Origin: Moniliella sp. 'wahieum'
Taxonomy: Eukaryota
NCBI GenBank assembly: GCA_003971905.1
Contig: RSEE01000084.1
Coordinates: 1 to 64,000 of the forward strand
Length of the DNA: 64,000 bases
Direction: 5' to 3'
Below, piece by piece: positions 1 to 64,000 of this stretch. The notes under the pieces are model-generated. The model was not told the DNA's origin, made no database searches, and saw only the letters and a program-made list of their open reading frames with translations. The position numbers and the translations under genes were made by a program. Within the stretch, counting starts at the first letter, position 1. The number at the start of each line of letters is the position of its first letter.

Positions 1-199
1 GATAGCGAGCTACCCGAAGGGGAGAGAGTTATGCCGAGGCGATAGCTCGCTACGAAATCGTCCGCTCTATGCAGCATATGCCTCCGTTTTCGATTGGACC
101 ACCCGTTCAAAAGTTACACCCCCCATCCCTAACCTACCCACCCCGACCCACCCACCCACCCTCCGATGGCCTCGACGGTTGCCCTGATGCGGCGCTCAA

Positions 200-900
200 A
201 CATCCGTGACTGTCGTTGCTGTTCCTCCACGGATGAGATGCCAGAGTGGGTAAACGATACTTGCTTGAACATCCGGATACATTGCCTGCAAACTTCGTAT
301 GATTCGCTGTTACACCATTGGAGAAGAGCTGTTAAACGTCATATAATTGCCGTGCAAACACCTCTCATGTTCGTTGAACGGTGGATCGAAACATGTATGC
401 AAGTGGCTAGTATACTCTAGCTCGCATGCCTCAACAATGTATATTTGCGTCTCAAACGTACTGCAGATCAGTCGTCAAAACCCAAGTGGGTGGCAGTTCA
501 AACATCTCCATCGTTTGGTCCTACGGTGCTTGGTAACATGAGCAGAAGTGGCTGGTATACACCCAGTTCGCCTGTCCGAACAATGTACATTTGCTCTCAA
601 ACAGCATCAGCAATTGCATTAAAGATGGCATGATACGTCCCAAAGTCATGCTGTTGTTTCGTTGGAACACCGTTGATACTTGCCCTGGTACGCCTGTTGA
701 TCATCTATCCAAGTGCATGCCATGATGCGCTTGACAAACTGGGACAGTCGTGTTAGGTTGGCCTCAAAGACCCACGACCGTCGTCGTCATTGTACGCTTC
801 AACATCTATGACAGGTGCTCGGATGCTTCTGTAGTGCATGTACTAGAGTGCATGGAGAGTAGGTGAGGGCTGAATGATGGTTGCTGCTATGTTCCTATAC
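200..900 (-). pseudogene. Decayed coding relic, possibly a Ulp1/SENP-like cysteine protease segment from a DNA transposon
   Basis: Minus-strand translation across stops gives IIQP..MHY..VIDVEA..GSL followed by GVPTKQQHDFGTYHAIFNAIA, which resembles the Ulp1 H/D/(PxQxNxxDCG) motif order. It also contains an internal diverged duplication (400-458 vs 545-601). Confidence 0.25.
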
Positions 901-919
901 ATGCTTGGTGTTGAAGACA

Positions 920-1220
920 GGAGCAGAGGCGTGGAGATGGGGAGCAGAGGCTTGGGGATGAGAGAGCGTGGGGGAGGCGCAGGCTTGGAGATGATGGGCA
1001 GAGGTTGGTGGCGAGTACAAGCTTGGGGATGACGAGCACAGGCTTGATGGGGAGTGCAGGCTTGGAGATGATGAGCACAGGCTTGGTGGCGAGCACACGT
1101 TGGGGAGAGAGCGCAGGCTTGGACATGATGAGCACAAGATTGATGGCGAGCGCAAGCTTGGACGCAACAGACAGAGCACGACGATTGTACTTGCACATGG
1201 GTACTCGAGCTTGAGCATGG
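920..1220. repeat. Degenerate minisatellite with ~18-21 bp units (gcAGGCTTGgagatgatgagca-like)
   Basis: More than ten recurrences of AGGCTTGG/AAGCTTGG at ~18-21 bp spacing; the minus-strand ORF reads repeated QACARHQ/QACAHHL. Confidence 0.8.
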
Positions 1221-2394
1221 CCCCGGCGAGCGTTGGGATGGGGGCAATGACGAGGGAGAGTGGAAGGATGAGAGGCAGAACACTGGTGCAAGAGGGTCAG
1301 AATGAGGCAGGGTGGCATGGGATGGAAGGAGATGGGATGGGATGGCATGCGTACCGATGCGCTGAACGACGTTGCACATGGCCCAGACGGCGTTCGGGAT
1401 GAGCATCCCAAGCAGGGTGACAGCAGGGGCAGCCAAGCGAGTGCACACGGGCCGGCAGAGCGTCGGACGGGGACGGCATGGCAAGCTGCACGGTCTGCTG
1501 GGACGGGTGCGAGGCAAGTGGGTACAGGGCGAGACGAGCTTCCAGATGGCCAAGCCAAGCGTCCAGACGGCCCACTCAAAGCGGGCAGCGGTGGCAGCAG
1601 CCGAGACGGTGACCTTGGACGGCCAGGACGCCAGACCGAGGCCAGCAAGCATGCACAACGCCATGCACCATCCCTGCACCATTCCCTGCTTCCGCTTGGC
1701 CGGCCCGACGGTGGCGATGGCCGAATGAATAGTGATGGTGGCCGAGTCAATGGTGGGGAGGGAGCCGAGTCAGTGGTGGGGATGGCCTGGCGTGCGTGGG
1801 AGGTGGGAGCGCGGCGCTGGGGCGGGTGGGGAGGCAGGGGGACGTGAGAAAGCCGGCCGGGACGGGTGGGAGGTGGCTGCAGAGACACAGAAGCTGGGCA
1901 GACGACAGAAGCGTGTGGGTCAGCGGAGGCCTGGGGGGTGGCAGATGAGGCGCGGGAAGCGTGAAGTGGAAGATTGGAGGCTCAGAACGAGGGGTTAAAC
2001 GAGGCAACAGACCTTGGGGGGCGGGCAAAGCCAGCCGGGTTGGGGGGGGGGGCGTGGTAAGAAACCAACCAGATCCGTCGCCGCCCGTGCATTCATCCGC
2101 CGCTGGCTGAAAATATTAACATTTGCAATTGCACCGATGCACGCGCAGCCTGCGCGGTCAGATTGGCTCGGCCGCCACCAAATCGACCAAGCCGCCACCA
2201 CCACCAACGCATCCACCGCCACACGCCCGTTCTCCATCGCGGTGCATCGTCTTGCGCCCCACGCGTGCGCGTCTGAAAGAGGACTACCTGGGGCACGCTA
2301 CGCCACCACTCGTGCTCTGACTCGTCCCAAATTGGGGGGCACCGACGCTGTTTGTTGGGACCGTGCGCCGTCGGGACCGCACCTGAGGTAATTG

Positions 2395-2900
2395 GATGTG
2401 GTGTAACCTCAATCCTGGACCGAATCAAAAGCGCATCATCATTCTTGAAAGCCTTGATTCTGGGCTACGCTACACCGTTGACAGATCTCTGATTCGTCCA
2501 GAATTGGTTGAACGCCGCCAGCATCAACATCGACCATCCGCTGTTTGGACCTAACCTCTGATGTTCACATGTGGTGTGACCCCAATCCGGGCCCAATCTG
2601 CGTGCCCCTGACCTCCCATGGAAGCCCTGCTTCTGATGCAAGATGTGCATGTATGCAATCTATTGTTGATGAGGATTGGTGCTGTGCCGGCACCGTCAAC
2701 ATAGACCCTCATCCGAATCAAGCTAACATCAGATGTTGGGGCGTGTTCTGACCTCAATGCTGGACCAATCCTGGAGCGCCTTACCTCCCTGGAAGCCCTG
2801 CTTGTAGTGCACGATGGGGCGCGACGATCTCTGACATCCGACGACAACTGGTGGAGCGGCGGCGCCATCAACACCCACCTGCCCGTGTTTGGACTGCTGT
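2395..2900. repeat. Three diverged tandem copies of a ~173 bp unit
   Basis: An anchor motif tgtggtgt(a/g)acc(t/c)caatcc..gg(a/c)cc.aatc occurs at ~2395, ~2568 and ~2741. Shared blocks are acctccc(a)tggaagccctgctt (2611, 2783) and gatctctga...catcaaca...tgtttggac (2484, 2826). Confidence 0.75.
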
Positions 2901-4170
2901 GCACCATCGCTTCAGCTGGAGGACAGATGCAGATGGTAGTCGATGTAGGCCTGCCCTGGTGGAAGGCGAGGGAGTACGCTGCAGCGGGAGGCTTGGATGA
3001 GGCGTGCACTGAGCGGGAGCGGCTGGGATCGATGCATGCTGGGATGAGATGGTGGCGTATGCCGGCGGGACCAAAATGGCGATATCTCAGCCGTCTCATC
3101 CGTTCTGGCTACATTTGGCATGCTACCAACGGTAAGCAAGCACTGTTGGAGGCATGCATCAGATCCTCCATCTGCCTCACGATCAGGGGCAACGCGCATA
3201 GAGGGTGCTAGCGCCAAATGAAGCACGGATATGGACGATGCTCACCACGAGACGGCCATGCATGGTGACATGGGTGGTGGTGGTGGTGAAAGTGGTGGTG
3301 GTGGGTGGCGGGCTGGATTAATGGTTTGCGCACACACAACATCAGATGCGCTGCGCCGGCAGCGCGCACAGCGGTGGACAGCGGTCGGATGGCCACAGGC
3401 CAGAGTCGGGACTGGACACGGCGCAAGCAGCGTTGGAGGGCCGGCTATATTTGCTCAGGGCAAGCTCAGCGCATGGTGTGCACTGTCCTGATCTGCAGCA
3501 TGCATCGAAACACAGTTGGCATTTGCACCCCCAGGCCCACCCGGCAGTACAGCAGGGCCGCGCTTTTGCAGTGAATCCCAACCGAGCTGGACCGAAGGCC
3601 TGAACGTTGAAGGCCTGAGGCCTGGGCGGGGCGTTAAGCACTGGCAGCTCAGACTGAGCGCTGGGCCTGAGGGACGTGCGGGAGCGCGCTGCCAACGATG
3701 TACCTGAGCGCACACCCTGCGCCACTGCGTCCTCCTCCGCAGGAGGCCGCCCCCCCGCTCCGGCACGCGGCATCTTGGCAGCAGCTGCAAGCATTGCGCG
3801 TCACGCTTTTGCAGCTCCAGGCCAGCCCCGGCGTTCAACATTCAACGCTCCCCGGTAACGCACGTGGATGCGGTCGCCTGTCGGGCGTACCATCGTCACC
3901 AAACCGCGGCGTCCCCAGGGCGTCGCATGTCACACCCATTGTAACCCACCCTCACACGTACATGCAATGCCCCATCCCGGTCATGCCACCGCGGTTGCAC
4001 TCTGGCTCCACCCCGCACGGAACATTCCCCGTCCCGGACCCTGTCACATCCGTTGCCGCATGCGGCGTTAGCGTGTGTCACATGTCACATGGCACATGCC
4101 GTGTTAGCGGGCGGCACATGCGGGCTCATTAGTAAGTAGCCCCCATGCCGATCATTTCGAGCTGGCACCG

Positions 4171-4325
4171 CCAGGACATGGCCCGCACCCAAACTGTCAG
4201 AGGTCACCAACCGTCAGGCACCTCCCTTCGCCCTCCGCACGTTTCAGACGGGCCAGCGTAAACTCTGCATTCCAGGACACAGGCCCCGCGCCCAAACTGT
4301 CAGAGGTCACCATCTGTCAGGCGCC
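4171..4325. repeat. Pair of ~52 bp direct repeats ~101 bp apart (possible transposon subterminal repeats)
   Basis: ccaggaca..ggccc.gc.cccaaactgtcagaggtcacca.c.gtcaggc.cc at 4171-4222 and 4272-4325. Confidence 0.8.
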
Positions 4326-5635
4326 ACATTTTCGCACTTACACACTGTGGTGCCTGACATTTTGCAACCTCTGCAATTCTGAGACGAAAAACGTCATTTT
4401 CATAGAGAAAATCGACGGAGTTATGCAGTCCTTCACGTGAATATCTGACTAGAGGGAGCCGAGGCCTTAGGCAGCACCCATTGGCAAATGCAGGGCACGT
4501 TTCGCACTCCCGTGGCTGCGCCAACACGAAAGGCTCCTAAGTTGCAAGCTCCAATGCTCCCGTCCGCCTCTTCTCCCAGGTGGGAATGAAGCCTGGGGAG
4601 GGGGAGACTAATTATACGACAGCTACGCGGCATCACCATTTTGCTCCACTGCACGAACGCGTTCAGCAGCGTCGAAGGGTGGCGCCTAGTTCAGTCCGTT
4701 CTCCGAATGGGCCTTTGCTGCTGGCGGTGCTGCGAATGGAGGTATTCTCATCAGCGGTCAAGGAAACTTGCTGATTGGACTGCTTTGAGCCAAGGGGCGG
4801 CAGGAACAGAGATAAGGGGTGTGAGCCACACCTTTTGCAAACCAGATGGTGCCAATGCATGTATTGCATTCATATCGTTTACAGTAGTGCTTAGGGCGGT
4901 GCGCCTAGCTGGCTCGCTCGTCCGGCGTGTGCTGCTTGTTCATGGCAAACCAATTAAGAGTTGCCAGCAGGCCAGGACCCTCTGACGCACGTCTTTCGCT
5001 TCCAATCCAGATGTAGCGCGCCTGGATAGGAATGATTAATGACGCTGGTAGGCATTGAGCCGGAAGTTTACGATGAATCCCCCAGCGCCCAAACGTCTTG
5101 TTAGTTTCCTGGCGTCATGACCAAGGCGAAGAAAGGGGTACTTGGCGTTCTTGCCACATTGCTTTTATTCCAACAGTCGACGCAACTCCTCCCGGCGTTC
5201 GGAAGTCATTGCGCCAGTTCCCTCGTGCACCACCTTCCGGAACGCAGCCATCTCGCATCCGTTGTGCCGGAGTCCCGCTACGTGTGGTCCACCTCCACTC
5301 GTGATCCTCCGAACGCTGCAGGTGCGATCCTGGTAGTCCGTACGCCTCGCCTCCCTCCCAGACCGACGCCCCGTCCTCCTCCTCTCCCCAGTCGGCTCGG
5401 GTGGATGGGGGCGCCTGGGATGGCCACGCCGGCCGGGCAGCCAGAGAGAGAGACGAGGGAGAAACAGATAGGAGATAGGAGATACCAAAGATGCTTACGT
5501 ACGCACCCTTCTTCACTTGTCAACTCGCCAGTCTCAATTCCCAGTCTCCACCCGCGTCACTGTAAGCGGCGCCCTGCGGGTGAGCGCCGCCAACCAGGCA
5601 GCTGCTCCCACCCCGCCGCCCTCGCCTGCCCCCCC

Positions 5636-6619
5636 ATGGCTGCGCCCCGCCCACGTGCGTCCGCCCCGCCGCCCGGCCCACCCCCGGGCCCGCCCCCGGT
5701 CCGCCCCCTCGTGCCCCCTCGAGCCACCCCGCAAGCGCCCCCGCAAGCGCCCCCGCAAGCGCCCCCGCAAGCGCCCCCGCAAGCGCCCCGCAAGCGCCCC
5801 CGCAAGCGCCCCCGCAAGCGCCCCGCAAGCGCCCTCTCGGACGCCCCCCCGTCCAACGCAGCCGCCGGAACCGGCGCAACCCGATCCTGCCGAGCTGGCC
5901 AAGACGCTGCGCAAGGAACAGGCGACGTTTTGGCAAGAGATTGAGATTGAACGGATCCTGAGTGCGTTCAAGCTCAACCCGTACGACGTGATGGAGGTTC
6001 CGCTGGAGACGGAAACCAAGGAAATCCAGAAAATTTATCGGCGCAAGAGCCTGTTGATCCACCCCGACAAGGTGCAGCACCGTATGTGTGGCTCGTATCG
6101 ATTTCCTTCCCTGTTGTTCTTTGGCACCTTTGGCTCTCACGTGGGGTGTGCCATGGGAAGAAGAGAAGACTGACTTTATCCCAGCACGAGCGGTGGAAGC
6201 GTTTGATCTGTGAAGAAAGCGTCGAGCCAGCTCCTGGATGAGACGGCGCGGAAGAAATTGGACGAGGTGGTGATGGAAGCGCGACTGACCTTGTTGCGCG
6301 AACTTGACTTGCCACCGGATACGCCCTCGGACCATCCACGGATCCAAGCGATGGGCAAATCGTTTGAGGAGAAACTGAGGACCCACACGCAGGAAATCAT
6401 GGTGGACGACGAGCTTCGTCGGCGTCGGGCGGTACGACTGCAGCACGCTGCCGAAGGAGCCGAGTCGAAGAAGCGGGAGGATACGATCCGCGAGCGCAAG
6501 AGAAGAGCGGAAGAGGCCAAGCAGGGAGGAGACTCGGGACGAACGAGTGGATGGGTGGAGAACGTTGTCAAGGGGGGAGGGGGTAAAAAAAGAAAAAGAA
6601 GAATGCCGTTCTGGGCTAG
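5636..6619 (+). CDS. J-domain co-chaperone, DNAJC8/Spf31-like (one intron 6082-6184; apparent frameshifts)
   Basis: EIERILSAFKLNPYDVMEV...IYRRKSLLIHPDK (HPD motif); GTATGT..CTGAC..CAG intron; then AVEAFDL-KKASSQLLDE, a charged coiled coil, and a lysine-rich KKKKNAVLG* C-terminus. Confidence 0.88.
5727..5833 (+). repeat. 12-bp coding tandem repeat (CCCCGCAAGCGC) x ~9
   Basis: Directly visible; some units are one C short, which shifts the frame between PQAP, RKRP and PASA readings. Confidence 0.92.
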
Positions 6620-7278
6620 GATTGCATCGTATTGAAATGGCCTACCGCTACTGAAGCCGGACATATGTAGGCCTCGCCCCCTGAGGCGTGTGGCGAGGAT
6701 GTGGGTACCGTGTACCTGAGCATCGGGAGAGGGCGGGGGGGGGGGGGAGTGATCTCGTCCAGATAAAGTGCTAGGATGCTTAGCGCTGACTTAACTCTGC
6801 TCTTCGCCATTTGATGGCCATGCTCGCCATGCTCACCGGAGACGACCCAGACTGGACTATATGCCAACAATGCGGACTTCAAGCTTCACTGTCTGTACTT
6901 CCCTTGTTTGTAATATGCCTACACTGGTTCTTGGTCCAACAGTGGTGGAAAAGAGATATGTTGCGCCCTCGAGGACCATCAGCACTCCGACAGGTCTCAC
7001 CAAGAGATGAGGAATCGAGTCCAGAGCGGAGCCTGATTGCGGCCGAGACGCAGAGGAGAGGTTGGACCCGCGCCGGCGCAAGCTCAGCTCTTGCAGGCTG
7101 ATAAGAAAACCGTTGTACCTTAACAGCTGTGCGCCACCCTGTGGGGGTACAAGTACTATAAGTACGCGTTGATATGGTAAGTTGGGGCAAAGGCAGGCAA
7201 TACACTATCCCACCTTCTGTCGTTCCAGTCGATCGACCGGGTCGCCACGCAATGTAAAAAACCTGGTGTGAACCAGAC

Positions 7279-7334
7279 TAGATGGAGATGGAGATGGAGA
7301 TGGAGATGGAGATGGAATGGAGATGGAGATGGAG
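7279..7334 (+). repeat. (GATGGA)n microsatellite just upstream of tRNA-Lys
   Basis: About nine copies, one imperfect. Confidence 0.92.
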
Positions 7335-7376
7335 GGCTACGTACGAGTGGCCCACGTCCACCGGGCGAACAAGTCA

Positions 7377-7464
7377 GCCTCGCTATTCAATCGGTAGAAT
7401 TTGGGACTTTTAAGCAGTGTAAACGGCCATCCCACGGCTGCGGGTTCGAGTCCCGCGTGAGGCG
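7377..7464 (+). tRNA. tRNA-Lys(UUU) with 16-nt intron (7413-7428)
   Basis: Acceptor stem GCCTCGC/GTGAGGC; D arm ATTC..GAAT; anticodon stem TGGGA/TCCCA with CT-TTT-A; T arm GCGGG-TTCGAGT-CCCGC. The linker between the acceptor and D stems appears one base short. Confidence 0.9.
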
Positions 7465-7469
7465 TGATC

Positions 7470-7480
7470 TTTTTTTTTTT
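7470..7480 (+). terminator. Pol III oligo-T terminator of tRNA-Lys
   Basis: T11 run starting 6 nt after the discriminator base. Confidence 0.75.
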
Positions 7481-8079
7481 CTCTTCGTCTCTACGAACTC
7501 CGCGACACAAGTATGCCAGAACGCAATCGAGACGCCGGAGTCGCTACGATGCACAGAGCGGATACAGCGGAGAGAGAGAGGAGTATCGAGTACAAGCGGG
7601 AGCGGGATACAGGTGGTGGGAGGACAATACAGGCGTTGCTACAGAAGAAAAGAAACCTTCTGTAGTAGGTACTACCAAAAAAAGCTACTAATAACTGGAA
7701 GAAAACGAGACAAACTACTGCGAACCACGTGGCAAAACAGAACCATGCCCCCCATAGCCTGCCTAGGAAGAGGCGACGGAATACTCGACACCGTCAGGGG
7801 GGGAAGGAAGCGGACGGAGCCACCTGCCGTCAGCCGTCTCGGTGACAACGCGGCCGGTCGTGTCGGTCAACCTACTGTATATGTGACAGTGCCTGTCGCG
7901 CCGTGAACGCGTAGATACGGAGTCCACTTGGCAGACACGGCACATTGACCGTGCCCACATCCAGCCGCGTGCGTCTCACGCTACCTACGGTGCCTGGGCG
8001 CTGAGCCCCGGGGCAGAGCTGCAATGGGAAGCCCGCGCCACCCTTTGGTCACGGTCATGCCAAACCACACATCCGGTAC

Positions 8080-8260
8080 TGCCACGGTCAGGGCCAAGGC
8101 GAGAGCGACGTCGAGTGTAGGTCAAGCGACGTAGCACTCGTTCGTTCAGTGAGGAAGAAGCAAGAGCAGAGGCCATGGTGCGAAGCGGAAGAACAGGGAA
8201 AGAGCGAGAGGCTCGGGAGGAAATAGGACGGAGCGAAGATCAGCCAACCTATATATGCCA
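8080..8260 (-). mobile_element. Solo/degenerate LTR of the Gypsy family found at 49.9 kb and 52.9 kb
   Basis: Colinear similarity to 49862-50042: gtcagggc.aag.cgag..., ggtcaag.ga.gtagca.tcgttcg, catggtgc.aag, acagggaaagagcgag, agatcagccaacctat. No target-site duplication recognised. Confidence 0.75.
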
Positions 8261-8623
8261 ACTAAGTACACGCACACCGTACACCCCTTCTTCGATCCGC
8301 GTAAGAACAGATAGAACACAAGTCGCCATCCTCCCTGTAGCCTACTTATCCTACTCATTCTTCCCGTCCCTCAGCCACGCACGACCCTTGGAGCCTGCCT
8401 TGCCAAGCTCCATGGCCCACCCCATCCGCTACGATCAGCACCAAGTAATCACCAGTCACCATCCCTAATCCCTAGTCCCTAGTCCCTCCCTAATCCCGAG
8501 TCCAATCGCATAATGCATGCATACCTGTACCAATACCAAACCAACACCCGCACGTTCATACCAAGATAAAAATACAACCCGACCCGATCGGGCAGTGCCC
8601 TCCCTCGCCCGTTCCGCCCCGCC

Positions 8624-8676
8624 CACCGTCACCGTCACCATCGCCGTCACCGTCACCATCATCGTCACCGTCACCT
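8624..8676 (+). repeat. (CACCGT)n-like hexamer microsatellite in the 3' flank of the TF gene
   Basis: caccgtcaccgtcaccatcgccgtcaccgtcaccatcatcgtcaccgtcacc. Confidence 0.8.
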
Positions 8677-8690
8677 TAGCGTACGCGCTC

Positions 8691-11600
8691 CTACTCCACG
8701 GGGGGATACGACCCGCCCTGGTCCAGCACCCAGCGGAAGAAAGCATCGACACTGGTATTCGTACCGTGCGGCGCGGGGGCCGAGGGCGGCAGTCCGCCCA
8801 AGCCGCCGGGCAGGCTCCCGTCGCGGGCGTGGCACGTATCCGTGTCCCTGGGGTCGTAGTCGTGGTCGTGGCGTGGGTGGGTGGGAGTGGGCACGGGCCC
8901 GAGGGGATGGCGACCGGGAGCGTTGGTGGTGATAGGGCAGCGTGTTGGGACAAAAAGGCCGACAGGCTAAAGTCGTCGCCAGGCGCGACCAAGGCCGGGT
9001 CAGGAAGGATGCTGGCGTAGCCACTTAACGGTGGCTGGGTCAGGCCGGGACGGAAGAGGGTGTGGGCAGAGGAAACGTAGGGCGGGGAAGAGCCCGGTGG
9101 GGATCCCGAGCTGGAACCTAAAGTCATTGTTGAAGCCATCGTTGAAGCAGAAGCCGAAACAGAAGTCGTAGCAGAAGTCGAAGTCGGAGCAGAAGTCGAA
9201 GGCGGAGCAGAAGTCGAAGGCGCAGCAGAAGTCGAAGGCGGAGCAGAAGTCGAAGGCGCAGCAGAAGTCGAAGGCGGAGCAGAAGTCGAAGGCGCAGCAG
9301 AAGTCGAAGGCGGAGCAGAAGTCGAAGCCAAAGTCGAAGCCGAAGAGCGCAAAGCCAAAGGCGAATTCGAAGTGGAAGCCAAAGGCAGTTTGGGAGAAAG
9401 TATCTGGGCGGATAAGGGGGGCAAGAGGGTACTGGACGGACGTAAGCAGCCCATGGAACTCATTCCGCCCGGTAAGAAAGCGACGGGCATTTGGGAGCTG
9501 CCGCCGCCGCCGAGCGCGGCGACTTGGGTGCCAAAGTTGGAAGGCAAGGTGAACCAGGATCCGGCGGCGGTATATGTGCCAGTGCCGGTGCCGGGCTGGA
9601 GCCGCGACGGCCACGTCGGGGGGGGGACAAGGTGGGGTTGGCCAAGTCGGCCGCCGCAGTGGAGGTGGCGTAGGCCACGGCCTGTTCCATCTGGGTGCTT
9701 TCGCTCGGGGACAAGTCGGCGTTGTGTTGCTGGAAATGACGGCGCGGATGCGACAAGGCGAGGGCGAGCATGGTGCGTGTGCCGGGCAGAGGTGGGACAG
9801 GTTCCACGTGCGGGCCGACGGCCTGCACGCGTTGTTTCCACTGCCCATCTTCTTCCGCCAGCAGGCCGAGCAAGATGCGCAACGACCGTTTGACCGGCGG
9901 GTTGTAGTGCAGCACAAAGCGCAACGCAATGACGGCCGTCATGACTTGTTTGCGGACTTGGGCTCGGTTGGTGCGCAGTTGCGGCCGAAGGGCCAGGTCC
10001 AGCACCAACACCGCCGCCGCCTGGAACAGGTGGCCACGCAAGCACCACAGTCGACCAATTGCCGTGATGCCTTGCTGCAGCGTCCCGAGCGCATTCAGCA
10101 TGCTGCGCGCCAACAGCACACACGTATCCCGCCCGCCCACCCGGGCCTGCACGCCGTCCAGGCCTTCGTCGCGTGACGAGAGGGAAAAGCGGTGGAGGCG
10201 CAACAACTGGGAAAAGATAATGTTGTGCAACAGGGCGCGTTCCATTGCCACACATGGGTCGGGCGTGGTGGGGGGTTCTTCATGCGGTTTTAAAACAAGG
10301 GAAACTCCACCTCCAAACGAACGGTACGAAGCGTCGAGCAGCGCCACATCGTCCGGGTGCAAGCGGACGAGGAACGCATTGATCCCCATCTCGGCTGCAC
10401 GACGGTTGATGAGATCCGTGTGCTTGCGGATCGTGTTGCCCAGCGCGGCCGGGCCAGGGCATAGGACGCATCCGTGTATTCGCCCTCGGGCCGGGGCGCA
10501 GGCACGACCATCTGTTCCAAGTCGGCATCATGTAGTTGCTGGCTTGGGGGTGGAGAATTGGTCGGGGATGATATTGTAGAGCAAGCCGGCGATTTGGGAC
10601 GCGTACCAGTCGCGCGAGACGAGGGACCACCAAACCCGTTTGCCCATCTCGTACCGCATCATCAACTTGTTCCGACTCGCCTCGGCGCCCTCGGCGCCGC
10701 TCGCCACGGTCGGACGTCCACCGAGACGGTCAATGCCCAAAACGCGGGGCGGCATGCTGGCGGCTTTTGGAGCCACTGCATGGTCGACTCATCTTCGGCG
10801 CCGTGGAGGTCAATGCACAGCATGGCTGGATCAGCGCCAGGGTCGGGTTGGTCACACCGTAATTGAGCATGGCAACAATCGTCTTGGCTGATGAGTACCA
10901 GCAGTTCATGGTGCACGACGCATTGAGCAAACCAAGGGACAACCGTTCATTGTTCTTCTCCGCGTCGGGCAGGGTAAAACTTGAGGCCGAGCACGAGCAG
11001 CATGAGGAGCAAGGCCAGCCATCCGGTTATCGAGCACGTTGAGTACGTGGGCCCGCGACGCCTCGTCCGGACAGGCCAACAGCGTGTCCAATTCGCGCTT
11101 GACCTGGCCAACGTGCACGGCGCGCGTGTGGATAAAGTTGGCGCGTTGCTCGTACGAATCAAACAAGTCGTACATCACCTCGCGCGTAGGAAAGGTGCGC
11201 AAGATGGTGCGCAAGATGGCTTCACGTTCCGCTTGTCCGTCGCCCAAGCCTTTCCGGCATCAAGGTACCTTTGGCGGATTGTTCAAACTCGCCCTTCTCG
11301 GCTGCCGCGGCAAACGTCCAGCCCACCCCAAACCCAAGCTTGGTCTCGGAGCCATTGTAGACCTTGAGGAGACCATTGTGCTTGGCACCAGGTGGGCCGT
11401 CAAGTCCGCCTCGCCATCCCACTTTCCTCCACCTCGGTGGTGGGTGGTCGTGTCGGCGCTGGAGCGCGTGAGCGAACGGATGGGGTCGAGCGCATTTCGG
11501 AATGCGCCGACGACGCATCGTCCCGCATCTCGCGCGCAGAAAAGGAAGGTCCGGACGCCATGTCGGCCTGGGCCAAGGCCAGGGTTGGACAGCGGAGGGT

Positions 11601-12477
11601 AGGGCCGCTCCATGCCCTCTTGCGGTAAGGGCGCCAAGGGATCCAGCTTGATGGGGGGGCGGCGGGCTGGGCCGGTGGGAGGCCACCTTGCGATCCGAGT
11701 TGTGGGCATGCACTAGGCGCGAGACGGCCATGCGGTCGGCCATGCGGCTCTGGCCCTTGGGCGCCGGTGGTGGCACGGGGGGCTGGTTGACCAACGTCTC
11801 GAGCATGGCCACTGCATTTTCCGCGTCGGTGGCGGGTTCGGGTCGTGGCGAAGGCTCCTCCTCGGCGGCGGTGTACTTGCGGACCGAGGGGGGCAAGGCT
11901 CGGTCGGGATCATCGGCGGTGGTGCGAGATCGTTGGGCCAGCTGGGCTTGAAGCTGGTGCATGCGCGCCTTGAGATGGGCATACTCCTGGGCCATGTCGG
12001 CCGGTTGATGGGGTCGGCAGCAGGACGGGGGCACGGCGGGCCTGGTCGAGGGCGGCCTGGAGGCGCTGGGTATGGATGCGGTCCTGGCGGCGTGGTTCTC
12101 CAGCTGGTCGATCCGATCTTGCAGCGCGAGGAGATGGGTGTTCGGTTTGGGCTCGCACGGCAGCGACGGTCTGGTCGTGTTCGCGCTCGGCGCGCTCCTG
12201 GCGGCGCGGTGCTTAAAGTACTCGACGTGGCACGACTGCTCGTCGCCGCGCTTGATGCACTGTTCGCAGGGGATCTCGCGGCTGCAGCGGATCTTGCGGT
12301 CGCTGTGGGGGGTGAGCAAGGCGGGCGGAGCGGAGCGGGAGGGAGACGTACCGGCAGTGGGTGCAGCTGAGGGCGAGGCGGTTGCGCTTGCGGGGCGGGG
12401 GCTTGCTGGGGCCGGGGCGGATGGGAGAGCATGCCGTGGGCGGGGGCGGCGGGGGGGGGCAGCGGATGGAGTGGCAT
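8691..12477 (-). CDS. Zn(II)2Cys6 fungal transcription factor with middle homology region (intron 12303-12351; multiple frameshifts; start approximate)
   Basis: RKRNRLALSCTHCR|DRKIRCSREIPCEQCIKRGDEQSC across a GTACGT..CTCAC..CAG intron. Downstream fragments FPTREVMYDLFDSY, YEMGKRVWWSLVSRDW and LHNIIFSQLLRLHR...HLFQAAAVLVLDL are typical of the fungal TF domain. Confidence 0.88.
9160..9340 (-). repeat. 18-bp coding repeat with alternating 36-bp higher-order unit encoding (TSAPPS-TSAAPS)n
   Basis: gcagaagtcgaaggcgga and gcagaagtcgaaggcgca alternate, inside the TF C-terminal low-complexity tail. Confidence 0.92.
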
Positions 12478-13869
12478 GGGGGAGAAGGTGGCGGACGAGC
12501 TGCTGGGTGGGAGTGCTGGCTGCGTACTGCGGCTGCGTGCTGGTCCAGCAGCCTGGGGCGGAGCGGAGGGAAGACGGAGGGGAGGATGCACGAGTTGCTG
12601 GGGGGGCTGTGTTGCGGAGTAGGGTTGGTGTGCAAGAAGCGTCAAGCGTACGCTGAAGCTGAAGCTCGACACGCTGGGTTGCGCTTCGGAGTGGGCCGCC
12701 ACCCAACGTCCAGCGTCCAGCGCCCATCGGCTAGCACCTCACAACGCGCACGCGGCAGCCAGCAGCCAAAAGCGGGACGCTCATAAGCAGCTGCCCAGCA
12801 TTGTGAATCGCACGCCGCCCACTCACCAGCACTGCGCCGCACTCGCATCGCCCTGCCGCTGTCCGTGTCCATGTCACCATGTCACCAGTCACTCCTGCCA
12901 CACGCATCACAGGCACCCAGCCACATCACATGCATCCCACCGCACCCCCCTCGTCCCCACATCAATGTACGTAGCCCTGGTACGCTACGTATCCCTCTTC
13001 ACGCCGTACTCCGCTCTCAGATCTCAGACTGAGATCTCACGCAATACAAAAAACAAACCACGTCGACTGGGTGGCCTGCTATGTACCTCCGCCGTTCGAC
13101 TGTCCCTCCAGCGTCGAGCGTCTGGCGCTTTGTCCCTGTCAGACGTGCAGCCGGAACACTCCGCCGGACTGCGCGAGCAACCCTACCATTCCTGCATCCC
13201 TGGCCAGGTGGCACAGGCGGCACAGGAGGCTGGGGCGCGGGAGGGCGCGGGAAGGCGCATTGGTGTGGTCGGGAGTGGCCGGTCCCCTATGCATGTGATC
13301 GATCTCAGATCTCACCCTGAGACCAGCGTCGATGTGTGATGTATGATGCATGATTCCATCCACAGCGCTCCTGCGCTCCTGCGTGCCACGGGTCACATCC
13401 ACACTCCGCCCAGTGGCACATGGCAGCAGCCCCAGAGGAGCTGCAATGCGTAATGCACAATGGCAGCGCGGCACCTCGCAGCCCTTCACGTTTCACTATC
13501 CCCCTGCCGCCCTCCTGCCCACCCCATTCGCATCCTATCAGCACACCGCCCAAAGCTTAATACGCAGACGCTCACCGGTCACCGATTGACAGTCTGCGAC
13601 CCATCCCCTCCGATCTGAGACACGCAACCTCGGATCTGAGACGAACCCCCTACTGCGCTTCCCAAGCTCCAAGGCTTCTATTGATCAAAGTGAAGCTTGA
13701 AACTTGAACGTCTTGAACCCCGCCTGCCGCTCCAGGGCGAAAAAATGGGGGCAGGGCAAGGTGCTTTAACTTTCCTAATAGTTACGCGTTACGGAGGGAT
13801 CAAAATGGGCGAGCGCGATGAATGCGTCACGCCCACAATTAATAAGGACTTGGAACACGGTGCTAGAGG

Positions 13870-14270
13870 GTAGTGCTAGGGTTCACCTGCACTCTCTCCA
13901 ATGGATCGGTGATGCTCGCTGGTTCGGGTGATTCGCACCTTGCGTGGCCAACGCCACCCCTTTGTCTGTTCCGACTTGCTTGACTCTTATCTTCTTCCCT
14001 TCAGCTTGCTTGAAGGACTTGTGGCTGACTGCCCTGCCTTCTTGCACGCCTTGAAGCTTATCTCTCGTGCTGCCCATAGCGTTTCCCAGCTGCAGTCTAG
14101 CACACGGGTGTCCGTCAACGCTTAACGTCGTTAACTGACACAAGTGGCTAGCTACACGCTCCCAAGCCAAGGACGATTTTGCGCTGTGCGGCATGTTGGC
14201 CCAGGGCGCCGGACGGGCAGAAGGATGAGGAGAAGGTGATGGATTATTGGAGCCAGAGTTGGGTCTGGTG
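13870..14270 (-). mobile_element. Possible 3' fragment of a LINE ORF2
   Basis: Minus-strand LDCSWETLWAAREISFK resembles the WxxWxxRxxxxF motif at the end of non-LTR ORF2; the surrounding sequence is not an open gene. Confidence 0.25.
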
Positions 14271-14799
14271 CAGAGGCATCTATATAGGGGGCCGGACTAG
14301 GCACAGGGCCAGTGAGTCACACAGGAGAGAGTGCAGGGCACCGGGACAGGGACACGCAGGGACGCCCGCGTGGAAGCCGATGGAACCGAGGCGAACCTGG
14401 TCTACCGACTGAGAGCCGGAGGTTGTCAGCGCCAGCATGCATGCAGCTGAGCACGCATCATGCATCGCGCTGTTCTATCCGACTCTCCCCTAGTTCTGCC
14501 CTTAGCGGTTACCTCTCTTGGAATAGATCTATCACCTCCTCCTTCTCTCTCCTTCTCTCCGTAGGCTTTTGTTCTCGCTTTATTAACAGGAGGATCACAG
14601 TCAACACGGGACGGAAACAGCCAATGGTATGGACAACGTCTCCGACCTCTCCACACCAAAAGAGACTGGAATACAAAAGGTCCAGGCGCCGCTATGTGAC
14701 CGCGCTTTGCGTCCTATCCCGGATCTCCCCGCATCTGGCCCCCCGTGTGCTATATAGGTTGTGGTGGGGATTGAGCTCGAGAGATTGAGGGAAACCGTC

Positions 14800-17150
14800 A
14801 ATCGTAGCGTCTGTCACGGGTGGGCGCCGCCAGGGGGCCCGCCCTGGGGTTGTGGGGTACATCCCTTAGGGACGGTAGGTCGACTCACGGTAGTTCGGGC
14901 TTGGGCTGGTTGGTGGATCCGAGCGGAGCTAGGGACGAGGAGAGGCTTTTGGTGGGGCGCTGCTCGTGTGGCAAGGCTGCGTCTGCACCGGCTGGGCCGT
15001 AGTAACGGTCTGAAGCCTCCGGACTTAGGGACGGGGGAGGCAGGGGGACACAACACTGCCTCAACTGAGACTGGAAATCGACGCAGCCAGAGGGCTCGTG
15101 CGACTGGACTGACGGATTGATGGAGGACGAGGTCGGAGGAGATGTCGGAACGCTAACAAGAGGGAAGCTGCCTGTACTGGATCAATTGGCTGGAAAAACG
15201 GGCAGGAGTCAGAGGATAGGGGGAAAGGGCGAGAGGAGAGGAAGGAAGGTGGGGAAAGGACCCCATCAACCAGGGGTACAGGCAAGATCAAAAGGGAAAC
15301 GGATACAAGAGGAGGTGTAGAAAGGAAGACACGTCAAAAGCGGGTGTGGTCGCCACACGGCCGACCGAGAAAGGAAAAGGAAATCGGGACGGGGCGACAG
15401 ACGTCGCCACGACACTGGAAGTCGGTGGCCTTATTTAGGCCGGCCGACTTGGACTTGGGTGGGGGCTACTATTGTCGCGCGGATGCATGGTCCTTCGGCA
15501 GGGTACTTAATTTAGCCAACCATCATCCCACTCGGTTTGCCTGCGGAGAGCACGCTCTACCGGGCTATGTGCGAGCAGGCGGGCCTTAGCTTCGGTCGGA
15601 CCATCTCGAGTCCGCCGCAGCCGTGACAGCGTCCTTGGGCTGGTGATGTAACGCCGCACTGGTGTAGTGGCAACGGAACCCCAATCCCGGAACCTTCCGG
15701 TTCATTCCTTCTCCAACATTCCTTCCCGGAGGGCAAGAATAGTATCTGGCCTCTGTAGCTCATGTGCAATGCAATACCCTGTCACTGCCTGCTCTCTAGT
15801 CTTAGTCTACAGCTTCTGGTAAGCTTCTGACGCTATCCGACCTTCCGTGCAACAGGGAGAAGAGGAAGGAGGGAACGAGACGCGGCAGTATCATAATCCG
15901 GAGCGCACGAGTCGCGGAACACTGTAGCCAGTTCTGCTTTCCATCCGCGGCATGGCCGATCATGGGAGTTGCAGGCATGAGAATAGATTCAACTGCTGTT
16001 CGCTGTAGTAGTTTTCCTGACGGGGCATGGGCTCATACCTCTGGCCGAGGAATCAACACAACACTCCGATACTGTCATGGGCGGGCCCCGAACTGAAGCC
16101 CGAACCATAGCTTAGGGGGGTGCTTTCCCTTGGGGAGAACAGAGACTACTCACGGTTTATCGAGCCGGAACAATACGGGAAGATCTAACCGGATCTTATA
16201 GCTCGCTAGAGACGAGACAAGGCCCCTCCATTGGGGCGTTACTTTTCGACTCGTGTGGCGTAGTTATACGCAAGCACCGGAACGAGCGGGACTAACGTGC
16301 CTGGAGTCCGTGGTTCTGAGGCTTGGCCGGAAGGCTGAACTGGAGTAGGACAAGCCCTGTCTGACAGAACAACTCACAACGCTTGTAGGATCGCCGCGGG
16401 ATCCGTGCAGGGTATAGACTGAAAGCTAGGTATTGACCGCAACGTGAATGCCCCGTCGAAAGAATACGGAAAGACCAACAGGTGGCAGATGGGAGCAGTA
16501 GGCCCGTAGGACTGCTGGTGAACTAGAGAAACACGAGAGTGGATTGATTGGTCAAGGTGAGATGGATTGGCAAAGGATGTTGTACAAGTAGTACACAAAA
16601 GGCGAAAGGAAGGAATGATGAACGACTAAGATGAAGAAGAAGACGAAGGAAAAGACGAAATGAGCCGTTAGGGGGGAAAGGATCATGGAGGAAGGTCATA
16701 CAGGCAGGAACTATAAGACATAGACAACTACCCCCAATGGAGAAAGAGGAAAATGCTCCGTCTCAACCAGGAATGATAACACAGTCAACCCAGAGATGCC
16801 CAAGGGAAATGGCAGGTTCTCCGCCCTCAACTAGAAACGTAAAAAGGCATGAGCCAGGGCGAATCCCCCAATGAAACGAGACACTTATCAGATCAGAAAA
16901 CTGACGTGCAGGTCCAGAGCCTCAGCCTAGATTTCACTGGCATTCAAGAACCAAAGACCAAATACTCATGTGGAGTAGGATATCAGGGACTCAGAACCGC
17001 ACGCATGGACTACTTCGGCCGTACGGACAGGACATGAACCTTGATGCTCATGGGAGCATGCTTCGTTCGGACACAATCGAGCGCATGGGTTTTCACGGCT
17101 TCACTGTCAATTCGACTATAGTTTTGACGCGTGTTGACGTAGACCTATAA
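14800..17150 (+). mobile_element. Degenerate non-LTR retrotransposon (LINE): putative ORF1 remnant plus start of the APE endonuclease
   Basis: At 16830-16965, RNVKGM...SLDFTGIQEPK (one frameshift) matches the N-terminal xNVxG...DxxxxQEx motifs of LINE AP-endonucleases. The upstream sequence is stop-ridden, so its boundaries are uncertain. Confidence 0.45.
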
Positions 17151-18140
17151 CCCAAGCAATAAGGGTACGAGGGCAGATGATGGGCTCGCGGCGGGCCACC
17201 CGCCTTCGTGCCCGGAACAGATACCCCCGTCCAACTTCTTTCATATGCGTCCACCACAACATTGTTCAACTTGTGTACCGTCAGTACTCAATACACACGT
17301 CTCAGTCTGAACCCTGAAAGCTCAATCTGTGCACTCCTGTCACCCCGATTCCCTGCTGATGCGTGTAGTGAGATATAGTAACTCACTCGATGGCGTTTAC
17401 GTTGCTTGTTGAGGCTTGATTAGTAGCTTGCTTGGTCTCTCTTCCGGTGCTCACCTCTCCTGGCTTCAATCACTTGCCTTCAAACTTTTGTCCGACTTCG
17501 TGCTCCTCCATTCTTCAATCCACTCACACAACTACTACTCGCCGTCTTCCGTGTGAGTATCCTATACACCCTTGGATCCCTCTTAACTCTCTATTGCTTC
17601 TATTTTTTCCCTTTGAGATCAACCTCCCGGTGATGTAGGCGGGATCTTTCCCCGCCTTTCATTTTCCCCAACTCTTCTGCCATTGCTCTGTTCACCACCT
17701 GCCGATTTCCAGGCATTTGATTACCACTAGCCAGGGAGTCCAGCCCAATATGGCGCGGGGCCTCTCCACGCGCTCAAGTCCCGAGAAAGTCCAAGGCTTC
17801 ATCCCCGATCAATACTACGCACGCCGAGAAACCACCCTCCTTGTCCCGAGCCCCGCTCAGATCCACCAACTACCGTGGCAGCTCAAGCAAACAGAAACTA
17901 CCGTCAGTTATCCTTCCGTGTTCAAAAGGATTACCCCAAACCTAGGTGAACCCCATCCTGTCCGTGTAGTAGTATTGTAGTTGTGCCAAAGAAACGAAGA
18001 GGGACAGGAGGGGGGGGAAGAGAGGCAAGACCTAGACCAAGGCCAGAGAGAGAGGAAGGCTATCTGGAAAAGAGGGAACATAGAGATGAAATTAGTCTGT
18101 GGGAAAAGAACTGTGTGAACGATTGCGAACAAGCCCGAGA

Positions 18141-18168
18141 CCCAACACACGTTGGGCACCGACACTAG
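18141..18168 (+). mobile_element. Helitron-like 3' terminus (hairpin + CTAG)
   Basis: CCCAAC-acac-GTTGGG hairpin followed 8 nt later by CTAG; the next base is G rather than the usual T. Confidence 0.3.
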
Positions 18169-18199
18169 GGTATCAGACGCAGTGCACGGGTACTACGGC

Positions 18200-18900
18200 A
18201 TAACGGCCCCGTCATCACGTCACGTCTTTCATCCCGCGCAGAAACCGCCAGATGCCAGCGCGCAGCGCGTCGCGCTCGCGCATGAACTTGGCTCGGCCTG
18301 ACTCTAGCCAGTGACGACGTACCCTCGGACTGCTGGAGCATTGACACCTAAGTACAGTCCGAGTAGCTTCACAGACGCGGCCGTTCCACCATACTCGTGC
18401 ATCACGGTCCGTGGCGATCGCGGCCAAAATATTAACGCTGCAATGCGCACGGCGTGCTTGGCCGCCAGTTTGTCCTCCTGCAGAGTGGTACGGGCTAACG
18501 CTGTGCGACAGCACGGTTTTCGTCGAGGTGCCTCTGTGGTGGTCTCCGACCTCCATGACGAAGAGAACTCGACCGGCGACAAGTCAAGGTCATCGCGGTC
18601 AGTTCGCAATCCATAGTCAATCCGCCACGTTCGTGAACATTAGTTTGCGAAAATCTTTCGGGCGCAGTGGTAAGTTCATTGTTCATTCCCATTGGCGACG
18701 GTGAGGTGATATCCCGCACTGCAGAGAGGGAAATCAACATAACAAGCTGCGAGCTGCTTGAACGCCGAGTCGGGTTCGCCTTGCACAATCCGATGTGGGC
18801 AAGGGCATGCGTCGTGCGCAAGTTGCCCTGTTGCCGAGTAGTGAGTTTGGACGTCTGAGCCACAGCAACGAGCTTCGTCCTGCTCAGAAGCGAGACTGTC
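18200..18900 (-). mobile_element. Degenerate LINE reverse-transcriptase C-terminal fragment (Tad1-like)
   Basis: DRDDL (decayed YADD position), then VKLLGLYLG and, after a shift, HW...AKF...AL...IW, matching the end of non-LTR RT domains. Confidence 0.35.
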
Positions 18901-19971
18901 TGAGTGGGCTCAGTCAAAATGGATTCGTACCGCGTCCTGAGCTGTGTTGGACGACGAATCGGCTCGCGCCATGGAAGAATAAGAATTGAGTAGGCTGGAG
19001 TGCTGACTTTGTGGCGCTTTACACTGCTTGATGTTTTTCGTCCCAGTTAACGGCGAGGGAAGACGCGCCCTAGGGATAAGGAATTGCGCCTGCGGAGAAG
19101 GAATCTCTTAGTAGTTGTTCAAGGTCATATAGGTTGTTGGATTGGCTTTCGTGGCGCGCAGAGCGACAACGACAGGTACCCTACTAGCAATGATGTGGCG
19201 CAAATGATGGGGCCACCAGGGAATGGTCTTGCACCCTTGACGAGATTCGTATTAGCTTCCCGAAAGCCTCCTATCCCGTCTCCCACCATTGGCCCGTTAC
19301 CACCACGGTCCACCGGGGTCGATGGTCTTGATCCCGCACCCTGCCTCCCCTAGGCTGTTTCACGTTTTTTCAACCTAGCACAAGCGGTCCCCTGGTCACC
19401 TACGAAACTGACCATCCGAAGGGAAGATGGAAAGAAAAAAATCTGCGTGGTGCAACGCAATATGCAATCAAAGTATACAGAAGCTGTGGCCCTGAGGGAC
19501 TCCGGTGAGTACGGTGTATTATAGACCCCCTCTCGGTGGCAAGGTGAGCAATGAACGAAGGTGCGCAGGAAAACAAAAGTGAGGAAAGACGGCTGTGCCC
19601 CACGGTCATGGGTTCATGCCTAGTAATGTCCCATCCTGCTGTGTCCAGAAGACAAAGCGAAGCATGACCCAGGAGGGAAAGTACACCGATACGAGATGGT
19701 CTGGTCTGCTTGCCAAGGTGAGGGGTACCGCCAGGGCGGAGTGCCGTACAGTACAGGGGGAAAGAACGGGGAATGAGGCGCGTGTCCAGAGCCTCGTGTC
19801 CTCAAGCGAATAACATGTCAGCGAGAGTGGGCTGTAGTAGGCCATGGCAAGGGCAGAGAGCGCGAAGGGAATGCAGAGATCGACCGGGTTGTGCGTATTA
19901 TATAGTTGGTTGGTGGCCATGCTCGAACCTCTCGTTGGCGATAGGGGGCCAATGCAACGGGTTAAACACGT

Positions 19972-21431
19972 TCAGATGCCCATCTGGCGTTTCACTGCCA
20001 GCCAAGTAGTAAAGCTAAGACGAAACCGGCAGGTTAGCGCTTAGCCCCTGGCCAAGCAGATGGAGAGAAAAGTGAGAGGGAGAACGTACCTGACAGCCGT
20101 CATGGGCATCACCTTTAACATGCCAATGCTCAAGCCAACGTAAAACCCGCGCCAGCCCGACGTGCGATAAATCCATCGAGCCGTTTCGCCAATCCCGACT
20201 AGCTCCGTGGGCCTCGTCTTGCCCCCGATCTGTTGGCATCGACGAATGACTTCAAATGGGTAGGCAGCCGTTTGCGAGATGGCTCCAGCAATACCGCCGG
20301 CCACCAGATCTTGCACCGTCTTGCTTGGTTGTGATTCGTCGGTTCTCCGGTGCAAAGTACGCATGGAGCCCGTTTTTGGTCCGGCCAAAGACGAGGAACG
20401 CGGTGTGCGTATGGGATCATGCCCATGACCGTGACGCTAAAGCCACGATAGAATTTGAGGAGGGGGAAGTGGGTCAACATCTCCTGGCTCGCGACAGCCG
20501 TATGTATTGGGTGGGAAGGTGGTCGGAGACCCGAGGAGCCAATGATGTGCTGGGCGCTGGTACGTGCGCTTCCTGGAAACGAGGCGCCGGTGCGGCCGAG
20601 AAGACCATGCGTGCTGTTGGTGGTATGGACAGCGGGGTGGGGAGGGAAGATGGGGTGTGTGCCCCACAGGCCGGGTATGTGCACCTGTCTGCTTTTCCGC
20701 ACATCATCTGAAAAGGGCGCGGCCGTAGAGCCCTCGGCGTAGATGGTGTGGGACGATGCGGAGCAGGTCGCCGTGGCGATGGTGGCGCTTTGTTTCAAAC
20801 GCCAAGCGAACGCGAATGAGTTCGAGCGGGTAGGTGCACAAGACGGAGAGCACCCCGAGGCAGAGCCAGCGAGGAAGAGACGAGTCGATGTCTCCTTATC
20901 CTCGGTGGGCATGAGGAGGAAATGGAGCTTGTCGTAGGCCATGTATTTGATCGCAGCGTAGGGAAAGATGCGGAGCATGGCACTGTGCCCTTGGAACAAG
21001 GCACCAGCGCCTTGCGTTTGCACAATATCCCTCGCCGCGTACACGACCCCAGTCAGGCGCCCGGCATACGCTGAAAAGTCAGGGTTGCGCGCTTGGAACA
21101 GGATCTTGATGCGATCCAGCGGAGCGACACTCGTCTTGGCCGCACACCCAGCGATGCCCCCGGCCAGTCCCGAGCGAAGGACGTAGGAAAGGGAGGTCTT
21201 GTCCTCCCGGGCACGCTCGACAGACAGCTGTGTCTGGAGCGTCCAAGGTGCGCCGCAGGCTGCCCTCTTGGCCTACAGCGCGGGGCGCGGAGGGGCATGG
21301 AGGCCGTGGAACTCAGCCTCAATGTCCTGGACCGCTTCGGGGGCCATGGACGCCTGGTCCGTCTCACAGAGCGCGGGGTTGCGCACGTCGAGTGGCAGGC
21401 GACCTCGAGCAGGAGGCGGAGGCGCAACCAT
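19972..21431 (-). CDS. LEU5: Mitochondrial carrier family protein, Leu5/SLC25A16-42-like CoA carrier (intron 20015-20089; frameshifts)
   Basis: [65 protein letters not shown] and [24 protein letters not shown] carry the PX[DE]XX[KR] carrier repeats. Confidence 0.85.
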
Positions 21432-21858
21432 GGTGGGGGGGGGGGGGGGTTGCTGATGTGGTGGTGGTGGTGGGGATGGACGCCGGCGTCGTCGTGGTGG
21501 CAGTCTCGCCAGGCCCCGAGGGCCGACGGCCTCAGGCCCAACTCCACCCGTCCCGCCGGGATGCGGTGGGGTGGGAGTGCCGCGAGAGAGGCCGTCCAAG
21601 ACAGCGGGCCCCCGGTTCACCGGGCCAACCGGGCCGGGGAGAGGGCCGGGGACCTCATGGACCACGTGATCCAATGGGACACGTGACGGGCGATGACGTC
21701 AGCCGCTCCCCAGGACTGCGCACCGCAACCCTACTGCAGCGTGCCCCAGGCTGACATAAGCAGGCACCCGCCCCCCGTCCCCCAGCAGACCTCCTCCTCG
21801 GGCTGGACGCGTCGGACGGGCTCCGAGCGCCGAGAGCAGCGATCCGAGCGCCGACGCC

Positions 21859-24800
21859 ATGCAAGCTGCGCTCGGCGTCGATGGCTGGGCCGAGTGTGCC
21901 GCCGCCGCCGGCCCGCCCCTCCGTCCCGGCGCCCAGAGCCAGACCGCCGCCGCCGCCCTGCCGCCCATCACCTGCACCGCCTTCGACCCCGCCTCCGAGC
22001 TGCTCTGGGCCGCCGATGCCGACGGCCGCGTGGCCAGCTACTTTGGCTCGACCCTCGAGCCCTACACGCGCTTCCTCGCCGCCCACCGCCCGCGCGAGCA
22101 CGCCGGCCCGGCGTTGCGCTCCCCCACGCCCGTCTCCGCCATCCTGCCCGACGAGCGCCTCATGTTCAGTGCCAGCCCGCGCGGCATCCATGCCGCCCCC
22201 GCCGCGGCGTCGCCCGCTGGTCCGTCTCCACCGCCGAGGCTGGCGTGCCTTCGCTCCGCCTCGCCGCCATGTGCGACAATGGTCCCGCCGGCGCCAGCGA
22301 GCTGGTCGCGGCCGGCGCGTCGTACCAGCTGGCTGCTTCCTCCTCCGCCGGCCCCGGCCCCGACGACGTGCTGCTGGCGGTGGCCAAGTCGAGCGGGCGG
22401 GTGGTCAACAAGGTTCCTGCCGAGTCGGACGCGCCCATTACGCACATGCGCAGCGCCGGGCGCTACATTGTTTCCGGCACTCAGTCCGGCCAGCTGCAGT
22501 TCCGTGACCCCGCACGCTGCGCTCGGTGCACCGCATGGCGTCCCACCCCGGCGGGCTGATCGACTTGGCGGCCGAGGGCAACTTGGTCTACTCGGTGGGC
22601 TGGACCATTCGTCTGGGCCACCCCGTGGCCGAGCCGTTTGTCAAGGTGACCGACATGCGTTCCTTCCGCTCCTTGGCGTCCGTCCCATTTGCTGCGCCCG
22701 GCGGGCCGGCGTACCTGGCCATCCACCCTCGTCTGTCGGGCACCGTGGTCGTTGCCGGGCCGACGGGTCTGTTCCAGATCGTGGATTCGGGCAGCCCGGG
22801 TCAATCTATCTTCCACCACATCCAGACCAACTCCTCCGTCTCGGCCTTGGCCATGGCTCCTACGGGGGACTACATTGCCTTTGGCTGCCAGGACGGAACG
22901 GTCAAACTTTGGTCGTCGGCCAATCCCGACACGACGCCCGGACTGCGGTTCAATGCGTACGACTCGGATCCGCCCGTCATTCCGGACCTTCCCTTGCCGC
23001 CGCCCGTGATTCAATGGAACGCAGACACGCCTCTGTCCAACGTCGGCATGCCGTTTTTAGCGGAGCGCCTGCTTTCGTACACCCCTCTTGAGGTGATGGG
23101 GACGCGCCTGTCGCCCCTCTTCACCCATCCCCAAGGTGGATGCCAAGCTCATCTCCACCATGCGGAGCTTGGACGGGAACTTGTTTGGCCAAGTCCCACG
23201 TTCGCTCCAAGGCAAGAGGAACGTTGTTGTCGACCGCACGCCGGCAACGGGTGGAGCCGTGCCCCTGTTCCGATCGGAACAGACCAAGCTCCGATCGGGG
23301 TCCGGGGAGACCCCCAGCTCCGACCCGTCTACCGGATTGGCGACTGATGCCGACGCTCTGCTGCTGGCGCCGGGGCTGCCATGCCGCCGTACTACCGTAC
23401 ACAGACGATCCAGTACAGCAAATTTGGCATTGAGGACTTTGATTTTGGGCTGTACAACAAGACGCACTACTCGGGCTTGGAGACGCACATTCGCCATTCC
23501 TATGCCAACAGCCTTGTTCAAGCCCTCCATTATCTCTTCCCGCTTCGCCACCTTGCCCAGGCCCACACCACGGTCGACTGTCCCCGGGAAGATTGTTTGT
23601 TGTGTGAGGCTGGCTTCCTATTCCGCATGCTCACCGACGCCAAGGGGCGAATTGCCAAGCGTCGAACCTGTACCGCGCATTTGGTCACCTCTCCTCCGTC
23701 ACGCATCTTGGTCTCCAAGATCCCGAGGACGGGCCCCCGCCAGCTGCCATGGCTGCGCCCGCGCAAGTCGCGTATGCTCACCTGAACCAGAAACTCAATT
23801 TGCTTTTCTTGGACACGTTTGCAACCGAGGCCGGCATTGGGCCTTTTCTCCTGTCTCGTCCACCGATCCAGGGCGACCGGACGCGGACCAAGTCGAGCCC
23901 AACTTGATCAAACGCTTGTTTTCCATTCGCGCGCTCACCAAATCCACCTGCGGCACCTGCTACATTTCGGGGAGCGAGATTCCTCTTCCTTAGTCTGTGA
24001 CCTAATCTACCCTCGCAAAGTACGTTGCCCTTCTTGCATTGGGTGGATTTTTGATTGACCCAACCGCGCACATGTGCAGGCCCTGTCGAACGAAGTGCAG
24101 CAACCGTCGGACTTTGCCTCGGTCTTACGCCACTCGCTCACGCGCCCGTGATTGCCAAGATGCTGTGTCGGGTGTGCCAGACGCCTCATGCAGCGGTGCG
24201 AACGCGCAGGGTGCTGGGCTCGAACGATTCGCTGCCACCGCTGTTCGCCATCCATGCGGGATCAACTCGCTGGATGCGTTCTCCTATTGGCTTGCCGGGT
24301 CCAGGACGGTGCCATCATCCTTGCTGCGACGCTGGGCTTGGTCCGTGGCACGCTGCAGGATGGTACGCCGCCGCGACCCTACCTGCCTCCGATGTTTGAT
24401 ATCAATGTGGTGGGCGAGACGATTGATACGAAGCCCGTGTATGGGGATACGCCGCCTCCACCGCTGTATGTGCGGTACGTGCTGCGCTCGATGGTGGCCC
24501 AGGTGCAGGCAGAAAAAGAGGCGCCGCATCTGGTCACCTTTGTCCGTACCTCGGACACGCCCGCGGGACACGTCAAGGGCTCTGCTCCTGCGCCGCGCCC
24601 GTTGGCCCGCCCAAGGCCGAGGGAGACTGGGTGCTGTTCAACGACTTTTTGGTCAAGCCCGTACCTCAGAGCGAGGCCTTGTCGGTGCATGAATGGAAAG
24701 TGCCGTCGGTGCTGTTTTTCGAAAAGGTGCATTCGCCGCTGCCGTCTCCGACGGAGCGGGATGCGGATCTGACCCAGCTCAGTACCAAGATCGATCCTTC

Positions 24801-25619
24801 GATCCTGTGCCGCGACTTTAACATGGCACCTCATCGACGGGCCGAGTTGATGCGCCACCGGCCTCTGCTGCCGGAGGAGCTTCCTGCCGTCGACGCGCCG
24901 TCTCCGCCGCTGGAAGTGGCGATCGACGCGGAGTTTGTGGCGCTCCGGCTGGAGGAGACCGAGGTGCATTCGGATGGCACCAAGTCGCTCCTCCGACCGG
25001 TGCTTCTGTCGCCGGCGCGCATCTCGGTGGTGCGTGGATGGAAGCGTCCTGGTGCGGACGAGGCGGAGGAGGAAGAGCCGTTTTTGGACGATCACATTGA
25101 GACGAGCGCGGCGGTGGTGGACTACCTGACGCAGTTCAGCGGGATCCAGCCGGGGGACCTGTCGGTGCAGACGTCGCCGCACACCTTGGTCCCGCTCAAG
25201 GTGGCGTACAAGAAGCTGCTGCGCTGGTGGACCTGGGCGCGCGGTTTATTGGGCACGGGCTGAGCAAGGACTTCCGCATCATCAACCTGTTTGTGCCGCC
25301 GGAGCAGGTGGTGGACACGGTGGACCTGTACGCTACCCGGGCGTGCACCGCAAAGTGTCGCTCAAGTTCCTCACGTGGTTCCTGCTGCGCCGCTTCATCC
25401 AGGACCGGGATAAGGACGAGGAGAAGGACGAGGCGTCGTCGTCGTCGGCGCGCGCGTCGCCGTCGTGGCGGACACGACTCGATTGAGGATGCGTCGGCGG
25501 CGCTGCAGCTGTACCGGATGTACGAGCACCTCGAGCGCTCGGGCGGGCTGCACGACGTGCTGGAGGACTTGTACGAGGCGGGGCGCCGCCTGCAGTGGCG
25601 TCCGCCGGCGCAGGAGTAG
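21859..25619 (+). CDS. PAN2: PAN2 poly(A) deadenylase catalytic subunit (WD40 + pseudo-UCH + DEDD exonuclease; intron 24020-24079; frameshifts)
   Basis: AFDPASELLW, IQYSKFGIEDFDFGLYNKTHYSGLETHI, WVLFNDFLV, VAIDAEFVAL, VVDYLTQFSGIQPGDL, FIGHGLSKDFRIIN, HDSIEDA. Confidence 0.96.
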
Positions 25620-25792
25620 CGCCAATGGGCAATCCTTAATCACTAGCTACGAGGCGGCGTGTCACAATAGCGTCGCGTAGAGGCCGCCGGGCACAGGGCC
25701 AGTGTGCGTCGTAGTCTCGCAGCTGTCCGGTTCCTGAGTCGTCGGGCGTCAGATTCAGACCCAGGCCGCAGACGCCAGCCGTGCCCACCACC

Positions 25793-27310
25793 ATGTCGTC
25801 CGCCGACGAGCTCGCCAAGCTCACGCTCGACGACGCCCAGCGCGCCAAGCCCACGCTCGACGACACCCAGCCCGCCTCGCCCGCTCGCCCGTCGTCGCGA
25901 CGGTGCGCCGGACACCGCCGCTGCCGCGGACGCCCCACCGCGCCCGACTCCCCCCCGCCCGCCCGCGCCTGCCTCGCCTAAACCCCAGGTGCTCACAAAG
26001 GAAGACGCAGCGGCCGCAGCCCCGGTGTGCCTGCGGCTGCCGACCTGCCCGCCATCCCTCCCGCGCCGGCACCCGCGCTGCCCAGAGTCCTCCGAGCCCG
26101 CCAGCCGCGACGGCAGACGAGTCGCCACTGAGCATCTTGGCGTCGATGTTCCCTGACCTACCACGGGAGACGGTGCAGGATGTGTGGCGGCTGTGGGGGA
26201 CGCGGACGAGGCGGGTGCAGTTGTTACTCTCCTTTTCGCGCACGCACATTCCGGCCGAGGAACGGGTGCGGAAACGGCGAATGACGAAGCGTTGGCGCGC
26301 GCGCTGATGTTGGAGGAACAAGAGCATGCTGCGCGTCGCGGCCCCGGTCCGGCGCCCGCTGCAGAGAGGAGGTACACGCAACCAACTTGGCGTACCAGCC
26401 GCGTGTGCGCCGCGCGCCCGGAAGCGCCCCACCCCGCGGCAAGTTCGCTTGCTGCGGCTCGGGCCGAGGATGCAGACCAAGGTCCCGATTGGGTGGACGA
26501 GTTGGACAAGTTTGCAGACAACGCGAGTCGTGTGGCCGAGGGTACGTACGGCTTGGATGGCGTGGAGACACATAAGGAAATGTGAAGGATACTGACCAGA
26601 AGGGCGGAGCGCAGAGGGATTCGCACGGGCCGTTTCGACGTTTTCGGCGCTGCGCGCGCGCGCGCAAGCGCTGGTCGAACAGAGCAAGGAGAGTTCTGGT
26701 GGCTTGGCCGGATGGCTACCTCGTCTCGACGGCGAGAGAGCGCGGAGGCAGCCCAGCCTGCATCCCACACCACCCTGTCCCCACCTACGTCCGCAACCAC
26801 GGCCCAGGCTGCGTCACCACCTGCGCCTCACGCCAACTGGGTGGCCGCCGATGCGGACCCGGTGCTGGCCCACAGCTCCGATGCCGATGCTCGTCCACTC
26901 GACACGGGGATCTGACTGCGATCACGCGTGCATCGAGTGGGCCGCGTCCCCGTGCGGACCACCTACGCCCTCCAAGGATCTGCGCTCGGCCTGGTCTCTG
27001 GACCCTGTCCAGGGGACAGAGACTGCGACCCAGCGCGCCGAGGCAAGCAAACCGTTGCCGTCGGCGCCTCGGGCCCAGGACGCTAGCCCCACGCCGCCTG
27101 CCAAGGCGTCGCCTGCTCCTGTGGGGACCAAGGGGTGAGCCAGGCTGCGGCCGGGGCAGGATCGGCGGGCGCGGCAGGCGCAGGCGCAGCAGCGCAGCAG
27201 GCGCGGCGCTCGGGGCTGGCCTGGGCGTGGCTGGGATGGACGAGAAGGACGATGATGACAACTCGGACGATTTGGAGTATGTGGCCAACCCATTTGAGGA
27301 TGAGGAGTAG
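25793..27310 (+). CDS. CUE-domain ubiquitin-binding protein (Cue5/Don1-like), probable intron near 26542-26600; frameshifts
   Basis: LSILASMFPDLPRETVQDV...AVVTLL (CUE MFP/LL motifs), followed by DEALARALMLEE and an acidic tail ending YVANPFEDEE*. Confidence 0.75.
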
Positions 27311-29369
27311 AGGGGTGAAAGGGCATGTGGACTGCGCTGCGTGGCGGTAGGACCATCTCTTTGGCAATCCAATCGTCTTCCCACCCTGTCCACGTGCGGG
27401 CTGCGGGCCGAGGGGGAGGAGTGCGTAGCTTAGCGCAGCATGCGGGGGTGGGTGGAGGCAAAGCCCCAGCTGAAGCAGTGGTGAAAGTGATATAGTCTGG
27501 CATACAGTACCTCTCCCCGCTCTCTCAGTAGCCACCAGTGCCTCTCACGATGAGAATGCGACGTTGCCCAATCTGCTCCTTTTATAGTGATGGGTTACTC
27601 CTGCACCCGCGGCACGGGGTTTTCACTCGGCCAGTTTCTCAGTACCAACCCCGTCTATAATAGGCGGGCCAGATGCAGCTTTTGCCGGGCCCACCGTTCC
27701 TGTGTCGTGAAGGAAAGCTTACCTCAGTCGTTTGGTGACGTAGCTGTGGCCTAGCTTTGGCGTTGGATATCCCGAAAGATACGCGATTCCCTTTTGAAGC
27801 GGAGCATCCGGGCACGGATATTACAGGCCATGGAAAAGGTATTTGTGCAGCACATGAAATGACCCTGCCCACTCAGTCGGTTCGCAACATCAGTTTGGAC
27901 TCCGCTGAGCCAAATCCAACCTGACCGTTCTGTTTGACACTCTCTCCCTTCACCGCTCTCCATGAGGAGTTATAACGCAAGAGGAAGGGGGCTGCGTATG
28001 CCCAGTTGGCTATCTTTGCGTTTTGAGGCGAGGAAGAACTTGGGCATCCCGGTAGGGTAGGGGCGGGACTTCCGGTGCGCATCACTGCATCTGGCACGGT
28101 TGTTGAAGAACCTTCACGGCATGATGGCGAGTGTACCTCCGCCATGGACAGTGCAGAGCCACTGACTATGATGCTGTTGTGCTCCCGCCTGACTTTTGGC
28201 TTCCTTGTTAAAGCAGCCAAGCTTCCAACGGTGCCCTTCTCTGCCCTTTGACCTTCTTTATTGCGCCGGGGAGAACTCGCTTCTGGAGAAGCGAGCACGA
28301 CAATACCCCGATGCATGCGATTGACACGCGGCACGAATCGGAGTACAGACACTTGTGGTAGCTTAATGTGCTACTATGCCCGAGATGGATCACGCCCATT
28401 CTGTCCTGGTGCTCCACCAGGCACATGTTCCACCCGTATGTGGACCCTTTCGCCTACCTTGCCAAGGAATCCACACCCACATCCACACCTCTAGGGTCTA
28501 CCGCAACAGGAGATAAGAGTGTTAACTCTGTCCATGCAGTGCTGGCTAGTAGTCTCCCACCCAGTTGAAGACGAGAGGACACCCACCTGGCAGGGAAGAC
28601 CCTTCCCTCCTGGGCTGTGCCCAGCCGGTGCGCAGGATAAGAAAGAAAAGGATGCGACAGCAAGTGTCAGGGAGCGCGTATTGGCGCTGGAGATCCAAAC
28701 TGGGGTGTTTCCTTGGATCCTGTAGCAAGCAAAAAAGCAGTTGGAGCCCAGAGAGTCCGATGCGTTCGCAAGGGAGCAAGACAAGCCACTGCCTCTGAGA
28801 TCTGATCTGAGATCTGACGGGCTCTTACTGGTCAATATTCAATCTACAAGCGCACTTTGTCAGATATGCCTCTCTCCGACCGCACGTCTGATTGCTGGTT
28901 CGGTTCCCCATGGGGCAGAGCCAGGCGGTGTGCTTCCCTCCTCCCGGCTGCAGCCTGCCGCTGCGGGCCGACGTGCTTTGCGAAAGGACGGGGCAGCCGA
29001 CGCCCATGCTTGATCACGTGCGGCGGCGGGGCGAGGGCGCAGCGCCCAGGCCGAAAAAAAACACGCGCGACGTACACTGCCCCCTGCCAGCGCGTTGCCT
29101 TCGCACCACGCCACTGTGCGGCTGGGGCGCTGCCCGCATGCCAGCAGGGACATCAACACGAGGCGCCAGACTGCCGCTGCGCCCGCGCCGGTGCAGCGCG
29201 GCTGCCGCACCCGGGCAGTCTCCGCCGCGTGGCCGCGTGTGCGCGCGACCGCGTTGGCCCCGTTGGCCCGATGGCGCCGGTGCGGTTGGCGGTGCTCTTG
29301 GCCTCCTGCTACCACCAAGTGCTCTCCCCCCCCCCCCCGCCCCCCCGCCCTCCCCTTCCTCCACCAACC

Positions 29370-30870
29370 ATGCGTGAAATCGTGCACCTGCAGACCGGCC
29401 AGTGCGGCAACCAGGTCGGCACCAAGTTCTGGGAGTGCTCTCGGACGAGCACGGCATCGACGGCACGGGCGCCTACGTTGGCTCCTCGCCTCTCCAGCTG
29501 GAACGGATCGACGTGTACTAGTACGTTGGCTCTCCCTGTCTCTGTCCCTGTCTCTGTCCCTGTCTCTGTCCCTCTGCCTTTGCTCTGCGGGCGCTCGTGC
29601 GCCTGCCTGCTTGTTCGCTTTGCTCTATCTGCCTTGGCTTGCTGGACTAACCGTGTTGCCCTTAGCAACGAGGCGAGCAATGCGCGCTTTGTGCCGCGTG
29701 CGGTGTTGGTCGACCTGGAGCCCGGTACGATGGACTCGATTCGGTCGGGCCAGATGGGCGGTCTGTTCCGGCCGGACAACTTTGTGTTTGGCCAGTCGGG
29801 TGCCGGGAACAACTGGGCCAAGGGCCACTACACTGAGGGTGCCGAGCTGGTGGACTCGGTGTTGGATGTGGTGCGCAAGGAGGCGGAATCGTGCGACATG
29901 CTGCAGGGCTTCCAGATCACCCACTCGTTGGGCGGTGGTACGGGTGCCGGGATGGGCACCCTGCTCATCTCCAAGATCCGCGAAGAGTTCCCGGACCGGA
30001 TGATGGCCACCTTCTCGGTGCTGCCTTCGCCCAAGGTGTCGGACACGGTGGTGGAGCCGTACAATGCGACCTTGTCGGTGCACCAGCTGGTGGAGAACTC
30101 GGACGAGACGTTCTGCATTGACAACGAGGCCCTGTACGACATTTTGCTTCCCCACGCTCAAGCTCAAGGCCCCGGGGTACGATGACCTCAACCACCACCT
30201 CGTCTCGCTCGTCATGTCGGGCATCACCACCTGCCTTCGTTTCCCGGGCCAACTCAACTCGGACCTGCGTAAGCTGGCGGTCAACATGGTCCCCTTCCCG
30301 CGTCTGCACTTTTTCATGGTCGGCTTTGCCCCGCTCACCGCGCGTGGCCAGCAGTACCGTGCGGTTACCGTGCCGGAGCTGACGCAGCAGATGTTTGAGA
30401 GCAAGAACATGATGGCCGCGGCCGACCCGCGCCACGGGCGTACCTGACCGTGGCTGCCTACTTCCGTGGCAAGGTGTCGATGAAGGAGGTGGAGGACCAG
30501 ATGCAGGCGACGCAGGCCAAGAACGCTCCTACTTTGTCGAGTGATCCCGAACAAATGTGCAGACGGCGCATTGCGACATTGCCCCGCGCGAATGAAGATG
30601 GCAGTGACGTTTATTGGCAACACGACGGCGATCCAGGACCTGTTCAAGCGCATCTCGGAGCAGTTCTCGGCCATGTTCCGCCGCAAGGCGTTCTTGCATT
30701 GGTACACCTCCGAAGGCATGGACGAGCTCGAGTTTACCGAGGCCGAGTCCAACCTCAGGACCTCGTGTCGGAGTACCAGCAGTACGCCGAGGCCGGGATC
30801 GACGATGGCGAGGAGTACCTCGAGGACGAGGAGGGCGAGTACGAGCAGGAGGCCGAGGCTGAGTTTTTAA
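29370..30870 (+). CDS. TUB2: Beta-tubulin (intron 29521-29665; frameshifts)
   Basis: [73 protein letters not shown], acidic tail. Confidence 0.98.
29533..29573 (+). repeat. 12-bp (CCCTGTCTCTGT)n repeat inside the beta-tubulin intron
   Basis: About three and a half copies, directly visible. Confidence 0.85.
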
Positions 30871-31337
30871 GTGCCAAGCCTGCGAATGTGCTTGCGTTGT
30901 GATTTGCGATCGTTCCCGTCCCGCCCCTCGTCCTGGTTTGAACCACCAGTCCCTCACTCGTTGCTGGTGTCTTGTTGTTCTTCCGTGCTTTATCGCTCCT
31001 GGTCGTGCTTCGTCTTCTGACCCCCTTAGTTTTTTTCCCCCCGCCTGATGCTCCTTTTGTCCAGGCGTGTGCTTGCGTCGAATACGATGTGCTGTGCTTA
31101 GTAGCTGGTTGGGTGTGGGCGATAGGCGTGTGGTGGGGGTGTGGCCGTGCGGAGCAGTCATTAGTCAAGGCGGTCGCCGGGACAGCGTGGCAGTCACGTG
31201 ATGGCGGGGGCTGCTGCGCAAGCGGGCGACGAGCGACTAGTGAGCGTCGCCAGCCGGAAAGCCCAGGCGGCTGCTGGGACGAGTAAACACAGCTGCAACC
31301 ACCACCCGGTGCCGCCTGTGCCCCCCGCCCTCCCGCC

Positions 31338-32213
31338 ATGGCAGCGCCCCTCTGCCGCCGGCGTACGACGCGGCCTACCCCTCCCCCCAGCCCTCGTCCA
31401 GTGCGGCCGAGTACGTGGCCAGTCCCGCCACCTACGCCTCCAGCAGCCGGCCTGCCGCCCGCCCGTCGGCCGCGCACGCTTCCCACCGGCGCCGCGCCCC
31501 GCGTGCTGGCGCGGCGCACGAGGACCCGCTGGACCTGCTGCGCGGGTTTGATACGGTGCTGGTGGTGGACGATAGTGCGTCGATGCAGCTTGCGGATGCG
31601 CAGGGCGTCACGCGGTGGCAAGGCGCGCGATGCGCTGTCGGGTCTCACGGCGCTGGTGGCGAGCAAAGACCCCGATGGGATTGATGTGTATTTTCTCAAC
31701 TCGGACCGCTCGTGCGCAACTGCACCGATCCCAACCAGGTGCGTGCGTTGTTCGACAGTGTCTGTCCGGACGGCGCCACGCCCACGGGCGGCCGCTGGAA
31801 GAGCTGGTGATGGAGTACCTGGATGCGGTGCAGCTGGTGCGGGAGCACAAGCTGGCCCGGCGGCCGCTGCCGGCGGGCATGCACGGATGCGGAAACGCAA
31901 CTATGTAGTGATTACTGATGGGGCGCCAACGGACGAGTTGGAAGATGTGTTGTTGTCGCTGGCGCAGCGCTTGGACCAGGACCGTCTACCGCTTTCGCAG
32001 CTCGGTTTCTCCTTTATCCAAGTCGGCGACGATCAAGAGGCGGGCACGTTTTTGCGCCACCTCGATGACTCGCTTTCCTCCGAACAACATGTTCGCGATA
32101 TCGTCGATACCACACCGTGCAGCGGCATGGCCTTGTCGTTCGATCTGATTGTCAAATCCCTCTTGGGCGGCATCAACCGCAGGTTTGACCGCATGTCCAA
32201 CCAGCTTACCTGA
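31338..32213 (+). CDS. Fungal von Willebrand factor A (vWA) domain protein (frameshifts)
   Basis: DTVLVVDDSASM (MIDAS DxSxS), DPDGIDVYFLN, ATPTG, YVVITDGAPTD, FIQVGDD...FLRHLDD. Confidence 0.85.
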   Translation: MAAPLCRRRTTRPTPPPSPRPVRPSTWPVPPPTPPAAGLPPARRPRTLPTGAAPRVLARRTRTRWTCCAGLIRCWWWTIVRRCSLRMRRASRGGKARDALSGLTALVASKDPDGIDVYFLNSDRSCATAPIPTRCVRCSTVSVRTAPRPRAAAGRAGDGVPGCGAAGAGAQAGPAAAAGGHARMRKRNYVVITDGAPTDELEDVLLSLAQRLDQDRLPLSQLGFSFIQVGDDQEAGTFLRHLDDSLSSEQHVRDIVDTTPCSGMALSFDLIVKSLLGGINRRFDRMSNQLT

Positions 32214-32718
32214 TGAATGGAATGGACGTTGGCCTAGCCTCGCCAAGCTCGCCTCGTGCCATGACGTGGTGGCAGCGAGCAGCGTGCTTGGCTCTGCTAG
32301 GGAAATGGGTTGGTTCAGCGGTTCAGCGTCTCAGCGGTTTGGGAGGCAAACCGAAACCCAGATTGTAGGAGGGGGGGTCTTGTTGTCCAACCCGGCCCCA
32401 TTCGTCGGTCTGCCATGATTGAAAGGTGATGCGCCGCGACTGGATTGCGTGCACAACCAACCATACAAAGCCACAGTCCGTTCTATTCTTACGTAGTTGG
32501 CAGTACCCTCGCTCGAGGCGAGCACGGGCCTATGACGAACGTACCGTGTGCTATTTTCGCTTCCGGCCGGTCCGCTTCCGCTCCGGCCGAGCGTCGGCCG
32601 TGCCGACCAGGAATCAATCATGAATCCATCATGTGTGCCATCTGGGAGGGCGACGCAAACGAATGCAATAAGGAAGGAATCAGGTGATCAGGTGATGTAC
32701 AAAAGAAAAGGGTAAGGT

Positions 32719-33714
32719 TTACTCGTCCTCGGCCTCTTCCACTGTAGCCGCCTTTTGGCCCGTTCCGGCAGCCGTGACTGCCGGCGGCGTGGGACCATCA
32801 GCCTTGCCCTGAGCTTGTGCTTGTGCTCGCGCCTCCATATGCGCCGCACGCATTTGATCCAGCATCGCCAGCAGCGGCGGGGGCAGTCGGCCCCCATTGG
32901 CCGCAGCGATCGCAGGCAGCATCTGTGGTACAATCCTCCCTCCTGTCGCTTGCATCGCAGCGGCGACTTGAGGCGGCAGGTTGAATTTGACCTGCGGTCC
33001 CGGAGCCGGGGCCCATAGCAGACGGGGCGGAGGCCCCCACCTGGATCTGCGTCCCGGGGAGTGAAGAGCGGAGGAAGCGGCATCCTGGGCCGCGGAATGC
33101 TCTTGCCACTCGATTCGATTTGGTTTTCTGGGTGGTCAGGGTTAGTACCGCAGGCGGGTGCAAACGACGCAGGACTCGCAGAGACGACGCACTCATTTCC
33201 TCTCGCTTGGCGGGGATGGCAAAGTACGTCTCTTTGATCTTGAGATGGCTAACCATCTCGTTGGCTTGCTGGAACAGTACTTGTCCCCAGCCTGGGTGGA
33301 AGAGTTTGCTTCAGACACCGTGTCCAGCAGCTCTGCCTCCAGCTCCTTCTCGGCCAGAGCAAAGCGTTCGGCCGTCACGTCGCCCAGGCTGCCGCGCTGG
33401 AGGAGGGTGGCGAGCGCGTTCTTGTCCTCCCTCATCCGGCGCAGACGGCGCACATCCGCCATGGCCCGGTTCAGGAGCGCGGCACGGAGCACCTTTTCGG
33501 GGACACGGGGCTTGTCCTCCTCCTGTGCGACGCATCGGCCGCGACAAGCGTCTGGTAAATGTCGCGCTCGGGATGGCCGCCGACAAACCAAGGCTGGGCC
33601 GTGGCATCGGCGGCGAGGCGGCCGGCGGCGCGGCGGGTGGATGCGGCTGAAGGAGCTGAGGGCGGCTACGAGGAGGACAATGTACGCCAGCGGCACATAC
33701 AGGGGCAGCGCCAT
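32719..33714 (-). CDS. SEC66: Sec62/63 complex subunit Sec66 (Sec71) (intron 33128-33192; frameshifts)
   Basis: N-terminal TM segment LYVPLAYIVLLVAALSSFS; HPERDIY; VLRAALLNRAMADVRR...DKNALATLLQRGSLGD; EKELEAEL...EAN.FHPGWGQVLFQQANEM. Confidence 0.85.
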
Positions 33715-34139
33715 GGTGGGGAGCTGCGACGGGGTGGGGCCAGGGGTGGTGGTGGTGGTGGTGGCTCTCCCTCTCTCTCTCGACACGCCACGTGGAATTC
33801 CGAGGCACCCCCGGCGGAACGCGCGGCGGAATGGCGGCCGGGGGCGCTGCGAGCAGGTGGCGCCGAGGGGCCGCGGGGCGTACGTAAGCGGACGCGGTGC
33901 GTGGGCCGGCGTGACGTGGAGGGCGCAGACGTGTGGTGCGCGCACGGCCGCCCCGTGATGATCGGCGCTGGCGGGGGTTTCAGCACGAGCACGACGTGTG
34001 ATGGGACGTGTGACGTTCAGCTTCGCCTTCGCGTGACCCTTCAATTGGAGCTTCAAGCTTCACCCGTGGCGCCGAAGCATCAAGCAGCAGCCGCCATCTC
34101 CCCTGCCGCCCCCTCGCCGCCCGACCTGCCTGGTGGGGC

Positions 34140-36560
34140 ATGCAGCAATGAAGAGCTTCAAGAAGGCCATGGCGCTTTCGCGCTCCAAGAGCGACGCCAA
34201 GCAGACCCCCCCCGCCGACCCCCGCCCGCGCCCGCCGCCGCCTCCGCGCCCGCCGTCCCCGCTACCCCTCGGGCAGCAGCGCCAGCCGTACGCCGTCGCT
34301 GCGGTCCCTCAAGAGCACCGGCTCCAACACGCTGCCCAAGGAGAGCCGGCGCTCGAATGGCGCGACTCCCGCCGCCTCTGCGCCCGCGCCCGCCATGCAG
34401 ACGCCGGCCTCGGCCCAGGACAACCCGCCGCCCGCGCCCCCAAGGAATCCAAGTCGTCCCGCTCTGGGCGCAAAAGTGGCACGTCTTCTGCTTCTTCGTC
34501 CGCCTCGCCATCCGGCTCTGTTGGGCGCGTAGCGCCGCCGGAGCGCGCCACTCCTGCGGCGCCTTCGGTGCTGACGCCTGGCACACCCGCTGGTGCAGCC
34601 GCTTCTCCGGTCAACGCGACTGGCATCCGTCCTTCCGCCGCTGCCCATGCCTACCTCGGCCCCAGAATGGGCGGGAGGGAGTGGAGCGCGGGCCTGGGAA
34701 AGAAGGATCGCAAGTGCTCGGTGGTGGGCATGCGATTGGCGGAGCACCGGCTGCCGGGTCGGGGATGGTGGGGTCGCCAACGCCGCTGTCGCAGCAACGC
34801 CCAAGGACATTCTGCCCGGTACGGCGGTCAAGACGCCTCCGCGGAAACAACGCAGCAGTCGGATGAATGTGTCGCATGGAGCGTGGGACCCGGCGATGCT
34901 CGGTCTCCCGCCCGGCTCGTCCGCCGCAGGACCTGGAGAAACTTCCGGCGTTTGTCGAGGTGGTTCCGGCAGACCGACAACAACTGTTTATTCGCAAGCT
35001 GCGCCAATGCTGTGTCGTGTTTGACTTTGACGATCCCACGAGCGACATGCAGGGCAAGCAGGTCAAGGCTGCCACGCTACATGAGCTGCTCGAGTACATC
35101 ACCACCACAAGGGGGTCATTACCGATGGCATCTACCCCGAAGTGATCAACATGTTTGCTGCCAACCTGTTCCGTACCATTCCGCCTGGGTACAACCTGGC
35201 TCAAGCTGCGGCCAGCCGCGCGTTGCGCGCCAACCCGATCGCCACTGACTTTGCTACAACCCGCTGGACGAGTCGACGGACTTGGCGCCGCTCGCGTCCG
35301 AGACGCGCGGGGGCCCGCCGTCGCCGGCGGCGCTGCTCTATGGCGGAGGCAACGTTGGTGAGGGCGCGTATGATCCGGAGGAGGACGAGCCGAGCTTGGA
35401 GCCGGCCTGGCCGCATCTGCAAGTGGTGTATGAGTTCTTTTTGCGGTTTGTCGAGTCGCCCGAGTTCCAAACGTCGCTGGCCAAGCGGTACATTAATCCG
35501 CCGTTTGTGCTGCAGCTGTTGGAGTTGTTTGATTCAGAGGATCCGAGAGAACGCGACTTTCTCAAGACGACGCTGCATCGCATCTATGGCAAGTTTCTCA
35601 ACCTGCGTGCGTTTATCCGTCGCTCCATCAATCACGTCTTTTTTGCGTTTCTGTACGAGACGGAGCGGTTCAATGGGATTGCCGAGCTGCTGGAAATCTT
35701 GGGGTCGATCATCAACGGGTTTGCCTTACCGCTCAAGCAGGAACACAAGGTCTTTTTGGCCCGGGTCCTGGTCCCGCTCCACAAGGCGCGCAGCTTATCG
35801 CTCTACTACCATCCTCAGTTGGCCTACTGTGTTGTGCAGTTCCTCGAGAAGGACCCGAGCTTGACGTCGCCAGTGGTGCTGGGTCTGCTGCGGTACTGGC
35901 CCAAGATCAACTCGCCCAAGGAGGTCATGTTTCTCAATGAGACCGAGGAGATTCTGGATGCGATGGACCCGAGCGAATTTAGCAAGGTGGCCACCCCGCT
36001 CTTTACCCAACTTGCCCGCTGCATTGACTCACCGCACTTTCAAGTGGCCGAGCGCACGCTCTACCTGTGGAACAATGAGTACATTGTATCGCTCCTGTCT
36101 GACCACATTGAGCAAGTCTTGCCGCTCGTCTTTGCCGTCTTGTACCGCAACGCGCGCCACCACTGGAACAAGACCATCCACCAACTCGCGCGCAACGCGC
36201 TCGGATGAGCGTCGAGGTCAACCCGGCGCTGGTGGAATCGCTGACGGCCGCGTACCGCATGCAGCGCCTCGCCGAGCGCCAGGTACACATGGACAAGGAC
36301 AAAGCGTGGGCCCAAGTGCGGAGAAAAGCACTGGGCGAAGCACAAGCGCGGAACGTGCCGCCGCCGCGCCAGTTGCGCGAAGACCTCAAGAACCCCCCTT
36401 CCTCCCTCGACGTGTACCTCGAGCAGCGACGCCTGGCCCATCCCAAGGGCGATCCCTCCGACTCGGACTCGTCGGACGATTACTTTTTGACGACGAGGCG
36501 GACCCGACGGGCCTCGCCATGGACTTGCCTGAAGGTCAGGGGTACGTGTACCCAGCCTAA
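34140..36560 (+). CDS. RTS1: PP2A regulatory subunit B' (B56) (frameshifts; start approximate)
   Basis: [95 protein letters not shown]. Confidence 0.95.
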
Positions 36561-37155
36561 GCTAATGCTCGATGCAGTTGAACGCCGCGGTGCACTTTGC
36601 CCCCCCACCCCCCCCTTTTGCTTGGTTCTCCGTTTCGGCCCCGCCTCTGGCCCATCTGTCTCGTCTCTGTCTGTCGCCGCGCTGCCGGAAGGGGCGCGGA
36701 CGTTGTCTGGCTGTCATGGCGTCCTGAAGTGTGTTTTTTCTAGCTTTGGATGGGAGACTATTAGGTGCGATGTATGATGGAGGAGGCAGAATACTAGAGT
36801 CTGGCATGCGCAGGGAAAAGGTATGGGTAGGTGCCAGCAGGGGCGGGTGTGGAGGCGGCATGATGCATGAATGCCGAGGGGCCAAGAGCGGTGGGACCGG
36901 GGGGCGGAGATGGGCAAAGGCGGGCGCGGCACGAGGACAGACAAGCAGGGTGGTTATGGATGTGACGGCGCGTGCGGTGTGCTGCTGCGGCCCACGTGGT
37001 CTGCTTCCTAGTGATAAGCGGATCGCCGCGGCTTGCGGCGCTCTGGGCTTGGATGCGCGTCGCACCACCGCAGCTGCGCAGCGTCGGCCGCTGCCACACC
37101 TGCGTGTATGCCGCCCTCTCCACCTCACCCCCACTGCACGCCCACGCCCTAGCCC

Positions 37156-38841
37156 ATGCGCCCGAGCCCGTTGCGCCTCCTCCTCGCGTCGCTCCTGCTG
37201 CTCGGCCCGCCCGCGCGCGCCGCCCCGCCTGGTGCTCCAGCCCGATGCGCGTGGAGGGACCGAGCCAGCTGGATTTTCAATGCCCTTGTCGACAGTGGCC
37301 GGCAGTGGGGCCCCGGCGTACACCACAACGGCATGGGCCTCATGGTCGCCACCATCCCCAACGGAACGGTGCTGTACCACGGTTCCCCCAGCCCCGACCC
37401 AGTCACTGGCTCCGAGTGGCTCGCCTTTGAGCCAGATCACGGACTTGTCTTTGCGCGTCCGCCGTCGTGGCATGGCCCCAAAAAACCCACGGAACGGCAC
37501 CGAGCCTCCCAACGACGCATCGCCTGGTTCCGACGGGGAGGAAGAGGAGGAGCAGGAGGGGCCCTGCACGAGCTCGAGAGCGAGGGCGTTGGCGCTGGTG
37601 CGGGCCAGCTGGTGTTGGGCCAAGAACGTGTTGGCTACTTCCACACGTACCGTACCAAGCATGATCTCACGGTGCTCTATGTGGATGGGATGAGTGCGGG
37701 CAAGACGGCGTATGGAACGACGGGTACGCAAGACTACCTTTTGCTCAACCAGCCTCCTGGCCCCGGCGCGCCCTTTATGGGGGAAACGCAGCGGAAAGAT
37801 GGGCTTTGCGCGTTGTATGCGCAGCATGCACCCCACCTGGCCGGCACGGTGCGGACCGAAGCGGGGTTCGAGCTGATCCTGTGTGACTTTGAGCGGGCGT
37901 GGGGGCGCCGGAACGGGTGTTGCGGGTGCAGCCCCCCTGGCGCCTGGGCCCGGGCGCGGGGGCAACGTAAACTGGGTCGGAGGCGTGGCACAGCGGTACG
38001 ACGGACTGGGCCAGCGACTCGAGCTGCATTGGGACCCGCGCTCGTACTTCTCGGCGTACGTGTACGATGCTCCGTTGTTCGATGGGCCCCCTGTGCCCCC
38101 CGGCAACCGTTCCGTCTCCCACGTTGTGCCTCGGTTCGACCACCTGTCCCAGGTCGACGTCGCGGCGCTGCACCAAGCTGCCCAAGACTGGATCCGTCGC
38201 ACCACCGTTCCCACCGAGCGGGGCATTGACTGGCGCACGGTCGCGGACGAAGTGGTGCGCGGTATGCTGACCCGCTGCGCTGGATCACTACCGACGCTAC
38301 GGACGAGGAGATGCACGGGGAACTGATTCGGCTTCTGCGGCCGTTTTCGGCTAGCTTGGCGGACAGTAGTGAGGAGGGGGAGGGGGAGGAAGAGGAAGAG
38401 GAGGAGTGGAAGGAGGAGGAGAAATGGTGTGTGCTGCAGGCGGTGCCGTACCCGGACGACGGATCGGTAGCGTCGCGCGCAACGGCGCGGATCGCGCATC
38501 GCATCTGCACCACGCTGCGCCTCGCCCGGGCTGACGCGGAGGCCGGGCAAGCCGGGACGAGCCGGGCGCGGATCCGCGCGTTGGTGCGCGACCTGGACTG
38601 GGCCGAGTGGAAGAAGTGCCGGCCCGGGTGCAAGCTGAACGAGGTGTGCGGGGTGCCGATGTGGCCGCTGGGCTCCGACGAGGACTGGAGGCAGCCGTCG
38701 TGCCAGCCGCTGCAGAATCCGTTTCCAGACCGGAATGGATCCAACAACTACTGGGGCGGCTGGCCGGACGCTCAGCCTAGCCTGGGGCGTCGCATCCCCG
38801 TCACCAAGTGTGATGCCTGTGCAATGAAATGTGACATGTGA
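37156..38841 (+). CDS. Predicted secreted conserved fungal hypothetical protein (frameshifts; 3' end uncertain)
   Basis: Signal-peptide-like MRPSPLRLLLASLLLLG; RQWG..HHNGM..ATIPNGTVLYHG..EWLAFEPDH; LYVDGMSAGKT..GT.GTQD; RTEAGFELILCDF; C-terminal LDWAEWKKCRPGC..EVC..PMWP. Confidence 0.75.
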
Positions 38842-38880
38842 AATGTGAAATGTGAAATGTGAAATGTGAAATGTGAAATG
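38824..38880 (+). repeat. 7-bp tandem repeat (TGAAATG)n x8 with one TGACATG unit
   Basis: Directly visible between the secreted-protein gene and SMC3. Confidence 0.92.
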
Positions 38881-38933
38881 GGCAAGCCCGACGCGTGCAG
38901 AGTGCTGTACCAACCGCTGACAGCCACACGTGA

Positions 38934-42914
<3,981 letters not shown>

Positions 42915-43441
42915 CCCTACCCGCCCCCCTCCGCCTTCTTCCTTCTACTTTGTTTGTCTCCTCCTGTACAGTATAGGGCGAGTGGTTCCAGATTGATTCC
43001 TTTTCAACACCAAAAAACACGCGATGGAGTTTAGTAGTAGTAGTATTAGGCTGCGGGGCGGGATGGTGGTGGTCGATGAAAAGGTCCAAGTAGACACTCA
43101 ACAGTGCTCTCAGTCCCATTCCTCTGCGCAGTGGAGCGCAAATTGGAGGTACTCACCATCGAGTTAGGTCACCCGCCCACTGCGTGAAGCATGGCGGAAG
43201 CGCGTGCTCTACGTTGTCGGATGCCATCGGGTGCCATTGGGCGTCCAAGCGAGATTGGAGGCAAGCGAAGCATGTGCCTCACACACATCGCACCGCCGCC
43301 TGGCCTGGCCGGGGAAAAGGGACGGCCACTGGGCCAGTCACATCCCAAATGCGTAGCCCCCTTCCCACCTATGGATCCTAAGGGTAGACGCGGGTCAAGT
43401 ACACGGGTACATAAGCACAGGGTTGCGTTGGGCAAGGATCA

Positions 43442-46400
43442 TTATAGTCCCGACGGCGCCGGATCGTGGTATCGTACTGACGGATCAGACGCGCCTGCTC
43501 GCCCTCCGTTTGGCTGAAGGCAAAGCCACGAGTGCGGCGCATGCGCTGCACTGCACGTACCTTGCGGATCGCCTTTTGGAACTGGTCCATGCGCGGGCGG
43601 TAGTCCTGGAGGTTGTACTTCTGTACCTCCTGGATAATGTCGGTCGAGTTGGGGCGGTAGGTGCGGCGGTAGTACTTCCACGCAAAGTCCCGCAGCAAGC
43701 AGGCGACAGGGACAAGCAGCATGCTGAACCAAAAGATCGACAGCCCGTAAAGTCGGGGGATGATCTTGTAGTATTCGCTGGAGAGGTGGATCCCCGGGAT
43801 GAGCGGTGCAACCGAGGCGTACACGGCCAAGAACACGATGGTGAGCAGAAGCGAGCCAGGCATACCGATCGCCGTATATTTGGTCCAGATGTCCGACACG
43901 AGCGTCGCCTTCCCAAGCACAGTAGCCAGTACCGACATGAAAAGCGTCAAGCCCCAGATCCAGTGGTAGGAGTTGTATCCGCCATTCAGCAGCCGATCCC
44001 CAAAACATGGCAGTGACAATGATGAACGAAAGGAATGAGTGATAAAACGCATTGACTGTCGAACCAGCAAAGCAATCTTGTCAAACACAACTCGCCCATA
44101 CAGCTGGGGGTACCGTCCAGCATGCGCGCCGAAACGGTCTGGTCAAAGATGCCAAGCACGAGCGGAGGCAGCAAAGTGAAGACCACATTGTAAAACGACA
44201 AGGTCCAGCCCTCGAACGCCACTTGCCCACTGAACGAATTTTGGAATGAGTAGAAGAACTGGGTCATGAAGAGCGCCGTGTTTTTGTAGAAGGTGAAGAG
44301 AATCATCTTGGACAAGCGGGTATAACTCCAGGTACCATGGACGAGCAGCAGTTTGCGCAAGAACCGGAATTGGCTGATGGCCACATCGGCATTTCTTGCG
44401 GCTTGCAAACCCTCGTGGCCCGAGATGCCTACCCCCACATGGGCAGCTTGAATCATCGACACGTCGTTTGCCCCATCCCCAATAGCTAGGAGAACGCCTT
44501 CTGGTACTTCTTGACTAACTTGACCACCAATGCCTTTGCAATGGGCTCACCCGACAGCACACCACCGCTTGGCACATTACCGCCAGATCAAAGAGCATCT
44601 TGCTCATGTTCATCTCCCCCAGAGCGAAGCCCAAGCTCTTGCCATCGATAATCAAAGCCAGATCTTCCACTTCACCTGCGGCGCGTTGGCTGCGCACAGC
44701 CTCCAGCCGAGTTCGGAGGAAAGAGGACGTAGCATCAGGGCTGTCCTCGTTGACAATAACCAGATTCATGCTCTCCGAGATGAGCTTGCACGAGAGTCCA
44801 ATGTTGATTGCTGTCTCTTGCCTGTCGCCCGTAAGAACCCAGACCTTGATCCCCGCCATCTGCAGCGTGTGAATCGTCTCGGGCACGCCTTCTTGGAGCT
44901 TGTCCTCAATTGCCGTCGCCCCGAGAAGAAGCATGTCCTTCTCGATCGCATCCGCTGCTTGGTCCAGCGCTTCAGCTCGGCCATTGATTTGGGCTGCCGC
45001 CGCATCGTAGATCCGCGACCAAGTGGAATACTCGGAGGGGGAGATGTCGCGTGACGCAATGCACGGGTCCGCAACCCGACAGAGGCAAAGTCCTCCAAGT
45101 GCATTAGGGTCAGGTCCTGATAGGGCTGTTCCTTGGCCAAGCGGGAGAGAATAACAGTGTCTGCACCCTTGCAAAGAAGCTTGATCCGCCCGTCGGGCAT
45201 GCGCACCACGGTCGACATACGCTTCGAGTCGAGTTGAACTCGCACACATTGAGCACTCGTACTCTTTCTCCTGCCCCGAACACGCACATAGACCGAACGA
45301 GGTTTGCGCGTGATAAACTCGTACTGCATCATTTCGGCGCCCGATACGAGTGCCGCCTCGTCGGGGGAAGAAGCCTGGTACACCACTTTGCCTTCAGTAC
45401 GCTCGGGGATAACTGTGTGGCAAACGGCTAGGAGCGTGAGGAACTCGTCGGCCACCGTCGTCTGCTCTGTCACCGTCCCCTGAGCCAGCTGGGCACGAAG
45501 CTCATGCCATGTCCGTTGCCCACCCACTTCACGCCCATCGGGGCCAATCTCCGGTACCCATCTTGCTCTCGTCAATCTCGTCCGTGTAGCACACACCGCC
45601 AATCGAAGCTTGGCGGAATTGCATCTCGTTGCGGGTCAATGTTCCGGTCTTGTCCGAGAAGACGTAGTCCACCATCCCCAGTTCCTCTACCAGACTTGAT
45701 GAGCGACAGAAGGCGGGCGTGTCAGTGGGACTGTAGTACATGTCCAAATCAGTGTTAATAAACGTAGCTTGGCGGTACTTGACCACCTCGATCATGACAA
45801 TCAGCGAGATCGGAATCAATGCACTGTAAGCAATGATGAAGGTGAGCACATCCTCGATGAACGCGCGCGCCTTGTTGCGGTGATCTCCTTGAGGAGAAGA
45901 TACTGCATCTCATTAGCAAACGAACTGTTGCGCACAGTGCTCCCCGCCGCCGAAGTGATGGACAAGACCAGCATAAGTCCAAAAAGAAAGAAGATCAGGT
46001 CATTGACCTCGTGCTCCACTCGGGTTCGCTTCATCGGTGACGATGTCGCGTTCTTCATTAACTTGGTTTCGTGACCTGTAAAGACAACCATACCGTAGAC
46101 CCAAGGAGTATTGCGCAACTGCGCTCCCCTTGCAAGGAACTGGTCAGGGAAAGGGGCACCTTCTTCGTCGGACCACGGTTGTAGCCGCTGTGTTGGGTCT
46201 GAAGGTGAAGGGTAGCGTCAAAAGTGTAGAGCGAGTTGTTGGGGTGTTCAGAAGCCAGATGCCCGCGAAGTGCGGCTACCGAGCCAGGAGTGGTCAGGCT
46301 GGCGGTGTCGGGACTGGCTTGCTTGATCTTGAGGTTGGTCTCGCCATCCAGGTTGGAGGTCTCGACGTACGCCAACCCTTCGGGCTCTGAGCTGGCGATC

Positions 46401-47515
46401 AACACCAAGTCAGCAGGAAAGGATTCGTTGTTCTCCACCCGAATAATGTCTCCCACCTCCACAGCAGCCCAAGCTCGCAACTCAAAGCTCCCTTGCCCAG
46501 CTCCTCCCGACGAGGGGGGTGCCATCGGATCCAGCACTTGGCACAACCGCGAATTGAGTTCCGCATCAGCTTGATGCGCTTTTCGGTCCTCCTTCAAATC
46601 CTTGAGCGCTGTGGCGGCGAGTACCACCCCAAGAGGAATGATGTTGTCCAGCGGTTAACGGGTGATACACCAGGAATCTGCTGGATGCACGAGGTGAAAA
46701 GGAAAAAGACGTTGGCCGATTTGGTGAATTGTTCTGTTGGAAAGAAAAATTGTAAGTACAGCTCCGCAGATCAACCCAGTATGAAAACACCAATGAGAAA
46801 CTTGGGGACAAAGGTCACCACATTGTACTTGGTCGTTGAGACGTAGTTGTCAGTAAACTTGAGTGCCCGTTTGCTGCCTCATCGTTCAGGTAAATTGTCC
46901 GCTCTCCCTCGACCGGACTGTGGGTACGGGAAGACTTTCCAAAGGCTGACATTGTCTCGTCGTACACGTTGCGGAAGGTGCGCTTGGCCGAGTCCCAGGT
47001 CGTTAGACCCTTGTACTTGCGTCGCCGGGAAGTGGCAATCCGCTTCTTGGGTTCGGGTGGCGGGCGCGGCGCCGCAGTGGGAGCAAAGGACAAGGTGCTG
47101 GCTGGCAAGGGATCGCCCAAATCATCGTCGGCTTCAATGCTCTTGAAGTTTCCGTCGACATGGTTTGGTACACATCACTGAAGGGCCCCTTGGATTCGGC
47201 GCGGTAGGCGTCGCGGTAGGCGTCGCTGAAGGGGCCATGGGTGGCGGAGTCGGGGTCAAAGACAGTCTCGGTGCTGGCGCCAAGCGGATGCTTGGTTGCC
47301 GAGACAGGATTGAGCGTCGAGGACACATACCCTCCGCCGAGCAGGTCGTCGTCGGCAGACAGGAGCGAGTGGTGGCCGCGTTGGGCCGGGGCGGGGCGGT
47401 CGAGCTCGTCGAGGCTGGCAAAGGGGTCTTCGGAAGCATTGCCGAGCTGGAAGGTGCGGGGGCGGGCCTCGATGTCGTCGTCGTCGTCGCCGAGGAGATC
47501 CTTGAAGGGATTCAT
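43442..47515 (-). CDS. DRS2: P4-ATPase aminophospholipid flippase, Drs2/ATP8A-like (intron 46734-46790; frameshifts)
   Basis: [10 protein letters not shown] (QQ motif), [63 protein letters not shown]-terminal GFAFSQ. Confidence 0.96.
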
Positions 47516-47753
47516 CGGTGGAGTGTCAGGCGCGCATGCAGCGAGGCGGGGGGAGGGCGGTGGTGGTGGGTGGTGTGGTGGGGGGGGGGGCAGAGGTTAG
47601 CGGGTGCTGCCGCCTGCCGCCTGGCTTGCCACTGCGCGCGCTGCCGTTCCGCCGCGGCCCGGCGCCATTCCGCCCGGCACGCGCGCCACACCAGCGCAGC
47701 CCTTCCACGTGGCAGCAGCCGTGCCCCAACCAAAATAAGCGCTCCGCAAAAAA

Positions 47754-47835
47754 AGCCCCACGTGGGACTCGAACCCACAACCGCTTCATCACAGACGCAT
47801 AGAAGTGAAGAATGCTACCATTGCAACAGTAGGGC
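47754..47835 (-). tRNA. tRNA-Arg(UCU) with ~10-nt intron
   Basis: Reverse complement reads GCCCTAC-TG-TTGC-AATGGTA-GCAT-T-CTTCA-CT-TCT-A-[TGCGTCTGTG]-A-TGAAG-CGGTT-GTGGG-TTCGAGT-CCCAC-GTGGGGC, followed directly by a T-run terminator. Confidence 0.9.
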
Positions 47836-49089
47836 CGTACAGTCTACGGGGCCTCTATTGGGTGAGTACGCACGCCAACTCATCAATCAATCAATCAGAA
47901 GACGTATTTTTTTCTCCTCTAATATATGCTAACTACCCATCCTGCTACCGCCACACGGCAGAGGCTGTGGCGGCCATAGGGGCGGTGGCCGCCATAATGG
48001 GCTGAGGGGTGCTCGCACTGTTGCGGCGGCACCGGCAAAGCCTGGGGGATAGAGCTCCACCATATGCGATGGTGGTAGTCGAGAACTGGCACAGGCGAGA
48101 GGTCATTGGCAGTCTCGCTCACTTTTGCACAGAAAATGTGGGCGCAATAAGCCCAAGAAAGAGAGGTGAGGCCGGTGATGGTGGGTTGGTTCCAAGAAAA
48201 GAGAGCCCGTCAGGGGCACAAAGCATAGGGAACATCGGAAAGAACAGCGTCGAAGATGTTCGATGATCCGTGATCGGCTAGGCATGCATGATGGCATTGA
48301 CAGCCTCATCACGCCACACATCACATCACAGCATCACAGTATCATGTGCAGGCCCCCACCCTCGCTCGTCTCGAAGACGCGCGAATATAAGATCCGCCGA
48401 TGAGATTTTGGAGAGCGCCAAGTCCAGGCAACCAAAGGCACTTTCGTCACCATATTTGAAGGGCATTGAACTTGCATGAGTCGGGATTGGACGAATTCTC
48501 CACGATTAACATAGTCATGCTTGCCACCATCGTCACATCCCCTCACCTCCCATCAGGCGCAACCCTCTCTCCGTGAAAGCCTGCAGCGACGCGTGAAGGC
48601 TCTGACCTGGAGACACCTAGTCTCTAAACCACAGACGATCAGCGAGTAGTAATCAAGTAACGAGGTGAGAGAGAAGAAGGGGAAAGGGGAAGGAGAGGAG
48701 GTGGCGAAGAGGACAGAGCAAGCAGTGGGACAGGAATGCACACGTGGCCTGCTGGCCTGCGCGCGGCAACTCTATAGGGTCTAGCTTTCACATCTACGAA
48801 TCAGGCAAGGCACCGGTGGGTGACGTGGCAACAAGCCCACCGCCGCCCGTATATATACGGGCCGCGTGCCCCCCCCCCCAGACACACCGTACGGCCTTTC
48901 CAGCCCGACGGGCAGCAACTGCCACGAGTGTAAATTTGGAGGAAATTGATTTCCACACTTTGATCAGCACCTCCATACGTGACGTTTGGGGGCGGGAAAA
49001 TAATATCCGGGTGGACCCAACCTCTTTTCTACGCTCAACGCTCGAATGTGACACACCATCACTTCCGTGTTGCTTCCCTCCCCTCCTCG

Positions 49090-49530
49090 CCTCTGCATGG
49101 GCATCTGCCACAGGATTCCTCCTGTCCGTGAGCTTTGTTTGGACATTCAATATTCATCCCGCCATAGATCCGACGCCTGGGGGTGCACAATCTGCCGACC
49201 TTTTGACCCAAGGGCATCGCCCACACAGGCAATCGAAATCCGATGCTTCATCTTCTGCCCCGTTTAACGAGGGGGGGGGGGGGGTTGTATCGCGATGGTT
49301 GTGAAGACGATCGAGTGCACAGCATTATTCCGCATCCGGAGAGGATGACCCGGACCTGCCAGGGCTTAATACCTGGGAAGATTCAGGCATGCCACCGTTA
49401 GTACTTAGTACGCTTGATTTCACAAACGCTTTCAAGACTGGGCGCCGCCGCACTCTTTGTGCCACCGCGCTCCAACGCCACGTCCCACACCCTCCTTTCA
49501 TTGGGCCGGTGGATCTATGGCACCCCACAC
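49090..49530 (+). mobile_element. Highly decayed Ty3/Gypsy RT fragment (opposite orientation to its neighbours)
   Basis: PPVRELCLDI, DLLTQG..SKSDASS, MVV..R and DPDLP...VLSTLDFTNAF follow the order of Gypsy RT N-terminal motifs. Confidence 0.55.
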
Positions 49531-49861
49531 AGATTTGCGTTGCTGCGGACGGGGGGGGCGAAGGGGAATGCACGTCTTCTGTCAATCAGGGCCAACGTAG
49601 TCAAGGTTCAACGTTCGAAAGCTATGCTATCACCACACTTTTTTGCCCCCGCTAATCCTACGCTACTAGCAGCATGCAACAAGTACCCCAAGAACCAGGT
49701 ACGCATTACTCAAGAGCCATTATCTTTGCCTTTTCCATGACCAGACCCGAGGGTACTACTATGCCATCCAACAAAAGAGCCGTTTGGGTATATAATGCTG
49801 GAAGGAATCAACTACTATTAATGTGTCTCTGGTATTGGATATTGTTCATCTTACATCGTGA

Positions 49862-51800
49862 TGTAGTCAGGGCTAAGACGAGGGAGACCACAGTCGAGAC
49901 TGGGTCAAGGGATGTAGCAATCGTTCGTGGGACGAAGCAAAAACAGAGTAAGGCATGGTGCAAAGTGAAAGAGACAGGGAAAGAGCGAGGCGTTCGGTAC
50001 GAAGAAATTGGAAATGCGCGAGAGATCAGCCAACCTATGACATTGCCCCCTTAAATCAGGCCTCGGCTCCCGGGCTGCAACGGAGGCGAGAGAGGGGAGT
50101 CGGCGGGCATGAGAGACAGGCTTATCGGGGTAGATGGCATGGAAACACAGACGACTGGCTTTCACGGCCGCCACGACAGCCAGTACCTCCTTTTGGGACG
50201 TGAAATGGTTCAGCTCGGCCACGGTGAACTTGCGGGAATGGAAGGCAACCTGCCACCAACGACCGTTAACATTCTGCTGGGCTAACACCGCGCCAAGCAC
50301 CCCGCGTCCGACGCGTCGGTGTCGAGGCGGAGGGGCCGAGTGTGATCAAGTGACAGAAGAGGTGGGACGAGGCAAAACGCGCTTGAGCTCGGCAAACGCC
50401 TGTTAGCGGGCTGGGGTCCAAGACAGCTGCTGGTCCTTGCGTGTTAGGTCGGACAGGGGGGCTGAGGTACGGGCAAAAGAACGGACGAAGTGACGGTAGT
50501 AGTTGGTGAAGCCGAGGAAAATCTGGACTTGGTGATCCGTTCGGGGTGTTGGCCACGGCCGAATCGACTCAACCTTGGACGGTTCCATTCCGATCCTGCC
50601 AAGCGAAACGACGTAGCCCAGGCACTCGGTTCGGAGGGTGTGGAACTGACACTTGTCGCGGTTGAGGTAGAACTTGACCCGCTGGCGCCGGAGGACTTCG
50701 GTAACGTGGCGCTCATGTTTCCTCCGATAGTCGAAAAGATGAGGATGTCATAAGGTATGCCAGCACCGATACGTCGAGTAGGTCGCGGAGGATGTCGTTC
50801 ATCCCAGCTCGGAAGGTGGCAGGGGCGTTGCCGAGGCCAAACGGCATAACAAAAGGGATTCAAAGTGCCAGCACCGAGTTCGGAAAACTCTCGTCGCCTT
50901 CTCTAACCCGCAACAAGTTATACGTCGCCCCACGGAAGTCGAACTTCGTGAAGATGCGGGTCCCACAGAGAGACGGCCCAACGAGTCACTGATCATACAG
51001 AGGCAGATCCAACCGGTTTTTGATCGTAACCGAGTTGAGCGCACGATGGTCCACGCGCAGGCCCAGCGAGAGCCGTCCTTCTTTTAAACAAAAAGGACGT
51101 CCGGGCTGAAGGAAGACTTGGATGGAGACGGATGAAACCTGAAGCAAGGTTATCCTCGAGCCATTGGGACAAGTCCTGCATCACTGTCTCACCCGTCAAC
51201 AAGGGGTAGAGGAGAGTGAATATGGGGGCGGCGCCGGGGACAACTTCGATGATGTGGTCAGCGGCACGATGGGCGGGAAGCGTCTTAGCCCCTAACTTGG
51301 AAAAGGCGCTAAGGAATGAGTCGTAGCGGGGAGGGAGACCGTCTGGGGGATGTGCTCGAGGTATACTCGGGTAACCTGCGGCGATTGCGTCACGCACACT
51401 CCCCGCGGCTTCAAACCGTATAGGAAGTCCCAGGTATGATCCTCGGCCACCGCGTTGGGGTTCCAGCGACGCAGCAGGACCGTGAACGTAGTGGAATAGT
51501 CGCAGATCCCGTCTGCCGGAGACAATAATGACACTCTCCTCAAACGCCTTCTGCACCAGGTTGCGCTCGCCCCACTGCTCCAAGAGGGATGCAGGAGACG
51601 TAGACCGTCGATACTGAAGGACGGGTGTGCTGCGCGCCTCCAAGAAAGGGCCACCTAGGAACAGAACTGCTCTACCCAAGTGAGGGCCTCCTCCTGCAGC
51701 AGGCCCATAAAGCGGTAGATCCATTGCGCTACACCCATGTGAGTGAGGGCGACGCGGGCGTAATCTCGAAGATGACAACGTGCTGGGCCTGGCAAAAATG
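49862..51800 (-). mobile_element. Internally deleted Ty3/Gypsy LTR retrotransposon: gag remnant, RT, RNase H, PPT, 3' LTR (~180 bp)
   Basis: TLPAHRAADHIIEVVPG..LASGFIR; MEPSKVESIRPWPTP..VQIFLGFTNYYRHFV; LGAVLAQ..VAFHSRKFTVAELNH..KEVLAVV; PPT AAGGGGGCAA at 50052-50043 directly followed by TGTCA. Confidence 0.92.
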
Positions 51801-52794
51801 ATCGAGGGCAGACCAAAAGGATAAACGTATATAAGGCGTGTGTGCCCCGGAACTGTATATGCATCGCTCTAGTATCTACATGTTGTTGTCAGTGTATTTT
51901 CTTCTTCGAAGACTTTGTGATTGATCTCCAATTACAGAGGCATTACCGATTATCGAATCGGTTTTTGCCAACACAAACATATAATCCGTCGCCACAAAAC
52001 GCTATACGACGCGTGAGACAACTATTTTTCTCCAACCACACGCCACCATTCTCTTCTGCACTTGCGTCTGACACAAGGGCCGTATGAAAATCGAGAGATG
52101 GATGTCGTGGCGGCGTCAAGCGTGAAGTACACCAACGAAAGACGGGTTCACATATACGTTACTGGATCGTCAGCGGCATTCATTCCCCTCTTACTATAGC
52201 TGTTTGCTCTGCATCCTGCGGCTTGGCTGTCTCAGTCTGTCTTATATGTTTCACAGGCTTTTCAGTGGCCAGTATACCATACGGTTATACCGGTTCCGGG
52301 TTACCTCACACAGCCGTTGGTTAGCACTTCGTACCGATGCACGTCGCCGTTGCATCAGCCTCGACTATCAGAATTCTCTGATCGATCTGATCTCTGATCT
52401 CAGATCTCTCTCAGAACCGGCTTTGTCACACGTGTCACATTCTCTCGGTGTCGTGTTCGCTGTATATATACGATCAATTCGATCAATAAAACGACGTACT
52501 GTACGTGCTTCAAAAAAGCTTCCAGTTTAACGCATACAAGGATAAGCATATGCTTCAAGCTTCAAGCTACAGGCACATGCAGGGCACCCCATAAGTTGCT
52601 TGACTGCTTCTTATATACAACTGGAAGGGTTTCCGAAGCTATGAAAATCCAGGCTTAGTACAGCCGTGAACAGGAAGAATTCTGGTCCACTGAAGGAAGG
52701 GGATTGCGTATTCATTCTTCAGGCTGCATGGGATGGTGCCTTAGGCCTTATATACCAAAGGGAAAGTAGAAGCAATCACACGGTGAACAAGGTG

Positions 52795-54090
52795 TGATGA
52801 GAGAGACACACACAAAGGGGTCAAGAAAGAGATCTAGGACAGGGTCATTCGCACAACCGGTGGGTAGAAGTGGAATAATAGTAGAGGAAAAGAGCGAGAC
52901 GCTGGGGACGAAATTTGGAAATGGGAGCGACGAGATCAGTCAATTACTATATATGATATTGCCCCCTTTCAGACCTCGTCTCCTGGGCGTTGGCAGAGGC
53001 GAGAGAAGGCGAGTCAGCGGGCATGCGAGACAGTCTCGTGGGGATGGTAGAGGGCAAGGAAGTGAACCACAGGCTCGGAGTCATGAGACATAATGTCTTC
53101 CGCGGGTACCCTCACCCGCCGTGGACGGGATAACCACGGAAGTAAACAGTGTACTCACGATGCGGCCCCCACTGCCCATGCTGGGAGAGACGATAGGACG
53201 TGATCGACCTCATGGTGACCAGCATCATCATCAGCATATTCAGGAAGAGGAGGGTGGGGCTCCCTCAAGCGGATACGGACCACGTCACCTGGGGTATAGG
53301 TACAAGCGGGATACATGAAACGTGTCCTGGTGGCGTAGGTACTAGTTGGGAAGGCGGGCCTGTTGGTACGCGGCGCACCAACAGCGCGGATAATGGGACA
53401 GGGACCGATGTAACGATATTGGAGGCCGCCGTAAGGCCTCTGGCTAGATAAATACCCGTCCCGACGGACCAAAACAGGCTGACCACACCGTGAAGGAAGC
53501 CGCCTCGATGCACCGTTTTGATTGGCATAGTGCGTATGCAGCGTTCTTTTGAACCGCAGCCAGCGTCCGGGGACTACCGTTGGACCGAACACAAATCCTC
53601 AAGATACAACGCAGCATCGGGCACGGCGATGTGGTTGGTTCAACTCTCACCCCCGGAAGGAGTATCCGTAAGTGAGGACAAAGGCGACTGATGGGGCTCG
53701 AGTGGGAGGACGAGTTCTAGCCAAATTCGATGACCGTGGGGGAGAAGCCGGACCAATTGGACTACTGCTCGTCGAGATAACAGCGGATGTGCTGTTAGAC
53801 CTGGTTAAGGCGCTCTGTCTGGCCGTCCGTCTGTAGTGGTACGCGGAGCTGAGGCTCGACTTGTGATACTCAAGTCGGTACACATGGCTTGCCAGAAGTG
53901 GCTCATGAAGGTCGTTCCACGGTCACTCACCAGATATAAGGGAAGGGCATGGGCGATGAGTTGCATGGTGTATACAACTGACGTGGGAGCTGTGGCGCGG
54001 TGTCCTTCGTGTGGGCGGGAATGAAGTGGCCCCTTGTTGAAACAGCATTCTCTCGGCAAGTCCGAAACGTCCACACAAAAGCCACAAGTC
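52795..54090 (-). mobile_element. Second Gypsy (chromovirus-like) copy: integrase core, chromodomain-like tail, PPT, decayed 3' LTR
   Basis: LVSDRGTTFMSHFWQAMC..SSAYHY..DGQTER; YRYIGPCPIIRAVG; HEVDHVL..EYTVYFRGYP; PPT at 52969-52959. The 3' region is colinear with 50043-50150 and the LTR with 49970-50042. Confidence 0.88.
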
Positions 54091-56439
54091 TAGCCCCTCT
54101 CTGCCCCCTCTGCCGCGGAGAGGAGAAGCAGGAGATTGTGACATAGATTGGACTTTGAGTGTAACTGCAAAACAGTGAGACAAGCACCGAGTCTTCTGAG
54201 TGTTTTGGTCATTGCGAAAGCGGAAACCGCTACCGCGAATTTCCCACCAAAAAGGATAACAATAAATCCTGTGTGTCATTGGTTCCAGCTGGGGTAAATA
54301 AGATGACTGCGAGGGAAATAAGCTTTATGCGTCCCTTCATGTTGGTCACCATTCTCCACGATGTGAAGGCAGCGCATTGGCTAATGAAGCGGGCTGTGTT
54401 CATGCCATGGCGATTGGACGCGGCACCATCGCGGTATTGGAGATTTGCAACCTCTTCACCTGAACTTATTGAGCGCTATTCAGCTTCCTCACTATAGTGC
54501 CCTATGGGAATTTGGAGAGGGAAGTCACTATAGATCTCCACATAGGTCTGATCATCGATCTGACTCCTCTTGACAAAGGAGCTCCGAGATCCCGTGTAAA
54601 ATGTTGTGACATATACAAAAAGCATTTTTGCCTATACTACTGCATCCATATCATTGACAGAGCTTAAGGCTGGGACAGGGAAACGCTACGCCTAAACCGA
54701 CCCGTTCATCTTGCGTGCGTTGCTTGGTAGCGCCACCCCTGTTAAGGAACCAGGGGAATCGCCAGGATATCAGGGCCCTCTGGTGCCTGCCATCCGTTCC
54801 CATAACCGAGAGGTAGCCCATGTGGACACGGATGAACGTGGTAGACATCCGAGCGAGGAACCTTTATCCATTGAGAGTCAGTAGTCTAATAGTTTATAGC
54901 GCACTAGTGTCAGATCAGCTCGATCACAGTAACTATATGGAACAGTTGCAACTAATACTGAAAAAATGTGTGCCACACTCAGAGAAGGGCCCCCCAAACA
55001 CTCCCATAATGATGTTGGATGCACTCCATACTATTGTATACATCTGTCTCTTGCACCGTGTGACGGCACAAAATTCTACATCCCCCCTATTTCCCCTACA
55101 CCCCTCTATAGTGACATCTGCATAGCCCTACACCGAGGCCTCTTACTGTACTCCCCACTGCATATTCTCCCGGTGTCGATCCGCTTCCCCGAGCTATAGC
55201 CACATCCTGTCACGGGAGCGCCGAGCCCAATAGCACACCGGAGGCTCCATGAAAGTCGTATAATAAACGGTGCATTTCATCTTCATGTTGTAACCCTGTG
55301 TCACTGTTGATAGACAGAACAAGAGACACCCACCATCAGATCATTATCATGGATATGCGACGTGTCTGTTGTATGTCTATGTATACACGAAGTTTATCGC
55401 TGGTTCAACCTCAATGAAGTTCACCCCCATGTTGGGGTCCTGAGGCTTGATGATGTGGGAGGTCTGGCTGACAATTAAATTGAAGAAAGCTTTTTGATGT
55501 GGTCCAAATTGATCTGACAGATGGTCGCGCAAAAGTGAAGACGTTTCGATTGGGCATCAGGTGGAACAAGAGCCACAAGAGCCTGACCTAGGGGTCCACT
55601 GAAGCAGGAAACGACGGATGAAACCCCCCTGAAGCGTCGTGGGACTCTTTTCTGTCCGATAAATCCCTCCTGCACAACATCGTCCACACTGGGAAGAAAA
55701 TAGTAAAAAGTGTGCTCCGAAAGAAAAATTGAAGAACGGGAGGAATTTTGGTCGACCACACGCTCTGTGAGAGGGTATAAGTGCTAGCGTTCCCCTGCAT
55801 GGACCTCAAGTTAATGGATCGGCGATTCTCGCTTAGCGGGGGGGAGGAGTCGCGATGTCAGAGGCTGAGCACCCCCCGCACGCTCCATCTCCCGTTTCTC
55901 TGTTCCCTGACTTCTTCCCTTCAGATGTTGTATAAGACCCTTGTTATGTCAAAGGCTGTATACTTTTTGGGAGACATGGATAAAGTAGAGGCACGGCTAT
56001 TCCAGAGCACTCCTATGCTCACACAACCTGTGATGAACCCCTGATACGATAGTTTCTGTGCGTTAATATATCTCCTTTGAAGGAAGCAAGAGAAGAGCAT
56101 AATGCGCTGTATTTGTTGTACGATCCTGTTTTTTTTTTGTCCTACTCCATGAACCTAATGGCGACGAAATGATTAATGACGGGAATTTTTATCTTGTTGT
56201 TCATGTGCCCTCCTGGAACGTGTAACTTATACCAGCAAGGGTCGCCCTCTGTTGTGTTCCGAGCACAATCCCATGCACTCGGTAGCATCTCTGTACCGCA
56301 CACCTTTTCCTACTACTAGGACAACTATGTAAATGAGAGCTCCGGGCGTGCTTGCCAGTAAAGCGTAACGCATAAGATGTCAATATTCGATGTACACTCC
56401 ATATCAACAGTAGACCGTACCTCAGACATAGCATGCGTG

Positions 56440-59400
56440 TCCGACAATCGCTTGCTTCACACCGGTCACCGGCCGGTCACCACAGAAGCACGCTTTAATT
56501 GGCACATCACAAATGCATCACAGACCATTTCAAGCTCTTCCCTGGTCACCGGTCACGCGGTCACGCGCACGCGCGATTCACGTCATTAGGTCACAGATAT
56601 CACGGTATGCCCGGATTCACAAAACTGTGCGCCAATTCATGACGAGCGTGACGTTCACAGTGCCCAGGAGCAGGACAGCAGGGCAGTAATAATAGTTGCT
56701 GCTATTTTAACTCCAAGTCCTAATTGATGTTGATGTAACTGGCATCAACGTTATACAATTCTTGAAGCTTCAAGCTTCAGATCCTTCAAGCTTCAGAAGT
56801 CCTAACAAGAGAGCCGCCTCTCTTATGATGCTGATGCATGACGCATGCTTTAGATATCTGAGAGCCCGTCAGCTGTATTAGGCATCCCTCTGACAGGGAG
56901 AGCCACACCCGATCCACTCACTACACATATATCTTTGAGGTGGGGGTCCCACACCATGATGCGCTGCGCCTGTCAGCTATAGCTGCCATGGGCCTGGAGG
57001 GAGCGTAGAACGCGGCCAGTAGATAAATAAAGAAACTATTTTTGGGCAACTTGTATTAGTATTATTATACAGAAGGGATTTTTCATGGGTCAACACAAAA
57101 CGCGTCCAAGTTTTGGCCAACACGTTCCCTGACGTCTATACCCGAGCGTGCACAGCAATCGCGAAGCTTAGTAGCACTTGCACTGTGGAAAAGGTGTATG
57201 CGGTAACCGGTAACCGGTAACCGGTAGTCCGTAACGCGGAACGCATACCGGGAATAATTGCCATAGAGAGAGCTACTCGAATATATACACACAAAGGCTA
57301 CATAAACTGGTGGAGTTTCGGGTATATATGCCTACCTCTGTTGATCGATGAGTATGAGTGGAACGGGCGCTGGCTTGAGCTAATAATCTTGCGGGGATGG
57401 GAGGCACAGGTGGGACCGTGTGTGTGAGCGACTATATAATTAGGGCCTGAGGTGTCCTGGCCGCAGCGCTCTGCGACAGTGTGTGTGTGCGACGGCGCAG
57501 AGTGCTAGTACAGGACGCTGCAAGATGTGACTGGGAGCATGAGCTGAGACATGTGTGGGCCAATAATAAAGGCTTACTAGTTACTAGTTACTAGATACTC
57601 TTCGCTGCCAGTATTAGGCCTTAGGCTTAGGCCTAAGCCTTAGGCTCGCCTTAGCGCCTTAGCTAGCTTCTGAATCGGGCCGACGATCGATATGATCGAT
57701 GACGCGGATGACGATGACCTCGATGACCGGCGACCTCGTCTATGTATGTGTTGAGAGCCGCTCAAAGTCCGCGGACGACCGAAGCATTGGACGGTTGTCG
57801 ATTGCCGATATGGTCTCGGTGGTTTGTAGAGGTTAGTCGTACGTTTGCGCAATGTGCGTCTCCAGCTTTCCTGTAGGGTTATAGAGAGATGCGGACCGAA
57901 ACGAAGCGGACAGCCTCATAGCCCTCGCCCTCAGTCCTCAGTGTCCTCAGTCTGAGGCCTGAGGTACCTCAGTGACTTTTCCTTTAAATTGTGTTGAACG
58001 AGAACACGCCGAGATAACGTACGCCTCTCAGTTGTGTATGCCCCCTGTAGCATTAATGTGTTGGCTGATATGCGGTGTGGGTATATATACTGCGCGGCGG
58101 CATTCGGCACGAGCATTCTGATCTGGCGCCTGAGCCTGAAGCCCCTGAGGCCTGAGGACACTGTTTGTTCTATGTCATACAGTCTCGGAACGATAGGGAG
58201 GGGCCTCGAGGCCCGAGGGCAAAAAGTAGGGTATATAGAGAATGGTCTTTTGCAGCGGACTCTGGATTCCGCGCTTGCAAGAAGGGGGTGTGGGGCCATA
58301 CTCAGTACTCGGCACTCGGGGCTGTATAGGCAGGGCTGCGCAGGGCTACGCGCTATACGTGGGATTCAGATCTCCGATCTCAGATCCTCAGATACATGTT
58401 CCGATCTGAGATCTCAGTCTGAGAGGTATCCATCCCACATTTCAGTCGGGGATTCGACATTCACATTCACCTGTCACATGTCACAGAAGAGAAAAACGAA
58501 AGGTGTCGCAAGCGCGAGTGACTGTGACGCGGTAGATGACGGTGGTGACATGTCTGGTGAGCCCTGAGCTGCTCAGCGCCTGAGCGCGGGAGCGCCCAAA
58601 CGCAGGGGTGACTTGCTTGAAGCTTGACTAGTGACTGGTGACTGGTGACCGAAATTTGATAGGCGTGGGTATGCGGCCAATGCCAACAATCCCGGCCAAT
58701 ATATATACCGGGCCATACCTGGCATTTTTGTTACATGTTACGCACGAAGAGTGCGTGTCTAAGGCCCTGCCTCCCAAACGATAATGGATGATTGGCGCGA
58801 TCATCGTCCCCCGCCTGGGACTGAGGCATCCCTGAGGCCTGATGCGAACACCTGTGTATGGCGCCCGCGAAAGTATCCAATTTTAATGAGACGTATAGAT
58901 GTTGGTATCCAATTACCTCCATCCTGAGGCCTGGTTCAGCCTGGGCTTGAGCGCTTGGACGGCCTGGCATGGGCCTGGGGCTAGGAATTTGTGACGTAAC
59001 AATGTGACAGGCCTCTGCCATCGACTTGTCGAGAACAGTGCCCCTCCGTTCTTCCTATCCATGTCCTAAGTAGAGGAGAGCAAGTATTACACGTTGAACA
59101 CATTGGATGGATCCCCATGTGACAAGGACCAATCACTGAAGTAAACGGAGTGACTAGTGACTAGTGACTCTGTGATTCGAGTCGTGAAGTTAACGTGGTA
59201 CGGTTGGTTCAACTGAGGCTCAGCGTTCAGGGCCTCAGATCCAGAGCCGCTGGCCTCACGCATCACGTTCAACGCTGAGCCTCTCCTCAGCGCTCAGGTG
59301 CTGAACCGGCAGAGGAGCGTTGAACGTGTCGAACGTGACGCGTGTGACGCTGGCAGTGGAAGCTTGAAGAGCTTGAAGCTTGGAGTGACTTAAGACATGT

Positions 59401-59870
59401 GGTTAGCATGAAGTGACTTGTGACTTAGGCGAAGCTGGAAAGCTAGCGACATGTGACATGTGACATGTGACAGGGGATGTGTGAAAGTGACTAGTTGGAT
59501 ATTGATTTTGACTATTCCGGAGGCCTGATGCGTGATGATCAATGTCCGTCACATGACCATTGGTTACTAGTGGCAAGGGAAGCAGAGGGCGTATGGCAAT
59601 GCTGGTCGACGATACCATTTGAACGCAAATGCATGATGATCTCGATGATCGTTGTTCGATGAGGTCGATGAGGCCGAGACCGTCAGGCAGGTCTGAGGCC
59701 TGAGAAGGCTGGAAGAGCCATCATGCATCATGCATCATGCGCATGGCTAGTTTGATGTCGATTACTAGCACTGGTTTTGATGTTAATGTTATGCGTTATC
59801 GGCGTCAAGCTTCAAGATCAAGCTTCTAGCTCGATGTAGGCCTAAGGCCTAAGGCCATAGGCCTATGGAC
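56440..59870. repeat. Dense field of short arrays of 7-bp odd palindromes xyTNAy'x'
   Basis: Examples: GGTCACC 56544; CTTGAAG/CTTCAAG 56761; GGTAACC x3 57202; TTACTAG x3 57574; TCTGAGA 58405; AGTGACT x3 59149; TGTGACA x3 59452; CATCATG x3 59719; CCTAAGG x2 59841. Confidence 0.88.
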
Positions 59871-60529
59871 CAATGACCCCGTTGACTAGAATGACCACAT
59901 ATCGCTGATCGAGTGGGGTACGGGACGCATGATGATCGATCTGATCAATGGGCTGTCGATTCTGCTTTCGTCCAACAGGGTTGCATACTTACTTGGTCGC
60001 ATCTGGTTGGATCTGGCCCCTGCATAGTACCCTGCTCCGCCGCCGGCCGAGCAGGTTGGATGGACCCTCTTGAACCCTGCCTCGGCCTGCAGTCGAGCGA
60101 CCCTGGGCAGTCTGCGCAGCACAAATAAACCCTAGAGGGATCCTAGGTCCCCCGCATCAGGTAAAAACATGCCCACAGGTGGACGATATAGCCCGGCCGC
60201 GGCTTCCACTTCCACCTGCCTTCTATCTGCTTCTGCTCGCCCTTCCGCTCTATTTCTCTCCCCCGCCACCACTTCTTAAGCCCGTCGCTTCTTGGTACGC
60301 CTCTTCATTCTCGCGTCCATCCAGCGCCCCTCCCTTCCTCGCCGCACGCCGCAGGCATTGCCTTCACACCTCCATCATCGTCCGCTTCGCCGGTCTCGTC
60401 TGCGCAATCCGACGCCTCGTCACACTCCCAAGGTCACACTCCCCTTCTTCACTTCCAGCCACTGTCTTCACACCAATCCCATCGCTTTTGTGATCGGCAT
60501 CGTCCCCATTTCCTGCCAGCTTATTCACC

Positions 60530-62002
60530 ATGTCCTTCTCAATGACCGACTCTGTGAAGCAAGCACCTCCACCGGTAGGTAACATGGTTCTCTTTGCTAT
60601 CATTTTGTTGTCTGTGTACCAGGTCATTGACCATACCTTCTCTTTCTCATGTTAGAACATGGGCACTGCTGTTCCTTCTCTCCGCTCCACCCCCTCGGCT
60701 ATGCTGGGCGGAAACAATGGCTATCCTGTCCAGCACGGAGGGCAATGTGCCCTCTAACATGCTCGACTCACGCGAACCATTTCTCAGCCTACAAATGTAC
60801 CTGGTAACAAGCCCCCCCCTTCGTTCCGGCCCCCTTCCGCCCGGACATGACTTCAGCAGCGGTACGTTCCATTTTCTCCTGTTTACCTATCACTCGAATG
60901 GAACCAGCATCAACGTTTGACTGACCCCTATGGTTTCAGCAGCAAGGTGGTCGCTTTTCCGAAGACGGTAGTATGCCCCGCAACCTTCCCCCTGGTGGAG
61001 AATGGAGTCCTGTCAGCTCAGGAGGTGGATACAACGGCCTTCCCACCCCCTCTTTCCTCGGTATGGAGGAACCCGCGATGCACTCCCAGCCTCCCGCGCA
61101 GCAACAGCAGGTCCAGCAACACGTTTATCCCAACACATATGGTCACTTTGATTCAAGTTACCCTACTCCTCCCTCGTCTGTGCCCTCGATGCGTCCAGAC
61201 GGCGAGCGGGGCTTCATGCCTCATCCCAACAACCTGTATTCCAATATGGAGGGTCATCAGGGTGAACACTACGGCCTGCTCGACCCCAATGGATCTCCTT
61301 TGATGCCCGGGCGGGCGTGCAGCGTTCAGTCTATCATCCTGGGGCATCGGTCCTACGCACTGACCAACGGGCCATGTCGTTTGCCCCCGACGCACGCTAC
61401 ATGGGCCCTCAAGGCATGCGCAAGGGCCTCCCGACCCCCCTTTCTTCGAGGGAGCCTCGTCGATGGTCCCTGCGCTGCCTATGGCCCAGAAGCGGCCCAA
61501 GGCAAGGATCGATAGCGCCGCCCGCAAGCGTATCTGTCAATTCGCCGAGATCAACCCTGAGATGCGCCAGGCTGACGTTGCAGCCGCGTTCAACGTCGAG
61601 CGCTCGACTGTGAGCAAAATCTTGAAGCAGAAGGCCAAGTGGCTTGCATACCAGCCTGACGATGCAGATGACGAGAGCAAGAATAGCTCCAACGCGGCTC
61701 CGACGCCCAAGGCCACGGCGCGCGTTGCCAAGCCGACCAACAACCATACAGGTCGGAGGCAATCCTCTACCACCGCCCTGTCCCGTGGACCTGCGGTGCT
61801 GCCTTCGCCGCAGACAGCAGTTCGCTCCCCTCTTCCGTCGGGGATAAGTCCGGACATGGCCTACCCCGTAGTGCCCCGCAAAGTGTACCCCCCGGCATAC
61901 CCTTCCCTCCCCGTCCGTCGCAGTACCAACCCCAACACATGTGAACTGCGCCCATCACGCCCGCATGACACTCACGTGAGAAACGTCCTTGTATACGACT
62001 GA
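60530..62002 (+). CDS. Spliced gene for a low-complexity protein with a CENP-B/pogo(Tc5)-type N-terminal HTH DNA-binding domain
   Basis: Kozak-like cACCATG at 60530; introns at ~60575-60655 and ~60862-60939; RIDSAARKRICQFAEINPEMRQADVAAAFNVERSTVSKILKQKAKWL at ~61506-61645; Pro/Gln/Gly-rich flanks; 3' end uncertain. Confidence 0.78.
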
Positions 62003-62739
62003 TGTGTTCTCATGGGCTATTGTATTGCTTGTGCTAACGAGAAAGAGAAGCCAATCGTGCTTCCTCGCTGTTAGCATACCCCCTCCCTTAGTCCTCCCCC
62101 TTCCCTATTCGACGATTTTGACGTATTATGTCCTTATTGCCTGTCAACGGGCCTCGCGCATCCCTTCTTCTTCCAGTTTCTACTATTGCTATGGTCTTAT
62201 CTCTCGCTTCTTATTGACATGATGGATTTATCATCGCATCATTATTGTAGTGCTGATTCTTTGAGGGTGAATTTTGTGTGAGGGGTGGAGGTGTCAAACG
62301 CATGGTGTGGGTTGTTGGTATCCGTTCCACGGCCCCGACATATGGGGGGGTCATCCCCTTCCAGCCATAGAGAGGGAGCAATGAAAGGAAAATTTATCAA
62401 GAGCACAAGACAGTCACTGACTCGTAGGGTCAGCTTCACCGCAGAAAGGGGTTGTGGTAGATACTATTGTATCTCTCATCACGAAACTAGAACACGCTTA
62501 AAATAATATAAGGAGAGGGTTGTGCGTTTCATGCGTCAAGCAAATCCTACACAGGATATATTGACGCAGATCTCGTTGAACTGTGTCGGACCCGATGCCA
62601 TGATTAGTCCTCGAGGGGTATACCAGGGTATACCTTTTCCCCCTTCTAACCCTCGGATGGCTGGCCACAGGCCGCATCCTAATAAAGAAAAAGCTGTGTG
62701 CTGTCTTTAGAACGAAGTGGTGGCCATAGCACAGGCCAT

Positions 62740-63980
62740 AACCCATCATGCATCATGCATCAGTGCCAAAGCGGCAGCACCTCTGTTACTAGTTATGCAT
62801 TCGGTCCGTCGGTGCGCACTGGTCTCGTTTGAATGAGTACTTAGGCCTTAGGTTTTGCGCGCTTAACTCCACAAACCGAGTCCCAAGAATCACTGAAGTA
62901 ACAGCGCGCCGGATAAACGGCTTCGTCCCCGTGTGAATTTCGGCTCTACGCAACCACAAAAAGGGAGCTGGGCGGTGGTTCTTCGAGCGTCAGCACACCA
63001 CTGGTTCTCGTATCTCTCATTCGTAGCACCCGACTCCCACCTTCAGCACCCGACTCCCCAGTACACAGCACATCATCATGCATCACCGGCCTCATCGGTC
63101 ACCCCTGAAGAGGATCCCGGTCTGATCTCGGTCTCAGCGTTGCTCATCTTATCAAGCTTCAAGCTTCAGGCTTGACTTCAAGCTTCAGGTGCTTTAGTGG
63201 AAAGCGCGCACACACAAGCAAACAATATGTGATGAGAAGGCGTCACAAGGGTGTGAACAAAGGGATACAAATGGGAACCACGGTGCTCGTTGCTCAGCGC
63301 GCTTATTATAGCCCGTGTGAGCGCTGAGCGCGCAAAATCAAAAGCTCCGTGCTGCTCAACAGGTGAGTTCAGTTCTCAAAAGCTCTCATTATGCATTACA
63401 TTACCGGCTACCAGTACGCAATCTGAGTACTACTCTCAGACTGAGTACTGAGACTCAGTCCAGTTGAGTTCTCGGAGAAAATATGGAAATTGCCAAACAT
63501 ATGGCCCTGGCAAGAACTGTGGTGACGCATGTGACGTCCGGTGCTTGAATCAAGGACGTGATGCATAGGTGAATCTTGAAGCTTGAAGCTTGAAAACCTG
63601 AGGGGCCTGTGAGGCCTCAGCGTCTCAGCTTGAGGCTTACGGCTGATGGGAAGACTGAAAATGCTTGGATGGTGCAATGCAATGTGTTTGGGAGAGGGGT
63701 GCAAGATGGGATACGGCGCGAACAGTGTGCCTGTGTGATATTTTAACGGCTCTCATGTATCTCTACCATCATGCATCAGTATCTATATCAGTACTCAGTA
63801 CTCAGTACGCAGTAGAGACAAGCAACAAGGGCTATGAAAGTGATTAAAGTGAAAATGATTGCTTTTAGAGGGCCCTGCAAGGGTGAAGCCGGTGAAGCTT
63901 GAACCCTTGAACGTGAACGTTGAACGCGGGTTGAACGTTCGGTTGAGTACGCTGAACGTTGAGCGTATGTTGAACTGGAA
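62740..63980. repeat. Further xyTNAy'x' heptamer arrays
   Basis: CATCATG ~62745; CTTCAAG cluster 63150-63188; CTTGAAG x2-3 63575; ACTCAGT x2-3 63788; GTTGAAC cluster 63893-63975. Confidence 0.85.
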
Positions 63981-64000
63981 TATAGTATGGTGCAGCTGTA

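Follow-up and report, generated by a model that had tools for sequence, protein, structure and literature searches.

Tandem 7-bp palindromes centred on TNA in a Moniliella contig as probable excision footprints of a cut-and-paste transposon

Transposases that form hairpins on the flanking DNA and leave footprints there are known from hAT, Transib and MULE elements and from RAG, as outlined in PMC5499845. In fungi, P-nucleotide footprints are described for Ac/Ds, and the hairpin model has been demonstrated there (PMC5873905); the text of PMC12730594 names hAT7 and Kyakuja as families with 7-bp target duplications in Basidiomycota. Against this background we analysed a 64-kb stretch of DNA (the window) from the smut-related fungus Moniliella sp. 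'wahieum', and within it the region at positions 56440–59870, where a sequence-only reading had noted period-7 arrays of many different palindromes sharing a TNA core. As a whole, that reading's interpretation is partly supported. The literature collection searched yielded no paper describing genome-wide TNA-centred 7-bp palindromic scars, and the genome index compared contained no look-alike stretch in another genome.

Throughout, x', y', c' and d' denote complements, N is any base and the unit xyTNAy'x' is an odd 7-bp palindrome. Events are named +7, +8, +9 or +11 by the number of nucleotides gained at an xyTNAcd target. The L form, xyTNA-y'x'xy-TNAcd, and the R form, xyTNA-cdd'c'-TNAcd, are both +7, and every +7 event consists of TNA, a 4-bp palindrome and TNA.

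The TNA-centred 7-bp pattern is real and far above chance. The window contains 43 copies of the 12-mer xyTNAy'x'xyTNA, where 200 third-order Markov simulations predict 0.135, and with each core other than TNA it has at most three; the equally self-complementary cores ANT, CNG and GNC gave 0, 1 and 1 occurrences there in a control that was run twice. With 2369 sites in the window, TNA itself belongs to the scarcest N-spaced trinucleotide classes. There are 40 exact period-7 runs 14 nt or longer in the window, 12 of them inside the region; an odd-palindrome rotation exists for 24, and 23 of these 24 are xyTNAy'x', where chance would give a palindromic rotation in about 1 of 40 runs (from 7/256). 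The arrays that had been reported for the region are borne out, and within the window they exceed both simulated DNA and non-TNA palindromic cores. TRF lists 14 period-7 rows in the region, two of them overlapping, and self-identity there is 0.32 at lag 7, compared with 0.23–0.26 at most other lags; lags 6, 13 and 14 are likewise raised, to 0.28. Of 40 oriented sites, 31 have C or G as N, many different values of xy occur across the window, and many decayed array copies carry single substitutions. Nine of the 14 units originally listed occur in the region as tandem 12-mers; the other five (TCTGAGA, GCTCAGC, GTTGAAC, GATGATC and CGTGACG) form no exact period-7 tandem and appear 2–5 times each in the region, both strands counted.

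The pattern had been described for the region, but it is window-wide, with 64 loci (hereafter scars). Of these, 25 lie within 56440–59870 and 39 within 56–64 kb; the latter part is gene-poor, and only 8 loci fall in the gene-dense 20–48 kb. Density peaks in gene-poor DNA adjoining retroelement debris. In the 3.4 kb of the region, 25 exact loci are found among 245 TNA sites, and exact scars occupy 415 of 3431 nt. Some units lie just upstream of genes, at 28794–28817 before tubulin and at 34051–34062 before Sec66. A true period-7 microsatellite, eight copies of TGAAATG at 38825–38880, adjoins a scar. The catalogued scars are given below; none is assigned a strand.

56464..56481, no strand: +11 scar GGTCACC+GG+CC+GGTCACC, with both copies and both mirrored pairs (expected 0.0–0.08)
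56544..56565, no strand: +7 L form, then +8 scar GGTCACG C GGTCACG
56768..56797, no strand: two +7 L-form scars CTTCA-AG-CTTCA, 16 nt apart
57202..57222, no strand: two-event array (GGTAACC)3
57572..57592, no strand: array of AGTTACT units (+7 events)
57612..57625, no strand: +7 R form TATTAGG-CC-TTAGG
57649..57663, no strand: +8 scar CCTTAGC G CCTTAGC
57698..57728, no strand: two adjacent +9 scars, GATGACG CG GATGACG and GATGACC TC GATGACC
57929..57964, no strand: plain duplication CCTCAGT CCTCAGT, then +7 R form TCTGAGG-CC-TGAGG
58144..58157, no strand: +7 scar (CCTGAGG)2
58472..58485, no strand: +7 scar (TGTCACA)2
58616..58649, no strand: +7 L form CTTGA-AG-CTTGA, then AGTGACT/GGTGACT/GGTGACC units, the last duplication not TNA-centred
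58729..58742, no strand: +7 L form TGTTA-CA-TGTTA
58831..58844, no strand: +7 L form CCTGA-GG-CCTGA
59149..59169, no strand: two-event array (AGTGACT)3
59363..59378, no strand: +9 scar CTTGAAG AG CTTGAAG
59452..59472, no strand: two-event array (TGTGACA)3
59635..59673, no strand: two +9 scars, GATGATC TC GATGATC and GATGAGG TC GATGAGG
59719..59739, no strand: two-event array (CATCATG)3
59803..59816, no strand: +7 R form CGTCAAG-CT-TCAAG
59841..59854, no strand: +7 scar (CCTAAGG)2
52377..52401, no strand, outside the region: +9 scar TCTGATC GA TCTGATC, overlapping a plain 7-bp duplication
13703..13718, no strand, outside the region: +9 scar CTTGAAC GT CTTGAAC, mirroring the end of the left copy
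28794..28817, no strand, outside the region: two +7 scars TCTGA-GA-TCTGA, directly upstream of the tubulin reading frame
62744..63897, no strand, outside the region: scar cluster at 62744, 63074, 63157, 63176, 63387, 63440, 63575, 63767 and 63793, with a +9 scar at 63882

The arrays had been taken for series of whole palindromic units. They are instead (xyTNAy'x')n followed by xyTNA, 12+7k nt long and ending at the A of TNA, so that the last unit regularly has no right arm. Single events of exactly 12 nt make up 31 of the 37 arrays; 22 of 37 have no left extension and 21 of 37 no right extension. Past a palindromic 7-mer, direct copying stops at 5 nt in 33 cases and runs for at least 7 nt in 36, with stops at 3, 4 or 6 nt rare. 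Flipping of the central N within a cluster, which had been presented as the rule, is rare: among 78 TNA-pal4-TNA 10-mers, adjacent units keep the same N in 70, flip it in 5 and show another change in 3.

The 4-nt filler matches a flank in 58 of the 70 same-N cases (L only in 25, R only in 15, both in 18). We provisionally attribute the 12 10-mers that match neither flank (1.6 expected) to later substitutions. There are 106 NNTNA repeats separated by a 2-nt spacer, where 4.2 would be expected, and in 76 of them the spacer mirrors the first two bases of the copy; period 7 dominates, and NNTNA repeats of plain period 5 occur 8 times, where 3.4 would be expected. Mirrored tracts are short, with 2 nt much commoner than 1 nt and only two flipped-N forms (at least 4 nt). 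On the given strand, summed counts place the mirrored bases with the right copy in 32 cases and with the left copy in 17. Because the local flank supplies the filler, as a copy and a mirror image, the filler is not element-derived. One proposal, that the units combine a duplicated TNA with 2 nt donated by each end of the element in the manner of PIF/Harbinger/Zator, is therefore not supported, and TNATNA occurs 49 times against 38 expected.

The new point is that the whole 7-mer xyTNAcd is itself duplicated, with mirrored nucleotides between the copies. Two full copies surround 2 nt mirrored from a flank at nine distinct loci (+9) and 1 mirrored nt at five (+8), and one locus holds both copies plus both mirrored pairs (+11), where about 0.0–0.03 are expected per class (40 simulations). 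Plain 7-bp duplications centred on TNA are present at 3 loci. Period-9 repeats in TNA-centred phase number 11, with a mirrored spacer in 9; a few mirrored +9 repeats, at 59322 and 63837, are not TNA-centred. Two marks of flank-hairpin footprints are therefore present: both copies of the target duplication are retained at the empty site, as whole 7-mers, and P nucleotides mirrored from the flank stand at the junction (76/106; 9/11). Together, the whole 7-mer duplication and the mirrored nucleotides are the signature of a TNA-centred 7-bp target duplication plus P nucleotides.

Judging from the DNA alone, we think it likely that the arrays are excision footprints of a cut-and-paste transposon absent from the window, one with a TNA-centred 7-bp target and flank hairpins. 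Symmetric 7-bp-duplication insertion and excision footprints had been among the origins first suggested, and the whole 7-mers with mirrored nucleotides make this the best-supported reading. What can be read directly off the sequence is the doubling of the 7-mer, the mirroring of bases, the specificity for T.A and the symmetry between L and R forms; from these we infer the element itself, the hairpins, the position at which they open and the route of joining. Integration with a 7-bp stagger would give xyTNAcd-[element]-xyTNAcd. On excision, a hairpin would close each flank end precisely at its boundary with the element, and a host nuclease would cut the hairpins about 2 nt from the tip, leaving self-complementary 4-nt overhangs, cdd'c' at the left flank and y'x'xy at the right. 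End joining would mostly drop one overhang and keep the other, giving an L or R form and always +7; the two forms would be mirror images because either 4-nt overhang may be lost. In rarer joins both 7-mers would survive, separated by 2, 1 or 2+2 mirrored bases (+9, +8, +11) or by none (plain duplication), and arrays of three to four units would come from re-insertion into one of the two TNA copies.

For one chemistry to yield both L and R forms, the duplication must be 7 bp long and centred on N. The event itself creates the palindrome, which did not pre-exist, and the arrays are scars rather than an element class; the variety of junctions is of the kind known from end joining. Other constructions were tried and rejected: hairpin tips at N on each flank (xyTNAy'x' + d'c'TNAcd) gave 0 cases, a TNA-only duplication with 4-nt filler from element ends is contradicted by the flank-matched filler, and a quasi-palindrome effect alone is at odds with ANT, CNG and GNC, which are not enriched.

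The density of scars is very high for fixed footprints, and 58 of about 76 share one outcome; both the density and this stereotypy count against the footprint reading, as do the lack of a resident element in the window, the 10-mers matching neither flank, the +9 repeats not centred on TNA and the surplus of mirrored bases from the right copy. More tentatively, a single family of hairpin-forming cut-and-paste elements (or a domesticated descendant of one) that targets 7 bp centred on TNA might have visited about one-tenth of the intergenic TNA sites of this fungus.

The search for a resident element covered the 64-kb window. A search for intact transposons flanked by the palindromic 7-mers or by TNA duplications had been proposed; no element with inverted ends and a TNA-centred 7-bp duplication is present there. 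Inverted ends of at least 12 nt with 2–10-bp duplications gave nothing convincing, a search for TNA-centred 7-bp direct repeats at spacings of 30–12,000 nt and with inverted inner ends recovered nothing beyond the arrays, and no resident element in the window shares both the duplication length and the target. No DNA-transposase domain was found among the window's 126 frames of at least 150 aa or in 21 further frames (from 30 scanned entries, 9 of which repeat frames of the 126-frame set; frames below 150 aa were scanned within 48–64 kb only). The lone exception is a CENP-B_N-type helix–turn–helix (HTH) match at 61364–62002, which lacks a catalytic domain; this is the kind of DNA-binding domain carried by pogo-type transposases. 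The same window frames gave no Pfam match to a KDZ or hAT transposase, a result that speaks for the window only. The candidate end motif CTCACTG occurs three times in the window, all on one strand and below chance, and the window contains no long repeats. Two window pairs of about 170 bp, 75% identical, differ by indels of 2–5 nt with no clean +7 event, and a scan of metagenome contigs with an SMC3 fragment found two loci only, 27% identical and of no use for orthologous alignment.

This empty search is in keeping with another account, in which an enzyme of the host, such as a domesticated transposase that forms hairpins, breaks DNA at TNA, or templates switch there, and no mobile element passes through. 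The very high density and stereotypy would suit such a process, and some fold-back or hairpin step is evident from the mirrored bases. We nevertheless consider it unlikely, as a 7-bp direct duplication together with mirrored bases matches the expected outcome of integration and subsequent excision. A filled-in staggered cut should produce the duplication without mirrored bases, and hairpin ends alone should produce mirrored bases without the duplication. Trimming both ends of a TNA-staggered cut should also give a +3 product, and TNATNA is not enriched. Hairpin repair, which had been put forward as an origin in its own right, stands as one step of the footprint pathway and alone fails to explain the direct 7-bp duplication.

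An element making a 5-bp duplication of xyTNA, as Transib does, and keeping two P nucleotides only on the flank away from TNA is a slightly poorer prospect. It accounts for the commonest product, which has exactly 5 copied and 2 mirrored bases, and the even-centred palindromes fit border hairpins as in RAG and Transib (described in PMC5499845). It requires, however, that the target NNTNA be asymmetric and that the two flanks be treated unequally, it leaves the duplicated cd of the nine +9, five +8 and one +11 loci unexplained, and it predicts a period that varies with P length, whereas period 7 dominates.

Replication slippage or hairpin-driven expansion of quasi-palindromic 7-bp microsatellites is very improbable, even though arrays of 3–4 units exist and the TGAAATG microsatellite lies beside a scar. 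Slippage needs existing copies, yet 31 of 37 arrays are single events; its phase is arbitrary, whereas run ends are TNA-phased; other self-complementary cores are absent; and mirrored 1–2-nt spacers between whole 7-mers are beyond it. Still harder to credit are selected binding sites of a dimeric DNA-binding protein reading xyTNAy'x', another of the original suggestions: the units are dyad-symmetric and some precede genes (tubulin, Sec66), but their arms vary widely, the last right arm is regularly missing, they are densest in gene-poor DNA by retroelement debris, and the +8, +9 and +11 variants would make no sense as binding sites. An assembly or base-calling artefact can be dismissed almost entirely, given the single substitutions in many decayed copies, and the sparsity of arrays in the gene-dense part of the window; no error mode known to us would produce 7-bp palindromes templated by the flank.

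If the footprint reading is correct, the genome preserves a natural archive of numerous independent hairpin repairs, 64 of them in the window, documenting where hairpins open (in most cases 2 nt from the tip), which end undergoes trimming and how often both target copies survive. It would also point to a type of transposon with a 7-bp TNA-centred target that is uncharacterised in Ustilaginomycotina, and transposon traffic alone would write dyad-symmetric 7-bp arrays into promoters and seed microsatellites; in annotation, such arrays should then not be called regulatory motifs or a new class of repeat element. Were one family to have visited about one in ten TNA sites, its scars would form a measurable share of non-coding sequence, and the writing of footprints would rank among the main sources of promoter sequence, of dyad-symmetric motifs and of microsatellite seeds.

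Among known systems, IS10/Tn10 is bacterial, has the symmetric hot-spot GCTNAGC inside a 9-bp duplication and forms hairpins on the element ends. It resembles the present case in its dyad-symmetric, TNA-centred target in mid-duplication; unlike here, a 9-bp duplication and element-end hairpins would not leave such footprints. PIF/Harbinger and Zator share the T-N-A target triplet, and their duplications are mostly TAA/TTA. They span 3 bp (PMC12730594), whereas 7 bp are duplicated here, N is C or G in 31 of 40 cases and TNATNA is unenriched. Kyakuja (KDZ) and hAT7, cut-and-paste families of basidiomycete fungi, have the same 7-bp duplication length, and the text of PMC12730594 describes them from Agaricomycotina and Pucciniales, not from Ustilaginomycotina. 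That text gives neither target consensus nor excision chemistry, and the duplications are shown only in a figure. Kyakuja termini are 5'-CA..TG-3'. No Kyakuja or hAT7 copy, transposase or termini were found in the window.

The features tested for hAT, Transib and PIF/Harbinger are not those of the scars. Transib and RAG transposition produce 5-bp duplications, whereas whole 7-mers are duplicated here, cd included in the +8, +9 and +11 classes. For hAT, the duplication is 8 bp with the target consensus nTnnnnAn; the unit duplicated here has 7 bp, its third base being T and its fifth A. According to PMC5873905, the centre of hAT palindromes is the complement of the base bordering the element, whereas the scars are even-centred: the odd-centred hAT signature xyTNAc-d'-x'-yTNAcd occurs once (59285) against 58 even-centred scars. 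The stereotypy also exceeds published Ac/Ds footprint spectra. In their junctions, the scars are like the coding ends of RAG and Transib, as presented in PMC5499845, with a border-exact hairpin and even-centred mirrored bases, typically 1–2 nt. As in the Ac/Ds (hAT) footprints reported in PMC5873905, the empty site keeps the target duplication together with short flank-copied palindromic insertions, and few junction types predominate.

The TNA-centred 7-bp pattern is a real and strongly non-random feature of this DNA. The 12-mer xyTNAy'x'xyTNA, in which xy is a variable flank dinucleotide and y'x' its complementary mirrored bases, occurs 43 times in the window against 0.135 expected from 200 third-order Markov simulations. 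The other 15 core types in the same frame gave 0–3 matches each, even though ANT, CNG and GNC among them equal TNA in self-complementarity; this core-type control was run again with a low-complexity filter. The window contains 40 exact period-7 runs that reach 14 nt or more; an odd palindrome is among the rotations of 24 of them, and 23 of these 24 are xyTNAy'x', where about one is expected. The T-N-A specificity proposed by the sequence-only reading is thereby borne out, as is its description of 56440–59870, a stretch without a convincing gene, as filled with tandem arrays: TRF returned 14 period-7 rows there (two overlapping each other), and self-identity is 0.32 at lag 7 compared with 0.23–0.26 at most other lags (0.28 at lags 6, 13 and 14). 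Nine of the 14 units that it listed are exact tandems in this stretch, and the other five are present without an exact period-7 tandem. The pattern also extends window-wide, with 64 loci in total, 25 in 56440–59870, 39 in 56–64 kb and just 8 across the gene-dense 20–48 kb.

After merging on the + strand, the 43 matches form 37 arrays; 31 of these hold a single event and 6 hold two. On the left, 22 of the 37 arrays have a period-7 match that ends exactly at the 12-mer border, and on the right 21 do, which argues against the earlier view of the arrays as strings of whole palindromes. Following the palindromic 7-mer, the direct copy is 5 nt long in 33 cases and at least 7 nt in 36, with 3, 4 and 6 nt being rare. 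The base after the 11-mer is A in 76 cases and another base in 13, indicating that the A of the second TNA was there before the event. Together, copy lengths, array ends and this A define the change as xyTNA to xyTNA y'x' xyTNA; one event adds five copied bases and two mirrored ones, seven in all.

The 4-nt palindrome between the two cores is templated by the flank. Among 70 TNA-palindrome-TNA 10-mers with the same N, it matches the left flank only in 25, the right only in 15, both in 18 and neither in 12 (1.6 expected). Each of these last 12 agrees with the rule at one or more of four flank bases, weakly favouring decayed copies as their origin. The central N had been thought to flip between neighbouring units, but it is the same in 70 cases, flipped in 5 and otherwise changed in 3. 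Across the 40 oriented scars (a scar being the proposed leftover of transposon insertion then excision), 31 have C or G as N. The first base to be copied, x, is C in 21 of them but G in just 5, so that GC-centred junction palindromes (AGCT, GGCC, TGCA) are common and CG-centred ones rare; this could stem from the choice of target, from a bias in joining or from CpG decay. On the + strand, mirrored bases derive from the right-hand copy in 25 + 7 cases and from the left-hand copy in 15 + 2, an excess that may be chance.

A 5 + 2 description is asymmetric, which would be odd for a dimeric enzyme. We scanned a symmetric model with the N-centred 7-mer xyTNAcd as the duplicated target, allowing each flank to gain up to two mirrored bases or lose up to four, in all combinations. 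The usual scars, with a net gain of seven bases (+7), comprise 25 of the L form (xyTNA-y'x'xy-TNAcd) and 15 of the R form (xyTNA-cdd'c'-TNAcd) at non-palindromic sites, and 18 at palindromic sites. Two complete 7-mers separated by a 2-base spacer (+9), itself the mirror of the right copy's start or the left copy's end, were found at nine distinct loci in the window; a single mirrored base (+8) was found at five, both mirrored pairs (+11) at one, and plain TNA-centred 7-bp duplications at three. Examples are as follows.

59658, +9: GATGAGG TC GATGAGG
57713, +9: GATGACC TC GATGACC
57698, +9: GATGACG CG GATGACG
13703, +9: CTTGAAC GT CTTGAAC
12872, +8: TGTCACC A TGTCACC
56464, +11, the sole locus in the window: GGTCACC GG CC GGTCACC

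Only 0.0–0.03 loci are expected for each of the +8, +9 and +11 classes (40 simulations). In an unbiased listing of 7-mer/2-nt/7-mer repeats, 11 are in the TNA-centred phase and 9 of these have a mirrored spacer, and other cores give 0–2 matches each to the +9 class. A 5-bp target duplication leaves unexplained that cd is also copied at the +8, +9 and +11 loci. Two mirrored-spacer repeats have a non-TNA centre (59322–59337, GAACGTG TC GAACGTG; 63837–63852, AAAGTGA TT AAAGTGA) and may be rare off-target events or chance.

Direct duplication of a target, joined by mirrored bases that the flank templates, is the classical signature of an insertion that later excised via hairpins formed on the adjacent DNA. 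We consider it probable that the arrays are iterated excision footprints of a transposon that duplicates a 7-bp target centred on TNA and excises through flank hairpins. They are best read as a known kind of scar, standing out by density and regularity, and not as a new element class. The earlier suggestion of footprints with a symmetric 7-bp duplication is supported in that whole 7-mers are doubled with mirrored bases, but the element is absent from the window. The hairpin steps, including where the tips are opened and how the ends are joined, are inferred as follows. A transposon would insert, duplicating the 7-bp target, and then excise through hairpins on the flanking DNA, which would be cut open off-centre and sealed by non-homologous end joining. 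Opening both hairpins 2 nt from the tip would give the 4-nt overhangs cdd'c' and y'x'xy; removal of one, with ligation and fill-in of the other, would yield the L or R form, +7 regardless of sequence, and retention of both 7-mers would yield +9, +8 or +11. Since T pairs with A, opening at 3 nt instead of 2 nt would not change the product; opening at 4 nt would flip N, a form seen in two cases. Such a scheme would explain why the period is constant, why L and R forms mirror each other, how the rare classes arise and why +3 products show no excess (TNATNA, 49 in the window against 38 expected, not enriched). As hairpin chemistry does not generate T.A, this requirement would be a target preference. 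Flank hairpins are known for hAT, Transib, MULE and RAG (PMC5499845), and Ac/Ds footprints carry P nucleotides, palindromic junction bases, in Candida, yeast and plants (PMC5873905).

The window is fungal nuclear DNA, with intron-split frames for tubulin, SMC3, a PP2A B56 subunit, Sec66, PAN2, a P4-ATPase and a mitochondrial carrier, and two tRNAs. The SMC3 fragment has Tilletiaria anomala as its best named relative (54% identity), followed by named matches mostly from other Ustilaginomycotina; two further assemblies match at 88% and 78%. Pfam scans of 126 frames of at least 150 aa and 21 further frames revealed no DNA-transposase domain. Among their matches are the two below.

49905–50345, − strand: RT_RNaseH fragment of a decayed retroelement
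61364–62002, + strand: open frame with a CENP-B_N-type helix-turn-helix domain (E 3.8e-05)

The stretch 56440–59870 sits downstream of the retroelement debris. The CENP-B_N-type domain stands alone, with no adjoining transposase catalytic domain, and its frame could be a pogo-like element remnant or a host DNA-binding protein. Three stretches of about 170 bp, about 75% alike (8087–8252, 49866–50144 and 52885–53061), are possibly LTR remnants; the two small paralogue pairs among them, too diverged to be informative, showed indels of 2–5 nt and no clean +7 event. Long in-frame-looking tandem repeats at 9141–9363 and 5713–5834 (an 18-nt unit, about nine copies; a 12-nt CCCCGCAAGCGC unit, about nine copies) have no relation to the TNA pattern.

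Searches across the 64-kb window for inverted ends with a 2–10-bp duplication, and for paired TNA-centred 7-mers enclosing inverted ends, yielded no element, and the intact transposons that the sequence-only reading had envisaged between TNA-centred 7-mers or duplications are absent from it. This absence, together with the density of scars, high if these are fixed footprints (of the 245 TNA sites in the 3.4 kb of 56440–59870, 25 carry an exact scar), keeps a host-encoded hairpin-forming enzyme as a live rival writer of the pattern. A rough argument from scar decay suggests that events at a given TNA site come about as often as substitutions at a given base, which could conceivably fit an active family. 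Ordinary slippage, already judged insufficient from the sequence, is rejected by the prevalence of single events (31 of 37 arrays), TNA-phased ends and mirrored spacers. An 8-copy TGAAATG microsatellite (TG.TGA.AA units; 38825–38880), between a long unassigned − strand frame (36565–39201) and the + strand SMC3 frames, directly adjoins an L-form scar at 38830 (TG.TGA.CA TG.TGA) and may have started as a plain 7-bp duplication on TNA that slippage then enlarged. At 58622–58649, AG.TGA.CT GG.TGA.CT GG.TGA.CC holds a 19-nt period-7 run whose duplicated unit is not TNA-phasable and falls off the scar rule; it may reflect slippage following two scars. Selected binding sites for a dimeric protein, another early candidate, are excluded by freely varying arms, a missing last half-site and a density that is greatest where genes are few. 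A model that puts a hairpin tip at N on both flanks predicts xyTNAy'x'd'c'TNAcd, which has 0 occurrences.

Returning to excision footprints, the target duplication is 8 bp in hAT elements and 5 bp in Transib, whereas the window scars are 7 bp, matching neither length. In PMC5873905, hAT palindromes are odd, their centre being the complement of the base next to the element, whereas the window scars are even-centred, and the odd-centred signature occurs once in the window. PIF/Harbinger duplications are 3 bp (PMC12730594), in contrast to 7 bp here; the proposed TNA-duplication route fails on this length and on the TNATNA count. Our literature search found no account of genome-wide TNA-centred 7-bp scars. 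In Cryptococcus, KDZ elements have 4–8-bp duplications and the CACTA-like CNIRT6 has 3 bp (PMC12810828). The recent basidiomycete cut-and-paste families hAT7 (Pucciniales) and Kyakuja/KDZ (Agaricomycotina), the Kyakuja ends being 5'-CA..TG-3' without inverted repeats, have 7-bp duplications (PMC12730594), the same length as the window scars.
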